Positions 1 to 64,000 of a stretch of DNA of 64,000 nucleotides are shown piece after piece. The notes under the pieces were generated by a model, which did not search any database, had not been told where the DNA came from, and saw nothing but the letters and a program-made list of their open reading frames with translations. Source of the stretch: Rebecca billardiae RCC1528 (Eukaryota; Protista; Haptophyta). The stretch is from NCBI GenBank assembly GCA_965240325.2, contig OZ251228.1:434001-498000 (forward strand), in the 5' to 3' direction. Numbering within the stretch: the first letter of the stretch is position 1; every line of letters begins with the position of its first letter. A program made the translations under genes and the position numbers.

Positions 1-912
1 GAGCTCGACGAGCTCGTCTCCTACGCGCGCGAGCGGCTGCAGGCCGCGCGCGCCGACATGGCCAGCTGGGAGCTGCTCAAGCTCTTCAGCGGACGATATG
101 ACGCGGGCGGGTGCCAGCTGACCGTCACGGCGGGCGCGGGCGGGACCGAGGCGTGCGACTGGGCGGAGATGCTCGTGCGGATGTACACGCGGTTCGCCGA
201 GCGGCAGGGCTTCCGCGCCGCGCTCGTCGACTCCACGGCCGGCGACGAGGTCGGTTACAAGTCCGCCACCCTCGAGCTGGAGGGCGAGTACGCTTACGGC
301 TTCCTGCGCGGCGAGAAGGGCACGCACCGGCTCGTGCGGCTGTCGCCCTTCAACGCGCTCTCGAAGCGGATGACGACGTTCGCGGGCGTGGAGGTGATGC
401 CGGTGCTGGACGAGGCGGAGCCGACTCTCCGCGACGTCGAGATCCCCGAGCGCGACCTCGAGATCACCACGATGCGCTCGGGCGGCGCGGGCGGGCAGAA
501 CGTGAACAAGGTGGAGACGGGCGTGCGCGCCAAGCACCTGCCGACCGGTCTGGCGGTCAAGTGCACGCAGGAGCGGTCGCAGGTGCTCAACCGGCAGCGC
601 GCGCTGCGGCTGCTGCGCGGCAAGCTGCTCGTCGTGATGGAGGAGCAGCGCGTCGCCGAGCTCCGCGCGATCCGCGGCGACGCGGTCAGCGCCGCGTGGG
701 GCGCGCAGATCCGCTCGTACGTGCTGCACCCGTACAAGATGGTCAAGGACCTGCGCACGGGGCACGAGAGCACGCAGCCGCAGGACGTGATGGACGGCGA
801 GCTCGCGCCGTTCGTCGAGGCGTTCTTGCGACACTCGCAGGCGGCGGCGGATGGCGGCGGGGAGGCGGCGGCGGTGGAGGCGGCTGCTGCGTCGGGCGGC
901 GGCGCATCATGA
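1..912 (+). CDS. prfB: Organellar (bacterial-type) peptide chain release factor 2; 5' end lies upstream of the window
   Basis: The frame is open from base 1. Motifs: [24 protein letters not shown] (SPF tripeptide of RF2), [19 protein letters not shown] (GGQ), [21 protein letters not shown]. Confidence 0.93.
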
Positions 913-1328
913 TTCATCATCATATTTCGTCATGAGTTCATGACTGACAGGCTGAGACTGCTAGCTGCTAGTAGTAGAGTAGTATAGCTAGTGGCCTATA
1001 TATATATAGTAGTGACGATGATCGCGATGATGACAGCATCTGATGACGATCGAGATGAGTATATATATACGACATACAGATTACACGGACGATTTGAAAT
1101 TATTTGAAAATCCGGTCTAAATAAATTAATAATAATTAATATTATAATATGCGGCATACTCTATATATGATGCGCGAAGCTCTCCCGCGGGCGCGAGACG
1201 TCACCCAGACGACGCGTCCGCCGGGCGGGGCCAGTTGGTCTTACTGACTCACAAGTCAGATCGGATAGACGGACCGTCGAATCGCTGGCGGGATCAGTCA
1301 GCTGCCCGAGTTGGCGCGGACAGCGCGC

Positions 1329-2284
1329 TCAGTGCGCCATGCGCTTCTTGATCTGCTGGATGGCCTTGCCCGGGTTGAGGTGCTTGGGGCACGTGTTCGA
1401 GCAGTTCATGATCGTGTGGCAGCGGTACACCTTGTACGCGTCGTCGAGGAACGCGAGCCGCTCCTTGTGCGTCGCGTCCCGCGAGTCCGCCAGCCAGCGG
1501 TACGCCTGCAGCAGCACGGCTGGGCCGAGGTACTTGTCGGCGTTCCACCAGTACGAGGGGCACGAGGTGGAGCAGCACGCGCACAGCACGCACTCGTACA
1601 GCCCGTCGAGCTGTTGCCGGTCCTCCTTTGACTGGTAGTTCTCAACCGACGTGTCCGTGCCCGGCTTGGTGTTGAGCCACGGCTGCACGCTCTTGTGCTG
1701 CTCATAAAAGTTGCTCATGTCCGGCACTGCGCGCGCGGCGCGGCGGGCGGGAGGCGTGCGCGCGGCGAGGACGGCACGAGGGAGTCGGTGGCGCGGCACG
1801 ACGCCTGCCCAGCCGCGCGCGCGGACGCACGACGCGACGCGGCGCGCGCGGCGCCCGCGCTGCACGAGCGCGCGCACGCACCGAGGTCCTTCACCACGTA
1901 CATGTGCGGCAGCGGGTAGATCTTCGTCTTGGCCGACTCGGGCGTGATCTTGCACAGGCAGGCGAGGGTGTTGGTGCCGTCGATGTTCATCGCGCACGAT
2001 CCGCAGATCCCCTCGCGGCACGAGCGGCGGAACGTCAGCGTCGGGTCCACCTCGTTCTTGATCTTGATCAGCGCGTCCAAGACCATCGGCCCGCACTGGG
2101 CGAGATCGATCTCGTATTTTTGTGTGCGCGGGCTGCCGCCGGTGTCCGGGTCCCACCGGTAGATCTCGAAGGTCTTCACGCGCTGCGCGGCCGCCGAGGT
2201 CGACTGCGCGACGCGCGTCGGCGAGCGCAGCGCCTGCCTCGGCAGCACGCCGGCGGCCCGCCGGCCCAAACCCACGAGCACCAT
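1329..2284 (-). CDS. SDHB: Succinate dehydrogenase iron-sulfur subunit with mitochondrial presequence (2 exons)
   Basis: Exons 2284-1882 and 1726-1329. GT-AG intron 1881-1727 restores KDL-V-PDM. Motifs: [54 protein letters not shown]. Arg-rich N-terminus. Confidence 0.96.
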
Positions 2285-2480
2285 GCTGCTGGCGGCGCTT
2301 TTCACGCAGCTTCGTCGTCCGACGTCGGGCCGCCCGCCGCCGCCGTCGTCGAAGTTCGGACGGCCGTCGCCATCTTTCTTTGGTGCACTAATATATTCGC
2401 TGTAAGGCAAACGAAACTCGCAAAGCGGCAAGTCCGCGAGAACGCGACCGGTCCCGCCGTCCACCGTCCCGCCCGCCGTC

Positions 2481-3854
2481 ATGGACGTGCACGCCGTGTG
2501 GCCGACGCTCGCGTTCACGATACGCGTACTCGCGCTCTTCGCCGTGCTCTACCTCTTCCGCATTGCCGCGCGCTGCCTCGATCTCTACAGCCCGCCTTCC
2601 GAGTCGCGCAAGTTCTACGGCCTCGTCACGATCCCCGAGAACGAGGTCTGGTCTGTCGTGCTGTCGTCGGGCGAGGTCTCCAAGCTGCACGGGCCGAAGG
2701 TGGCGCTGGTGTTCGGCGCGCGGCTTCGGGAGGCGCGCCTTGTCACCGCGAGCGAGGCGCAGTACATTGAGGTCCACTTCCTCGACGGCCACACCGAGAT
2801 CCATACCGGCCCGACCGCGGTGCGTGAGGACTCGCTGCTGCACAAGACGGTGATCGTCAAGGACGCGGTCAAGTTGAGCGGGAGCGAGATGCTGGTGGTG
2901 TACCGCGTGAACGACCGGGCCAAGGCGGACGCGTCGTCGTGCTCCCTTGCGCGCTCGCTCATCCGCGGGCCGTGCCTCTACGTACCGTGCGACGCGGGCG
3001 AGTACGTGCACGAGTTCTCGTGGCATGGGCATGACGGGAGCGCCGACCCGCACGGCATCGCGCGCAAGCGGCCGAACGCGCTGCGCTTCACCAAGCTGCG
3101 CGCCACGCCGATGCAGACGTACTTCGACGTCGAGAACGCGCGCACCAACGACGACGCGCTGCTCACCATCCGCCTCATGATCTTCTACCGGATCGCCGAC
3201 GTCGAGCGGCTGCTGGACGCGACCAACGATCCGATCGCCGAGCTGATCAACGCGCTCTCGTCCGACGTGATCGAGTTCGCGGCGGCGGGGAGCTTCGAGA
3301 CGTTCAAGGAGTCGGCGGAGCAGCTGAACAACTTGAACGTCTACCGCAACCTCCTGGAGCGCACCAAGCTCATCGGCCTCGAGGTCTCCAAGGTCGTCTT
3401 CCGCGGGTACATTGCGCCGCAGCGGCTGCAGAAGATGCAGGACGACTCGATCGAGCGGCGCACGCGGCTGGTGCTCGAGCGCGAGGCGACGCTGCAGGAG
3501 CAGGCGCTGGCGGACGAGCGGCTGGCGAAGGAGCAGGAGCGCGCGCGCACCGAGCACGAGATGGCGAAGGAGCGCGCGCAGCACGAGGCCGAGCTCCAGC
3601 GCACCGCATTCGAGGCAGAGCAGCACGAGCGGCGCGCGCGCGCGCAGCAGGAGCACGAGCTCAAGCGCGCCGCGCACGAGGAGGAGGTGGCGCACCTCGA
3701 GCAGCTCAAGACGACGCTCGGTCTGAACGAGCGTGACATGGCGGCGTACATGCAGGCGCGCGCGCACGGCGCGCCGCAGAAGCTCATCCAGATCGTCGGC
3801 GCCGCCGACGGCCAGGGCCGCGCCCCGAGCGTGCAGCTCAAGGCTGACGCGTAG
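2481..3854 (+). CDS. Major vault protein-like / SPFH (band 7) shoulder-domain protein with N-terminal hydrophobic anchor and C-terminal coiled coil
   Basis: 457-aa ORF with strong GC3 codon bias. About three GP-containing beta repeats, then KRPNA..L...P....DV...[12 protein letters not shown] and an SPFH-like core ([14 protein letters not shown]...SFETF), then an E/R/A-rich helix. Confidence 0.75.
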
Positions 3855-4622
3855 GCGCAGCGCGAATGCGGGATGCGCCGCCACTGGCTGATTGCTGATG
3901 TGGCAGTGGCTGCGCAACGCGGCTCGTCGGCACCCGCGTCGCCGACCCCCGCCAGGCGTCGCCCCATCGAAGCGATGCGGGCCCCATCGGACTCTATCTA
4001 CAGTTTATTTGTTTTAACGTGCGTAAGGCTCACGGTGGCAGGTTGCCGCGCCATCCTTCATCGCACGCTCTCCGAAGAGAGACCCGGTGGAAACTGGTAG
4101 AGTCATCAGGCTTCAGAGTGGCGCTGAGTCGGCCTGCGGCATTCAGCGCGGACGGTCACCTGCATCAGCGGCTGATCCGCCTCGCCGCCGGGCCGCCTCG
4201 CGGGGGGCCGTTATACTTTTATATCGGCTGGATTATATATATTATATATATATCGTCGGTATAATTATAAACTATATAAGTAATCGCGGTCCAGACGCCG
4301 GACCGCAATCCGCCGCAGTATCAGGTACCGCGCGGCCCCCGGGGCGTACGTGGCAGAAGCAGTCTGTCATCGTCACGTGCGTCAGGCACAGGACCAGCCG
4401 TACCAGGTCCAGGTCACGATCATTCAATTTCAGACACTAGCTAGTGATCACTAGACAAGCTACTACGACGCCGATACGATGTGATACGTGCGCGCGCAGC
4501 GCGGAGTACCGGCAGCTGACTCGGGGCCGCGGTACTCCGTAGTGAGACGCGCCCGATTCGTCGCAGCCGAGGGTCAGTCTGGACGGCCTCGCATCGCAAG
4601 CACTCGCACGCCTTTTCACGCC

Positions 4623-5480
4623 TTACTGAGCCGCCATCCACGGCTGCGGATCAGGGTACGCGCCATCGCCCCACTTGTCGAGGTCGATCTGCTTCCCGAG
4701 AGCGGCGAACGCGTCGGGCGAGAGCCCCTTCTGCACGTGCGTCCGCCACTCCTGCCACTGCTCGGCGGAGCCCGCGGCGGCGGCGAGGGCGTGCGCGAAC
4801 ACGCGCGCGCGCGGCATGTCGCCGTGGTGCTTCTCGAGCGTCTTCATCGCAAAGGAAATGAAGAAGGGCATGTCCTCCGCGCTCACGGCAGGGAGGAGGT
4901 GCGTGCGCATCGTGCCCGGCATGTTGTGCCCTGCCTTTGTGAGCTCGGCGACCTTGGGCATCATCACGCCCTCCTCCGCCTTGAGGTGCGCCTCGTTCGC
5001 GTCGCGGAACGCCGACCACGCGGCGCGGAGCTCCGTCGCCGCGCGCTTCTGCAGCGCATCCGCCACCGCAGTCTCCGCCTCGTGCAGCTCGCGATGCTTC
5101 TCATCGAGCTTGTTGTCCTTGGCGATCGAATCAAACTGCTCGTCGAGGAAGGCGAACATGCCCTTCGCCACGCTGCTCCGTCCGTCCTCCATCGCCTTGT
5201 GCAGCTCCTGCCACTTGAAGAAGTCGGCCCAGCGCGGGCCGAACGCGTCGAGCGCCGCGCCATCGTCGGTGAGAGCGAGCGCGTCGTCCAGCTCACGCAT
5301 AGCGCCGCGGATCACCTCGTGTCCGTTGCGCATCAGCGCAAACACCTGGGGCCGCGGCTTCTCATCACCACCAGCAGCACCGCCGCCGCCGCCGCCGCTC
5401 TTCTCGACGGTGGGTGTCTTCTCGCTGGCCCCACCCTTCTCCTCGCCGCCAGGCTTCTGTGTCGCGCACACGGTGCCCAT
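4623..5480 (-). CDS. Hemerythrin (HHE cation-binding) domain protein with MGxxC N-terminus
   Basis: ATG at 5480 gives MGTVCATQK. Hemerythrin ligand pattern: NGHEVIR ... ELHKAMED ... EKHRELHEAE ... EAHLKAEEGVMMP. Confidence 0.82.
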   Translation of the reverse strand: MGTVCATQKPGGEEKGGASEKTPTVEKSGGGGGGAAGGDEKPRPQVFALMRNGHEVIRGAMRELDDALALTDDGAALDAFGPRWADFFKWQELHKAMEDGRSSVAKGMFAFLDEQFDSIAKDNKLDEKHRELHEAETAVADALQKRAATELRAAWSAFRDANEAHLKAEEGVMMPKVAELTKAGHNMPGTMRTHLLPAVSAEDMPFFISFAMKTLEKHHGDMPRARVFAHALAAAAGSAEQWQEWRTHVQKGLSPDAFAALGKQIDLDKWGDGAYPDPQPWMAAQ

Positions 5481-6128
5481 GACGACTGCGCGCTCCGCGG
5501 CTTCAAGCGCTGCTACCAAGTGCGCCTACTACGGTGTGGACGGTCCTATCGTACCGGTATGATGGTAACGGGCCGACTACGACACTACGACTAATAATTG
5601 GTGATGGATTTTTGGTCATGCATCATCCTCATTTTGATGTTTGGACTGATGGTCATCGGCGCGCCAGACATCCAATCAAAACACGCCCCTCGGTCCGCGG
5701 GTTCCAACCGGAGCCACAATTGACGGTGATGATGATTGTATGAACAATCCGCGGGGCTCCGGTTCGATTTGGAGGCGAGATCCACGACGATTGGCACCGG
5801 CCACGGTGCCCCGCTGCCGAGCAGTCACGCCCACGGACGGGCTCGATCATGATTCAATTTCATGGTCCGACTCCGAGTCGGCCTCAGCGCACAGTCCGAG
5901 TGCGGCACTCGACTACCGGTCAGTTACTACCAACTTAGCTAGTTTCATTCAACTACGTGACAATGCGACTATGAGTGACGGCGCCACTGACCTGGCGCCA
6001 ACGGACCGAAAACGCGACACTGGCTCCGCCGGCGGTCGCCGCCGGGCCGCGCCGGCCCGCCGGGCCCGTCAGCCCCTGCGCGGTTTCAGTGGGACTCCCC
6101 GTGTTGCCAGGCAGTTGGCGGCACGCGG

Positions 6129-7855
6129 TCATCGTGAGCCTGGCTTCCCGTAGAGCTCTGTAGCGCGCAGGTTGGTCGGCGGGCTCGTGTGCAGCGTGCC
6201 TGGCACAAGCATGCCTTTGTCGGTGCCGCGCGCCGCTGGCGGCACAAAGCCGGTGGCATCCAGCTGCACCGGCCACCAGCTTCCCGGCGGTAGAGGCGGC
6301 CGCTCGCTCGCCGCACAGCGCGCAATGTCGCGCACGAGAATGTCGCCCGACGGCAGCCGGAGGTGGTTGCCGATGCCAAAGCGCGCGTCCAGATGCCTGA
6401 TGCTGAGCACGGGGCCGCACGCGCCCGCCGCCGCCTCCGCCCCTCGCGCCGCGCCCGCGCCGTGCTCGTGCGCGGCGAGCTCGCGCAGCGCTTCCTCTGC
6501 GACCATCAGGCTCCAGAAGAGCTCGAGCGGCAGGTCGAGCTGCGCCGCGAGCTCGCGGGGGGGCGTGTACGTGCCCGACACGTTGCTCCACGCCAGCAGC
6601 CGCGCGTGCTCGTTGAGCAGCAGCTCGCCGGCGTAGAGGACCGGCCGCTCGTCCGCGAGCTGCGGGTGGCCGCTGGCCGTGCCGAATGGCGCCGCGTGCA
6701 TCGTCATGCGCAGGTGCTCCTCGCCCGGGACGACGACGAAGGCGTGCGAGCCTGCGGGCATCTTGACGTTCCGACGCACCGAGCAGAACGCCTCGTCACG
6801 CGGCAGCTGCACGTGGAGCGGGTTGCGGCCCTGCGCGCAGAGCTCGTCCACGAGCGGCATGTACTGATCTCCCACGATCTCGTAGTACACGCGCGCCTTC
6901 GCAGCGTGGCCGCACCGCTCGGCAAGCGGTGAAACGTGCCCCAGCGCCTCGTCCTCCGCGGACATGGTTGGGCGGCGAGAGAGCGCGGGCGTGGAGGTCG
7001 ATGGCCTCTGGCCGTACGGGCCCTCGGGGATCGTGCGCACTCTGGCGAAGACGGGCATTGCCAGCCTGCAGCAGCGCAGGGCACGCGGTGGGGACGCGGG
7101 ACAGATGGATGGGGCGCGCGTGAGCGACCGTCCGCGCGCGCGCGCACTCGGCTGCGCGCGACAGCGTGTGCGGTGCGCGGCGTTGGTGGCGGCGTGTGCA
7201 GCGCTGGGCGAGCGCGCGACGCGTGCGCATACACGCTGAACCCCGCAGCGTCGCCATCGCCGTTGCCCTCGTTGAGCACCTCCGGACTCAGCGGCGCGCG
7301 CTCGGACGTCCACGCGCTGATGGTCTCGAGGTGCAGCTCGTTCAGCGCGGGCTCGGAGAGGGAGACGCCTCTGAGCGTGTCGCATGCGTGGGCCAGAGCG
7401 CTGCCTGTGCCTGGGCCGCCCTTCAGGTCGAAGCACGAGCGGGCCGAGCGCCTCATCCCGGCGGCAGCGGGCTGGGGTTCCGCACGCGATGAAGCGAGCG
7501 CTATCCTTCGCCGGTGCACCGGGTTGTGCAGGCCGTCGAGCGTGGCGAGCTGCTCGTCTGTGACCGGCGTGGTGCGCGGATCAAGCCCTGCGCGCAGGAA
7601 CGGGAATGGGGTCAACGGTCAGTGCGTGCCGCGCGCGAGAGCGACGGGCGGGCTCGGGGGCGCTTTAACCGGCTCGCGGCTGGGTGCATGGCGCCGCGTC
7701 GCAGCCGGCGCACCCGCATCGCCGAGGAGCACGGCGTACTGCGTGGCGGAGGAGCGCGGGAGGCCGAGATGCGAGAGCCACGAGGCGAGCGGGGACGCGG
7801 CTGAGACGTCCTCGGACGCACTGGAGGAGTCGGTCTTCCCCAGAGGTTGTGCCAT
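6129..7855 (-). CDS. SAM-domain protein with C-terminal toxin/IQM-like domain (3 exons, about 477 aa)
   Basis: Exons 7855-7714, 7587-7233, 7065-6129. Both GT-AG introns have compatible phases and the total of 1434 nt is divisible by 3. Splicing assembles a SAM-like segment LASWLSHLGL..QYAVLL..GLD..VTDEQLATL.GLHNPVHRRRIALA. The C-terminal domain has GHPQLADERPVLYAGELLL...WSNVSGTYTP. Confidence 0.7.
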
Positions 7856-8300
7856 CGAACGCGACCACCGTGTGGGGCAGCGAGGTGGCGAGCCAAAACT
7901 CGCACCGTCGCTGAATCGCTGGCTGAATCGTTTATTTCGGACGAAACGCAAGCAGGGATCCGTTGGTTTGCAATCGCAAGGGTACGAGATTGTATTCACG
8001 CGATGTGTTTGACGAAAACGGCTCTGAAGTTTCTATTATCATCGCATGGCGTGCATGTTGAAAAGCGGCTCACCTCCAACCGTTGTTTCCACCCCCCATA
8101 CGTGATGTGATGAGCTCATTAACGAGCACGGATTAAAAACCCCTTTCCGCGCATCGATCAAATCTCCACCGGGATTTCGAGCTGAGGGAGATCTCGAGAT
8201 CCAGACGAGATGTTCACGTCTTTCGGATTTTCCCCAAATAAGGTTTATTCGTCGCAACGCCTGGGCACTTTCATCCCCTTTCCGGGCCAAATAAAGCCCA

Positions 8301-9224
8301 ATGCAAGACAGCACCGGTGATAGACGACGAATCGAGGAATTTGCCACGCTCCGCACGAGCCGACAAGTATACGACCCACCGGCCGCCAGTCTTGGACCGC
8401 ACGACCGCACCCACCACACGCCGCACATGCCGATCGAATCGTTGAGCACGACAAGCGCATCGCACGTCGATCTCGCTGGCGCGTGCGATAAGCAGCAGGC
8501 CCATCGCTCCGCGAGCCTCGGGCTGAGCGCACCCACCATCGACCTCACCACGTTGCCGCAGGAGCCGAACGACGTGATCGACGCGGGCATCGCTGCCGCA
8601 CTCTCGATCCACCTCGGCGCCAGCCTGCGTGACGGTGCCCCCGCCGGCGTGGCGTTTGAGCCGCCATGGCGCGCCGCGTCTCGCCAACCGTGCGCGTATG
8701 ACGAGGGCGAGTGCTTCGAGGCGCTGCAGCTGCTGCGCGCCGAGCTCCGGCTCGACGACGCGGCTCCGATCATCGCGCTGGCGCTGATCGAGCGGTGCAT
8801 CCTCGCAACTCCCGACCAACGGCTCGTCACCCCGGCCAACTGGCGCGCAGTCCTTGCAACGGCGATCAGCCTCGCGCACAAGATGGTCTCGGATGAGCCG
8901 CCGCCGAGCTGCGTGATCGGTGCGGTGGCGAGCGCGGCGCTGCGCGAGCCCGCGCTCAAGCTCGGCGCGCTCGAGGCACATATGTCCCATCTGCTCCGAT
9001 TCCACCTGCACGTCTCCGCGCCCGCCTTCTTCGGCTACCACACCGCCCTCCGAGAGCTCGGCGAGCAGCGCCTCTGCGCGCTCGCCGCAGAGCGGTGGGT
9101 GCACGCGCTGAGCGGCAGGCGAGAGACCAGTACATGCAACAGCGACTACGACCCGACAATTTCAGCCGACGATGCGTCCGATGACGATGACGATGACGGG
9201 AGCCTTTTCGAGCACTGGTGTTGA
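8301..9224 (+). CDS. Cyclin Y/P-type cyclin-box protein (start may be ATG 8427)
   Basis: IIALALIERC...TPANWRAVLATAISLAHKMVSDE...LEAHMSHLLRFHLHVS matches the cyclin Y/Pho80 cyclin-N fold pattern. Acidic tail. Confidence 0.78.
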   Translation: MQDSTGDRRRIEEFATLRTSRQVYDPPAASLGPHDRTHHTPHMPIESLSTTSASHVDLAGACDKQQAHRSASLGLSAPTIDLTTLPQEPNDVIDAGIAAALSIHLGASLRDGAPAGVAFEPPWRAASRQPCAYDEGECFEALQLLRAELRLDDAAPIIALALIERCILATPDQRLVTPANWRAVLATAISLAHKMVSDEPPPSCVIGAVASAALREPALKLGALEAHMSHLLRFHLHVSAPAFFGYHTALRELGEQRLCALAAERWVHALSGRRETSTCNSDYDPTISADDASDDDDDDGSLFEHWC

Positions 9225-9850
9225 TCATTGCATGACCGTAGACTGATCAGCACATGACTGTACCTAGCCGCGCCGAGATCTACCACATCTACCTGGTGGC
9301 GGTGCTCCGGTCGGACGTCGTGGTCGGGCCCGTCGTGGCGGGGAAAAAGAAAATGGCGAAATCGAAAAAGTCGATGACGCGCGACGAGAGATCGAACAAT
9401 AAACAAGGACTAAGGAGGATAAATCCATGGCGGATCTCTCGATCATAGGCAATCACAATGCCGGATGGTTTGCGCCGGTCGTTCCCGACAGTCGCTACAC
9501 TCTCCCGCTAGCGACGCGCTCGGCCGAGAACACAGTGCCCGATGGGTTGGAGCGCATGGGCCGCGTGCGCCAGAGAGGCGCACACCGGTCACGGGTCCCA
9601 CCGGCCACCCACCGCGGGCCGGGGGCGTCCGCACGGACCGCAGTCTCATGACGCAGTGCCACGTTGCCGGTTCGTCGTCATCTGCCGCGGGCCGGCCACG
9701 GTCGACCATTGCCGACGAGTGCGTACGGAGGGCGCGGCAGCCACGCCAGCGCTGTCTCGCGTGAGCTGCGGCTCGGCACGGCCGCGTGGTGGCCTCTTGT
9801 TTGGACCAGTACTGGCCACACCGGCAGGGCCAGACCGCCCAGCGTGCTGC

Positions 9851-12800
9851 TCAGGCGCGCGCTGCGCGGCTGTCGCCGACGTCCAGCCGGGTGTGCGCTG
9901 CCGGGGGACGATGTGCGCACGCGTGTCGACACTCGCCTTCGCCTGCGCACGGACGCCGCGCGCGTGCGACACGCGTCATCACGTGGCGCGCCGCGCGTGG
10001 CAGTGGCGCATGGGCGCACGCGCCGCGGAGGGCAGCTGCGCGCGCGCGGCGCACCGTTGCGCGTCGAGCCGCCTGGCGCTCGAGAAAGCGCTGCTGCCGG
10101 GCCGCCGCATCGGCGCCGAGCCCGGCCGTCTCGGCTGGTACGAGGAGGAGGCCGCCGCGCGCCGCCGAGGACTCGACAAGCGAGGGAGCGCTCGGCGCGG
10201 CGCTTGGCACGGCGCCCTCCGAGTCTCCCGCGAGCGCGGACCAAGACGGTGAGGGTGGCGCGGAGGGCTGCTGCCGCCGCGCCACGGATCACGCGGGGCA
10301 CGGGACGGGGCCGGCACGGGGTGTCGATTAGAGGGCGTGGGCGGCAGTCGCGCGGGCGGGGTGGCAGGCTGCTTGGCGGGGCGATGGGCGTGCAGGCGCC
10401 CTGGGTGGTCTGCAGGGCATGGGCTGGTGCACGAACGCTCGCCGCGGCGCGCGGGACGCGTGCCGCGGGGCGTGATGGGCCTCACCTCGCGCGCTGCACC
10501 CCGGCGCCCATCGACGCTCTCGGCATCCGCGCCCGAGAGATCGGCGCTGCTCCGCAGGTCGCTCTTGCCGCCGCGGCCACTGACGCCCTGTCGAGCATGC
10601 CGGGGCGGTGAGGAGTGCGCAGTCGCCGCTGGAGCTGACGCGCGCTCGGAGGACTCCTGCTGCGCGGCAGCGCACTTGCCCAGCGCGCCCACGACGGACG
10701 CCGGCGTGTTGGCCGCGACGCGCGCGTCGCCCAGCGCCCGCCGCACGAACGGGTGCGTGTTCGAAGCGACGTACTGCTCACGCAGCGCGCGCGCCACGCC
10801 CGCGGACACGGGCCCGCCACGCGCCGGCCGCGGCGCGCTGCCGCCGTCGCTGTCGTCGGCGTGCTCGTCCTCACTGCTGTCGGCAGCAGCGCGCGCGCCC
10901 GAGCTGCCCCGTGCGCGACCGTGCTCGGCATCGCCACGTGCGCTGCCGCCGCCGCCGCCAGCATCGACGTCGGCATCGTCGTCGGCACCGCCATCGGCCG
11001 CGCCCTCGGCCCAAGCCTCGTCCGCAGCGGCAGCCGCGCACTTGCCCAGCGCGCCCACGACGGACGCCGGCGTGTTGGCCGCGACGCGCGCGTCGCCCAG
11101 CGCCCGCCGCACGAACGGGTGCGTGTTCGAAGCGACGTACCGCTCACGCAGCGCGCGCGCCACGCCAGCGGACACGGGCCCGCCACGCGCCGGCCGCGGC
11201 GCGCTGCCGCCGTCGCTGTCGTCGGCGTGCTCGTCCTCACTGCCGTCGGCAGCAGCGCGCGCGCCCGAGCTGCCCCGTGCGCGACCGTGCTCGGCATCGC
11301 CACGTGCGCTGCCGCCGCCGCCGCCAGCATCGGCGTCGGCATCGTCGGCATCGTCGTCGGCACCGCCATCGGCCGCGCGCTCAGCCCAAGCCGCCCTGCC
11401 CACCCGCGGCGCCTCGTCCGCAGCGGCAGCCGCGCACTTGCCCAGCGCGCCCACGACGGACGCCGGCGTGTTGGCCGCGACGCGCGCGTCGCCCAGCGCC
11501 CGCCGCACGAACGGGTGCGTGTTCGAAGCGACGTACTGCTCACGCAGCGCGCGCGCCACGCCAGCGGACACGGGCCCGCCACGCGCCGGCCGCGGCGCGC
11601 TGTCGTCGTCGCTGTCCCCATCCGCCGCAGTCGCGCGTGGCTCGGCGCCGGAGCTGCGCAGCGCGCCCCCCGCGCCGCCACCCTCTGCGCGGGCCGCGCC
11701 GCCGCGGGCGTCGGCGCCCGCTCGCGCGCCGCCCTGCGTCGAGCGCGCAAACTGCCGCTCAAGCGCGTCAGCGACGGACGGCGGGATGGCCACCGAGGCG
11801 GCGTACTCGGCGAGATAGGTATCTCGCATCCGGGAGGCGAAGGAGGCGGGGGCCTCGTGCGAGGACTCGCGCGACGCGACGGGCGGTGGCGACGCTGGCG
11901 ACTCGGAGCCGCTCCCGCTGTCGCTCGAGCCCGTACAGGCGTCGGTGCGGGCGCGCGCGCGGCTGGGTGGCTCTGCGTTGCCGTGCCTGTGCGCGTCGCA
12001 GGCGGCGCGGCGCGTGGCGGCGCGCTGTGGAGCCACCTCGCCGCCGCCGGCCACCTCGGCGGCGGCTGCGCTGGCGGTGGAAGCATCGGCGGTCGTGGGC
12101 TTGGTGCAGTCGCCCTTGCCGCCCCCCTCGGCCGCCCGGCCAGCGGCTTCGCCTCCGAGCGCGCGCTGCGGCACGCTCACCGCCTCCACGGCCACGCCGG
12201 CCACGACGTTCGTTCGCGCGCCGCCGCTCTGCGTCGGCCCCGCGGCCAGCCTGTCGCGCAGCGCCGCGAGCACCGAGGGCGCAACGGCGCCGCCCGCCTG
12301 CTCGCGGGCGCGTGCCGCCGCGTGCTCCGCCGCGCGCGAACTGTCCTCTGCCACGCGTCCATCACCGGTCGTCGTGGTGTCCGGCGGCGCCGGTGCGGAC
12401 GTCGGCAGGGCGGAGCGCATCGCTCCCGCCGAGCCGTCGCTCGCAGCAGCGTCCGGCTTGGGCTCGGCGCGAGGCAGCGAGCTCGCCGCCGCGCGAGACA
12501 GCCGCAGCGTGCTCCGTCGCGCCGAGCCGAGCCCAGCGCTGCCGCCTGCGCCCGCGCGCTCAGCGCCCGCATCCGTCGAGGTCACGGCCCGCGAGCGCGC
12601 GCCCGCGGGGCCTGACTCGTCTGTCGGCGCAGCACCACGCACCGCCCCCGTGCAAGCGGGCGGGCGGGCGCCCCCAGGCATCATCGTGACGATCTGCTGC
12701 AGCCCCAGCACCGACGACTTCATCTCACGGATCGCCGCGCTCAGGCACTCGGCGCGCGCGAGCTCGGCGCCGTGCCGCGGGTCCAGGCCCACGCTGGCCC

Positions 12801-13891
12801 GAGCGAGCGGGACGGGGGAGGCGCCGCCGCTGCGCTGTGAGCTCCGTGCTGGGCTCGCGCGTGCGCGCGGCCCGTGCTCGTGCTGCTGCGCCTCCGCGGG
12901 AGCGACGGCGGCAGCGCCGACGCCCTCGCTCGCGTGCGCGCGGGCATCGGCCGCGTGCCGGGCGCCAACTGCCGCCGCGGCGGCCGCGCCGACCGAGCCC
13001 GCGGCCGCCGCGTCGGCTGCGGGGCGCAGACCGTCAGTCGAGACAGTGCCCACGACTTGCGCCTGGGTCGGCGCGTCCGGCAGGGCGGCGGCCGCGTCGA
13101 CTGACGCGGCGGGCGCGAGGACCGCGCCCGTGCCCAGCCCGCCCGGCGCGCCACCGCCGCCCTCGCGCTCGGCAGCATGCGCACCGACGCTGCGCACAGC
13201 CCACGGCTGCGCGCCGCCCGCCGCCGATCCAGCCGACGACGTCGCCGGTGAGCCAACTGTCAGCGGCTCCCCGCCCTCGCCCAGGTCTTGCGCCGGCAGG
13301 CGGTCCGGCGAGCCGTCGGCGTGCGCGCGTGCGCCGGCGCGAGCGCCGCGCCGCGCCGCCATGATGGCGTCCGCTTCCTCCGCCGCGGCCTGCATGCGAG
13401 CGAAGAGCTCGTCAGCACTCGCCTCCGTCGGCCTGGCAGCGGCGCGCGCAGCGGCGGGCGCGGCGGGCGCGGCCGAGGCGCGGCGGCCCGTCGGCGCGGC
13501 CGAGGCTGAGGCATGGTCGATGCCGCCCGCGGCTGGGGCGCGGGGCACAGGGCTCGCGGCGCGCGCGGGCTGCGCGGGCGCGGCCAGGGCAGCTGAGCCA
13601 GCAGGGCGCTCAGCCGAAACACGACGCCGGCTGTCCTCCTCCGCCTCGGCCTCGGCCTCGGCCTCCGCATCCGCCTCCGCGTCCGCGCGCACAACAGGCG
13701 CCGCAGCGCGGGTCACCGCCGCCGCTCCGGTCGTCGTCGTGCTGGCAGCCTGCGCCTCCTCCGCCGCCTCCTCATCCGCATCGGCATGGCTGTCGCCGTC
13801 ATTGGCAACTTCGCCGTGCGCGCCACCACCGTGAGCGCCGCCGCTGCGAGTGGCACTGTCGTCGCCATTGCCCTCACGGCTAGCGGCGCCG

Positions 13892-13940
<49 letters not shown>

Positions 13941-16740
13941 TGTTGTCGCCATCGTCGGCCTCGCCCTCATCGAGCGCACCCTCGTCCTCCGCCCAGCCGG
14001 AGCCGTGCTTCTCGGTCGCCGAGGCCGAGACGCCCTGCTCCTCCCCGTGGACCTCCTCCATCGCATGCCCGAGCGCAATGCGCCCATCCGCCGGCATGCC
14101 GCCGCCGCCGCTGCCGCCGCCGCCGCCGCCGTCGCCCGCGCCGTGCACAGCACCGCCGAGCCCAAACGCGTGGAAGAGATCGGCGAAGACGTCACCGCCG
14201 CCATCGTGCGCGGCTCGAGGTGCGCCGCTCGGCGCCGCGGCGCCGCCGTGCCACGCCTCGCCGCCCTCGGCCCGCCCCGCGCCGAGTGCGCCGTCCGCGT
14301 GCCGCGCGCGGGGCGCGTCACCAGCATGGCCGCCGCCAGCATGGCCGCCGCCGGCGTCTCCCCAGCTCCCCTCTGAGCCCTCCGCCTCGAGGGCCGCTGG
14401 GAGGCCCCAGTGCGCGGCGGCGGGGATGCCGAGCGCGCGTGCCGCCGCCTCGAGCGAGACCTCCGCATCGCCGCCGGCCTGGCGGGTAGCATGGCTGCCG
14501 GGCGCGCCGGGCGCCGCCGCCGGGCTCGGCGGCGGGGAGGTGGAGGCATCAGCTGCAGCCGCGGCGGACACGACGAGAGCGGTGGCGTCCTCGGCCGAGC
14601 CGGGCGGCGCGTGGCCCTCCGCGCCGGCGAGGAGGGCGAGCCCGCCCACCTGCGTGCTCACCGACGTCGTGCGCGCGGTACCGGCGTATCTGGCGGCCGC
14701 ATCGGCGGACGGCGCACAGCGGCCCGCAGCGTGCGAACGTGCGGCCGCGCCGCCGAAGAGGCTGGGCGCGTGCGCCGAGCCGTCGGCGTCGGCCGCGCGG
14801 CGCGCGGCGCCGGGCGAGGCGCCGAGGAGGGCCGAGATCTCGTCAAGCCGGCGCCGAGTCGGGCTGAGCCCCTCGAGGCCACGCTCGGCGCGCTCGGTGC
14901 GCGCCGCCGCCTCGGCCGCCTCGCGCAGCGCGCGGTCCGGCGAGTGGCAGGTAACGGCCGCAACGGCCGTAACGGCCGTAACGGCGCACCCGCCCGCGGC
15001 AGACCGGCGGCCGCCGCCTGCCGCGTCATGCCGAGCGCGCGCCGCGCTGTACGGCGGCGAGCTGCCGGCGTAGCGCTGCGCGCCGCGCGCCGCGCGCGCG
15101 CCGCCTCCCGGCGCCGCGCCCGTCTCCAGCTGAGCGAGCGACACGCGCGCCACGTCGCCGTCCGCGCCGCCGGGCCCCACGCGGCGCGCATGCTCCACCC
15201 AGGCGTCCGCGGCCGCGGGCGGGCGGTCAGCGGAGGCCGTGCCGGCGGCAAGCTGAAGCGTCTCGACGGCAGAGGCGTGGCCGAAGCCGTCCCCGTGGGC
15301 TGTCTCGAGGTCCGCGCCGCGAGCGCTGCGCCAGAGCGCGCCGTGAGCCTGCGCGTCGCCGCCGCCGCCGCCGCCGCTCGCTCCCGCCAGCCGGCGATCG
15401 CCCGACCCGCCCGGCCGTGCCGCCGGTGGCGGCGCAGGCGCCCACTGCCGCCGCCGCCGATCCGCGCCGGCTGCGCCACCGGCGGGCAGCGCGTGCGCGT
15501 CCTCCTCCGCGCGCGCGCGCGTCTCGGCAGCCGCCGTGCGCAGAACCCCGGCGCAGTGGTGCCGCGACGTCGCAAAGTCTGCTGCGGCGCTGCCGCCGCG
15601 GTGTGCGCCCGCCGCGCCCGGCGCGACTCGGCCGCCGACGGACGCTGCGAGGGCAGGCTCGCGAGGCGCGGCGTCGGGCGTGGCGTGCTCGCGCTCGCGC
15701 TGCAGCGCCACCGCGCGCGCCGAGCGCGCCGCCTCCGCCTGCGCCGCCGCCGCGCGGAAAGCCGCCGCCTCCGTCGCGCGCGCGTTCACGCTCTTGCGCT
15801 CACGCGTCGCCGCGTCCGACGCGCGCGCGAAGCGCTCGAGCTCGTGCGCACGGCGCTCGTCGCGGCGCGCCTCCTCCTCCGCCTCCGCGCGCGCGCGCGC
15901 CACGCGGAGGTCCTCCGCCTCGCGGTGCGCCGCGCCCATCTGCGCGCGCAGCGCCGCCGCTTGCGCCTCGAGCTCGGCCTGTCTCGACTCGTGCGCTGCG
16001 CGCTGCGCCTCCACCTCCGCCGCGGCGGCCGCGACCGTCTCGGACGCGCGCAGGGCACGGTAGCGCTCGCGCGCGCGGTGCGCGAGCTCGCTCTCGCGCC
16101 GGCGCACGTGGATCAGCCGCTCTGCGCGCTGCTGCGCCTTCGCCGCCTCGAGCATGCGCGACTCCTCGTTCGGAGACGGCAGCAGAAGCTTGCGGCGCGG
16201 CGCGGTGAGCTCCGCTCCGCGCGACGTGCCCGCGCCGCGCGCGGCGGACTTGGACGCGTCGGCCGCGGGCCCAGCCGACGCCGCAACGCGAGCGGCGGAG
16301 CCGAATGCGGACCGGCGGGCCGGCACGAGCGTGAACGGCGAGGACGCCAGCTGCCCAGGCGCGCGCTTGGTGGCTGCGGGCGCTGGCCGGACAATCGACA
16401 TCGGCGTGCGCTCGATGCTCGAGTGCACGCTGCCGCCGCCGGCGGCGCAGGCGTCGCGGGCGGATGGTGACGGTGTGAACGCACCGATCGCATGCCACGG
16501 CCTCGCCGCTGCCCATGGCTCGGCGGGGCGCGCGCGCGGGCCTGCGGGGCCGTCATTGGCCGCGCTCGCGCTGAGCACGTGCGGCGAGAGATAGGCTGCG
16601 CGACGGCGGGCGGGCGCGGGCGCGGGCGCGGGCGCGATGGATTGGTGCGCGCTCACGCCGCACGTTCCAACCCCCCGCGCGCGCGACGGCGGGGTGCGCG
16701 CATCTGCCGCTCCGCGCGGCCCCGCACCGCGTGCTTCCAT
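9851..16740 (-). CDS. Very large low-complexity protein with CEP295/Ana1-like N-terminal coiled-coil domain; both ends uncertain
   Basis: Uninterrupted frame of more than 2000 aa (ATG candidates 16740 and 16401). LPSPNEESRMLE...RAERLIHVRRRE...LRAQMGAAHREA recalls human CEP295 LSPNEE...RKLRLLQVREQE...LRSMGEGHRQA. Likely phase-0 intron 10485 to about 10271, with a terminal exon ending near 9851. Confidence 0.65.
10670..11612. repeat. Near-identical coding tandem repeat, about 366-396 bp unit, about 2.5 copies
   Basis: GCGCACTTGCCCAGCGCGCCCACGACGGACG recurs near 10670, 11036 and 11432. It encodes APRPARGGPVSAGVARALREQYVASNTHPFVRRALGDARVAANTPASVVGALGKCAAA three times. Confidence 0.92.
13894..13939. 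repeat. (GTC)n trinucleotide repeat encoding poly-Asp on the minus strand
   Basis: Direct reading of the sequence. Confidence 0.9.
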
Positions 16741-16959
16741 GTGCAAGAGCCTTCGAACCCCCGCCGACCGGCCCGTGTGTGCAGCGCTGCCAGCTGTGTC
16801 GCAGTTGCAGGTCGCCAACGGTCTTTTCCGCCAGGGCTGTCCGGGACGCCTCGAGCGGTCCGGATTGGGGAAAAGTACTTACGCGCTCGAGCCGCGCTCA
16901 GCACCGCGGGCCTTGGCCGCTGCCCGCGTCGCGCCCACCCCTCGCGTCGGTCACGGACG

Positions 16960-18441
16960 ATGAGCCAGTCGCTGCGACTGCTGCGCAAGCTCGCCGAGCG
17001 CGGCAACGCGCAGGCGCAGTACGACCTCGCGATGCGCTACCTGGAAGGCAAGGACGTCGACAAGGACGCGACCATGGCTGTCGGCTGGCTGCGCAAGGCG
17101 GCCGAGGCCAAGCACACGAAAGCGAGTCTGGAGCTTGGCCACTGCCTTCGCGAGGGCGACGGGGTCGCGCCGGACGCCGCCGCAGCCGTCGAGTCTTACA
17201 CGCGTGGCGCTGAGCTCGGCGACGCGGAGTGCATGACCGCGCTGGGCGTGGCCTTCCACAAGGGCGTCGGCACCGCCCAAGACGTGTCGGCCGCCGTGCA
17301 CTGGCTGCAGCGTGCCGTGGACGCTGGGGACGTGCCCGCGCTCTCCCAGCTCGGCCTGTGCTACCAGAAGGGCGATGGCGTGCACCTGGACCAACGCCGC
17401 GCGTTCGAGCTCTTCCTCCGCGGCGCCGAGCAGGGCGAGCCCGAGGCGCAGTACTCGCTCGCAGGCTGCTACTACCGTGGTGTGGCCGTGCCAAAGGACA
17501 AGTCGATCGCGATGCGATGGCTGCGCCGCTCGGCGGCGCAGGGGAACGAGATGGCGAAGACGCAGCTCGCGGGGTACGGCGGCAGCGTGCGCGGCGGCGA
17601 GGACGACCCCGTGGCGAAGGCGACGGTCATCCTCGGCTGCGCGGAGCAGGGCGATGCCGGAGCCATGTACGATCTGGCGCGCAGGCTCCGGGCAGGCGAG
17701 CCGGCGGTCGAGGGGCTGGTGGCCAGGGAGGGGCACGGGGAGACGGCCGAGCAGCAGGGCATGCGCTGGCTGCTGCGCGCCGTGCAGCACGGCGATCGGC
17801 GCGCGCAGGACGACCTCGCGACGCAGTGCTGGGACGGGGGCGACGCGGTGCCCCAGGACCGGGAGCGGGCGCTCCAGCTGTGGCGGCTGTCCGCCGAGCA
17901 GGGCTGGGCACCGGCGGCCATGGCGCTGGGCGAGCGTCTCGCACGCGGCGAGGGCGTGGAGGCGGACTACGCGCAGGCAGAGCGCTGGCTCGGCCTCGCT
18001 GTGCGGGAGGGCCTCGGGCCCGCCATCCCCCTCCTCGCCGACCTGCTGCTCACCAAGAAGGGCCGGCCGACCGAGGCGGGCCGGCTCCTGTCGTGGGCGA
18101 TCGAGTCGAACGTGAAGGGGGCGCTCGAGAGGCTGGGTGCCGCCGACGTGGCGCGAGAGCCCGCGATCGTGGCGCACGTGTGCACGGGATGCGGGCGGGG
18201 CAAGACGTCGAGGGCGAGGGTCACGCTGCGCGCGTGCTCGCGCTGCGGCGTCGCGCGCTTCTGCGGGCCGGAGTGCCTGAGGCGCATGTGGCCGAGTCAC
18301 AAGGCCTCGTGCGCGCACTGGGTGAAGAACCCGCCCGTGGCCGAGGCCGAGGCCGACGGCGACGGGGCTGCGGAAGCAGACGGCGAGGTGCCACTGGGCG
18401 CCGTGCAAAGGATTTCGGTGATTCGCAGCAACCGCAGCTGA
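16960..18441 (+). CDS. Sel1-like repeat protein with C-terminal MYND zinc finger
   Basis: About 8 repeats of the type AEQGxxxAQYxLGxxYxxGxGVxxDxxxAxxW. C-terminus CTGC...LRACSRCGVARFCGPECLRRMWPSHKASC. Confidence 0.92.
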   Translation: MSQSLRLLRKLAERGNAQAQYDLAMRYLEGKDVDKDATMAVGWLRKAAEAKHTKASLELGHCLREGDGVAPDAAAAVESYTRGAELGDAECMTALGVAFHKGVGTAQDVSAAVHWLQRAVDAGDVPALSQLGLCYQKGDGVHLDQRRAFELFLRGAEQGEPEAQYSLAGCYYRGVAVPKDKSIAMRWLRRSAAQGNEMAKTQLAGYGGSVRGGEDDPVAKATVILGCAEQGDAGAMYDLARRLRAGEPAVEGLVAREGHGETAEQQGMRWLLRAVQHGDRRAQDDLATQCWDGGDAVPQDRERALQLWRLSAEQGWAPAAMALGERLARGEGVEADYAQAERWLGLAVREGLGPAIPLLADLLLTKKGRPTEAGRLLSWAIESNVKGALERLGAADVAREPAIVAHVCTGCGRGKTSRARVTLRACSRCGVARFCGPECLRRMWPSHKASCAHWVKNPPVAEAEADGDGAAEADGEVPLGAVQRISVIRSNRS

Positions 18442-19041
18442 GGCAGTGGCCGGCGGTGCCGGTGCGGACTGCGACGGGCGTGCGGAGATCACCCACCACT
18501 CAATGCTACTCAGCCTACAGTCTGCTGTACTACAGACCTGGTAGTCCTAGCACTCATGAATCGGCACGTTGCCAGGCCCATATATATATCTCTCTCACGA
18601 TGATGATTCATCGTCGTCACGACGACTGCGCTGACTCCGTACTAGTTCGGAGAACGCGCTGCCTAGCTACTAAGCTGACTCAGGCTCGTGCGGGACTCAC
18701 ACTAGTCTGACTAGTCACAGCGGGTGACTGGCAGCTTGGCACTGAGACGTCCGATTCCGAGTCGCCGGGCCGACTCCGAGTCCGGATGACGGGACGACGA
18801 ATTACAGCGAGCGCATCATCGCCGACAGTGACGACGCCGCCGCTACTGCTCCACGACTCGACGATATCATCATGTCGTTACAACTACAAGCCGCACGGGT
18901 CCGTGGCCGGTGACCGTGACCGCCGCTGGTAACCGCGGAACCCCCAGACGCCAGACGGGCCGACGACGAGAGAGTGACGTGCGTCACCGATTCACAACTG
19001 CTGGCACGGCAGCCCTGGGAAGGTGGTCGGCTGGCGGGCGG

Positions 19042-20694
19042 TCAGCTCCACTGGCCGGGCTCGATCCAGCCGCGCTGCAGCGCCGTCTCCAGCGACCACT
19101 GCGACTGGTCGCCCCACACGCAGCCCGGCCCGCCTACGTAGTTGAACGTGGGCGCGCGCCACGCCCAGTAGAAGCCGCCCAGCCGGCCGTGGCGCGTGAG
19201 CTCGGCGATCTGCTTCCGCGCAAAGTGGCGCAGCAGCTCGTCCTGCTCCGGCTGCGAGAGCCGCACGAACTCGTCGCCCGCCGACGTGCCCGGCGGCGGC
19301 ACGCGCAGCGACCACTCGCCGGCGAACGCGTGCCGGCCCGCCATGTCCAGCAGGTCAGACTGCAACGTGACCGCCTCGTCAGTGACCACGCAGAGCGGGA
19401 GCGAGCTGAGCGGCGCCGGGAGGAAGGCGTAGTACAGGTGCAGGTCGACGAGCACGTTCGGGTGCTCCGGCGGCGTGAGCTCGCGGTTAAACACCGGCCA
19501 CACGTCCTCGAAGACGGAGAGCACGCCGTTGGCCGAGTAGGCGTTGATCACCAGGGCGACGGTCTCGGCAGACATGCCCGCCGCGCGCACCGCACGGCTG
19601 GCGCGCGTGTACACGTCGAGCAGCACGTGCGCGGGGAGCTCGGGCTCGTTCACCAGCTCGAGCGCGACCACCGCCGTGCGGTTGGCGTACCGCCGCGCCA
19701 GCGCCTCGAGCGCGCGCACCGTGCCGTCCGCGTCGAACCACGATGGCTGCCACTCACCGTGCGCTTCGCGACCGGTCGTCTGTGCGCCGCTTTGGCCGCC
19801 GGGCGTGCCGTGCAGGTCGAGCACGAGCTTGAGCCCGGTCTCCTCGGCCCAGCGCACGGCGTCGTCCACGTGCCCCAGCCCGCGGCCGGTGTGGTACGGC
19901 GCCGACGGCGCGACCAGCCAGTGCGGGATGGGCAGCCGCACCGAGTTGAGACCCGCCGCCTTGATCGCGCGGAAGTCGTGCACCGAGATGAACGCGTCGC
20001 GGAAGTGGTCGATGAGGTGGAGCGCGTCGCGCTCGCGCAGCGCGCGGCTGAGGTGCCACTCGGAGGGCACCTCCTCGCACGACGTGTTCACGTACGGCGA
20101 GAGCACCGCGCCGCAGCACGCGGTGTCCCACCACTCCACGCCGCCCACGAGCCAGCGCTCAAGCAACAGCCAGCCGCCGAGGTTCACGCCGCGCAGCCGG
20201 CCGTGGCGCGCGACCCACGCGTCCGCCGCGGCGTCGTGCACTTGCGCGCGCCGGCTGATCGCCGAAGGCATCGCCTCGACGTACGACGAGCGCGCGAGGT
20301 CGAGCAGCGCCTTCTCGGACGCGGAGAGCGACTGCGCGCACCCGCTGTGCCTGGGCAGCAGCATGTGCATCAGATGCGGCACGAGCATGCTGATGGTGTG
20401 CGGCGCGAAGAGGGTGAGGAGCACGGCGGAGCCGAAGAAGAGCACGGTCAGCGTGCAGCACGCGCACAGTACCCGCCCGCACCGCCGCCTGCGCTTGAAC
20501 GCGGCGCTGTAGCCCAGGTCGCCAACGGCCGCGGCGGTGTCGGCCTCGGTGGCTGCGGCGAGCTCGAGCTCCACCGGCCGGTCGCACACGCTGGTCACGT
20601 GCACAGTCACACCGCCGGCACGCCCACCGGCGGAAGTTGTCGCCCGACCCGCGCGCGTGCCGCCCTCGTCGAGCGAGGCGACGCGGCTGCTCAT
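19042..20694 (-). CDS. Glycoside hydrolase family 5 exo-beta-1,3-glucanase-like, membrane-anchored
   Basis: LRGVNLGGWLLLERW, GLNSVRLPI, LDLHGTPGGQSG, ELVNEP (acid/base Glu), DLHLY, FAGEWS (nucleophile Glu). Hydrophobic helix after a KRRRR stretch, consistent with a type II anchor. Confidence 0.9.
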   Translation of the reverse strand: MSSRVASLDEGGTRAGRATTSAGGRAGGVTVHVTSVCDRPVELELAAATEADTAAAVGDLGYSAAFKRRRRCGRVLCACCTLTVLFFGSAVLLTLFAPHTISMLVPHLMHMLLPRHSGCAQSLSASEKALLDLARSSYVEAMPSAISRRAQVHDAAADAWVARHGRLRGVNLGGWLLLERWLVGGVEWWDTACCGAVLSPYVNTSCEEVPSEWHLSRALRERDALHLIDHFRDAFISVHDFRAIKAAGLNSVRLPIPHWLVAPSAPYHTGRGLGHVDDAVRWAEETGLKLVLDLHGTPGGQSGAQTTGREAHGEWQPSWFDADGTVRALEALARRYANRTAVVALELVNEPELPAHVLLDVYTRASRAVRAAGMSAETVALVINAYSANGVLSVFEDVWPVFNRELTPPEHPNVLVDLHLYYAFLPAPLSSLPLCVVTDEAVTLQSDLLDMAGRHAFAGEWSLRVPPPGTSAGDEFVRLSQPEQDELLRHFARKQIAELTRHGRLGGFYWAWRAPTFNYVGGPGCVWGDQSQWSLETALQRGWIEPGQWS

Positions 20695-20960
20695 GTCGCC
20701 CGTCCGCACGAGACGGGCAAAGAGGGCCAGCCGCTTTTGGGATTGCGCCCAGCGCCCGCGCGCCCATGATCTCCGATCCCTGGCTGCCCAGCTTGGCGGT
20801 TTTCAGTGCGACGCTTGGCGCGAAAGTTCATCGCAGCGTGCGGCCGGGACGATCCATATCTACAGTTTACTATATATATATATATATATGTTTTAACGTG
20901 CACACTTGGTCAAACAGTAAAATCGTCGTCGTCCTTGGGATCCGCCGACCTTCGGGCCGG

Positions 20961-21767
20961 ATGACGATGGCGTCCGCCGAGCTCGCCCTCTCATGTGTGG
21001 GCGTGGGTGTCGGGTACTTCACGGCGCACAGGCTCGCGCAGCGGTTGGCGCGCGGCAGCGACCAGTGCGTCTGGGAGCTTGCTGACGTGCTTTTCCACGT
21101 GCCGCACGTGCCGCTCCTCCTCGCGCTCGTCGGTGTGGCACTGAGCAAGCTGGGCGGCGTGGCGATGATGGCGGACGGCGACAGCGCCAGTTCAGTCCGT
21201 GCGCGATGGCACGTCGAGACGACGGAGACGCGCGTTTTCCTCGCTCTCTACGTTGTACAGAGCGTCGCACACATCGGCGTGCTCCAGCGCAAGCGAAACG
21301 TCAGCTCGCCGGCGGCGTACATGCTGCACCACGCGCTCAGCATCGCGTGCTATGGCTCGGCGCTCGCGACCGGCCGCATGCACTTCTGGGCCGTGCTCGA
21401 TGCGCTGTGCGAGGTGACTAACATCTTCCTGAACAACATCTTTCTCTTCCGCGCGCTCGGCTGGGACCGCACGCTGCCCACGCTGTACGTGCTCAACGGC
21501 GCGCTGCTGTGGGCCACGTACGTCGGCTTCCGGCTCGTCCTCTTCCCGGTGTGGCTCTGGCTCTTCTGGCGCGACGTCCGCGGCTGGCCCGAGCTCACGT
21601 GGGATCGGATCAACGCGTTCGAGCGGTACGCTTACGCGAGCACGACCGTGCTGCTCCTCGCCATCAGCACGCTGTGGTTTGGCCGGATCACGCAGGGCTT
21701 GCTGAACGCCGTGCGGCCTTCGCGCGCCAAGCGCGACGCACGCAACGGCAAGCAGTCGGGTGACTGA
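20961..21767 (+). CDS. TLC (TRAM/LAG1/CLN8) domain membrane protein
   Basis: Several hydrophobic helices. Motifs: MLHHALS, LCEVTNIFLN, NGALLWATYVGFRLVLFP. Confidence 0.85.
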   Translation: MTMASAELALSCVGVGVGYFTAHRLAQRLARGSDQCVWELADVLFHVPHVPLLLALVGVALSKLGGVAMMADGDSASSVRARWHVETTETRVFLALYVVQSVAHIGVLQRKRNVSSPAAYMLHHALSIACYGSALATGRMHFWAVLDALCEVTNIFLNNIFLFRALGWDRTLPTLYVLNGALLWATYVGFRLVLFPVWLWLFWRDVRGWPELTWDRINAFERYAYASTTVLLLAISTLWFGRITQGLLNAVRPSRAKRDARNGKQSGD

Positions 21768-23014
21768 GCGCGCCCGCTGGCGTCAGGCCGCGTCAGCCGC
21801 CGGGCCGCATCGTCGCTGATGCAGCGCGACTGGCCACGCCATGATACTCGCAATCATATAGCGCACTGGCGCGCATCACTCAGGGCGCTGCAGATCGGCC
21901 ACGGTCCCGCACAGAGAGTGGCGGCGAGGCCTGACGCCGCAGAGTGCCTGCACTGACTATATAACTGGTTAATATATACTGGACTGGTGACCTGCTGATG
22001 ACTGCTGGCTCCGGTCACTGTCCGGGACGTCCAGCAGGGGTGCGTAGTCAATATACTCAAAATTTATGGCGGTGCGCTTCGGATGTGACTCTCAGGCGGT
22101 ACCGTACAGCGCCAGCAGCGCGCCGCAGGGCCCCGGCCGGCCTCTGCCGAGCCGCCGCCGCACCGCGCAGGCGGGCCGGCGGCAGCGGGCCGCCACGGAG
22201 ACCGGCCGGCGCCCGAGTCAGTAAACAGTATCCGGTCCCGCGCATTCGGCATTGATGATGCCACCAGCGGGCCTTGGCCGCGGACACCACCGCCTGCCAG
22301 GCGGCACAGGGCCGCACAGGCTGCTCCGGCCGCCGTGACGGGCCTGACTGGGCTCAGGCTTGAGCAGCGCACGTGCCGTCGTGCGTGTGCGTGAGTCAGC
22401 GTGACTGTCAGACTGACGATGGACGCCAGACTCATGACGCCGCCAGCATGTTGCTGGCATAGTCACAGCATAGCACTATTAGCAGAGTGAGCCGGCGTGA
22501 CTCAGATCAGTATCTTTCATTCTTTGGGATCAGTCCCGGGATCTTTCATTCTTTGGGTCTGAGACTGATGAGACTGAGTCAGTCAGTATAAGTCCGGAGG
22601 CGGGGCAGTGCTTGGCGCCGACTGTAGTGTGTAAGTGTCGTCGTAACTTTCAAGGCGTAGTGCCAGAGTCGGCACTTCTGAGTACTGTAGTCTGTACGAC
22701 CCCAGACGGCACTCGGCACTGACCGCCAGCCCCGGCGACCGTCCCCAGCCCCTTGGCGGGCCCTCGCCCGCTCGGGCCGCCAGCTATGGCGTCTCATCAG
22801 CTCGTATACCGCGTGGATGGGAATAGCGTGGACCGAGTTACCCTCTCGCACCGCTCGGGCCGACCTCGACACCGGTCACTCGCTCGCGTGCGGCCGCGGG
22901 GACCCCCGGCCGGCACCCGAGTCGAGCCCGCTCGGCCGTTTCAGGCCGATTTGTAACCGACTTTTCATCAGCACTTCTTATTGTGGACGTCCGTCCTGAC
23001 CGTCCATCAGTCGC

Positions 23015-26000
23015 ATGTCGCTCGCACACGGTGATCAGCCCATCTCGCCGTCGCACGACGAAGTGGACGGCCCCTACCTCCCGCGCGCGGCCCGCGAACA
23101 ACACGAGCGTGCGCTCGCCTCCGCCGTGCGTCGCACAGCCCCGCAGCGCGCGCTGCATGCCCACATCGGGTGCGCGCTCACGCCCGCGCAGCAATCCATC
23201 GCAAGCCTGAGCCCGTCGTGCGCGCTCTCCGTGCTCGCGGGCGCGGGGAGCGGCAAGACGAGCACGATGGTGCAGCGCGCGGTCGAGGCGATCACACGCC
23301 ACGGCATGGCGCCGTCGGAGATCCTAATGGTGACGTTCTCGGTGAAGGCGGCGTGCGAGATGTCTGAGCGCGTCGCGGCGCGCCTCGCTCTCGCCGCGCC
23401 GGGCGGGAGCGCCCTCCCTGTGGTCAAGACATTTCACGCGCTCGCCTTCAGCTGGATCTCGCGCTACCACCGCGCATGCGGCTTTGAGCAGCGGCCCCGC
23501 CCGCTGATCGGCGCCAGCGAGGAGCGTGAGGTGATGCGCGGGGTCGTCGAGGAGCTCGTGATGGTGAAGCGCCTGGCGCGCTGCCGCGCGTGGCTCTGGC
23601 TCGACGCGCGCGCGAGCTGGGCCGAGGTGCTCGACTGCATGCGCGCGAGCGCGGACTACGCTCCGTTGCTTGCGCGGGCGGAGCAGGAGGCGGCCGCGCA
23701 GGTGCAGCCGCCGAAGCCGCCGAAGAAGAAGGCGAAGGCGAAGGCCGCAAAGGGCGCGGGTGCGGATGCTTCGCCGCGCGCCGCCGGCGCCACGGCCGCC
23801 TACGTGCTCGCGGCATCGGCGGCCGCGGAGGCATCGGCGGCCGCCGAGGCGGAGCGAATGCGCGCGCGCGCGCTTCGCACGCTTGCGTATTTCGCCCTGC
23901 GCACGCGCGAGCTGCAGCCGCGCGCGCCCAAGGCGGGCGGGTCCTCGCAGGGGGCGCGGAAGAAGCCACCCGCGCTCAGCTCGCTGAAGGACGACCTCGC
24001 AGAGCGCTACCTCGCCGCGAGGCGCATCGACGAGCAGCTCAACATCATCCGCGCCGCGCGCCGCGCCGGCCACCGCGCGTCGGAGTACGTGGGCGACGAG
24101 CGTGCGCTGTGGGAGGGGTACTCGGCGAGTAAGCGGCGGCAGTGCCTCGTCGACTTTGACGACATGCTGCACGCGTTCGAGGCGCTGCTCGAGGCGCACG
24201 AGCCCGCGCGGCGCGCGCTCGCTAGCCGCTTCAACCTGATCATCGCCGACGAGTTCCAGGACAACTCGGCGCTGCAGAACCGGAGCCTCTTCCTGCTCGC
24301 GACGCCTCCGCTGCGCGCGCTGCCCGTGACAGTCGTCGGCGACGACGACCAGTGCATCTACGCGTTCCGCGGCGCCGAGCCGGGCAACTTCGGCGCGTTC
24401 CGCGCGCGCTGCGCCGAGCTCGGCATCGCGCTGCAGAGCCAGAGGCTCGAGGAGAACTTCCGCTCGTCCGCCAACATTGTACACGTGGGCCGGGCGGTGC
24501 TGCAGATGTGCCACAGGCGCGAGGCCAAGGCGCGCGCGCGCGCGCGCGATTGCGCGCGCGCGCCCCGCGGCCGTTGGCGCGCGCCGTTGGCGGCGCCCGT
24601 CACGCGGCGCGCGGCGGCTCTGACCGCGCGCGCACCGCGCCGCGCCGCGCCTGTGCAGGAGCTCGTGCCCACGCGCCCGGCCGGCGAACCAGTCCTGGCG
24701 TGGCGTGTGCGCGGCGCGCAGGAGCAGGCATCGGCCATCGCATCTGCGATTGTGCGCCGGCGCGAGCGCGCGCGCGCGGCCGGCGCGGCGGCCGCCGAGG
24801 CCGGCACCGGCGCGGACGAGCACCGCTCGGCGCGCGGCGCGGCGCGCGCGACGGCGGGCGGCGCGTGGTCGGACTACGCCTGCCTCTTCCGCGCCTTCAA
24901 GTTCGGCGCGAGCAACCTCAACGCCGAGCTGCAGCATGAGCTCGCGAGGCGGCGCGTGCCGTACGCGGTGGTGGGCGGTTTGTCTCTCTTTGAGCGCGCG
25001 GCGGCGAAGGACCTGATGGCATACTCTGAGCTGTTGCTGCCCGAGGGCTCCTCCGACGCGGCGCTGCTGCGCATTCTGAACAAGCCGCCGCGGCGCATGT
25101 CCGACAAGGCCGTCCGCGTGATCAAGGACGCACGCGACGCGGAGGTGGAGCGCACCGGCCGCCACGACACACTCGAGAGCGCGGCGCGCCGGCTCGCGCG
25201 CTCGGCCGTCGGGCTGCAGCCGGCGCAGCTGAGCAACCTCGCCGTGTTCTTTGCCACGGTGGATGCCCTCCGCGACGCGGCCGTGTACACGCCGCTGCCG
25301 GCGCTCCTGCTCCGCGCGTGGCAGGAGTCCGGGCTCGAGCGCTTCCATGCGGAGGAGCAGGAGCGCCGCAAGGCCAAGCGCGAGCGCGACGCGCACGCCG
25401 GAGGCATCGGCAAGCGCGCGGGTGCGCCGACGGAGGAGGAGGCGGAGGGGGAGGGGGAGGAGGAGGAGGTGTCGACGGACGACGAGCAGAGCACCGCCTC
25501 GGAGCGCGACGCGGACGAGGCGGACGAGGAGGACGAGGAGGAGCCGCCGGCCCCCACGCCGCCAGCGGAGGCCGTGGGCAGTGGCGGCCCGAGCGGTGCG
25601 AGCAGCGACCGCCCGGCCGCGGCCGCTGTGCAGCAGCAGCCGCACAGCCGCGTGGCGAACGTGGGCGTGCGCGCGCTCTTGCGTGTGGCACAGGACGAGG
25701 CGGAGGCGCAGCGCGCGCTCTTCGACGCGGAGGCTCAGGCCGAGGCGGCCGCGGGCCCGCCCTCGCTCTATGCGCTGGCGCGGCACGCTGTGGTCGCGCA
25801 CTGCGACGCGGCCGCGCACGCAGGCGAGCGCGTGCGTGCGCTGCTCGCGGGCGCGCCCGAGTTGCTCGTTGAGGAGCTGTTCGCGCCGCGAGGTGCAGGG
25901 ACGTGCGTGCTGCGCGCGTTCGCAGCCGCCATCGCGCTGCAGAGCGACGAGCACGACCGCGCCGCGGGAGGCAAGGGCGCGGCCACAAAGAAGGCCAAGC

Positions 26001-26530
26001 GCGACAAGGTGGCCGTCTCGACAATCCACCGCGCCAAGGGGCTCGAGTGGGCGGTGGTGTTCGTGCCCTACTTCAACGACGGCTTCATGCCCATGCACTT
26101 TCGCGCGGGGACGGACGACCGTCGGCACGTGCGCGAGTGCGCCGCGCACCAAGGCGGGGCATGCTCGCGCAACTGCACGCAGCTCTTCATCGAGCTCGAC
26201 CGGCGCGACGGGCGCGGCACGGCTGAGGAGCGGCACCACGACGAGGAGCACCGCCTGGTGCACGTCGCCGCGACACGTGCGAAGGACGCGCTCATCTTCA
26301 CCGCGGTCGAGCGAGTCTTCATGTTCGACCGGGACGAGCGCCGCATGAGGTGGGTTGACACGCCGCCCTCGCCCTGCCTGGCACGCATGATCGCTGCTGG
26401 CCCGGCACGCGTGCCGGATGGCAATCAGCATGGCGCACCTTCTCTCGTCCAAGCGGCGGTCGACGCTGACGGCTGCCATGGTGCGACTATGGCTGTCACC
26501 ATCAGCAGCCATGCTGGCCGTGCCGAGTAG
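23015..26530 (+). CDS. UvrD/PcrA/Srs2-family SF1 DNA helicase (probable in-frame GC-AG intron 24530-24658)
   Basis: [80 protein letters not shown]. Confidence 0.93.
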
Positions 26531-26555
26531 TAGACGCATGCCGTGGTCGGCGCGA

Positions 26556-26701
26556 CTCTCTCTCTCTCGCTCGCTCTCCCTCGTCTCTCTCTCTCTCTCT
26601 CTCTCTCTCTCAGACTCTCTCTTGAGTCAGCAGACTGATCCGGTCTCTGAGTCCGTCTGGCTCTACGAGTACTACGACATTATCATCGGCGTCCGGCCTA
26701 G

Positions 26702-26797
<96 letters not shown>
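26556..26797. repeat. (CT)n microsatellites (26556-26611 interrupted; 26705-26797 pure)
   Basis: Direct reading of the sequence. Confidence 0.95.
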
Positions 26798-26800
<3 letters not shown>

Positions 26801-27355
26801 ATGTGGCGGGTTATTGGTATACTACAATAATTAGTAGGTATATATATATACAACATAATAATAATTATAATATATATATATATAACTACCGTGATTGTCG
26901 GTGTCCCGAAGAGGCGGACGACAAGAACGCCGGGCGCCAGCGCCGCTCACCAGAGCCACATCACCCCTGTACCAGACCATCACCATCGCCTCGAAGGGCT
27001 CGGCTCCCGCCGCCCGCGGACAAACAGCCTGTCCGGGTTTGTCGCCCCGGAGATCGGTTTCCGGCGCCGGCCTCAGCCGCCTCGGCTTCGCCAGGCGCGG
27101 CGTACGGGATGGCTCCAGCCGGGCTCGTGGCCCTGCGCGGTGCTCCCCAACACACCATGAAACGGGATCACTCACGCACCGCGTCTCGTCGACGGCGAGC
27201 GCGGTATGCCCACCGCATCTGCTGCCGCTCGCCAAGGCATGAGGACACGTAAATCCCACTGAGTCACAGGAACACACGCAGCCGCCTCGGCATCGACATG
27301 CCAGGCGGCGTGCCCACCTTCGGCCAGCAGTTGGCGTCGGCGTTCACGAGGACGG

Positions 27356-27475
<120 letters not shown>

Positions 27476-27932
27476 TATTGGTGACGATGACGAATTATGC
27501 TGGACGACTGAAAAGTCGCGGAATAAGGCGCGCAGCGGCGCAGCTCATAATAATTAATATACTAGTCAGCGAACCCTCCGGGCAACAGAACCCTGCCGCC
27601 GGCTTTGAGGCCGAATATACACGCCACACTGGGGCACATATATCACCTGAGGGCCGCCAGGCCTTCTGTGTGATAAGCTACCCGGAGTACCCCAGTCATG
27701 CCGCTTGATACACACCTTCCCCCAACCGACAGTCACTCCGAGTCGCCGACAGTGGGGCTCCACATTCCTTACTTAGAAGCTACATCATGATCCTGGCTCC
27801 GGCTCCTGTCCACCCCCCCAGCTCCGTTACGTCTTGGCCCCGAGCCTAAGTCAACCAAGCGGACCATGCAGCAGAGTCCCTTCCGACCCCCGATTGATGA
27901 CTTCAACGAGAAATGTCGCATCCGACCACCTC

Positions 27933-28086
27933 CCAATAGGTTCAGACTCTATTTTACCATGCAATTACCCGCCCCTTACTCATATTTCAGCATAATCCGG
28001 GAGCGTTCCGGACACCTGGATACATATGCGAAAATGGTACCCGGAATGGGTATTTAGTTATATAAAATAGAGTCTGAACCTATTGG
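27933..28086. mobile_element. MITE-like element with 24-bp perfect terminal inverted repeat
   Basis: CCAATAGGTTCAGACTCTATTTTA (27933-27956) is the exact reverse complement of 28063-28086. AT-rich, non-coding interior. Confidence 0.6.
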
Positions 28087-28591
28087 AGGTGTGGCTGATG
28101 ATCCATCTGGCGCCGTATTGCCCGTAATGTCGTCCAAGGGACCGCCTGGGGTGGTCTAGGAGCTATCGTAGATCATCAGAGGCGGCGATCCCGCCGATTG
28201 CAGTGTCAAGATGTAACGCTCCAGTGACCGGACTGGGGGGGGTGGACCGAAGGCGGAGCCTCCTCATCCTGTCGGCGCGCTGTCGCATCGGCGCCCAGTC
28301 TGAGAGTTCGGACGACGACGTTTTGTTTGTGGACGACGGTGACGCGAGGACGACGGGCGCTGGCGCGCCGCGAGGCGGCCGCAGCCCTCATCCAGGCCTA
28401 CTCGCAGGCGCGGGACGGCTTATATATGTATATACGTAGTTATACTCGCGCGCAATATAAACGACGCGCGACGCGATTATCAGTTCCGTCCGACTCGTCG
28501 CCGCGGCGCTTACCGCCTTAGTCCTTACCAGCATCGGGCGGCGTCGCGTTCGGCGTTGGCCGTTCATGGGCGGTGACAGTTGGCGGGCGTC

Positions 28592-28643
28592 AATCTCGCC
28601 TGCCTGAGCTGTGTGCGTCTCTTATTATTAGCAGTAAACTGTA
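28592..28643 (-). repeat. Dispersed ~49-bp repeat, copy A (Tc1/mariner-like TA|CAGT end)
   Basis: AATCTCGCCTGCCTGAGCTGTGTGCGTCTCTTATT...AGTAAACTGTA, the reverse complement of the copies at 47345, 52557 and 52606. Confidence 0.8.
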
Positions 28644-28685
28644 TATGGTCATCAGTGCATCATTGAATTCGCGGTCCGATGATCG

Positions 28686-29678
28686 TCAGCATCGTGCTGG
28701 TGCTTGGATGACTGCCAGGTACGTGTTGCACGCAGTCAAGGGGGGCGGGACGCGCGTGTGCCAATCGTCTTCGTGGCAGGGCTGCGTGTGCCACCGACCG
28801 TCGACACCCCAGCTGACGTCGACGAATGGAAACACGAGACGCCCAGTGCCACCTGTGGGCAGCACCACGCGGGCCGACGCTAAATCATCAGCGTTTGCGT
28901 TGATGGTGGTGGCGGTGCGCCCGTGGCCATCGCTGGAAGGCGAGATGGGCGCCACGATGCCAGCCAGTACACGCACCCGTGGTGGGGCGGGCACCGGCGG
29001 CGGCAGGGTCCTCGGAGCTGTGCTCATTGCATGGAGTCTTCGCGCCTGGGTTGCCGCGGCGCTAGCGAAGTGGTGATGCCCCGCGGCGGAGCCGGCTTCG
29101 TCGAGCTCGCGCCTCGTGACGTGCTTGACCATGCCGAGCATCCTGTGCTCAGCGCAGCGGCAGGCGTGGTGATCGCCAGGCCTGCCGAAGGAGGGTCGCT
29201 TTACACACCCCGGACGGGTGCACGTGCGGCCCTTCATGCCAAACATGCCCTCGCTCTTGTGCGCGGCGCACCGGCTGGGTCGAGCGTCACCCGGCATGCC
29301 AAAGGACGGGACCTTGGAGCAGCCAGGGTGGCTACACGCCCGGTTTTTCATGGCGGACATGCCTTCGAGCTTGTGCAAGGCGCACCGACTGGCGCGGACG
29401 TCACCTGGCATGCCGAACGAGGGCACCTTCATGCAGCCAGCAACAGCGCACTTGCGGCTCTTCGCGCTGATCACGCCGCCGAGCTTGTGCGGGGCATACC
29501 GGCTGCTGGCTCGCACGTCGCCCGGCATGCCGAAGGACGGCGCCCTGCCGCACCCGTGAAGATTGTACGTAAGGCGCCTCGCCGTGTCGGCGGTGGGTGG
29601 CCCCTGCATCGGCGCCGGCAGCGGCGCGTGCAGCTGCACCCACGACGGCGCGTGTAGCTGCACCCACGGCCACGCCAT
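28686..29678 (-). CDS. EsV-1-7 cysteine-rich repeat protein (first repeat degenerate; possibly decaying)
   Basis: Four repeats of CxxxGCxKxPSFGxPGDxxxxRCAxHKxEGM, the EsV-1-7 motif pattern. Confidence 0.78.
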   Translation of the reverse strand: MAWPWVQLHAPSWVQLHAPLPAPMQGPPTADTARRLTYNLHGCGRAPSFGMPGDVRASSRYAPHKLGGVISAKSRKCAVAGCMKVPSFGMPGDVRASRCALHKLEGMSAMKNRACSHPGCSKVPSFGMPGDARPSRCAAHKSEGMFGMKGRTCTRPGCVKRPSFGRPGDHHACRCAEHRMLGMVKHVTRRELDEAGSAAGHHHFASAAATQARRLHAMSTAPRTLPPPVPAPPRVRVLAGIVAPISPSSDGHGRTATTINANADDLASARVVLPTGGTGRLVFPFVDVSWGVDGRWHTQPCHEDDWHTRVPPPLTACNTYLAVIQAPARC

Positions 29679-31338
29679 GCCCAGTCCCGAGGCTCCAGCT
29701 CTGCTATCTCCTTAGTTGCCGGCCGACGGCTGGACTCATTCTATGATTTAACGACACAGGTAGGACGACGCGGGTCTCCTGATTCGTCGGCGGCAGTGCC
29801 CGATCGTCGACACGAAGTCGGCGTTGGTGGCAAGAGCATAGCCTGCACCGCGATCGTAAAGCTTGAGCGCGGCCTTGAGCTGCTGCCCACCCTTCAGCAC
29901 CGTTTTTGCTGTACGTATCTCTTCCTGGGAATCAGGGCGTTGAGATTGGCGTTCCGCGCCAGTGACAGATCTTCATCTGTCACATATGTCACGTCACGGC
30001 CGTTACATGACAGGTAACGGTCGAAAATCCGAAGGGTGGCATCCCACCCTTCACCTACGCTGACACATTGAGGCGCTCTGGTCAGCCAGAAACGCTTACT
30101 ACGAGTGCAGCGTGCCCGCGCAGCGTGGCCAGGAAGCATCGCCCACTAGCTAATAGTAATACTCCCTGCGGCTTACATCGAGCCCGTGTCAGACGCCCGG
30201 AGTAGCAGTTCGCTTCATCGCGCGCGGGTGCGCGCGCACGTAGCCGCTGGCCGACGTGGTGAGCGCGTCGCGCGGCCGCGCGCGCGCACGAATCGAGTGT
30301 CAGCAGCAGCACTCGCTCGCGCTCAGCGGGAAAACATGTAACTCGGCTCACTAGGCGTCCGTGGATCAGGCATCAGCAGGCTACCGCAGCCGTGGTAGAC
30401 GTTGCAGCTGATGGGGTGGAAGGCTCGAGTGCTCGACCGCACGCCTGGCAACAGGAGGGCGCGAGCGATCGCAACCACCGCCGCGCCTGCGTCCGCGAGG
30501 GGGCTGAGCACCTTGACCTTACGCGTCGCCCTGGCTGGGCGTTGCGGGTCAGATGTATCTGTCCTACCCCCACGGCGTCGCGCGCGGGCTCTGAGCCGAC
30601 GGTCGGCGTCTGAACGGTGAACGGGTCGGTTTCCTGGCGTCCACGCAGTTATATAATATATTGTTGCCGCGCATCATCGAGGGAATCACGACCGTCGGCC
30701 AGATCGTCGAGCTCGAGCGGGCCAAGCCTCGTCCTCCGAAGATGGCGGCAGCCTATCGGGTCAATCGTCTACCTCGTCACCCATACCGACCGTATCGACC
30801 CTTCCGCTCGCCACTCTGAGCCTTGCGCCGTCGTCAGAGCTCGCGAGCGCGCCGACGGCGACGGGCCGTCGGGCGCCATCGACTCATGCCATGTCGCAAA
30901 GGGTGGGACCCCACCCTTCCGACGGCCCGCCGGTAAAGAGCGATCCTAAGGCTAAGGGCTCAGGCGGCGCCCTCAGGCGCTACGGCTGCCAGGGGTTGCG
31001 CGTACGGGCGTGAGCTGATCGGAGGGATGCCCACGCTGCTACTAACTAAGATGTACACCGCGCGCAGCAGTCTGATACGACGGAAAGGGGGCGAGGACTG
31101 AAGGACCCCTTGAACGGAAGAAGTATGAATCATGAAGATTGAAGTACCCGGGGAGGTCGCGGCCACGCAAGCTCGCTCGGGCAGCACGGCGCACGCCGGC
31201 GACCCGGCTGCCCGTGGCTCGCGCCCGCACGCACGGCCGCGGCGTCAGCGGCAACGTTGGCGTGCGGAGCCCCGGGCCGACGGGCAACGCAGCGCCGGCT
31301 GCGCACGACCACGCGGACCACGATAGGCGGAGACCGGC

Positions 31339-32229
31339 TCAGACCGTTTGCAAAAAGTCGAGCCACCCGAAGCGCAGGTCCATGATCCAGAAGGCGGCGG
31401 CCAGGTCCATCCCGGCGTGCACGCCGATGGCCGTGACCACGCCCAGCCGCTCGTCCCGCGCCACGCGGTCGAGCGCCAGCCCGAACACGATCAGGAACGG
31501 CCACGCGCAGAAGACCGAGAACCAGTGCGGCATCAGCGACGACGTGATGAACAGGTGGTACAGCGCGTAGTCGTGCGCGAGGAGCACCTTGGCGAGGGGC
31601 CGGTCGGCGCGCAGCTCGCGATGCAGGAAGGTCCGCCAGAACACCTCCTCCAGCACCGGGTTGACCACGGCGAAGTAGATCGCGAAGAAGACGTACGGCA
31701 GCGGCGGCGCGTGGATGCCAAACAGGTCGATCAGCTCGCGGAGCGTGCCGAGCGGCACGCCGAGGTACTCGCCCGGCGCGGAGCCGGAGCGGCAGCCGAT
31801 GTAGATGGCGACGCCGCCGATCGAGATCGAGAGGAAGCTCCGGCGGCAGTACCCGATTGTCCGGCGTATTTCCTCGGCGCTCGGCAGCAGCGTCGAGATG
31901 TCGACACCAAACGCGAGGCAGAAGCCCAGCATCAGCGTGAGCATGAGCGCGTGGAAGGCGAAGACGGCGGGGATGGCGAGCTTCAGCACGACGCAGAAGT
32001 ACCACATGAGCACCGTCGGCGCGAGCGCGCAGCCGTGCGCCGCGATGGCGCGGAGCCGAGGCTGCGGCTTGGCGTCCTGCTCCACCGGCGAGTCTGACCG
32101 CTGCAGCGTCGGCTGGCGCGCGACCGCGAGCAGCGCGCCGGGCTTGAGCGGCAGCTGGTCGGGCTCGTCGTCGGCGCGCGTATCAGGCACGCGCGGCGTG
32201 TTCGGCGTGCGCTCGACGTTCTGCGCCAT
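31339..32229 (-). CDS. CPBP family (type II CAAX/Abi) intramembrane metalloprotease
   Basis: VVNPVLEEVFWR (EExxxR), YALYHL, IGVHAGMD motifs. Multiple TM helices. ATG 32229. Confidence 0.85.
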   Translation of the reverse strand: MAQNVERTPNTPRVPDTRADDEPDQLPLKPGALLAVARQPTLQRSDSPVEQDAKPQPRLRAIAAHGCALAPTVLMWYFCVVLKLAIPAVFAFHALMLTLMLGFCLAFGVDISTLLPSAEEIRRTIGYCRRSFLSISIGGVAIYIGCRSGSAPGEYLGVPLGTLRELIDLFGIHAPPLPYVFFAIYFAVVNPVLEEVFWRTFLHRELRADRPLAKVLLAHDYALYHLFITSSLMPHWFSVFCAWPFLIVFGLALDRVARDERLGVVTAIGVHAGMDLAAAFWIMDLRFGWLDFLQTV

Positions 32230-32839
32230 CGCCTCCCGTCTCCCCGAAGCGTCCGTCGCCGCCGCCGACGGCCGGTGGGATGCAGTCGATGCGCGCACCT
32301 CGTTCCGCTGCGAAGGCGCGCGTGCGCAATACTTCGTCACCGACAATCCTACTCATTCGGTAATTATGCCCGCGCGCGAATTATGACCGCATCTGCTTTG
32401 ATCTCCGCCGAGATGACGTCGATGTCGTTGTGGCGGTCCCGGACCGCGATATGAAACCACCTGCCGGTTGGTTGCAGTTCTGAAGTTTTGGCGGCAAACA
32501 GGCAAACGCGCAACACCGAACGGCAGGTCCGGGTGGGTCCGGTCCGGGTTGCCAATTGGCTCGTGGCCAGTCGCAACAAGGAGAACTGACGCGGGTAAAC
32601 CGGTCGGCATCGACGCATAGTCGAAATGCATGCCTAGTACAATAGCTATTGTTTTCAGGCTCTTCTCAGGCAGGTCGAAGTACCACTCTCGAGCAGGCGC
32701 TCCGCGCTCGCGGGCTTTGGCCGTCGCGCTCGAGCCACGGTCGGCGGGGCGTGAACTGTCGTCGGCGCCTGGGCGGAGCAGCGGCTGCGCGACCGTCCGC
32801 GCGCGACGCGCACGCGGCGCACTGGCGCATCCGAGCACG

Positions 32840-35800
32840 ATGGGCTCACCGCCCGGCGCACCCTCCGGCGCCGGTGCGACGGGCGCGAGCACGGCGGCCG
32901 CGCGCGCGCAGCGGCCTCTTGGCATTGCTGCTTTCTTCGCCGCGCCGGAGGAGAGCAGCCTGGAGCAGCTCGCGATCTCCGACGGCGAGTACGAGGAGTG
33001 GGCGCTCGAGCTTGGTGGTAAGAGCCCGCTGCGGCTGCCGTCGCTCGCGCCCACGCCCAAGCGCCAGCGCGCCGAGTCCACCCTCGCACACGACGCTCGC
33101 GAACCTATGTCAGCCGGCGGCATGCTCAGCGCGCTCGGCAGCGGCAGCTTCGCGCACAGCTCGCCGATGAGCGGGCAGCGCGCGGTGGCGCTGTTCGGCT
33201 CGTCGCCCCTGCGCACTGCTCTCGAGGTGCCCTCCCCCAACCTCAGGTGCCGCGCGCTCGCGCGCGCTCGCGCCGTCGCCCGAGCGTGCGGCCCACGCGC
33301 TGCGGCTGCGGCTGCGGCTGCGGCCACCTCCCAGCGGCTGACACTCCGCCCCGTGGCGGCGCGCGGGTGCTCGCGCGCGCTCATCCGCGCGCGCAGGGCC
33401 TCGCCGCTGCGCCTCTCGCGCGCCAGCCTCGGCCTGAACCCAGCGCCGTCGGCAGAGCCGCCTCAGCTGCCGCCTCAGCAGCTGCGGCCGCCGCAGCCGC
33501 CGCAGCCGCCGCAGCCGCCGCAGCCGTCGCAGCCGCCGCAGCCGCCGCAGCCGCCGCAGCCGCCGCAGCCGTCGCAGCTGCCGCAGCCGCCGCCTGCCGC
33601 GCGGCGTCGTGGTGAGGAGCACAGCCACAGCCAGCAGCCCGCACTGCCGGCGCAAGCAGACCCAGCGCTGCCGCCCCCGGCCAAATCGCGGAGCGGCAAG
33701 CGCCCTCCGTCCTCAAGCCGGTCGCGCGCCAAGCTGAAGGCGAGGCAGCGCGCGCGCGTGACCGCCGCCACGCGGTCCGCCACGGCGCACGCGGCGTCGA
33801 CGGCCGCGTGTGCGCATGCGTCGGCCGCCGATCTGCCACCGCAGCCTGACGGGCGGCCGCAGCCGCCGCGCGCACTGCCGGAGGCTGACGTGTCGCGGGC
33901 GACGCCGACAAAGGCCGGCAGCGTCGGCTGCGGCGTCGGCGTAGGCGGCGCGAGCGACGCACACGCTGCCCTGCTCCCACCTGCCGTGCTCTCCCGCCCC
34001 TCGCGGCAGTGGTTCCCACAGGGCTCGCTGGCGACGGCGCCGCGGCCGCCAGAGCATGACGCGTCGCCGTCGGCGTCGCCGCTCGCGCCGCGCGCCGCGC
34101 CGGCCGCCGAAGGCTGCGCCGAGGCTGTCAAGCGGCGCAGCTCGCTCGGCGAGCGCGCGCGCGCCGCCACGGCCGGGCCCATGGGCGCGCGCAGCCAGCG
34201 GCGCGCGCAAGCCGACGGCAGCGCCGCCGCCGCCGCGCCGGCGCAGGCGGGCGCGCCGTGGGTTGAGAGCGCAGCTGCACTCGCGCCCGAGCGCGCTCTG
34301 CCCGCACCCCTCCCGACAGACGCGCAAGCCGAGCCCTCGGCAGCGCCGGCGCCCAAGGCGGCCCGTGTGACGAAGCGCGGCGCGCGCGCGGCGGGCGGCG
34401 CGCGCGCTGGCGCGGCCGCCGACGCGTTCCTGCCGCCGTGCACCCCGCCCCGCTCGCCGCTCTTCGGCTGCGGAGGCTACAGTTACAGTTACAGTTACAG
34501 CGGGGACGCCGGCGCGACCGACGCGAGCTATGCCGCCACAACCGCCGCCGCCGCCGCCGCGGCGCTCCCGGTCGACCCGGCCGCGCCGCCGCTGCTGCCA
34601 TCCAGCCCGCTCGGTCCCATCGGCCTGACCTCGCTGCTCGAGGCGGGGCCGCACGAGTTCGGCCTGCTCGACCTTCTCCTCTCCGTCGACGATGGCGTCG
34701 TGTCGGGCGCGGCGCGGCCGGCACTCGGCCACGAGCCGAGCGCCGCGCGCGCGGCCGAGCCAGCGGCTGGCGCAGCCGCGCCGGGCGCCGCCGCGTCCGG
34801 GCTGTTGCCGAGCGCGCAGCCGGACGTGCGGCAGCTGGAGGAGCGGCTGCGCGCGTGCTTGGGCGCAGGCGCGGGCGTTGCGCCCGCCCGCGCCGCCGGC
34901 AGCGGAGGCGGAGGCGCGGGCGGAGGCGGCGGCGGTGCCGGCGGAGGCATGTGGGCAGGAGAGCCGCTCCCAGGCTTGGTGCCGCACACCCCGCCGCCGA
35001 GGCCCGCGTCCGCCTCCGCCGCGCTGGCCGCGGCGCTCAACCTCTCTCCGTACTCGTACTGCCCGCCGCCTGCGCCGGGCGCCACGCCGGGTGCAGCGCC
35101 GGGCGCGGGCGGTGCGCTGGCTCGGGCGGCGCAGGCCTCGATCTCGCCTCTGAGACTTGAGCAGTGCGCGGCCGCGCGGCCGGCGGCGCACGCGCGCATC
35201 GCGGCTGGTGAGCGCGGGGCGCACACGCCGCTCCCGCCGCCGGCCGGTGCGGCGCCGGCCTCGCCGTGCGCGCACGCCCTCGCACACAGCGCCGCGCCGC
35301 TGCCCGCGCCGTGCGCGGCCCCGACGCTGCCTCCGCCGTGCGCGCACGCGGGCGCTGCAGCGGCCCGCTCGGCCGCACACCCAGAGACGCCGGATGCGTG
35401 CGGCCGTTACGCAGACGGTTACGCCGACGATCACGCAGACCGTTACACCGGCAGCTATGCGGGCTGCTGCTCCACGCCCGTGGCGAAGGCGGCAGCCGGC
35501 GGCAGCGCGCCGCTGCCGCCTCCACTCGGCGCCGCGCTCACGTCGCCGAGCGCGCCGGCCGCGACGCCGCGGCCGGCGCCGCAGCCGCGGCAGCAGCCGC
35601 CGCCGAGCACGCCGGTGTCACTGCTGGCAGCATGGCTGCCGTCGGGCCCGGCACAGCTGCGCGCGCCGAGCGGCGGCGGCAGCCTGCTGAGCCCTGCAGC
35701 GGAGGGCTGGCAGAGGCAGCCAGGCGCAGCGTGCTGCTGCGCCGCTCTGGACACGCCCAGCGCGGCGGACGGAGGAGCAAAGGCCGCGCTGCCGCCGCCT

Positions 35801-37084
35801 GCGACCAAGAGCGCCAACTCGGGCGGAGGGCGCGCTGCGGGCGGTGGCGGGGCGAGTCGGCGCGACGTGGACGCCGAGGCTGCTGGGCGCCGAGCGGGTG
35901 GCGACGACGCGAGCGGCGAAGCGTGCCCGCCGCCGCCCGGCGCGGGCGGCGACGGCCGCGCGCCGCGCCGCGCTGCGGCCGCGGCCCAGGCGGCGGCCGC
36001 GGCGGGTGGCACCCTTGCCACGCCGTGCGCTCACGCGTCCAAGGCTGCGGCCGCGGCGCTGTCCCCGCCGTGCGCGGCGAGCGCGCACGATGCGCACGAG
36101 CGCGCGCGCATCTCCTTCATCACGCTGCCGTCCGCGTGGGTTCGGCGCGACGGTGCGCGCGCGCCAAGTCTGCGCGCCTCGCGCAATCTCGCGCGATCTC
36201 GCGCGGTCTCCTGCGCCAAGGCGCGGTGTGCGCGCGCGCTGGGAACCCCGCGCACGCGCGCAGTCGCTCACGCGCGCACCGCCGCGCTCGCTCGCTCCTT
36301 GCCTCCGCGCCCGTCCATTTTCTTCCCCTCCGTGCGCGCAGCCGCGCACGCGCGCGCCCAGGCGGCCATTCGCTTCTCAGTGCTCGTGGGCGGCTCGAGC
36401 GCGCAGCCACTGGGCGCGCCGGGCGTTGGCGCGACACTCGGCAGCTTGAACGCGCAGATGGGCGCGCTGCGCGGCGCGCGCGCACGGGAGTACGCGGCGG
36501 CCGACGGCGCACTCGGCACGGCGGGTGTGAAGGACGAGCCTTCGCAGGCCGATCAGCATGGCTGCCAGCAGCATGGCTGCCCCGCGGGCGGCTGCACGGC
36601 TCCGCGGTGCGCAGGCGGCGCCGGCGGCGCGGGCGGCGCGGGTGGCGCGTCTGCGTGCGGCACGGAAGGCGGCGCGCTGCCGGGCGTCAATGCCGAGCCC
36701 GTGCCGAGCGGCGGCGCGGCGCCCGAGGATCCGGCGCACGACGCAGCTGGCGGCGAAGCGAGCGTGGCGCACAAACACGCCTCGGTCACTCAGGGCGGCC
36801 CGGCCGCGTCGGCGCGCGGCGTGTGGCGCGCGCAAGCGCCTCTGAAGCGGCTGCGGCCGATGCCGACGCTGCCGCCGCCGCCGCCGCCGCTGTGCCAGCA
36901 CGGCGCGCCGCCGACGGCGCGCGTCGAGCCCGGCACCAACTGCCACCCCCTCGCGGCACACCACGCCGCGCCGCAGCCCTCGGCGTGCGACGCTTTCCTG
37001 GCGCCGCGCGAGGAGGCCTTGACGCCGCCACCGCCGTCATGGGCACCAGCAGCGCCGGCGCGAGCGTCGCATCCTCCCTCGCTG

Positions 37085-37115
<31 letters not shown>

Positions 37116-38544
37116 CGCGCGGCGGCGGGGCGGACGGCGCGTGCGCGGCGGCCGTCAGCCTCGCGTCCATCCTCGCGCCCTCGCCGCTGCCCGGCGCCGA
37201 GCAGCTCCAGACGTGCGCGGGGTGCTGTGTCGCGCGCTTCGTCTCGGGCCACGGCCCGCTGTGCGCCTCCTTCGGCGACGGCCGCGCCTCGCCCGTCAGC
37301 CCGTTGCAGCTCGAGAAGCAGCAGCCACCGGCGGGCGCGCGCCGCGCCGCGCTGGAGGCGGAGGCCGCGCGGCGCGGCGCGGAGTGCGCGGCGGGCAGCG
37401 CCGCGGCGCACGGCTTCGGTGCGTGCGATGCCGGCCGTGCAGTGCGCGGCGTTCGCGCGCGGCGCAGCACGCGGGGCCCTGCGCGCCGCGCGGGCAGGGC
37501 AGGCCCCATGCACTTCCAATCGCGCCGGCGCGCGCCGCGCTGACGCGCCGCCCCCTCGTGTCTCTCGCGTGCGCGTGCGTGTGCGCGCCGTCCGCTCGCG
37601 CAGGCACGGGCATTTTGGGCGTGCCCGCCGCCGCCGCCGCGGCGATGCGGAAGACGCGGCTGGGCCGCGCGCGCCGCGCCGCGCCGGCCGCGCGCACGCT
37701 CCACTTCCGCCTTGCCAACGGCCAGCTCACGCAGCTGGGCGGCGCGTCAGCCGATCCTGCCCGCAGCCCGGGGCTGGCTGTCGCCCATTTCGGCGGGGCG
37801 CCGCGCTGCGCGACCGCGCCGCCGCCGCCGCCGCCGCCGCCGCCAGCCTCGCACGGCCGGCCCGCGCAGCCGAGCACCGCCGCGCCCGCCGCGTCGCAGC
37901 GTGCGCACCGCAGCACCTCGTCGTCCGAGGTCAAGCAAGCCCGCCTCGCGCCCAGCTCAGTGGCAGTCCCTGACATGAAAGGCGGCGCAGGTGCGCCCAG
38001 CCGGGCTGATCCCCTGAGCCATGGCGCACACCACGACGCGCCGGCCGCGCCCGCGCGCGGCACGCCGGCCCCAAGCGGCGGGGCGTGCCTGCCGACGCAC
38101 GCGGCTGCCGAGCGCGGCGCCGCGTGGCGAGGGCTGTCCACTCGGCAGCCGCCCCCCGAGCCTGCTCGCTCACCTCCGCTGCCGAGTGACGCCGCGCTCG
38201 GCGCAGCAGCCGCAGCCGGCCGCGCCCGCGCCGAGCACGCGATGGCGGCGGCGGTGGATGCCACCCGCCATCCGCCCCAGCAGCAGCAGCAGCAGCGCGC
38301 CGCCCCGTGCGCACCACCGGGCAGCGGCTGCGCGCACGCGCAGCAGGGCCCGCCCGCCGACAGCTCGGAAGCGGCGCCCAACCCAGCCCCCGCCGCAACG
38401 GCCGCGGCTGCGGCACGGAGCATCCCGCTCCTGGCCCCAGTCGAGTCCTTGCCCGCGTCCGCCACGCTCCGTGTGCGCGTGGTCAAGGAGCCGCAGTGGC
38501 GCCTGCCGCCCTCACACGCCCGCTTCGGCCTGCCGCCGTCGTGA
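32840..38544 (+). CDS. Large Pro/Ala-rich low-complexity hypothetical protein (about 4 exons)
   Basis: Long open frames joined by phase-compatible GT-AG introns 33247-33396, 36140-36361 and 37419-37603. Many SP/TP sites. No recognisable domain. Confidence 0.6.
33458..33594 (+). repeat. 9-bp coding minisatellite, (CCGCCGCAG)n = (PPQ)n
   Basis: Direct reading of the sequence. Confidence 0.85.
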
Positions 38545-38582
38545 GCGCCAGCACCACGGCCGAGCCCGTCAGCGGCGGCTGC

Positions 38583-38782
38583 GAGAGCCAACGCCGTCGT
38601 GGCGATCCCGCCGCCGCGCGTCGTCTTGGCGCGCCGCGGCAGCACCGTAGCAGCTACCTACCGCCGCGCAGCACCAACTACCCAGAGGCTTATTTATTCA
38701 TCTTCATTGATCGTCGGCGTCATGGCATATCATTTCGCCATCGCCCATAATATCATATATCATCGGCATCGTCGATCAGCAC
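38583..38782 (+). repeat. Dispersed ~190-bp repeat in a 3' flank, copy 1
   Basis: GAGAGCCAACGCCGTCGT.GCGATCCCGCCGC ... GTCTTGGCGCGCCGCGG ... GGCTTATTT.TTCAT ... TCGTCGGCGTCAT ... CGGCATCGTCGATCA is shared with 49348-49522. Confidence 0.8.
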
Positions 38783-39120
38783 CGACGACTTATTTCGTAA
38801 TCCGCATTCATTCACCCGACGAATAATGAATAATATATCATGCCTCGATCATTCATGATGATCATCTTCCGTATTCTTCGTCGCAGACGCAATACATTGT
38901 AGTCATATATCGCAATATGACCGCGTTCCGCGGTCCTTTTCCGTAGAACGAACGTAGTTCGGGGCCCGCGGTGGCGGTGCACCCTCCGTCGCAGTCGTTC
39001 CGTACACGTGTAACTAGACTCCATCCAGCGGCGCGCCGCCCCAGCGCCGCGCCGCCGCCGGCGTGCGCCGAGTGTGGATGTCGGTCGTCGGCCGAGCTGC
39101 CCTCATCACAGACGGCCCTT

Positions 39121-39645
39121 ACCTGACCCCCTGCGCGTGCTCGACGGCCGACAGGCGGATGCGACTCGGCGTGATCGACGCACGAGCGCGACTGTTGCAC
39201 GCCAGGCCACCGGCGGAGCTGACTGACAGCCAGGGAGCCGGACGGCGCGGGACCGCGCGGATTCGACCGTTCGTTCGGGCCTGCCGCTGACCGTCGTCGC
39301 CGCGACGCCAGCAGCGCAGGAGTAGATGATCTGCAGGTCAGTAGGGTTCGACCTGCGCGCCTGCGCGACGGCCGACAGGCGGGCGCGAGGCGTGAGCGAC
39401 GCATGAGCGCGACTCTACGTGCACACCAGGCACCACGCGGCCGAGCTGACTGACCGCGAGCCAGGGAGCACGGTGCGAGCAGCCATGCAGCACCGGTGCT
39501 TGCGCGCGCCGCGCGTGCACGGGGTGACACACCTCGGTCAGGCTCGGCACGCGTCGCAGAGGCACGGCCAGCTCTGGGCACGCCAGGCGCCCAGGCCACG
39601 CGGAGCTGACAGCCACGGGGAGCCGACGGCGCGCGGGGCCGCGGC
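39121..39645. repeat. Degenerate tandem repeat, about 200-230 bp unit, about 2.5 copies
   Basis: GACGGCCGACAGGCGG, GAGCGCGACT, and CCAGGCCAC..GGAGCTGAC..AGCCA.GGGAGC recur near 39140-39240, 39367-39470 and 39580-39625. Confidence 0.65.
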
Positions 39646-42429
39646 CAGTTCCGAGTTCGACTTGCGCCTGCTCTGAAGAAGAGTTCTGGGAGACCCTGGC
39701 GGAGAGGCATGGCAAGGGGGGCGTGTGGTGAAGTCGGAGACTCAGAGATCGATCAGTCCGGCATCATGCGCCGCTGCCCCCGAGCTTGCGAGAGCCCGAA
39801 CACAGGGCGGCGGCTGCGGCGGCGGCGGCGCGGCCGCGCGCCGGCCGGCCGCGCAGGCATCGACAGGGCGCGGCAGGGGCGTGCGGAGTGACTAGTGAGC
39901 GGGCACGAACGCGATGTCGACGGCCGTCGGGACCCGCCGCAGACGCGCGCTCCAGGCGCCACTCGGCACTTGCCACGCGCACCTGCCCATCGAGCGCCCC
40001 CTTGGAGGCTTGGACCAAGAGTCGTCGCGGCTCGCTCGCCACCCCGAAGGAACCTGCGCGTCACGTGCTTGCGACGGCGGCAGGTTTTGAGCTCGCCAGC
40101 TCGGTAAGTCAGTGACTATGGAATGGGCTGGCAACGAATAGCTGCGCGGGTATTTTCAATAAGGCTTGCGGGTTTTAGACTCTAGATACCAACCGCCGCG
40201 AAGCCAAGTTCATATTCATCAAGGTCGGAGGCAAACTATCACACATGAACGAGAGTCTACCCACAAAATCGCGCTCGTAACGAACCGTTACACTAATGTC
40301 ACGTCCAGCTGACGTCCAGATCGCACTTTACTTAAGGGAATCAGCTGGGCGCGCTTATTTTCGGCCTAATAGACCTCTCTATGCGATCTCAAAAACTCGA
40401 AACTCGGTCTCCGCCAGCCCTAAAAATCGCCCCCCGTCCCTTTTTTCTTGATCAAAGATCTTTTTGAAACGTGGTTCGGGCCCGCTGGTGGCGGGCTCCA
40501 CGCTGCGCGCTCCGCCCTGCACCGCGGGCCATAATATGATCGGCTACGCCGATCTTCGGGTAGTGAACAACGAAGTTGAGGGCGCACGGCCCTAGTGGCT
40601 AGTCACCATCACGCAGCTAGTGAGCTTGTGAATGTGAGCAGCAGCCGCGGCTTGTGACGACACGGTCGGACGGTCGGACGGTGCCGGTGCGGCGGGGGCA
40701 GCGGCGGCGCGACGGCGTCGGCGGTGGCGCGCTCGTACAGCGTCTGCAGCACGTGCGCAGCGTGACTGCGTGTGCAGCAGCGCGCCGCTCAGCTCCCGCC
40801 GCTCCACGCCGCCGCAGCGGCGCGCGCGGCGCGCGCCCGCCTCGGCCGCGGCCGCGCCCGCCACCATCCGTCGCGCCGCCGCCAGCTGCTGCGCCGTCGG
40901 TGACGGCGGCGGGTCGAGTGCAGAGAGGAGGTGGATGAGCCAGTGCAGCTCGGACTGCGTGACGTCCACGTCCACCACCGCGTCCTCCTTCGCCACCGCC
41001 ATCTCCTCCGCCCGCCCCGCCCCCCAGCGGCGGTCCCACCACTTAGTCGGGCGGCGACCGCGGCCCGGCGCACGCCGCCGTGACGCCGCGGGCGCCCGGC
41101 GAGCGCTCGGATGACGAACCGGCTGGGCGGCAGCGTGGGCGGCGAGGCGACGCGCTCTCCGCCGCTGACGGAGGAGTTGACGGAGGTCGTGCGCGCGAGG
41201 TCGGCGGCGGTGTGCGCGGCGGCGCTGGGCGAGTGCGCCAGCCTCTCGGGCAGCACATGCGCCACATGCCCCGCCGCGCGCCCGCCGCCGCCCAGGCTCC
41301 CGCGCTCGGCCGCGCGCCGCGCCGCCGCGCTGTCCGGATGGCGCACCTCCCTCGACTGCGCCGCCACCATCGCCCTCGCTCCCTGCAGTCGCCGCCCCCG
41401 CCGCCTGCCGTGACGCGCTCGCCGCGCGCCGTTCAGGCGGCACTCGAGGGCCGCGGCGGCGTCGGCTGAGAGCCGGCGGCGGTGACGCGCGGGCGGCCGC
41501 CGCTGGCGAGGGTGAGGACGGACATGCCGTTCGGCGCGCCTCCCTCGTCCGTGCCGCCACCACCGCCCTCGCTCCCTTCAGCCGCCGCCCCCGACGCCTC
41601 CGCCTGGCCGCTACAAAGGCCGCCGCATCGCACCGGGACTCGCGCCGACGTGCGGGCGGCGGTTGGATCCGCCGATCGTGACTGTTCGCGACCAGAGATA
41701 CCAGAAGTGACGGTTCGTTAACTCGTACCATAAAACTTTACTACAAGAGGCAGAATCAAAGCCGATCGCTGCCCTTTCAAGTTGTCCAGGACACACTCGT
41801 TTTCAGAGAGCTGTTAATCCTCGCAGATAGAGATGTCGAATCCCACCCGCATTGTAATACGTTGATACTGAAACGTTGTTTTTGAAGTGTGGTTCTCTTC
41901 AGAGGAGAAGGATAATAGGAGACGATACTTTACTCTTTGAATTGGAAACAGCAAACCAAAAGTGTATATCAGCAGGAGAATCACGAACGGCCCACCATCA
42001 CGAACGGCCCACCAGTTCTCTTAAGAGAAGAGGGATGCGTCTAATCTAAAACGCTGTTTTTCAGAAGCGCGTGAATCAAAGCTGACGACCCAACCTATCG
42101 TTTCTATGGTTGGCGAGCTGTTTCAGGCTCTTACAATTCAGGCATCTTACTATGACGGAATGTTCTAACACACGGCTGGTGTTATGTGCTATTCCACCCT
42201 GCATTCCCCTAAGTGTTACTATCGTTAAAATTAAGGGGCAGTACAAACGACGCAATCATTGCGGCAGCGATATCCACTCATACGCGGTGGCCACCTACCG
42301 AAAAATCCCCAAAATCCTGCGCGCATCCTCTTTTTGATTTTGCGGAGCACGTGCGCCGCCCCCCCCGGCTTTCGCTCACGCTCAGACCTTTCGGGGGGGC
42401 CGTGCGCCATAATAAACTGTGCCCTGGCG

Positions 42430-43330
42430 GGCGGGGGGGTCGGCGGGCCGTGCCAGTGCTGTCGCAATGTTTCCTCTCTACTGCGGGTTCGCGTCTTTCC
42501 ACATTCGCTCGTGGCCGTGGGCGACGGACAGTCCGAGGACCAGTGACACCTGAAGTTCTCCGGCCCGACGTGACGCACACGTCTGTGCGCATCAGCAAGG
42601 CCCGCACCCACGAGGGAATGTGCAGCACGCGGGGCGGGGCGGGTAGCCCGTTGCTCCGCGCGAGCGCGGGTACGCGCTGTATGTGCCGCATCTCGACCGC
42701 GATGGCGTAATCGAGCGCCTCGCCGCCGACGAAGCCGCCAGAGTAGATCGTGTGCATGTCCTCCTGCCGCCAGCCGAGAGCGGTCGTTGCGAGGATGCTT
42801 GCCGATGTCCGCTCCGGGCATGATGGGCTCGGCGCAGGTCGCGTTGACGTCGTACACGGCCGCCACGCTGAGCACGAGCGCGTTGACGTTCACGCGGTCG
42901 TCGCTCTTCGCCTTTTCGACAGGTCTGGCGCCCGCGTGTTTGGCGGCACGAGGAGCTGTTGGTTGTGCGCGCGCGCGCGCACAGCGACAGCGTGTGCCAC
43001 TCGCGATCGAGATTGGGCACGAGCTGCTCACGCAGGCACACGAATCGCAGCGCATCCGTCACCGGCGTGACGACGTCCGCCTCGTCCCGCAGCGCCTGCG
43101 CCATGGACGAGGATGGCGCGGCGATGTTGCATGCTCAACGATTCATCTCTCTGCGGATGGCATCACGGGCTTGTCTGTGTCGCGCTGCGGCGAGGGTCGC
43201 CAACTCGCGAAGACGCGGTTGCTGTCACGGCGACAGACCCCGGAGGTGCGTCCGCTGCGCGTCGTACGCCGTTGGCGCTGCGCTTCCGTCGCATTGGTCA
43301 CCGTCGACGCCATGCAGGCCGGACGTGGGC
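42430..43330 (-). pseudogene. Frameshifted gene or TE remnant, possibly a Ulp1/C48-protease-like fragment
   Basis: Coding-like segments in three successive minus frames, ending in DMHTIYSGGFVGGEALDYAIAVEM...RVLHIPSWVRALL, loosely similar to the Ulp1 N-terminal segment. Confidence 0.25.
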
Positions 43331-43967
43331 TTCGGCTGAGGGACCGCGAGCGACGACTGAGTCCGGTGCGCGGATTCCGGCGATCGAGTTCAGAAGGCCG
43401 CGCCAAATCTTGCGTCGCGTGCGATGGCGCTTCCCGCCCGCGAGACACCTCGTGATGAGGGCCTTTCCGCACCGAGCCCGACGCGCGGCGGTGGATCGTG
43501 CGAGGCGGTTGTCGTGCGCAGCGCTTGATACAATGGCCCGTGCGAGCGTTCGACGTGCAAGTCGGGCGAGGACTGCCCCAGGTCGCACGATCGTGTCGAC
43601 GCGCCGAGCGTACCTCCAAACGCGTCGACTTTGGCCCCCGTTTGACCTGCACGCGAGACGACGAGGGCAGCAATCGCGAATCGGGCGAAAACCCCCCTCG
43701 GGAGTCTCCGCGCGATATCCACGCCGGCGTTGGATTCGGCGCGCGCGGCCCATGCGCTCCGCGCCATCCAGGACTCTCTTTCGGCCGAGCGTCCCCAGTG
43801 GGAGCTGCGAGGGCGCCCGGTAGTGAGCGAAGCGACCCGGCAGTGAGCGAGGCGATTTTCTTTTCTTTGCGAGGCGATTTTCTTTTTTCCTTTTCTTTTT
43901 CTTATCTTTTTCCCGGGCACTACAAGGGGCGGACCTACGGCCCGCCATATACTTTCTGCTACGTGAC

Positions 43968-46011
43968 CACAGTGAACAAAAACGGGATTATCGTCACCGT
44001 AACCTGTCCGATGCGAGCCGATTTTCGGGGAATTTATCGCGCGGGCCGCACGAGCGCACAGAAGACGCTACGGTGGTCGCGCAGGCGCCTGGCGAGTGCC
44101 CAGGGCACGGGACTGCAACACCCCACCCAGCCTCCCCATCCCTCCGCCCCTCTCTGCCTCGCCGGGTTGCACGCGGCTGGCCGGTCACGTAGCTCGTGGT
44201 GAGACATTCGTGAGCGTGGGGCCCTGCTGCTCAGTGCGGCGATGCAGCGAGGCGAAGCGGCGCGTAAGATGGCGCATCTTACTCCAAATGCAGTCTGCTG
44301 CCAGCACAGCCGCCCTCGCCGGAGTGCCTGGTCGTCACCTTCGTCGTGTGCACCTGTTGCGAGCTGCCGTCAACAAGCGAATGCCTCAGGCCTCCCGGGA
44401 GCCATTCAAACACGCTCGTCCTCGACGAGGCGTGCGCGAGGCACCGCGCGAGCGCGGGAACGGCCCTTCCCAGCATACTCCTACACGGCCATCCACCTCG
44501 CCACAGCCTGCCATATCACACTCCTCCCCGCAACAGTGCCCGCGTGCCGCGTGCGAGGCCGGCCCAACCCCAGGCAGAACTGGTGCACAGATATTTTCGA
44601 CTGCGAGGAGACGGCGGCGAGCACAGGCGTGCGGCGCCGTCCCGCGCTTCATTGGGATGTTCTAGACCAGTCGCGCGCCCGCGGCACCGCACCCGCCCTC
44701 TCCGCGTCGCGTGCCACTCCACGCAGCGCGCGCCCTCTCGGGCGATGCGAGTCTCGCCATCGACGGCGATCTTGCGGCTGATTCGTACCCGCATGTATTC
44801 AACAAATACGACAAATCGCCGAGCTGAAGCGCACTTGGTCGCGCGATGGCAGGTCGCGCTGTGTGACGTCGCTCGCCGCAGGAAATTCGGTACGCGACGA
44901 GAGCACGGCGCACGCGCACGGCGCGGCGTGGGAGGCGGGGCGGTGGTGTCCTCGAGCCATCCCGCCCGCGCCGCGGTGCGCCAGCCGCCACCTCGCCGCG
45001 CCGTGGCCCATGCCGCGCGGCAGGTGTCGACCAGATCGACCTTGCCGCCCAACAGAGGGCCGCACCGGAAATTCTGTATTTGTTGAATACAGACTTACCC
45101 ACGTGCCCGCGATGCGGCGGCGCCCATGGCGGCGGCGTGGCGCGGCGGCGGCGGCGCGGGCAGCCTGACGGGCCAGATAGGGCGCGCCAGGTCGGGGCGA
45201 TCGTGATGGGATGGTTCCATACGCATCAGTGCGTGCTCCTGTGCATCTCAAGAGCGCGCTGGGCGCCCTCTCTCGCGCCTATGCCCATCCCACGCGGTCT
45301 GAGAAGCCTCCCCGTTTGGCCATTGTCGTGCCGTGCTCGGTCGTGGCTGCCCGGCGGGTCGGAGAGGTCGAGGCGAGCCGGGTCGTTCGCGACGGACGAT
45401 GCCTATGGGTCATGGCGAGTGCCAGCACGCAGCTCGGGCGCGCGCCCGGCGCCTCCTCGCCGCTCTACATCCACACCAAGATCTGGCCCAAAACCAGGCT
45501 TCAAGAGCGAAACTCAGTCTGGGAGCTGCTCAGGCCGCTGTGTGCGGTTTGAAAGCGCGCAAACTTGTGGAGCGGGTGCCCACATGGGTTGAGCACAATG
45601 CTATAGAACGTTTTTCCGCGAAACACCACTTCCTCGCCTCTCCGCGCGCGTGCCGCGCGGCTCCCGTGAAGTCATCTTAACAGGTCACGTGTGGCCGCCC
45701 GTGGAGCGAGGGTGGGCGAGGAGGGGCGGGCGAGGGTGACGCCGCCCCGGGGAACCGCCTTGGCAGGCCGACCGACGCCTCGCAGCCCCCCTCGCGGCAC
45801 ACATGCGCGCACGCCCGCCGCTCGGAGCGCGCCATCGATTCGAATGGGCGTGCGCGCGAACGACCATGCTCAAACGGCTTCGGCCCGATCTTTCCCCACT
45901 GTGGCGGCGCGAAGTGCCGCGAACGGGGCATCAAAAAAATTCCAGCGCATCCCCACTGGGCGGAAGTGCGGACAGGTTACGGTGACGGCTAAAATCGAAT
46001 TGTTTACTGTG
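43968..46011. mobile_element. Non-autonomous DNA transposon (CMC/Transib-like, CAC termini), 2,044 bp, 43-bp bipartite TIRs, possible 2-bp TSD (AC)
   Basis: Left end CACAGTGAACAA-N12-CGTCACCGTAACCTGTCCG. Right end (reverse complement) CACAGTAAACAA-N12-CGTCACCGTAACCTGTCCG. AC on both flanks. No transposase ORF inside. Confidence 0.78.
44794..45091. mobile_element. Nested MITE-like insert with 16-bp perfect inverted repeat
   Basis: TGTATTCAACAAATAC at 44794-44809 and its reverse complement at 45076-45091. Confidence 0.45.
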
Positions 46012-47344
46012 ACGATATATAAGTACGGCGCGGGTGGCCCCGCGGGTGCTGTACAGACTATACAGCCCGTGTCGGCGCCACTCGACGGGCCGCACTGAGG
46101 GCGGCACTGCCGCCGACGAATCAGGAGACCCGCGTGAGTTCCCGCGTCGTCCCTCGGCTGTCGGCAGTACCTGTAACCTGGTCCTGTGGCTGTGTCGAGT
46201 TAAAGCATATATATATACATAGAATGATCAGATGAGTAGACGTAGTACTGGCTGTCCTGCGACCTGCGGCGCGCCGCCACCGCGTCCGCGCGGTCACGTC
46301 CACTCACGAACTAGCTATGCCTATAGTACGTAAAACGTTACACAGCTAAGTCGAGTCATCTTGCCAGTCTGGCTGCCAGGCTGTGACGCATATGAATATG
46401 GAGATGTCGATATCGACATCGGGCCGTCACATCGGGCTGCCACCTCTCGGGCTGCCACCCAGTGCTCGTGGTGCTCGGACGATGCACTCCGAGCTCGAGA
46501 TCCATCACTGCGAGCTTCCTGCGTGTAGTGACGCTGGCAAATTAGAGGAGGGTGTGTACTTGGCCTTGCGCAGAGCGGGTGCGCGCGTCGCGCATGCGAT
46601 CGACTCCAAAACAGCCAACAAAACATGACCGCCCCTCCCGCCGAGCTCCTGGCTGACTTGCACTCGGCAATCACGCCGCGCGCGCGGCCTGGGCGCTCAC
46701 CCGTGCAGCATGCTGCAAGCCAGCAAGGAGCCTGCGAGCCGCCAAGCGTGTTACGCGCGACTGGTGGCAGGCAGGTGAGTGAGCTCAGCGCGACGAGTCA
46801 GGTGAACGCGCGCAGACCAACGCGCGCAGTACGTACACTGCCCACAACCATCACGACCGATCGCCCAGCTGCCAGAAGCAGCTGCAAGGCGTGTGTGTAG
46901 CCGGGTTTCTCGAGCACACCCCGTGGCCCGCAGCCCGTCTGAGCGGCACCACGGCAGCTCGGCGCGCCGCCGCGCGCCATGCCATCGTGGAGGTGTTGTA
47001 CGTGGTGGGAAGTAGGCTGGCGGCTGTCTGATGGTAGCTAGACCACGCCTGCACAGTTTCATGCGCCGCGTTCAGCGCCAAAAGGCGCGTGGACGGCCGG
47101 GGCCGGCGCAAGGCGCGCTCACTCGCTCAGCGGAAGCTGTCAACTTTGCTTCAATACGGTAGATGATAGAAGGGGATGAAGTCGATCAGCATCACGGTCA
47201 TTATTGATCAAATTTGCCAAGGGTGGCGAAAACACACACATATATATATTGATCACATATGTATTGTACCCGTAACAATACTGGGCTTATGGCGTGCCAA
47301 ATACCCACATATTCGTCGCACGAAAGTCATTGTTGCAAAAGCGG

Positions 47345-47393
47345 TACAGTTTACTAAGAATAAGAGACGCACACAGCTCAGGCAGGCGAGATT
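47345..47393 (+). repeat. Dispersed ~49-bp repeat, copy B
   Basis: TACAGTTTACTAAGAATAAGAGACGCACACAGCTCAGGCAGGCGAGATT. Confidence 0.8.
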
Positions 47394-47556
47394 GTTGGCC
47401 AAAGCTGTTCGCAATAAATACTAAAGTACGCATCTACCGCCGTTTGTAAGTATTTAGACGCCGGTCGCCGGGGTTCAGTTCGATCGCGCCGCCGTCGCGC
47501 TCCACCCTCGCTGTCGGCTATTGTAGGTATAGTAGCTCAGCAAGGGGGCGCACGTG

Positions 47557-49282
47557 ATGCTCCGGGTGCTGAGCCTCTCGCTCGCTGTGCTCGCGGCCGT
47601 GCAGGCCGCCGCGCCCGAGGCCAACTTCGACTATGTGCTCGATGGCACCAGCGGGCCCGACACGCTGTACGGCCAAGGCGTGCCAGACGCGACGTACTTT
47701 GACCCCGGCGCCTCGGTGGACAACCTGCTGCGTGGCTTCGAGGGCGCGGACACGATTATCGCCACGGACGCCGGTGACAACCTGGGCGTTTATGGTGGCG
47801 GCAACTCGCGCAACGTGATCGACGCCGGCTCTGGTGCGGACACAGTGTACGCCGGCGACGGCGGCGATGCGTACAGCGCAGGCTGGTGGGGCGGCACAGG
47901 TGGCAACGCCGACAACTTTGTGTACCTCGGCAACGGCGACGACCAGCTCACGCTCGGTGATGGTGGCGATGCGTCGGGCGTGGTCTCTGCTGGTGACGCG
48001 TACAACCTCGCGTACGGAGACGACGGTAGCGACACCATTGACGGCGGCAACGCCGGCTCCGGCTCCGGGGCCGGCAATGGCGGCAGCACGCACAACATCA
48101 TCAAGGCCGGCAAGGGTGACGACGTGGTCGACGTGGGCGATGCGGGCGACGGCATATCGTTCAAGAGCGACGGCGGCTCGGCGTACACGAAGGTGTATGG
48201 CGAGGACGGCGACGACAACATCGTCGCAGGCGATGGCGGTGACGCGGCTGGCGAGTACGCCACCGGTGGCGACGCGTCGAGCGTCATCTTGGGCGGCGCG
48301 GACTCGGACCGGCTGCGCGGCGGTGACGGCGGCGACGCCTCGGGCGGGACGGCTGGGTGCGCGGCCGCACGCTGGCGCGGATGCGCTCCGGGCGCTCGGC
48401 GTGCGTTTGCAGGCGCTTGCGCTTGCGCTTGCGCTTGCGCACGAGCCACGCCTGCCCCCCACCCACGCCCGTTGCTCGCACCTGCAGGTGGGGCTGGGAC
48501 GACCTCAGCCGCTATGTTGCGTCCGGCGGCGACGCGCACAACACCCTCGAGGGCGGTGCCGGTGCCGACGTGATCACCGGCGGCGACGGCGGCGCATCTT
48601 CCGACGCGTACAACTATGGGGGCGATGTGGTCAACGTCCTCCGCGGTGGTGCAGGCGCTGACGTGATCACTGGCGGCAACACGGGCGAGGGCCCACGCGG
48701 CGGCGAGGCATACAACTACCTCTACGGTGCGTTGGACGTTGGTTGGGCTTGGTTGCGCACGCGCTGCTGCGCACGTGTCCGGCGTGCGCACGCCAGCCGC
48801 ACAACGCCCATGCGCCGCACTGCCGGCCGTGCGTGCTCACACGTGTGTGTGGCCTGCGTGGTTGCCCGCGCGCTCGCTCGCCCGTGCTCGCAGGCGGTGC
48901 TGACGACGACATCATCACGGCCGGCGAGGGGCAGAACAAGATCTGGGGCGGCGCCGGTGCCGACACGATCCACGCACAGAACGGGCAGTACGATGTGATC
49001 TACACGGACGGTGATGACACCATCCACTACGACCCCGGCCTCGACAAGATCATCATGGTCACGCCCTCGCCCGAGCCACTCGCGTGCCCCAAGGGGTGCG
49101 CGCCGGCGCCAATGGACGACGCGGAGGCGGACTTGAGCGGCACGCCGCGGCGGGGCCGTCAGCTCAGCTCGCGCCACTCGCTGCTGTTCGGCCAATTCCG
49201 CATCATGTGCCCGGAGGGCTGTGTCTTTGACAAGCAGTACCAGGCGGAGAAGGACACTCGCCGCCGCCGCCGCCAGTACTGA
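47557..49282 (+). CDS. Secreted RTX/hemolysin-type Ca2+-binding Gly-Asp repeat protein (3 exons)
   Basis: Signal peptide MLRVLSLSLAVLAAVQA. Many GGxGxDxI/L nonapeptides. Exons 47557-48356, 48488-48726, 48894-49282, joined by phase-compatible GT-AG introns. Confidence 0.88.
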
Positions 49283-49347
49283 AGCCGTGCCCGCACGCAT
49301 CAATCATTCTGATCTCGACGACGCGACTGCTTATATGGCGGCAAGCC

Positions 49348-49522
49348 GAGAGCCAACGCCGTCGTCGCGATCCCGCCGCTCCAACATGTCCCACGTGTGC
49401 AGCCGCGCCGTCTTGGCGCGCCGCGGGAGCAGCTGCTGCCACGCAACGCCCAGCCAAGGGCTTATTTGTTCATTCGTCGGCGTCATTCATCATCCCCTTG
49501 CCACCGGCATCGTCGATCACCA
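49348..49522 (+). repeat. Dispersed ~190-bp repeat in a 3' flank, copy 2
   Basis: Homologous to 38583-38782. Confidence 0.8.
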
Positions 49523-49956
49523 AATATATACCGTCGGCATCATCGTCACTGTGCGTGTCCGCCTCGGACAATGTGCTGTGATCATTCGCAGTCACGACAG
49601 ATCCGGCGCGTCATCACTCATCACGTGATTTGTCCTCGTCTCGTCCACGGGCCGATCTGGAGTCGTCGTCTCTACGCGGTCACTCAGACTCTGCGACGCC
49701 CGGGGTCACGTCATCGAGTCATCAGACTATCCGCGGATCATATTTATTAATTATTATTATTGTTTATTTATAATTATTATTAATTAATCATCGCGGGCGC
49801 CGCCATATATATATATATATATATATGGTAATATCAACGACGCGTAGTAAATTCGCGCGATGACGATGCGGGCGTCATGTGTCATCACCTGCCGTCACCA
49901 GCGCATCAGCACTACCGTCGTTGTCTACCACTACCGCCGCCATGGGCGCGACTAGC

Positions 49957-51204
49957 TCAAAATCCTCCGTCGCCGTCGTTCTCGGGCTCGGCATACGCGA
50001 GTCTGAGCAGCGCGGTGACCACGTCCACAGAAAGTGAGTTGCCCAGAAGGCCGTACTGCTTGCGCAGGCTGAGCCCGGCGGGAAAGGCGAAGGCGGGCGC
50101 GGGCGGGAAGCCGTGCAGGTTGGCGATCTCGCGCGGGGTGAAGTACCGCACGCTGAGCGCACGCAGCCCAGCGGCGAGCGTCGCGGCGTCCCCGGCCGCC
50201 GCCTGCAGCGCGCCGTCCAGCTCTGCCTCCGTGCACACGGCGGCGGCAACCACCGAGCCCGTGCCCTTCACGTAGCGCGCGTAGTTCTTGGTGAAGCAGC
50301 AGCTGTGACGCGAGTCGGCGCAGACAATGTCGAGCACGGTGCCGTACCGCTCGAGCAGATCGGGCCGCACGGCGAACGGGCCCGCATCTGGCTCGGCGTG
50401 TGCAGCGGGAGCACCGTCGGCTGCTGCACCTGCGGCTGCGCCCGCGGCTGCGCCGCCGCAGCCGGGCGGTGCGGCTGGTGCCCCGGGTGCGGCGGGTGCG
50501 GCGGCGGCGGGCTGGGCGCGCAGGTGCTCCATGAACTCCGCCAGCGCGCGCTCCGGCGCGTGCGCGCGGCCCCGCGGCACCGGCGGCAGTGGCCGGCCCT
50601 CGCCCGCCTCCCACGGTGGCAGCTGATGCGCGCCCAGCGCCGGGCTGTGCACGTCTGCAAACGCGAGCGGCGCGCGCTTGGCGAGGAGGAAGTAGCGCGT
50701 GCGCTGGTTGGGCACGCCGACGTGCACGGGCGAGAGCCAGTACTCGCGCAGCGCGAAGCCGCGCGCGCGCAGCACGCGCGCGAGCTCGTCGCGCGACTCG
50801 GACGACTCGAAGCCGACCACGTTCTCCATGAGCACCCTCGAGGGCAGCGCCAGAGTTTCGTCAGAGAGCAGGCGCGTGAGGTGCGCGAGGCCGCTCGCGC
50901 GCGCGTCGGCCGCGCCGAGCGCCTTGCCCTGCCGCGTGTACGGCTGGCACGGCGGGCTGAGCAGCCACGTGCCCGCGTCGAGCCTGTTGAGCGCGGCTGC
51001 ATCCAGGTTGCTCACGTCGAGCGCCGCCACGTTTGATTCGGCGCCAAAGTTGGCCGCGTACACCCCCGCCGCGACGTCGTCCACGTCGAACGCGCGCACG
51101 ACGCGCGCCGTAGGGCGCGCCGCGCGGAGCGCGTAGTGGAAGCCGCCGATCCCGCAGAAGAACTCGAGTGCGCGATCATCGCGCGGCGTAGCCTCGGCGG
51201 CCAT
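49957..51204 (-). CDS. DNMT2: Dnmt2/TRDMT1 tRNA (cytosine-C5) methyltransferase
   Basis: ALEFFCGIGG (motif I), SPPCQPYTRQG (IV), MENVVGF (VI), PNQRTRYF (VIII), the Dnmt2-specific CCFTKNY...GTGS, RYFTPREIANLHGFP, LLGNSL (X). Confidence 0.92.
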   Translation of the reverse strand: MAAEATPRDDRALEFFCGIGGFHYALRAARPTARVVRAFDVDDVAAGVYAANFGAESNVAALDVSNLDAAALNRLDAGTWLLSPPCQPYTRQGKALGAADARASGLAHLTRLLSDETLALPSRVLMENVVGFESSESRDELARVLRARGFALREYWLSPVHVGVPNQRTRYFLLAKRAPLAFADVHSPALGAHQLPPWEAGEGRPLPPVPRGRAHAPERALAEFMEHLRAQPAAAAPAAPGAPAAPPGCGGAAAGAAAGAAADGAPAAHAEPDAGPFAVRPDLLERYGTVLDIVCADSRHSCCFTKNYARYVKGTGSVVAAAVCTEAELDGALQAAAGDAATLAAGLRALSVRYFTPREIANLHGFPPAPAFAFPAGLSLRKQYGLLGNSLSVDVVTALLRLAYAEPENDGDGGF

Positions 51205-51420
51205 CGTACGGCGTCGTGGCGCTGAAGCCTTGAGGCCGCAGCTCTTGACCTTGCCTTGACCAGTGATCATGAGTGGCCGGCACGGCCACTCGGCACTCAG
51301 TCAACCACTCTGCCCACTGATACTGTACGGGCCTATGTAGCGGCAGTATGTAGCTGAGTCGCGTGGCCCGCACTAGTAGTTGGGCGCTCGGCTGCGTGCG
51401 CACCTCAGTCCTCGCCATCG

Positions 51421-52410
51421 TCAGCGCCCGCTGGCACCCTTCGCCCCCAGCGCGAGGAATGTAGCGCAGAACAGCCAGCGCAGCACGCCCTGCGGCGCCA
51501 CCAGCGCGAGCTGCGCGCCGCTGAACGCGCCCACAGCCGTTCCGCCGAGCAGCCCTGGCAGCACGCGCGCTGCCACGTTGCCCAGCCGCCAGTGCGTGTG
51601 CGCGCCCAGCGCGGACGGCAGCACCATCGACGCGAGTGTCGTGCCCAGCACCGCCGTGTGCGGCAGCTCGGTGAGCAGCGCGAGGGCAGGGGTGACGAGC
51701 GTGCCGCCGCCGACGCCAAACATGCCCGAGAGCGCGCCCGACGCCGTGCCCACGCACGCGCACCACAGTAGGGTGGTGGTGGGTACGCCCTCGTCGGGCC
51801 CCGCCCCTTCCAAGGTCACACTGCCCGAGGTTCCACTGCCTGCCGCCGCCAGTGTGGCGAGGTGTGCCTTCAAAGGTACCAGCGGCGCCACAGCCATCAT
51901 GTACACGCCGAGGAGGCGCTTGAGGGTGGTCGGGCTGAGCGAGCTCATGACGCGCGCGCCGAGAATGCTGGTGAGCGAGGCCGTCGCAGCGATCGACGCG
52001 GCGGCCGGCCAGGCCAGCTGGCCTCGCCCCGCGAAGGACGCGCAGCCGACGAGGCTGGTCGCGACGACTGCCACGAGGCTCGTCCCGTGCGCCTCGTGCT
52101 GCGAGAGGCGCGCCGCCCACGTGAGGAGCGGTATCGCAATCATCCCGCCCCCCACGCCGAGCAGAGCGCCGAAGAGGCCTGCCGCCACGCCAATGGCCGC
52201 GCTCGTGGCCGCGAGCGCGCGCTTGGGCGACTCCTGCGCTCCGTCCACCAGCTCCGTCGCCGGTGCCGCGGATGGCGGTGATGGCGGGGCGGGACGCACT
52301 GTGAAGGGTGTGGCATGTAAGTGCTCGGGGCCAAGCCGCACGGCGCCACCCGGCGGGCGCGGGCGCTCTGGTGGCACGCGGAGCAGCCGCATGCGGAGGC
52401 GCGCATGCAC
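51421..52410 (-). CDS. TauE/SafE (DUF81) sulfite-exporter-like membrane protein
   Basis: Two halves, GLFGALLGVGGGMIAIP...AHGTSL and GALSGMFGVGGGTLVTP...VLGTTL. Arg/Pro-rich N-terminal extension. Confidence 0.88.
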   Translation of the reverse strand: MHARLRMRLLRVPPERPRPPGGAVRLGPEHLHATPFTVRPAPPSPPSAAPATELVDGAQESPKRALAATSAAIGVAAGLFGALLGVGGGMIAIPLLTWAARLSQHEAHGTSLVAVVATSLVGCASFAGRGQLAWPAAASIAATASLTSILGARVMSSLSPTTLKRLLGVYMMAVAPLVPLKAHLATLAAAGSGTSGSVTLEGAGPDEGVPTTTLLWCACVGTASGALSGMFGVGGGTLVTPALALLTELPHTAVLGTTLASMVLPSALGAHTHWRLGNVAARVLPGLLGGTAVGAFSGAQLALVAPQGVLRWLFCATFLALGAKGASGR

Positions 52411-52556
52411 GCTCGGAACTCAGCGGCCGGTCGTCGCCGGAAAAGCGGCGAGGTTTCGTGAATCGTCGTGATTTTCGTCGTCGTACCGGTACCTGAGAGA
52501 CAACGGCGGAGACGCGGTGTTCATTTTCCTCGCCGTGCGTATGGATACATACGACG

Positions 52557-52670
52557 TACATTTTACTAAGAATAAGAGACGCACACAGCTCAGGCAGGCG
52601 AGATTTTACTTTATTACTAAGAATACTGTACAGTAAGAGACGCACATGTACAGCTCAGGCAGGCGAGATT
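52557..52670 (+). repeat. Dispersed ~49-bp repeat, tandem copies C and D
   Basis: 52557-52605 is a near-perfect copy. 52606-52670 is a second copy carrying short insertions (CTGTACAGT, TGTA). Confidence 0.8.
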
Positions 52671-52849
52671 AAACTGGTTCGATCCTGAACTTGCTCACCG
52701 AGTCACCGGTTGGCGCCGCGTCATCAGGGCGAATGCCGAATGGGCCCGTTGGTCACAGCTGCCGCTTCGGGCGCGCTCTCGCGTCCGAGGGCTGCGATGT
52801 GCGGTGCGGACGCCCCGGCTGCGCGCGCGTGACGCTTGTGGCGGGCTCG

Positions 52850-55021
52850 ATGGGCGCACGCCACATGCTGCCGTCGCCCACGGCCACCGGCCTCGGCGCC
52901 GCCGAGCCCCAGCCGCCGCCGAGCGCGCACAAGGGTGGCGCGTGCGGCGCGAGAGTGCTGGGGGTGGCAGACGGCCAAATCTGCTGCGCTCGCAGGTGCC
53001 GCCCACAGCCCGCGACGAGGCCCGCACGACGGCCGGCCCGCCGGCTCGTGAGCCTTCTCGCGGCTGCCACCGCCTCGATCACCGTCCTCGCGCCAGCCGC
53101 TCTGGCGGCACCGCCACCACCTACGCATAGCCCCGCCGTGGTCGCGCGCGTCCGCAGCTACCTGCGGTTCGTCTACCCAGCGGCACGCGCGCGCATCGAC
53201 GCGTACGGCGCGGCCGAGCTCACGGAGCTCTTCGAGTCTCTCGACTACTACTACGCGTGCGACCCAGCGCGCGCGGCGCTCTTCATCCCGCCCGCGCCGT
53301 GCTCGCGCATCTCGGCTGCGCTTGGCGCGGGCGGCGCCCCGCCCCCGCTGCCGTACGTGCCCCGAGGCGTCTTCTACTCAGTCGAGCCGCGCGAGCTCTC
53401 GAGACCGTCACGTAAGCGTCGGGTGTGGCTCGGCGCCTCGTTCACGCGCTGGCGGCGCCCCGTCGTGCACGCGGATGAGGCAGACGCGTCGCGGACTCGC
53501 GCGCTGCGCCTCTTCTCCGCGTTCGCCCTGCTCTATGGCCCGCAGCCGTCGTGGACGAGCGTGTCCGCCGTCGTGCGATACGTGTGGTGGCCCGTGGGCA
53601 TGCGCGCTGGCGATGTGCGCCGAGTGCTTGCGGCCGCGCGGCGGCGGGCGCTCGAGGCCACTGGTGGTGGCGGCGGCGGCGGCGGCGACGCTCGCAAGGC
53701 CCACGCGTTCTGCCCTTCCCGCGCGGTGTGGCGGCTCGACCAGCCCGCGCTGCCGCTGCCGCTGCGAGAGACCGAGGCCACGCGCGCGCACGCGGCGGCG
53801 GGCGGCCTCGCCGGCCGGCTGCGTCGGCTGCGTGCGCTGCGCGACGGCGACTTGGTCGAGGTGGAGCAGCTTGGCGGGCCGGTGTGGCGGCCTTGCCCGC
53901 CGACGTGCGGCACGTGGGCCAACGTCTGGCGCGGCACCGGCGTCTTCATGCGCGTCTCCGCCCCCTTCGTCTCGCTGTCCAAGGCCACGGCGATCGCCGA
54001 GATGCTGATGGAGATTGATCAGCTCGAGCTGTCCGGTGCAAGGACGCGCGCGCCCCTCCGCCGGCTGGAGCCGTCCCGCCCTCCGGCGGCGCGTGTCGGG
54101 CCGCGACTTGCCGAGCTGGCTAGGCGGCTGCGACTGAGCGAGGCGCTGCAGCGCTCGCTCGAGCGCTTCCCGAGCGCGCGCGCGGGCGAGGCGCTCGCCG
54201 CCGCCGCGCTCGTGAGCGCCGTCCCGCCCACCGGCCCGTGCGGCGGCACGGCGGGCGGGATGATGCTCGGCACGGCCAAGCAGCAGAGGGACCTGAGCGC
54301 CACGTACAACCGCACTGCGTGGGTGCAGGCGGCGCGCGCGGGCGAGCTCGCGCCCGGCGCGGTTGTGGACCACCTCCTGCTGCGCGCGCCGGGTACGGCC
54401 GCCGACCCCGCCGTGTACGACATGCACTGGCTGCACGGCGTCTGCGGTGAGGGCGCGCTGCGCGCGACCGGCGCCACCGACTACGCCTTTGGCGGGTGGG
54501 ACGCGCTGCTGGCCGCGCTGGCCTGCTTCCTCGGCGTGCACACGCTCGTCCTCGGCGCTTCGCCAAACGACAACGGGCTGCTGCACCAAGAGCTGGTCGA
54601 CTTCGAGGCGGGCGGAGCGAGCGCGTGGCCCAAGCGCCGGCTCGCCGCCGGCGGGGCGCTCGAGCCGCTCGGCGCGCTCGACGAGTGCATCGTGCCCTAC
54701 GGCCGGGCACGGCCGCCGCCGCCGCCGCCGGAGCTCGCGGCGCACTGGGCGGCGAGCGGCAAGTTCGTGCTCGCCGCGCCGGCGCACGTGCGCCCCGTTC
54801 GTGCCTCGCGAGCCCCGACGCTGCCGCTGCCGTGCGCCATGTTCGGCGCGCGCAACTGGAGCGCGGCGGCCATCGCGGCGTGCTCGTGGGCTGGGCTATT
54901 TGGCCCGCTCGCCTCGGCGGAGGCGTGCCACGTCTGGTGCGACGGCGCCATGTCGCAGGCGCACAGTACCGTGCCCGCGAGGAGCGTGCTTGGGCACGCC
55001 CGCCCGACGACGCGTCGGTGA
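52850..55021 (+). CDS. Hypothetical protein, probably secreted or membrane-anchored
   Basis: About 720-aa ORF with coding-like GC3 bias. Hydrophobic stretch LVSLLAAATASITVLAPAALA. Trp/Cys-rich globular-looking motifs (YLRFVYP, CGTWANVWRGTGVF). Start uncertain. Confidence 0.62.
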   Translation: MGARHMLPSPTATGLGAAEPQPPPSAHKGGACGARVLGVADGQICCARRCRPQPATRPARRPARRLVSLLAAATASITVLAPAALAAPPPPTHSPAVVARVRSYLRFVYPAARARIDAYGAAELTELFESLDYYYACDPARAALFIPPAPCSRISAALGAGGAPPPLPYVPRGVFYSVEPRELSRPSRKRRVWLGASFTRWRRPVVHADEADASRTRALRLFSAFALLYGPQPSWTSVSAVVRYVWWPVGMRAGDVRRVLAAARRRALEATGGGGGGGGDARKAHAFCPSRAVWRLDQPALPLPLRETEATRAHAAAGGLAGRLRRLRALRDGDLVEVEQLGGPVWRPCPPTCGTWANVWRGTGVFMRVSAPFVSLSKATAIAEMLMEIDQLELSGARTRAPLRRLEPSRPPAARVGPRLAELARRLRLSEALQRSLERFPSARAGEALAAAALVSAVPPTGPCGGTAGGMMLGTAKQQRDLSATYNRTAWVQAARAGELAPGAVVDHLLLRAPGTAADPAVYDMHWLHGVCGEGALRATGATDYAFGGWDALLAALACFLGVHTLVLGASPNDNGLLHQELVDFEAGGASAWPKRRLAAGGALEPLGALDECIVPYGRARPPPPPPELAAHWAASGKFVLAAPAHVRPVRASRAPTLPLPCAMFGARNWSAAAIAACSWAGLFGPLASAEACHVWCDGAMSQAHSTVPARSVLGHARPTTRR

Positions 55022-55962
55022 CGCCGCTCGACTTGCCGACCTCGACGCGCTGCTCACGACTGGTCCGAAATCGTCAGTCGAACCGTCCGACGCGGACCAT
55101 GCATGCGGCGCAGCGTGCGCCGCCGTATCAAGACTCATTCCCAGTAGTGGACGTCACTCGTCAGCGGATAGATGAGCCTTAATCACGCCTTAACCAAGTG
55201 ACAGTGTGCACTACGTTAAAACATAGTAAACTGTGGTTGTATAACCGCTCGGTTATGCGGGTATAACTCACCGGTAGCTAGCCCTCATGAGGGCGGGCTG
55301 GCAGCCAGGGTCCGGCTGCCTGGAGGTTTTCCGGTCGTCAAGCCGAGCCAGGCCCGGATTGGGCGCGGGTCTGGATTTGCTCAGCAGCTCGGCAAGCGAT
55401 GCGCGTCTGGGTGCGGCCGCGCTCGCTGGCTGCACCCGCGGCGCGGCGGCCGGCGTGGCTGCTCTGGTCACCGCTGCGCTGGTGGCTGCTCCTCCTCTGG
55501 GAGTTGTTTCTCCCTGCCCTCCCACCCTGCTGGTTGCTGGGTGGGCATGGCCTTGGGTGCGCGCGGTGTCGGGGGGGTGGAGGCCCTCGAGGCCTCTGCC
55601 TCCTGCGGCGCCGCGCTCTGCCCAAACTTGCGTTGGGGGGGGCGTCGGCTGCCAGCGCCTGCGGTCTACGTGCTCCATCGAGTACTTCCTCTTCGGCGTC
55701 TAGGCGGTCATCGGCTTCTGTCGGCGTAGTTGCTCGAATGCATCGGCGAGTCCTTCCTGGTCGGCGTCGCTTCGGGGGGTGACCTAGTCACCTCACGCGT
55801 TTATCAACGCGGCCCCCACCTCAATCTACTCTCATGTGGGTCTACCGACTTTACGCACACAAGCTTGCAAGCGGTCGCTCGGCAAGGCTCGCACAGCCGA
55901 CCTGGTCCGCCCCGGCCAGGCCCCGGCCGGACGAGTGCGCGGCTCGCGCGCGAATAATCACG

Positions 55963-57543
55963 ATGCCCGCGCTCGGCCGGCTTGTACTCGTCGCCCTCGT
56001 GGCGTGCGCGCCCGCAGGCGTCGGCGCCGCGCGGCCTCGCTCGCTCAGCCGCGCCGGGAGCGGCGCGGCGACCTCGCTCTCCGCCCTCGCCGCCGGCAGC
56101 ACGCCGCCGCCGCCGCCCGCGCCCGCGCTCACGCTGCCGCCGTGCCGCACGCTCGTGGGCGTCGCGGCGGGCTGCCTCGGCGCGCTCCAGTTCGGGTACA
56201 GCCTGGGCGTGGTGAACGCGCCGCAGGAGGTCATCTCGCGCGCGATCGGCATCACCGACACGCCCACGCGCTGGGCGGCCATCGTGTCCGTCTTCGGCCC
56301 GGCCGGGCTCGTGGGCGCGAACGGCGCGGGCGCGCTCGTGAGCGAGCACGGCGCGCGCGCGGTGATGGTCTGCACGGCATTCGGCTTCCTCGCGGGCGGC
56401 GCGCTGATGTGGCTCGCGGGCGGCGCGTCCTACTCCGCGCAGGCCGCGTTCTGGCTGCTCGTCGCCGGCCGCGTCTGCGTCGGCGTCGCCGCGGGCATCG
56501 CGACCGTCGCCGTCCCAGTGTACCTCGGCGAGAGCGCGCCAGTGCACCTGCGCGGCGCGTTCGGCAACCTGAACCAGATGGGCGTGGTCGTGGGCATCCT
56601 GCTCTCGCAGCTGCTTGGGGCGGCGCTCTCCACGCCGCGCGGCTGGCGCGTGCTCATGGGCGCGCCCGCGCTGCTCGGGCTGCTCCAGCTGCTGAGCGCG
56701 CCGCTTCTGCTCCCGTCTCCCGCGCACCTGCTACAGAGCGGACAGCGCGCGCGCGCGCTCGAGGCGCTCGAGCGGATGCGCCCGCGCGGCACGAGCGCGT
56801 CGACGCTCGCGTCCGAGCTGTCGGCGCTCGCGTCGTCCGTCGCCGACGCGCCCGCGCGTGGGCGCAACCGCCGGCGCTCGGCGCAGCCGGCCGCGTCGGC
56901 GTCCGCGCTCGTGGCCGCGCGCTCGTCGCGCGCCGTGCGGCGCGCGCTCGGCCTCGGCGTGCTGCTCATGCTCGCGCAGCAGTTCTCGGGGATCAACGCA
57001 GTGTTCTTCTACTCGACGGCGATCTTCCGCGCGGCCGGCCTCTCCTCGCCAATCGTCGGTACCCTCGTCACCGGCGTGGTCAACGTCGTCTCCACCGCGC
57101 TCGGCGTCGGCCTGGTGGAGGTCTGTGGCCGGCGGCCGCTGCTGCTGGTCGGGATGGCGGGGATGGCCGTGTGCGCGCTCGCGCTCACCGGGCTGCTCGC
57201 GGCGGGCGCGGCGGCGCCGGCGTGGCTCTGCCTGCTCACCGTGTGCGCCTCCGTCACCTTCTTCGAGATCGGCCTCGGCTCGATCCCGTGGCAGATCGGC
57301 AACGAGATCTTCGAGCCGTCGTGCCGCGCGTCCGCGATGGCTCTGTGCGCGGCCGTCAACTGGCTCGCCACGTCCGTGGTCGGCTTTGCGTTCCCGCTGC
57401 TGCAGCGCTCGCTCGGCCAGCTGTGCTTCGTGCCGTTCGCCGCATGCCTCGCCGTCGCGTTCGCCCTCACCCAGCGCTTCCTGCCCGAGACGAAGGCGCG
57501 CACGATCGGCGAGATCCAGGAAGCGCTCGGGGCCGCGGACTGA
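55963..57543 (+). CDS. MFS sugar porter (GLUT/hexose transporter-like) with N-terminal targeting extension
   Basis: LQFGYSLGVVN, PVYLGESAPVHLRGAFG, QQFSGINAVFFYST, GRRPLLL, GLGSIPW, LPETKART. Confidence 0.93.
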   Translation: MPALGRLVLVALVACAPAGVGAARPRSLSRAGSGAATSLSALAAGSTPPPPPAPALTLPPCRTLVGVAAGCLGALQFGYSLGVVNAPQEVISRAIGITDTPTRWAAIVSVFGPAGLVGANGAGALVSEHGARAVMVCTAFGFLAGGALMWLAGGASYSAQAAFWLLVAGRVCVGVAAGIATVAVPVYLGESAPVHLRGAFGNLNQMGVVVGILLSQLLGAALSTPRGWRVLMGAPALLGLLQLLSAPLLLPSPAHLLQSGQRARALEALERMRPRGTSASTLASELSALASSVADAPARGRNRRRSAQPAASASALVAARSSRAVRRALGLGVLLMLAQQFSGINAVFFYSTAIFRAAGLSSPIVGTLVTGVVNVVSTALGVGLVEVCGRRPLLLVGMAGMAVCALALTGLLAAGAAAPAWLCLLTVCASVTFFEIGLGSIPWQIGNEIFEPSCRASAMALCAAVNWLATSVVGFAFPLLQRSLGQLCFVPFAACLAVAFALTQRFLPETKARTIGEIQEALGAAD

Positions 57544-58483
57544 CGAGGAGGCGTGAGCCGGCTGACGACCGCTGAGGGCCTGTCTGGCGGCCTGAGCCCT
57601 CCGGGTGCCAACGTTCCTGAGGCGCCCCTAAGGCCTCACTGACGGACAACGCCGCGGACACACCGTCTCGAGCCGACTGCGAGTTGTACATACTAGCGCA
57701 TACGACGATATATGATGACAAGTGATTTCAGAGATGATGCATCATCATCATTAATGACGCGCGCGTCAATAAATAATCAAATTATTCAGCAGCAGCTATA
57801 TATATGTGGCGTTATAGGGAACCTATATAACTGAGTGTCTATGAGCGACGCCAAGAATCCGGCTCGCACGGCATTCCTGCGTTGTCCTGTGCGCACCACC
57901 GCGCGCAGGAGTCCTGGTGCGCTGCCAATCTGGCCCACAGCGGCGCACCTGCAGGACTCGGTTGGTTACCGCTCACATCGGATCGATCAGGCTTCGCTCT
58001 CGGGGGCGCCATGGGGCTGCTCACGACGAAGGCGCCGAGCTGGGCAAGGGAATCGCCTGCATCGAGCACTGCCGGGTGCACTCTCCGCTGCAGGAGGTGC
58101 ACCGCAGTCGCGCAGCCCCTCTGCTCGGTAAGGTCGCTGGCTGTCTGTGTGGCCCGGCTCCCCGCCTGATCGTTCGGCGGCGCGACGACATCATCTACGC
58201 TGTCTTCGCCGCGTCGCCCCTCATGCAATATGGTCTCCTGCTCTCGCCGCTGTCGCGTCAACCAGCACGCTTCATCGTTTGAGATACGCGCTCGCCTCGC
58301 GCCCGTGCGTCGCGCGGGTGCGGCGCACTCTGACGCGTGTCTGCTCGCCGCGCGTCGCGATCGATCGTGCGCGCGCGGCCGCGCAGTCCTCGTCTCTTCT
58401 ATTTCTAAACGGGATTCATCAACGACTACTTGGACGCCCGCTCCAACTTATAAACGGGACTCGCGGGCGCCCTCTCGACCTCG

Positions 58484-58588
58484 GGCAGCAGCTCAACCGC
58501 CACGCCGCTGCCAGCGCCCGCTGTCGTTCGTTGCTCAGGCAGCAGCTCAACCGCCACGCCGCTGCCAGCGCCCGCTGTCGTTCGTTGA
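58484..58588. repeat. 54-bp direct tandem duplication
   Basis: GGCAGCAGCTCAACCGCCACGCCGCTGCCAGCGCCCGCTGTCGTTCGTTG occurs twice. Confidence 0.88.
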
Positions 58589-58919
58589 CGCCGCGCGCCG
58601 CGACCATCCAGCTCCAGAGTCCATTCGTACCCGACGCCTTGTACGAGCCGGGCATGGCGGAGTGGCTAGACATATATATATATATTAACGACGACGTGGT
58701 ATGCAACGGGCAGGCGTCAGAGTCAGCAAGCTGTAGCAGTAGCAGATCGAGCATATATATACTGATATACATATATATATAGCATCATCAGCAGCATCAA
58801 ATTATGCTGTTGGCGGTGAGTGTTGCCATCAATTGGCATCATCATGATGCATGCGCGTCGTTCTGATGATGCCAGCACTTGCCACTGCGCGGCCGACAGT
58901 ACCACGACACCGCCACGCA

Positions 58920-61651
58920 CTACACCATCGAGTCGACGACCATGTCGCCTGCAGGCGGCGCCATCCGTGGGGGACGCACAGCCCCCGACTGCGTGCTGGA
59001 CACAGAGCCCGTGTCGCTCCCGCGCTTGTCACGGCGGCCCGCGCTCGCCACGCTGAGCGTGTCGCTGGCGCGTGTAGCGCGGCGCGCTGCGCTGCGCTCC
59101 TGTTCGGCGCGCGGCGGCTCGCTCGCGCGCCGAGCGCGCGAAGCCGGCGAGAGGCTGGGGCTCACATCGGCGGTGTCGGTGGGGCTCTTGGTTGGCGGCG
59201 AGGGCGAGCGGCCGCGCGACGACGAGCGGGCGCGGCGCGAGAAGCTCGCGCCGCTGAACGAGCCGATCAGGCCCGCCTCCGTCACGCTGCCATCCGCGGC
59301 GCCGGTGACCTGCGCGCCGCTGCCGCTCGGGCGCATGCTCCGGATGGTACGCAGCGCGCCGGACATGCTGTACTCGATGGTGGGCGGCCTGCTCAGCCCT
59401 CGCAGCGCGTGGCGCACGCGCTCGCTGAACGCCTCGGCGCCGCCCGACGACGCCTCGATCACCGCGAGCAGCCGCTCCGTGTCCTGCTGCAGCGAGCAGC
59501 CGGCGTCCATCACGTCAAAGTTGTCGAGCAGCTCGTCCAGCGTCCACTGCGTGTGCTCGCCGTCCAGGTCGGACTGCGAGGCGACGTCCGAGTCGGCGGG
59601 CGTGGGGTCGTCGTCCACGTCGGTCGCGCCGGCGATGTTGATCGGGTAGACACTGGTCATGCGCTGCGGCGCCTCCGCAGCCGGCGCGTGTGCCGCCGGC
59701 GCCGGCTCGGGCTGCGGCTCCGGGTAGAGCTCCGCAGGGGCCACTACGGCCGTCTCCCGCGCCGCGCCAGCGGACGCCGTGGGCGGCGGCGGCATCCGCC
59801 GCCGGCGCCACGATCGCGGCGCGATCGACGCCAGCTCTCTCAGCTCAATCCTCGCGCGGTCGCCGCCCATGTTGAGGAAGATGAAGAGCTCGACGACGCT
59901 GCGGATGGGCGGGCGCGCGGGCCGGGCCGGGCGCGCTGGGGTGTGAGCGCGCCGCGGGCGGAGGGCGAGCGCGCGGCGCGGCGCGGCATGCGCGGCGCGG
60001 CGCCACCGCGCGCGCACCACCACAGCCGCGTGAGCAGCGTCGGCCCCATCAGCACGAGCAGCTTGTCGCACCCGGCCAGGTATATGGGCAGGCACGGCAG
60101 CGAGTCCGAGATGCTCTCGGGGTTGAGGCACGCCTTGTCGAGCCACACGACCGGCTCGCGGTGGTTGCGGGCGACAAACTCGGCGCGCCACGCCTGCAGC
60201 GCCTCCCACTTCTCCGAAGCGTCGTCGTGCCACGAGTGCGTGATGAACGCGTCGACGCTGCCGAAGCCCGCGTGCCGCGAGCACGCGTGCAGCTCGGGCA
60301 TCGGCGCCGCGCTCCGCAGGTGCTCCTCGCAGATCAGGTCCAGACGGATCCCGCGGAAGGTCGACCGCGCGAGCTCGTGCACCTCGTTCACGGGGCGCGC
60401 GTTGAGCAGCGCGGCGATGCCCGCCGCGACGCTCGCCGGCTCGCCGTGCGAGTCGAGCCACGCGTGCATCGCGGTGCGTCGGCTCGGCGTGAGCAGCGCC
60501 GCCAGCAGTAGCGCCTCGGCCATCGCAACGTACCGCAAGACCAGCGCAGCGCGCATCTCCGCCCAGAGATGTTCGATAGGGAATCGCAGGTGGAAGAGCG
60601 CACCGCGCGCGGCGAGCAGCGCGGCGGCGGACAGGAGGAGCGTGCGCAGCACGCGCCACAGCCCGTCGAGCTGCACGCGCGGCGGGCGGCCCAGCTTGGA
60701 GACGACCTCCACAAGCAGCAGCAGGGCGACGAGCGCGCCGCCCACGGCCGCAGCCAGGCTGCCAATCTCGAACCAGCAGGGCACGAGGGTGAGCGTCGGG
60801 CTGTGCGCGCCAAACACCGAGTCGGAGCAGCGCGGGTACTCGCGCGCGATCGCCTCCACCAGCACGATGCTCGCCCACACGTACGCGGCGAGGATCGCGA
60901 GGGCGAGCAGGGCACCGGCGAACATCGTGCGCTGGATGCGCACGCAGTCGGTCGGCAGCAGCGAGAGCATCAGCACAACGACGCCGGGGAAGAGCAGCGT
61001 CGCGCCGCGCGCGTCGTCGTACATGACCTCGAGCACGCTCCCCGCCAGCCCGAGCACGGCGCCCGCCGCGATGGTCGGCCTGTGCACGCGCGCGGAGAAG
61101 CGGCGGCCTGCGAGCTTCGACGCCTCGAGCGCGGCGCGCACGGTCTCCTCCGTGCGCTCGGGCGGCGGCTCGCGCACGCCCGAGGCCCTGCGCGTCGAGC
61201 CGTGCGCGTCCGCCACCACACGCGAGCTCCTGCCGCCACCAAACCGGCTGGCCAGGAAGGGCGATATGCCGCGGGACGGTGGCTTGCGGCCGTGCTTGTG
61301 CGCGTCGCGATGCGCGTGCCCGTGCCGCCCGGTGGGCCTGCCCGGCAGGTGCGCCGAGGACGCCCGGCCGCGCGCGAGCCGCCCTGGCCGCGCTGCCTTG
61401 ATCACTGGCGACGCGTTCAGCGAGGCCGTCGTCGCCCGCCCGCGTGCGAGCCGCCCTGCCGTGAACTCTGGCGTCGGATGCTGCAGCGAGGCCGTCGCCA
61501 CCCGCCCGCGCTTCAGCCGCGTCGCCGGCTCGCCCGGCGTGGATGCGCTGGAGATCTGGGCGGCGCTCGTGCGCGAGTGGGCCGAGGTCTCCCTGGAGCT
61601 CGCCGAGGTGATGCGGTGGCTCGGCATGGGGCGCCGCGCGGCGGCGAGCAT
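58920..61651 (-). CDS. Multi-pass membrane protein with cytosolic TIR-like domain, copy 1 (2 exons)
   Basis: Exons 61651-60018 and 59898-58920. The GT-AG intron restores RLWC-VVELF. About 6 hydrophobic helices, then DAFITHSWHDD...VWLDKACL...LPIYLAGCDKLLVLMGPTLLTRLWCVVELFIF, then a Ser/Pro/Arg-rich tail. Confidence 0.8.
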
Positions 61652-62196
61652 GGCACCGCTCGCACACACCTCGTCGCGACGCCGGCGCGTGGCGTGAGGT
61701 GGCGGCAAATCTCGCAGGCGATCTCGCAGTTGGAATCGATCGAGGGGAATCCTATCATCATAATACTGAAGGTGCCGAGGCGATGAATCGCAAAAATACC
61801 TGCCTCGCTACTCATTGGAGTAATTAGAAATCACCTTGTACGTAAGCGGTTCATTCAACGACATTGGGTAACTCTTGAGATGGGGTGCTTAACGACGACC
61901 TTCAACCTTGGTGACCAACCTATTTGTGATGATGAGAGCCGAAAATGAAACATTAGTATCGAATGTTGTGTGATTATGTCGTTCGCTTTTTGGGCGCCCC
62001 CATGTTGCCGTGACTCGTGAGCTGGTGAGCGTCCTAGAAATCAGGGGATCTGCCTCGGAAATATTTTGCACGATTCTTCGTCAATCACCGGATTGCCCCT
62101 GTTTAAGCTCGGCATGAAATGAGCCAACCAAGCTCTTCACAAGAGCTGCTCTTTCCAAAGGATTGCTCTTTCGTTCGATCATCTAATTATAAGATG

Positions 62197-62330
62197 TCTT
62201 ACGACGCGGCAACAGTGCCGCACAGTTCTTGAGAAGCGCTCGTCACCCCGCCACAGCAACCGTATGAATCTTACGACGCGGGGCAACAGTGCCGCACAGT
62301 AGTGAGAAGCGCTCGTCACCCCGCCACAGC
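62197..62330. repeat. ~61-bp direct duplication (period about 72) in the divergent spacer
   Basis: TCTTACGACGCGG(GG)CAACAGTGCCGCACAGT...TGAGAAGCGCTCGTCACCCCGCCACAGC occurs twice. Confidence 0.85.
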
Positions 62331-62398
62331 TGCGTGGGCAAGGAGTCAAGGACACCTATTCGCCGGCGCCTCGCGGCGAGCCGGGCGCGCGCGCACCG

Positions 62399-64000
62399 AT
62401 GGCGAGCGCGAGGAGTCCCATGCTCGTCACCGCGAGCGGTGCCATGCTCGCCGCCGCGCGGCGCTCCATGCCGAGCCACCGCATCACCTCGGCGAGCTCC
62501 AGGGAGACCTCGGCCCACTCGCGCACGAGCGCCGCCCAGATCTCCAGCGCATCCACGCCGGGCGAGCCGGCGACGCGGCTGAAGCGCGGGCGGGTGGCGA
62601 CGGCCTCGCTGCAGCACCCGACGCCAGAGTTCACGGCAGGGCGGCTCGCACGCGGGCGGGCGACGACGGCCTCGCTGAACGCGTCGCCAGTGATCAAGGC
62701 AGCGCGGCCAGGGCGGCTCGCGCGCGGCCGGGCGTCCTCGGCGCACCTGCCGGGCAGGCCCACCGGGCGGCACGGGCACGCGCATCGCGACGCGCACAAG
62801 CACGGCCGCAAGCCACCGTCCCGCGGCATATCGCCCTTCCTGGCCAGCCGGTTTGGTGGCGGCAGGAGCTCGCGTGTGGTGGCGGACGCGCACGGCTCGA
62901 CGCGCAGGGCCTCGGGCGTGCGCGAGCCGCCGCCCGAGCGCACGGAGGAGACCGTGCGCGCCGCGCTCGAGGCGTCGAAGCTCGCAGGCCGCCGCTTCTC
63001 CGCGCGCGTGCACAGGCCGACCATCGCGGCGGGCGCCGTGCTCGGGCTGGCGGGGAGCGTGCTCGAGATCATGTACAACAACGCGCTCGGCGCGACGCTG
63101 CTCTTCCCCGGCGTCGTTGTGCTGATGCTCTCGCTGCTGCCGACCGACTGCGTGCGCATCCAGCGCACGATGTTCGCTGGTGCCCTGCTCGCCGTCGCGC
63201 TCGTCGCCGCGTACGTGTGGGCGAGCATCGTGCTGGTGGAGGCGATCGCGCGCGAGTACCCGCGCTGCTCCGACTCGGTGTTTGGCGCGCACAGCCCGAC
63301 GCTCACCCTCGTGCCCTGCTGGTTCGAGATTGGCAGCCTGGGCACGTGCGCGGGCGGCGGGCTCGTCGCCCTGCTGCTGCTTGTGGAGGTCGTCTCCAAG
63401 CTGGGCCGCCCGCCGCGCGTGCAGCTCGATGGGCTGTGGCGCGTGCTGCGCACGCTCCTCCTGTGCGCCGCCGCGCTACTCACTGTGTTTGCGGTTCTCT
63501 TCCACCTGCGATTCTCCATCGAACATCTCTGGGCGGAGATGCGCGTTGCGCTGGTCGCGCGGTACGTCGCGACGGCCGAGGCGCTGCTGCTGGCGGCGCT
63601 GCTCACGCCGAGCCGACGCACCGCGATGCACGCGTGGCTCGACTCGCACGGCGAGCCGGCGAGCGTCGCGGCGGGCATCGCCGCGCTGCTCAACGCGCGC
63701 CCCGTGAACGAGGTGCACGAGCTCGCGCGGTCGACCTTCCGCGGGATCCGTCTGGACCTGATCTGCGAGGAGCACCTGCGGAGCGCGGCGCCGATGCCCG
63801 AGCTGCACGCGTGCTCGCGGCACGCGGGCTTCGGCAGCGTCGACGCGTTCATCACGCACTCGTGGCACGACGACGCTTCGGAGAAGTGGGAGGCGCTGCA
63901 GGCGTGGCGCGCCGAGTTTGTCGCCCGCAACCACCGCGAGCCGGTCGTGTGGCTCGACAAGGCGTGCCTCAACCCCGAGAGCATCTCGGACTCGCTGCCG
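62399..64000 (+). CDS. Multi-pass membrane protein with TIR-like domain, copy 2 (3' end beyond the window)
   Basis: In-frame ATGs at 62399, 62420 and 62444. The frame is open to the window end and is paralogous to copy 1. Confidence 0.8.
   Translation, partial: MASARSPMLVTASGAMLAAARRSMPSHRITSASSRETSAHSRTSAAQISSASTPGEPATRLKRGRVATASLQHPTPEFTAGRLARGRATTASLNASPVIKAARPGRLARGRASSAHLPGRPTGRHGHAHRDAHKHGRKPPSRGISPFLASRFGGGRSSRVVADAHGSTRRASGVREPPPERTEETVRAALEASKLAGRRFSARVHRPTIAAGAVLGLAGSVLEIMYNNALGATLLFPGVVVLMLSLLPTDCVRIQRTMFAGALLAVALVAAYVWASIVLVEAIAREYPRCSDSVFGAHSPTLTLVPCWFEIGSLGTCAGGGLVALLLLVEVVSKLGRPPRVQLDGLWRVLRTLLLCAAALLTVFAVLFHLRFSIEHLWAEMRVALVARYVATAEALLLAALLTPSRRTAMHAWLDSHGEPASVAAGIAALLNARPVNEVHELARSTFRGIRLDLICEEHLRSAAPMPELHACSRHAGFGSVDAFITHSWHDDASEKWEALQAWRAEFVARNHREPVVWLDKACLNPESISDSLP

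What the first reader, a model, noticed from the sequence alone, without database searches (positions are those of the whole stretch)
2481..3854. Mini major-vault-protein with a membrane anchor
Seen: an N-terminal hydrophobic helix, about three GP-containing repeats ([22 protein letters not shown]), an SPFH-like domain and a ~110-aa charged coiled coil. Known (recalled from memory): MVP reads RVVFGP...[36 protein letters not shown] at the repeat-9/shoulder junction. This protein reads RSLIRGP...[37 protein letters not shown]. Inference: a 457-aa MVP relative, about half the size of MVP, intermediate between membrane SPFH cages (flotillin, HflK/C) and soluble vaults. It could form a short, membrane-tethered vault-like cage.
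Basis: partly seen in the sequence, partly recalled or inferred. Interest (0 to 1): 0.75.

Follow-up and report, generated by a model that had tools for sequence, protein, structure and literature searches.

The report
Membrane-anchored three-repeat mini vault protein
This algal gene encodes a half-size, membrane-anchored relative of the major vault protein, and its bacterial cousins sit inside operons that recycle NAD and dispose of ADP-ribose, the molecule recently found bound inside human vaults, so the family may show what vault-like cages were first used for.

Summary
ORF 2481-3854 (+) encodes a 457-aa protein with an N-terminal hydrophobic helix, three GP-centred beta repeats, an SPFH domain and a 100-residue helix.

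The reading as a mini major vault protein (MVP) holds at the structural level:
- MVP is the best PDB match of the AlphaFold model (Foldseek E 5.6e-13; VIA Z 14.1, onto MVP R7-R9, shoulder and cap helix).
- Folded alone, the repeat region matches only MVP along its whole length.
- Pfam sees only a borderline Band_7 hit, so the sequence link is weak.

New here:
- The family is large. It includes a protist clade, mostly with a membrane anchor, and anchor-less proteins in 178 bacterial genome stretches, mostly Planctomycetota and Verrucomicrobiota.
- Repeat number varies (3, 5 or 7).
- In 54 of 80 bacterial loci the gene lies co-directionally in an NrtR-type NAD-salvage and ADP-ribose-processing cluster.
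- The MVP stretch aligned to the family (K506-P508, D521) is part of the published NAD+/ADP-ribose pocket of human vaults. I found no paper reporting this link.

Cage formation and ligand binding are inferred, not shown. Earlier scan notes mention a separate five-repeat mini-MVP elsewhere in this genome; I did not check it.

The parts
2481..3854 (+). Complete intron-less ORF, 457 aa plus stop: membrane-anchored mini-MVP / SPFH protein
   Evidence: ORF list. Full-length homologues down to E 1e-153. AlphaFold2 model with mean pLDDT 87.8.
2499..2576 (+). N-terminal hydrophobic helix (residues 7-32), a likely signal-anchor transmembrane segment, followed by the LYSPP linker at 2583-2597
   Evidence: Kyte-Doolittle 19-residue maximum 2.06. 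Helix 7-32 in the model. 19 of 28 members of the eukaryotic clade have an equivalent stretch; bacterial members have none. The basic residues R27 and R31 lie on the C-terminal side, which suggests a cytosolic body (inference).
2592..2732 (+). Vault-type beta repeat 1 (residues 38-84; GP at 71-72)
   Evidence: Invariant G71 and P72. hhalign R1 vs R2 E 3.3e-6. The model aligns to MVP repeats.
2733..2864 (+). Vault-type beta repeat 2 (residues 85-128; GP at 110-111)
   Evidence: Invariant G110 and P111. As a single domain it also resembles the SPFH1 sub-domain of prohibitin (Z 5.4, rmsd 2.2 over 44 residues).
2865..3050 (+). Repeat 3 (residues 129-190; [10 protein letters not shown] at 160-169, FSWHG at 179-183). 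It is the equivalent of MVP R9 and of the SPFH1 sub-domain of ordinary SPFH proteins.
   Evidence: Invariant G163, P164, F179 and W181. Erlin, prohibitin, HflK and stomatin alignments all begin at model residue about 127-130.
3033..3155 (+). Basic loop and junction (residues 185-225; RKRPNAL at 195-201). It aligns to the MVP keyhole loop and the start of the shoulder (K506-D533).
   Evidence: HMMER alignment to rat MVP 506-604. K196 is K in 117 of 120 members, P210, Y214, R221, T222 and D224 are invariant, and position 211 is D or E in 105 of 120, although it is M in this protein. The MVP pocket residues come from PMC12280208.
3051..3416 (+). SPFH / shoulder-type alpha-beta domain (residues 191-312)
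   Evidence: Pfam Band_7. VIA Z 10.3-10.9 to stomatin SPFH domains at rmsd 2.4-2.6. It is the most conserved region of the family, with 29 of 87 positions at 90% or more.
3420..3719 (+). 100-residue charged helix (residues 314-413), the equivalent of the cap helix / coiled coil 1
   Evidence: DSSP on the model. It aligns to the MVP cap helix up to chain residue 735.
3729..3800 (+). Short helix 417-428 and the conserved C-terminal motif PQKLIQIV (KLIQI at 3780-3794), a candidate element for closing the top of the cage
   Evidence: Family consensus PxKLIQI. pLDDT is below 50 in the monomer model, as expected for a segment that folds only in an oligomer (inference).

Best explanation
The gene encodes a real, conserved, membrane-anchored short relative of the major vault protein. 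It belongs to a previously unnamed family within the SPFH superfamily.

Architecture: an N-terminal anchor helix, three vault-type beta repeats (the third equivalent to MVP R9 / SPFH1), an SPFH 'shoulder' domain, a 100-residue cap-type helix and a conserved C-terminal strand.

Most likely mechanism (inferred). Like MVP and the solved SPFH assemblies that top the structure searches, many copies pack side by side through the repeats and the SPFH domain. The long helices form a closing dome, giving a cup. In MVP the rim of N-termini binds a second cup. Here the rim carries transmembrane helices, so the cup would sit on a membrane as a 'half vault', probably with its body in the cytosol.

Functional link (shown for bacteria, inferred for this alga). 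The anchor-less bacterial members are encoded inside NrtR-type operons for NAD salvage and ADP-ribose removal. The family's most conserved loop aligns with the MVP keyhole-loop pocket that binds NAD+/ADP-ribose. The family therefore probably binds or compartmentalises ADP-ribose/NAD-type nucleotides, or enzymes that act on them.
For: Fold:
- The full model has pLDDT 87.8. The top 12 Foldseek PDB hits are all MVP (E 5.6e-13 to 5.5e-9); the best other SPFH protein, erlin, is at 3.8e-8.
- In the VIA wide search MVP chain 6bp7_A scores Z 14.1 over 327 residues, aligning model 37-401 to MVP 322-735.
- The repeat-only model matches MVP exclusively along its length.
- Atlas shape neighbours include clusters with Band_7+Vault_3, Band_7+MVP_shoulder+Vault_3, and canonical MVP.

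Sequence:
- The profile of the R3-SPFH region has MVP as its four best PDB hits, aligned at 506-604 (E 0.12).
- The internal repeats are statistically related.
- Repeat number expands to 5 in P0064 (R2-R3 duplicated, 55% identity, E 2e-37) and to 7 in P0078.

Anchor.

Operon:
- 54 of 80 bacterial loci carry co-directional NAPRTase, NAD synthase, NrtR, ADP-ribosylglycohydrolase, nicotinamidase, PARG-like or NADAR, and Nudix genes around the gene.
- The median gaps to the nearest such neighbour are about 83 bp upstream and 49 bp downstream.
- Neighbour identities come from Pfam and NCBIfam.
- The association spans Planctomycetota, Verrucomicrobiota, Omnitrophota, Acidobacteriota, Armatimonadota, Eiseniibacteriota and Bacteroidota.

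Literature:
- The MVP pocket residues K506, R507, P508, H509, R511, D521 and others bind NAD+, ADP and ADP-ribose (PMC12280208).
- ADP-ribose is natively bound in the vault shoulder and TEP1 is an NADase (bioRxiv 10.64898/2026.05.01.722283).
- Family equivalents are K196 (117/120), P198 (51/53 in operon-type members) and D211 (53/53 in operon-type members).
Against: - No significant sequence match to MVP. The full-length profile finds no MVP in the PDB at E up to 10. The Pfam Vault and MVP_shoulder models are not matched by this protein. A profile word search found no bridging family.
- The VIA margin over erlin and prohibitin is small (14.1 against 12.3 and 12.1), and long-helix models inflate Z.
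- Only three of about twelve MVP pocket residues have conserved equivalents. In this algal protein D211 is M and H249 is N.
- Oligomerisation, membrane insertion and ligand binding were not tested.
- Gene neighbourhood says nothing directly about the eukaryotic members.
- 26 of 80 bacterial loci lack the NAD genes; 21 of the 26 carry an MshEN N-terminal domain fused to the protein.
Confidence: 0.7

Rival explanations
1. It is an ordinary membrane SPFH scaffold of the stomatin / prohibitin / HflK/C kind that has gained two extra beta domains. It organises membrane microdomains or regulates a protease or channel, has no special kinship with MVP and no link to nucleotides.
For: - The only significant family hit is Band_7.
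- JGI sources name some homologues 'HflC'.
- The N-terminal anchor followed by a coiled coil is the standard SPFH layout.
- VIA Z for erlin, prohibitin and HflK/C (11.9-12.3) is close to that for MVP (14.1).
- Single repeats also resemble SPFH1 sub-domains.
Against: - Only MVP matches the whole repeat array and tops both structure searches.
- The best PDB profile hits are MVP, in the correct register.
- Bacterial members have no membrane anchor.
- In the two loci with Pfam-annotated neighbours, and in the tblastn survey of 80 loci, the neighbours are NAD/ADP-ribose genes rather than NfeD or FtsH-type partners.
Confidence: 0.17
2. It is a nucleotide-sensing adaptor that does not form a cage. 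The protein acts as a monomer or small oligomer that binds ADP-ribose or NAD (c-di-GMP in the MshEN-fused forms) and regulates partner enzymes.
For: The operon context. The fusion to MshEN in 21 loci; that MshEN is a c-di-GMP-binding domain is from my own knowledge. The conserved basic loop.
Against: - The solved SPFH proteins and MVP that top the structure searches are deposited as large ring or cage complexes (titles of the PDB entries).
- The 100-residue helix and the conserved C-terminal strand are typical cage-closing elements.
- In MVP the pocket exists only between neighbouring subunits.
Confidence: 0.1
3. The ORF is bacterial contamination or a recent, functionless transfer into the assembly.
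For: Most family diversity is bacterial. The gene has no introns.
Against: - The flanking genes are eukaryotic-type: a release factor, and a succinate dehydrogenase iron-sulfur subunit split between two reading frames as by an intron.
- The G+C content matches the surroundings.
- The protein sits in a strongly supported clade of 28 sequences (SH-aLRT 100). Named members are haptophyte transcripts (Pavlova gyrans, Scyphosphaera apsteinii); most of the others are unnamed metagenome or transcriptome sequences. The clade is separate from all rows taken from bacterial genomes.
- The clade has its own membrane-anchor feature.
Confidence: 0.03

Closest known systems
Major vault protein (rat/human MVP; PDB 4V60, 6BP7, 9BW5)
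   Same: Tandem beta repeats, each with a GP turn, then an SPFH-type shoulder, then a long cap helix. The model aligns to MVP R7-R9, shoulder and cap helix. The K-x-P ... P-D motif at the R9/shoulder junction is shared.
   Different: Three repeats instead of nine, and 457 aa against 861 aa for the rat chain. It has an N-terminal transmembrane helix where MVP has the waist contact. Its helix is 100 residues, while the MVP cap helix is described as 42 turns. The Pfam Vault and MVP_shoulder models do not match it. Most pocket residues differ.
Short MVP homologues: the Asgard archaeal five-repeat MVP (PMC12962969) and database clusters carrying Band_7+Vault_3 or Band_7+MVP_shoulder+Vault_3 (haptophytes, diatoms, Chloroflexota)
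   Same: A reduced number of repeats before a shoulder/SPFH domain and a helix. They are shape neighbours at TM 0.51-0.66.
   Different: Those proteins are recognised by the Pfam vault models and this family is not. None is reported with a membrane anchor or with an NAD/ADP-ribose operon context.
Membrane SPFH cages (erlin1/2, prohibitin, HflK/C, stomatin, flotillin, QmcA)
   Same: An N-terminal membrane anchor, SPFH1-SPFH2 core, coiled coil and C-terminal closing segment. VIA Z 10.5-12.3 from model residue about 127-130 onwards. Band_7 hit.
   Different: Two additional repeat domains lie between the anchor and the SPFH1-equivalent domain. Bacterial members are anchor-less, and NAD/ADP-ribose genes rather than NfeD or FtsH-type partners flank them in the loci examined.
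NrtR-regulated NAD salvage / ADP-ribose operons and the 'ARG-centric' ADP-ribose-removal systems (PMC9503650, section 3.8)
   Same: The same enzyme set surrounds the bacterial members: an NrtR-type Nudix regulator, ADP-ribosylglycohydrolase, Macro/PARG-like, NADAR and Nudix.
   Different: That description lists chaperone-like, phosphatase and nuclease partners but no SPFH or vault-like protein. The paper holds none of the words SPFH, band-7 or vault.

Membership tests
Major vault protein (MVP) | Tandem vault-repeat fold N-terminal to the shoulder | tested here: met
   The repeat-only model (pLDDT 90.8) has MVP in 15 of its top 16 Foldseek hits, at probability 0.95-1.00 and TM by query 0.43-0.57. 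VIA gives Z 7.4 over 139 residues and Z 5.7 over 143 residues, and no other protein covers more than one domain.
Major vault protein (MVP) | Sequence signatures: Pfam Vault / Vault_3 / Vault_4 and MVP_shoulder | tested here: not met
   This protein gives no hit at E up to 10. Among 41 relatives only 2 give faint MVP_shoulder hits (best 0.055) and 1 a Vault_3 hit (0.11). The profile against the PDB has MVP on top, but at E 0.12.
Major vault protein (MVP) | Shoulder (SPFH-type) domain followed by a long cap helix | tested here: met
   Model 191-312 plus helix 314-413 aligns to the MVP shoulder and cap helix up to residue 735.
Major vault protein (MVP) | Nine repeats, about 860 aa, soluble 39-mer half shells that pair at the N-terminal waist | tested here: not met
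   Three repeats, 457 aa and an N-terminal hydrophobic helix. The oligomeric state cannot be tested with these tools.
Major vault protein (MVP) | Keyhole-loop NAD+/ADP-ribose pocket residues (K506, R507, P508, H509, R511, L517, D521, F522, W545, P565, K573, R437) | tested here: inconclusive
   Using the HMMER register, K506 corresponds to K196 (117/120), P508 to P198 (86/120) and D521 to position 211 (D or E in 105/120, but M in this protein). The other pocket residues are not conserved, and W545 lies in an MVP-only insertion. The pocket geometry could not be checked.
SPFH / Band 7 superfamily | Band_7 domain above the Pfam gathering score | tested here: met
   24.7 bits against a cut-off of 23.6, E 2.8e-5. 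28 of 41 relatives match. VIA Z 10.3-10.9 to stomatin SPFH domains.
SPFH / Band 7 superfamily | N-terminal membrane anchor and C-terminal coiled coil | tested here: met
   Hydropathy and the model helix 7-32. Helix 314-413. No dedicated transmembrane or signal-peptide predictor was available.
SPFH / Band 7 superfamily | Assembly into a closed ring or cage | not testable with these tools
   Only single-chain prediction is offered.
NrtR-type NAD / ADP-ribose operon component (bacterial members of the family) | Conserved co-directional adjacency to NrtR, nicotinamidase, Nudix, ADP-ribosylglycohydrolase and PARG-like genes | tested here: met
   54 of 80 loci, with median gaps of about 83 and 49 bp. 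Neighbour names come from Pfam and NCBIfam. This does not apply to the algal gene itself, whose neighbours are unrelated.

The most novel reading that the evidence does not exclude
This family is a surviving 'proto-vault': a short SPFH-derived cage whose original job is to bind or enclose ADP-ribose/NAD within the ADP-ribose-sensing NrtR regulon. Three features of eukaryotic vaults would then be inherited rather than late add-ons: the NAD+/ADP-ribose pocket in the shoulder, the resident PARP4, and the TEP1 NADase. The algal form would be a half vault that uses a membrane in place of the second half. The 3, 5 and 7-repeat series in the family would show how repeat arrays grew, by tandem duplication of a two-repeat unit, towards the nine repeats of MVP.
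Probability: 0.3. Interest if true: 0.9.

Novelty: new variant of a known kind. Interest (0 to 1): 0.78.

Why it matters
The function of vaults has been an open question since 1986. In 2025-2026 structural work found NAD+/ADP-ribose bound in the vault shoulder and an NADase (TEP1) inside the particle, but gave no evolutionary or genetic context.

This family supplies such context. It is a short, structurally MVP-like protein whose bacterial members are embedded in the ADP-ribose-responsive NAD-recycling operon across at least seven phyla. Some of those bacteria are cultured strains, which makes the link between vault-type cages and ADP-ribose/NAD homeostasis testable by genetics and biochemistry.

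The family also fills the architectural gap between membrane SPFH cages and soluble vaults. The membrane-anchored algal version is relevant to the recent finding that some vaults associate with membranes in situ (PMC13100048).

Tried and rejected
- phmmer of the protein and a full-length family profile against PDB sequences found no MVP and nothing meaningful. Only the profile restricted to R3-SPFH brought MVP to the top, at E 0.12.
- The Pfam Vault and MVP_shoulder models gave no usable hit. NCBIfam has no model for the family. PADLOC gave no defence-system match for the protein or for most neighbours; only the NADAR neighbour matched, to PDC-M42C.
- A second word-based profile search with a mixed bacterial and eukaryotic alignment found only family members (E 1.8e-43 or better). 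No family bridges to MVP.
- tblastn against phage genomes and a scan of viral contigs found no viral member.
- The look-up of sequencing runs listed no run, so expression and organism identity could not be read from reads.
- The MshEN-fused subfamily showed no conserved gene neighbourhood in the two loci inspected.
- I did not obtain MVP sequences as objects, because none is reachable from this family by the search tools. No profile-profile test against an MVP alignment was therefore run, and I did not type sequences by hand.
- The large representative search was left unused, because the claim does not rest on absence of relatives.
- Contamination was considered and rejected.
Full report
**The object.** Window 2481-3854 (+) is one uninterrupted ORF of 457 codons plus stop. 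It lies in G+C-rich DNA (about 0.69 locally) between eukaryotic-type genes:
- a class-I release factor ORF at 58-912;
- on the other strand, a succinate dehydrogenase iron-sulfur subunit whose two halves lie in different frames, as expected for an intron;
- downstream, a hemerythrin-domain ORF.

The closest named relative of the protein is a Pavlova gyrans transcript at 57% identity. Earlier scan notes call the organism a very GC-rich haptophyte-like alga. I take it for a pavlovophyte-like haptophyte. No sequencing run was listed that could confirm this.

**Checking the observation.**
- A 19-residue window starting at residue 10 has mean Kyte-Doolittle hydropathy 2.06. AlphaFold2, run on a 41-sequence alignment (mean pLDDT 87.8), places a helix at 7-32.
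- The three GP dipeptides at 71-72, 110-111 and 163-164 are invariant in the 41-sequence alignment and in a 120-sequence alignment that adds bacterial members.
- The three units around them are related by profile-profile comparison: R1 vs R2 E 3.3e-6, R1 vs R3 7e-4, R2 vs R3 1e-3.
- Pfam gives one hit, Band_7, just above its gathering score (24.7 against 23.6 bits). 28 of 41 relatives also match it.
- The model has a single helix from 314 to 413.
HMMER printed rat MVP 506-604 aligned to the family profile, and also MVP 358-367 'LIRGPLEYVP', which resembles this protein's '[10 protein letters not shown]'.

**Is it an MVP relative?** The structural evidence says yes.
- Foldseek of the full model against the PDB returns MVP chains as the first twelve hits (E 5.6e-13 to 5.5e-9). 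Erlin, stomatin, flotillin, HflK/C and prohibitin follow, from 3.8e-8.
- The Foldseek-independent VIA search puts rat MVP first (Z 14.1, 327 residues). Model 37-401 lies on MVP 322-735, that is R7-R9, shoulder and cap helix. Erlin (12.3), prohibitin (12.1) and HflK/C (about 12) align only from model residue about 127-130 onwards.
MVP takes 15 of its top 16 Foldseek hits, at probability 0.95-1.00 and TM by query 0.43-0.57, including the R1-R7 crystal structures. Nothing else exceeds probability 0.2.
- In VIA only MVP covers the array (Z 7.4 over 139 residues, Z 5.7 over 143). Every other hit covers one domain of about 44 residues. Among these are the SPFH1 sub-domains of prohibitin, flotillin, erlin and HflK/C (Z 4.3-5.4).
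- A shape search of the ESM Atlas finds the family's own clusters first. It then finds clusters whose members carry Band_7+Vault_3 (haptophytes, diatoms), Band_7+MVP_shoulder+Vault_3 (Chloroflexota), MVP_shoulder+Vault_3 (Myxococcota, phages), and canonical MVP.

The sequence evidence is weak.
- The full-length profile finds no MVP in the PDB.
- The R3-SPFH profile has MVP as its four best hits, but at E 0.12.
- Pfam vault models give only faint hits in 3 of 41 members.
- A second profile word search found no bridging family.

I conclude that the protein has the MVP architecture in miniature. Repeat 3 is the counterpart both of MVP R9 and of the SPFH1 sub-domain of ordinary SPFH proteins. Specific sisterhood to MVP within the SPFH superfamily is likely but not proven.

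**The family.** The first word search returned 87 proteins, the window's own among them. A scan of one genome per prokaryotic species found 178 stretches encoding a relative, of which 80 were fetched. They are mostly Planctomycetota and Verrucomicrobiota, with Omnitrophota, Acidobacteriota, Armatimonadota, Eiseniibacteriota, Bacteroidota and Myxococcota. The Atlas adds a 463-member cluster that is 67% eukaryotic, most often molluscan, and a sponge protein is in the set.

In a maximum-likelihood tree the window's protein sits with the Pavlova sequence in a clade of four (SH-aLRT 99). That clade lies inside a clade of 28 sequences (SH-aLRT 100) separate from all rows taken from bacterial genomes. 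Its named members are haptophyte transcripts; most others are unnamed metagenome or transcriptome sequences. The tree is unrooted, so the direction of any transfer is open.

Three sub-types appear:
- Eukaryotic-clade members. 19 of 28 have a transmembrane-like N-terminus. Four others start with Cys-containing motifs such as MPxxLLCGG (lipidation-like, my inference). P0068, which lies outside this clade, starts with MGACC.
- Bacterial stand-alone proteins of about 400 aa that begin directly with repeat 1.
- A well-supported bacterial clade (SH-aLRT 100) fused to an N-terminal MshEN domain, in Gemmataceae, Pirellulaceae and Myxococcota.

Repeat number is not fixed. P0064 (the protein of L024) has five GP repeats through duplication of the R2-R3 pair (55% identity, E 2e-37). 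P0078 has seven.

**Gene neighbourhood in bacteria.** Two loci fetched for context showed the gene inside a run of NAD and ADP-ribose genes.

Using the L001 neighbours as tblastn queries on the 80 loci, 54 carry such genes, all on the same strand as the mini-MVP gene:

| Gene | Loci |
|---|---|
| NrtR | 50 |
| nicotinamidase-type isochorismatase | 45 |
| second Nudix | 37 |
| ADP-ribosylglycohydrolase | 34 |
| NAPRTase | 34 |
| NAD synthase | 31 |
| PARG-like | 15 |
| NADAR | 6 |

- The usual order is NAPRTase, NAD synthase, NrtR, (glycohydrolase), nicotinamidase, (PARG-like), mini-MVP, Nudix. Median gaps to the nearest such neighbour are about 83 bp and 49 bp.
- NCBIfam names the neighbours as follows:
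  - ADPR-responsive repressor;
  - DraG-like hydrolase;
  - nicotinamidase/pyrazinamidase (263 bits against a cut-off of 174);
  - NADAR;
  - TIGR02452 (the gene that Pfam labels PARG_cat_microb);
  - NudE/AdpP-type Nudix.
- Of the 26 loci without these genes, 21 are the MshEN-fused type.
- The order of the accessory genes varies between phyla while the linkage persists, which argues for selection on co-expression.
- I found no paper that holds both NrtR and SPFH. The review that describes NrtR-linked ADP-ribosylglycohydrolase systems mentions no SPFH or vault-like component.

**Connection to vault biology.** Human MVP binds NAD+, ADP and ADP-ribose in a basic pocket behind a 'keyhole loop', between the SPFH domains of neighbouring subunits. 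The lining residues are R504, K506, R507, P508, H509, R511, L517, D521, F522, W545, P565, K573 and R437 (PMC12280208). A 2026 preprint reports ADP-ribose natively bound there and shows that TEP1 is an NADase inside the vault.

The stretch of MVP that HMMER aligns to the family begins exactly at K506. In that register:
- K196 is K in 117 of 120 members;
- P198 is P in 51 of 53 operon-type members;
- position 211 is D in all 53 operon-type members, matching D521.

The other pocket residues are not conserved. The algal protein itself has M211 and N249 where bacteria have D and H.

The junction (191-225) and the SPFH domain are the most conserved regions of the family. A shared site is therefore plausible and a shared ligand is a hypothesis.

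**Mechanism and confidence.**
- Shown: the domain architecture, the family, the repeat relatedness, the structural similarity to MVP, and the bacterial operon linkage.
- Inferred: cup assembly (from the uniform behaviour of solved SPFH proteins and MVP); membrane tethering of the cup rim (from the anchor, with R27 and R31 on the C-terminal flank suggesting a cytosolic body); and nucleotide binding or enclosure of ADP-ribose-processing enzymes.

My estimates:

| Claim | Probability |
|---|---|
| The protein is an MVP-like SPFH family member | about 0.85 |
| It forms a cup or cage | about 0.6 |
| The bacterial operon link reflects a real functional coupling | about 0.8 |
| The family binds ADP-ribose or NAD at the keyhole-equivalent site | about 0.4 |

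**Novelty.** Short MVP homologues are known: the five-repeat Asgard proteins (PMC12962969) and database clusters with Band_7+Vault_3. This is therefore a new variant of a known kind, not a new kind. What I found described in no paper searched:
- this sequence family itself, which has no Pfam or NCBIfam model beyond weak Band_7;
- its membrane-anchored eukaryotic form;
- its 3/5/7 repeat series;
- its embedding in the NAD/ADP-ribose regulon.

An earlier first-reader note reports another 'mini major-vault-protein' with five repeats elsewhere in the same genome. I could not read that window and did not test it.

**Limits.**
- No multimer modelling, no dedicated transmembrane predictor, no access to MVP sequences for profile-profile tests, and no expression data.
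- The E-values of the repeat comparisons are pairwise, not database-wide.
- The neighbour counts rest on tblastn with one set of query proteins. Many contigs are short, so the counts are lower bounds.

Noticed in passing
L029, L033, L045, L053, L056-L059, L061-L064, L067, L069, L070, L073, L075, L078, L080, L081; P0074, P0076, P0095: A well-supported bacterial sub-clade (Gemmataceae, Pirellulaceae, Myxococcota) fuses an N-terminal MshEN domain to the mini-MVP body and lacks the NAD-operon context. That MshEN is a c-di-GMP-binding domain is from my own knowledge. The two loci inspected share no obvious neighbours.
   Followed up: partly
P0064 (= L024 gene 9995-11470), L018, L020, L026, L027, L046; P0078: Repeat number varies within the family. 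P0064 has five GP repeats through tandem duplication of the R2-R3 pair (55% identity between copies). Five further loci encode similarly long proteins of 487-495 aa. One metagenomic protein, P0078, has seven.
   Followed up: yes
P0005, P0009, P0015, P0018, P0068 (N-termini): Family members without a transmembrane stretch start with MPxxLLCGG-like motifs (four members of the eukaryotic clade) or with MGACC (P0068, outside that clade). These look like acylation sites and would be an alternative membrane anchor.
   Followed up: no
window 1329-2284 (-): The succinate dehydrogenase iron-sulfur subunit is split into an N-terminal 2Fe-2S part (about 1946-2284) and a C-terminal 4Fe-4S part (1329-1721) in different frames, consistent with one intron. 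It lies head to head with the mini-MVP gene, about 200 bp apart.
   Followed up: partly
window 58-912 (+) and 4623-5519 (-): A class-I peptide chain release factor ORF (PCRF + RF-1) that may start before the window, and a 298-aa protein with a hemerythrin domain. Both are ordinary neighbours with no evident link to the finding.
   Followed up: partly
window 10001-16000 and 34001-38000: Stretches with G+C of 0.78-0.81, well above the window mean. Not examined.
   Followed up: no
L002 9603-10505 (+): In the Tepidisphaeraceae locus a 300-aa protein with no Pfam or NCBIfam match follows the mini-MVP gene where other loci have the Nudix gene.
   Followed up: no
model residues 84-129 of the window protein (repeat 2): A single vault-type repeat superposes on the SPFH1 sub-domain of prohibitin, flotillin, erlin and HflK/C (Z 4.3-5.4, rmsd 2.2-2.6 over about 43 residues). 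This suggests that vault repeats arose by duplication of SPFH1. I did not check whether this has been proposed in print.
   Followed up: partly

Follow-up and report, generated by a model that had tools for sequence, protein, structure and literature searches.

A recent inverted duplication of a membrane TIR/HET-like gene in a haptophyte-type alga and the patchwise divergence of its two copies

The 64,000-nt stretch of genomic DNA analysed here (the window) ends in two head-to-head copies of one gene, which derive from a real, lineage-specific and recent inverted duplication in a GC-rich, haptophyte-type alga. In the encoded protein, about six hydrophobic helices follow a disordered N-terminus and lead into a cytosolic TIR/HET-like domain of ~250 aa, after which comes a disordered tail. 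We consider it fairly probable that the locus is best explained jointly by this recent inverted duplication, by a membrane TIR/HET-like protein with putative NAD-linked signalling, and by a mosaic of sequence patches that sets the copies apart.

Gene structure and the inverted repeat

The head-to-head arrangement around a spacer of ~770 bp, as given in a preliminary description of the locus, was recovered with the following coordinates.

60095-61663, minus strand: arm 1 of the inverted repeat, 1569 nt
62432-64000, plus strand: arm 2 of the inverted repeat, 1569 nt
61664..62431, no strand: unique spacer between both start regions, 768 nt, GC 0.54
60018..61651, minus strand: copy 1 exon 1, 544 codons plus 2 bases, encoding the N-terminal low-complexity region, the six-helix block and the start of the TIR/HET-like domain through RLW
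61178..61651, minus strand: copy 1 N-terminal extension, ~158 aa, low-complexity, with 22-24-aa repeats
59899..60017, minus strand: copy 1 intron, 119 nt, GT..AG, interrupting the Cys codon in RLW-C-VVE
58920..59898, minus strand: copy 1 exon 2, encoding VVELF..., the remaining TIR/HET-like domain and a tail rich in Ser, Arg and Ala, up to the stop codon
62444..64000, plus strand: copy 2, truncated by the window end at ...PESISDSL

Copy 1 is intact and comprises two exons. Third-position GC (GC3) stays at 0.84-0.98 along its entire exon 1, the high-GC3 frame shifts across the 119-nt intron, and GC3 also backs the reading frame of exon 2. This frame switch supports the intron, as do homologues, among them the transcript-derived P0003, that carry an uninterrupted RRLWCVVEL; in tblastn, P0001 and P0003 match exon 2 at 59403-59528. 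The earlier statement that copy 1 keeps RLWCVVELF therefore stands for the motif, its Glu included, and not for its contiguity, which needs the intron (60017-59899) removed. Homology to P0001 and P0003 begins at residue 159 of copy 1 and continues onward, the preceding ~158 aa being missing from the Pavlovales homologues. This N-terminal extension, which contains direct repeats, is supported as coding by its GC3 of 0.86-0.98. Copy 2 has further in-frame ATGs upstream, at 62399 and 62420, where the sequence is not part of the duplication. All searches used the exons separately, and the fold was tested on P0003.

The repeat arms are 98% complementary, with 38 base differences between copy 1 and copy 2 over 1569 nt. 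Arm 2 ends at the window edge while the contig goes on past that point, so that its truncation reflects the end of the window and not of the contig. The 768-nt spacer showed no mirror symmetry, and the upstream regions of the two genes thus differ. This asymmetric, unique spacer also bears on whether the inverted copy could be an assembly artefact from a haplotype or fold-back error, which we regard as highly improbable: a fold-back would yield a perfect palindrome, whereas here the arms are parted, the differences between the copies are patterned, unlike random errors, and the contig extends well past the window. What speaks for an artefact is that copy 2 runs past the window end and that the read data include no set spanning the locus, since the two 151-nt contigs that matched it (one run, 6% of words) cover 61447-61737 only. 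One of them (61587-61737) nonetheless reads through the copy 1/spacer junction with zero mismatches, although it may derive from the source sample. Taken by themselves, the two contigs establish neither the inversion nor expression.

A multi-pass membrane block joined to a TIR/HET-like domain

As proposed in the preliminary description, the protein is membrane-embedded, its TIR-like domain following a multi-pass hydrophobic block.

60491..61084, minus strand: hydrophobic block of copy 1 (residues ~190-387), predicted to form roughly six transmembrane helices

Kyte-Doolittle analysis placed segments at residues 219-237, 247-265, 299-317, 334-352 and 369-387, along with a weaker one at 190-208, and the positive-inside rule suggests an N-in/C-in topology. 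A multi-pass layout recurs in the family: wherever the domain is preceded by 200 aa or more, which holds for 110 representatives, all of these have 2-6 hydrophobic segments. With the helix block as query, a language-model search gave a top score of 0.80, no better than chance.

The three protein pieces of the window matched no Pfam family at E up to 1, and PDB sequence searches with the domain piece and with a 105-row profile returned nothing relevant. The domain profile retrieved at least 3433 cluster representatives, most of them unnamed sequences of marine origin, and F.SHSW, W.DK.C and RLWC..E proved near-invariant across family members. Among 105 members, Pfam TIR_2 matched 18 (best E 1.2e-6) and TIR one, while HET (PF06985) matched 16 weakly, at E up to 0.01 (best 1e-3); one language-model neighbour cluster carries the name 'Heterokaryon incompatibility domain-containing'. 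We then relied on an alignment-based AlphaFold2 model of the Pavlovales homologue P0003 (residues 245-500), which is 50% identical to the window protein over the domain. This model reached a pLDDT of 91.6; a single-sequence model of the same segment was unusable (pLDDT 36) and was set aside. Foldseek best matches to the P0003 model were nearly all TIR domains (top E 3.3e-3, probability 0.99), and all 50 of the 50 entries listed by VIA-align were TIR domains (122 of 135 target residues aligned), with Z scores, moderate at 8-9, of 9.0 for MyD88, 8.8 for AbTir, and 7.9 for both SARM1 and RPP1. These data bear out the C-terminal TIR fold proposed earlier and, as judged from the homologue model, place the domain in the TIR superfamily (Pfam STIR clan) with a flavodoxin-like fold in which five strands alternate with helices. 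At ~250 aa, it includes further conserved helices on both sides of the TIR core.

The Glu of WCxxE (E155) does not vary in any of the 105 aligned members, and the motif was found in all 146 scanned. Copy 1 retains this residue, as previously noted, at the start of exon 2; the copy 2 counterpart lies beyond the window. In the P0003 model E155 sits in helix 150-161, after strand 135-142, and its motif and helix position suggest that it corresponds to the Glu that is catalytic in enzymatic TIRs. On the mechanism we propose, the membrane block would hold TIR domains inactive or separate until a change in this block, or clustering, brings them together, and the assembled domains would consume NAD+ or produce a NAD-derived signal.

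The domain might instead be a non-enzymatic adaptor or cell-death module that works through protein-protein assembly or HET-like action and does not cleave NAD+, a reading we hold to be unlikely. Animal TLR/MyD88 TIRs do signal through protein-protein assembly, and the top structural match was the TIR of MyD88, an adaptor; yet the enzymatic AbTir, SARM1, RPP1 and SPARTA fall within 1 Z unit of it. HET matches are nearly as common among members as those to TIR_2 (16/105 and 18/105), and the mode of action of HET domains is unknown (PMC10890737). Against this, the invariance of the WCxxE Glu (105/105) and the presence of the motif throughout (146/146) follow a pattern typical of enzymatic TIRs.

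Origin of the differences between the copies

The two copies are 97.6% identical, and 36 of their 38 base differences fall within codons 209-381, a stretch of 519 nt (binomial P 2e-15).

60509..61027, minus strand: divergent block of copy 1, codons 209-381, with 36 of the 38 differences
63068..63586, plus strand: divergent block of copy 2, counterpart of codons 209-381

Amino-acid changes number 22 inside this block and one outside (P8S), and codons 382-519, which encode the linker and the visible TIR-like part, show zero differences. In these respects the preliminary description was accurate, namely in an N-terminus differing by one residue, an identical visible TIR-like part and ~22 changes clustered in the TM block, and all peptide pairs that it quoted (e.g. 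VMYDDARG/IMYNNALG) were reproduced. Its mention of 'only a handful' of synonymous changes was an underestimate, because the Nei-Gojobori method gives 11 synonymous versus 25 non-synonymous differences in the block, although purely synonymous codons are just 6. Synonymous differences amount to 11 over 145 sites in the block versus 1 over 284 outside, a 23-fold enrichment (Fisher p 4e-5), and dS, at 0.080 in the block, is 0.006 for the 5' flank and zero for the 3' flank. For this one sequence pair, block dN/dS (Nei-Gojobori, codons 209-381) is 0.88 and does not differ from 1 (Fisher p 0.70), an outcome that the preliminary description had named as counting against its own reading. The changes are further clustered at a very small scale: 18 of the 35 gaps between neighbouring differences are of 3 nt or less, versus 6.8 expected (P < 5e-5), and one patch packs 10 changes within 14 nt. 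Four patches lie at 61008-61027, 60892-60901, 60735-60753 and 60600-60613. Such patches alter third codon positions jointly with first and second ones. A search for a patch donor found the exact patch sequences nowhere else within the window.

The clustered differences fit a mosaic generated by gene conversion or by templated patches. Patchwork gene conversion had been one of two options raised earlier, and it agrees with the occurrence of synonymous and non-synonymous changes together in tight multi-base patches. Either gene conversion between the arms would have evened out the flanks, or the duplication may be very young, and the helix block would carry older or imported DNA as short multi-base patches. 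Constraint cannot explain the identical flanks, because the N-terminal 158 aa are unconserved in homologues yet near-identical between the copies. Nor does the excess of amino-acid changes require positive selection, since the helix block is poorly constrained across the family (23-33% identity across relatives, versus 50-65% in the domain).

The other option, diversifying selection on a ligand-sensing membrane block, would make the copies a young receptor pair whose helix bundle, its outer half above all, comes to recognise new targets under selection while the signalling domain remains unchanged. This is how the 22 amino-acid changes in the block versus none in the TIR-like part could be read, particularly as several shift charge or polarity (DD to NN, R to L, AARGA to TVFAV) and most would map, on the predicted topology, to outer loops or outer helix halves. 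Codons 209-260 alone hold 7 non-synonymous versus 1 synonymous differences, which is not significant, and in a comparison of two sequences individual sites may still be under selection. We nevertheless judge selection unlikely: the block's dN/dS does not depart from neutrality, synonymous change is just as concentrated there, and within the patches all three codon positions are altered together, which points to replacement at the DNA level. Moreover, the variable positions are unconserved family-wide, and the largest outer loop (residues 266-298) is the same in both copies.

Relation to known systems and significance

In plants, paired NLRs are long-standing sensor and executor partners that have diverged. 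Head-to-head pairs of the RPS4/RRS1 type share with this locus the orientation around a short shared intergenic region and a TIR-type domain. The genes described here are instead recent, 97.6% identical duplicates of the same architecture as far as visible, have neither NB-ARC nor LRR, and lie downstream of unrelated sequences. At four related loci in other genomes (L001-L004), no second copy was found within 10 kb on either side, each having one gene. The suggested analogy to paired plant NLRs consequently fails.

Closer parallels exist for the domain itself. With the enzymatic TIRs of plants (RPP1, RUN1, RPS4), bacteria (AbTir, ThsB, SPARTA TIR-APAZ) and animals (SARM1) it shares the alpha/beta fold (Z 7-9, 114-146 residues aligned) and W-C-x-x-E on the helix that follows the third strand, the Glu being invariant. 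It differs in its length and in the extra helices that flank the core, and a predicted six-helix membrane block takes the place of NB-ARC/LRR, ARM/SAM or Argonaute partners; some family members match Pfam TIR_2, whereas the window's own protein matches no TIR profile. HET (PF06985) is a fungal TIR-related cell-death domain found in proteins that are mostly soluble or NLR-linked, and its three blocks SYxWG, WIDxxCIxQ and RxWxxQE resemble SHSW, WxDKxCIDQ and RLWCxxE of the present family. The latter comes from marine protists and is membrane-embedded, and its HET matches are weak and absent from the window's own protein. HET has been described as a remote TIR homologue (PMC10890737, PMC4986451).

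Dictyostelium TirC, a membrane-tethered TIR NADase that becomes toxic after removal of its tether, is anchored by a single helix, and its TIR, of CAP12/Pycsar type and bacterial origin, carries the catalytic Glu (PMC13142454). Both proteins combine an N-terminal hydrophobic anchor in the membrane with a cytosolic TIR that has the Glu, although the present one has ~six predicted helices and a HET-like TIR subtype, and a tether restraining a toxic NADase offers an analogy for the mechanism proposed above. Among haptophytes, TIR-domain genes of Gephyrocapsa huxleyi change expression in virus infection and resistance and have been proposed as antiviral candidates; some of their products have a predicted extracellular region or a modelled intracellular TIR, and the conserved Glu is kept (PMC12489294). 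That Glu is common to both sets of haptophyte proteins, those of G. huxleyi having been chosen by Pfam TIR matches.

From bacteria to plants and animals, TIR domains act as central enzymes of immunity and cell death. Our literature search found no description of an architecture that joins a multi-pass membrane block to a TIR/HET-like domain. A far-reaching reading, which we consider a long shot, is that the helix block is a true membrane sensor (e.g. for lipids, ions or a component of viral envelopes) gating a TIR-type NAD+ enzyme, that the family is a very large, undescribed receptor family of marine phytoplankton, and that local duplicates swap short outer-half patches to acquire new specificities. 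The examination of TIR roles in marine phytoplankton is only beginning (PMC12489294, PMC13142454). The pair itself chiefly shows ordinary genome dynamics, an inverted duplication probably followed by conversion. Within a subfamily that is large (at least 3433 cluster representatives) and uncharacterised, and whose members join a TIR/HET-like domain, its Glu invariant, to a multi-pass membrane block, the locus is a clean and intact case, and its copies are two natural membrane-block variants on an identical effector domain, handy for functional comparison.

Gene structure and protein layout of copy 1

Copy 1, the minus-strand member of the head-to-head pair, is an intact gene, for which we propose the following two-exon model:

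61651 (ATG) to 60018, minus strand: exon 1; the reading frame is lost after 60018
60017-59899, minus strand: intron of 119 nt, GT..AG, splitting a Cys codon
59898-58920, minus strand: exon 2, which continues with VVELFIFLNMGG

The model is supported by third-position GC, which runs at 0.84-0.98 in the exon 1 frame to ~60020 before the exon 2 frame takes over to ~58950, by the unbroken RRLWCVVEL of the three closest proteins, and by one of these, the transcript-derived MMETSP sequence P0003, matched in its source sequence by protein P0002 of Pavlovales sp. CCMP2436. The site of the intron in the TIR-like domain varies among relatives: in Diacronema (locus L001, 11080-11493) it comes directly after W360, in the W-L-D motif, and in Pavlovales sp. 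CCMP2436 (locus L002, about 11200-11485) it is close to WCVVEL, which is also its place in the window. Two tandem 54-nt units of 98% identity (58480-58587) are located ~330-440 nt downstream of the stop codon.

Residues 1-158 of the product are low-complexity, contain 22-24-aa repeats (repeat family D1) and are coding as judged by GC3; homologues, including those of Pavlovales, lack this N-terminal extension. Imperfect 66-72-nt repeats at 61346-61527 (mirror 62568-62677) code for its 22-24-aa units (GRLARGRA...). A multi-pass hydrophobic block follows, with five clear segments and one weaker within residues ~190-387; Arg/Lys-rich loops on alternate sides suggest six membrane helices with both ends in the cytosol. 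Downstream lie a conserved ~250-aa domain and a Ser/Arg/Ala-rich tail. With exons 1 and 2 searched separately, as unjoined pieces, Pfam returned no match for any of the three protein pieces, nor did a sequence search of the PDB.

A TIR-superfamily domain in a wide family

Word-indexed searching retrieved only three relatives at 37-40% identity, two of them forms of a single protein of Pavlovales sp. CCMP2436 and the third Diacronema lutheri KFE25_002610. When the domain was used for an exhaustive profile search, 3433 cluster representatives were recovered at E <= 1e-3 (836 at 1e-30), mostly from metagenome or metatranscriptome contigs. The motifs F-x-S-H-S-W, W-x-D-K-x-C and R-L-W-C-x-x-E are near-invariant, and F76, S80, W81, W110, D112, P129, G143, R149, W151, C152 and E155 are invariant in a 105-row alignment. 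Copy 1 carries all 11 of these residues and copy 2 those inside the window; the Glu of WCxxE, which the preliminary description had reported as kept in copy 1, is thus a constant of the alignment. In all 110 representatives whose domain is preceded by 200 residues or more, 2-6 hydrophobic segments are present, so that a membrane block plus domain is the norm for the subfamily. Homology of the block itself is weak yet detectable in a subset of family members.

Scanning members one by one against Pfam matched TIR_2 in 18/105 (best E 1.2e-6), HET in 16/105 (best 1e-3) and TIR in 1/105. A confident AlphaFold2 model of P0003 residues 245-500, built from the alignment (pLDDT 91.6, pTM 0.89), retrieved TIR domains almost exclusively from the PDB with Foldseek (best E 3.3e-3, probability 0.99), including RPP1, SNC1, RUN1, ThsB, SPARTA, AbTir, MyD88 and SARM1. 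VIA-align scored highest against MyD88 (Z 9.0; 122/135 residues, rmsd 3.4), with Z of 8.8 for AbTir, 8.0 for RPPT-TIR and 7.9 for both SARM1 and RPP1, and all 50 entries listed were TIRs. The C-terminal TIR fold postulated from motifs is therefore evident in the family. In the model, the invariant Glu falls within helix 150-161, downstream of strand 135-142, which we take to be the place of the catalytic Glu in plant TIRs and SARM1. A shape search of the ESM Atlas located this 250-aa module joined to H-NOX or to C-type lectin in haptophytes, and also in oomycete and ascomycete TPR/Ank proteins, and the nearest cluster names in a feature search were 'TIR domain-containing' and 'Heterokaryon incompatibility domain-containing'. 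Published work treats HET as a distant homologue of TIR and as an executor of cell death whose mechanism is not known (PMC10890737, PMC4986451). In sequence, the domain thus stands between TIR_2 and HET, as a module of the TIR superfamily.

The inverted repeat and the differences between its arms

A repeat finder detected a single long inverted repeat in the window, with 98% complementary arms of 1569 nt (60095-61663 and 62432-64000) separated by 768 nt; the second arm terminates where the window, not the contig, ends. The shared ATG is only 12 nt inside the duplicated stretch, and the spacer was therefore not duplicated. Its GC is 0.54 and it lacks mirror symmetry, so the copies have unlike upstream regions. 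Copy 2 has extra in-frame ATGs at 62399 and 62420. Just upstream of it, a ~62-nt direct repeat of 92% identity (62197-62257 and 62269-62330) might be part of its own promoter or 5' leader.

Base differences between the arms number 38, and codons 209-381 of the common frame, the helix-coding block, account for 36 (binomial P 2e-15). Twenty-two amino-acid changes map to the block and one outside (P8S), with zero differences in codons 382-519 (linker and visible TIR-like part); translation reproduced all the peptide pairs quoted earlier. The differences are clumped, 18 of 35 neighbouring gaps being <=3 nt vs 6.8 expected (P < 5e-5), with one patch of 14 nt containing 10 changes and runs of up to 139 nt free of any difference between patches.

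Both diversifying selection and patchwork gene conversion had been proposed for this pattern. The former finds no backing in the substitution counts: by Nei-Gojobori counting, the block has 25 non-synonymous differences against 11 synonymous ones, hence dN 0.070 and dS 0.080, a ratio of 0.88 that is indistinguishable from 1 (Fisher p 0.70). With only two sequences compared, positive selection may act at a few sites, but nothing requires it. Moreover, synonymous differences are themselves 23-fold enriched in the block (11/145 sites vs 1/284, p 4e-5), flank dS being 0.006 and 0. Constraint fails to explain the clean flanks, since the N-terminal 158 aa are near-identical between copies yet unconserved between species; block and flanks are of unlike age at the DNA level. 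The third base is also altered in 6/8 multiply-hit codons, an outcome of short DNA patch replacement that is unexpected under stepwise amino-acid selection. Across the family, the helix block retains only 23-33% identity vs 50-65% for the domain, and positions varying between the copies are unconserved. Clumped multi-base patches and synonymous change concentrated in the block fit gene conversion, and the simplest reading is that the copies are mosaic. The flanks may have stayed identical through conversion between the arms; alternatively, the duplicate may be young and have acquired short, templated patches from remoter paralogues. No patch donor was found within the window. A fold-back assembly artefact could also generate an inverted copy, but would leave a perfect palindrome without unique spacer, whereas here the 768-nt spacer is asymmetric and the differences are patterned. 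Two 151-nt contigs from the only public run found match the window exactly (61447-61597 and 61587-61737), and the latter spans the copy 1/spacer junction. This run may itself derive from the source sample, so the match is weak support for the assembly.

Pairing and putative mode of action

The loci of the homologues P0001 (Diacronema) and P0002 (Pavlovales sp.) and of two metagenomic relatives each carry just one copy over the 10 kb to either side, which makes the head-to-head pair local and recent. Its partners are undifferentiated, unlike those of sensor/helper NLR pairs, and the suggested likeness to paired plant NLRs does not hold; we regard the pair as an unremarkable outcome of inverted duplication and conversion. 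The adjoining 569-aa ORF (55834-57543, plus strand) is a major facilitator superfamily sugar transporter (Pfam Sugar_tr, E 9.8e-94). No Sugar_tr gene lies beside the homologues in Diacronema and Pavlovales sp. CCMP2436, hence no synteny is visible. GC reaches about 78-81% at 10001-16000 and 34001-38000, against the window's usual 62-72%.

No account of phytoplankton proteins that link a multi-helix membrane block to a TIR/HET-like domain turned up in the literature searched. A 2026 preprint reports highly diverged, uncharacterised TIR clades confined to eukaryotes, and Dictyostelium TirC is a membrane-tethered TIR (PMC13142454). Some haptophyte TIR genes reportedly shift in expression with virus infection and resistance (PMC12489294). 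The domain of copy 1 would reside in the cytosol, where the membrane block may restrain it; by analogy with enzymatic TIRs and TirC, it may act on NAD+ once clustered.
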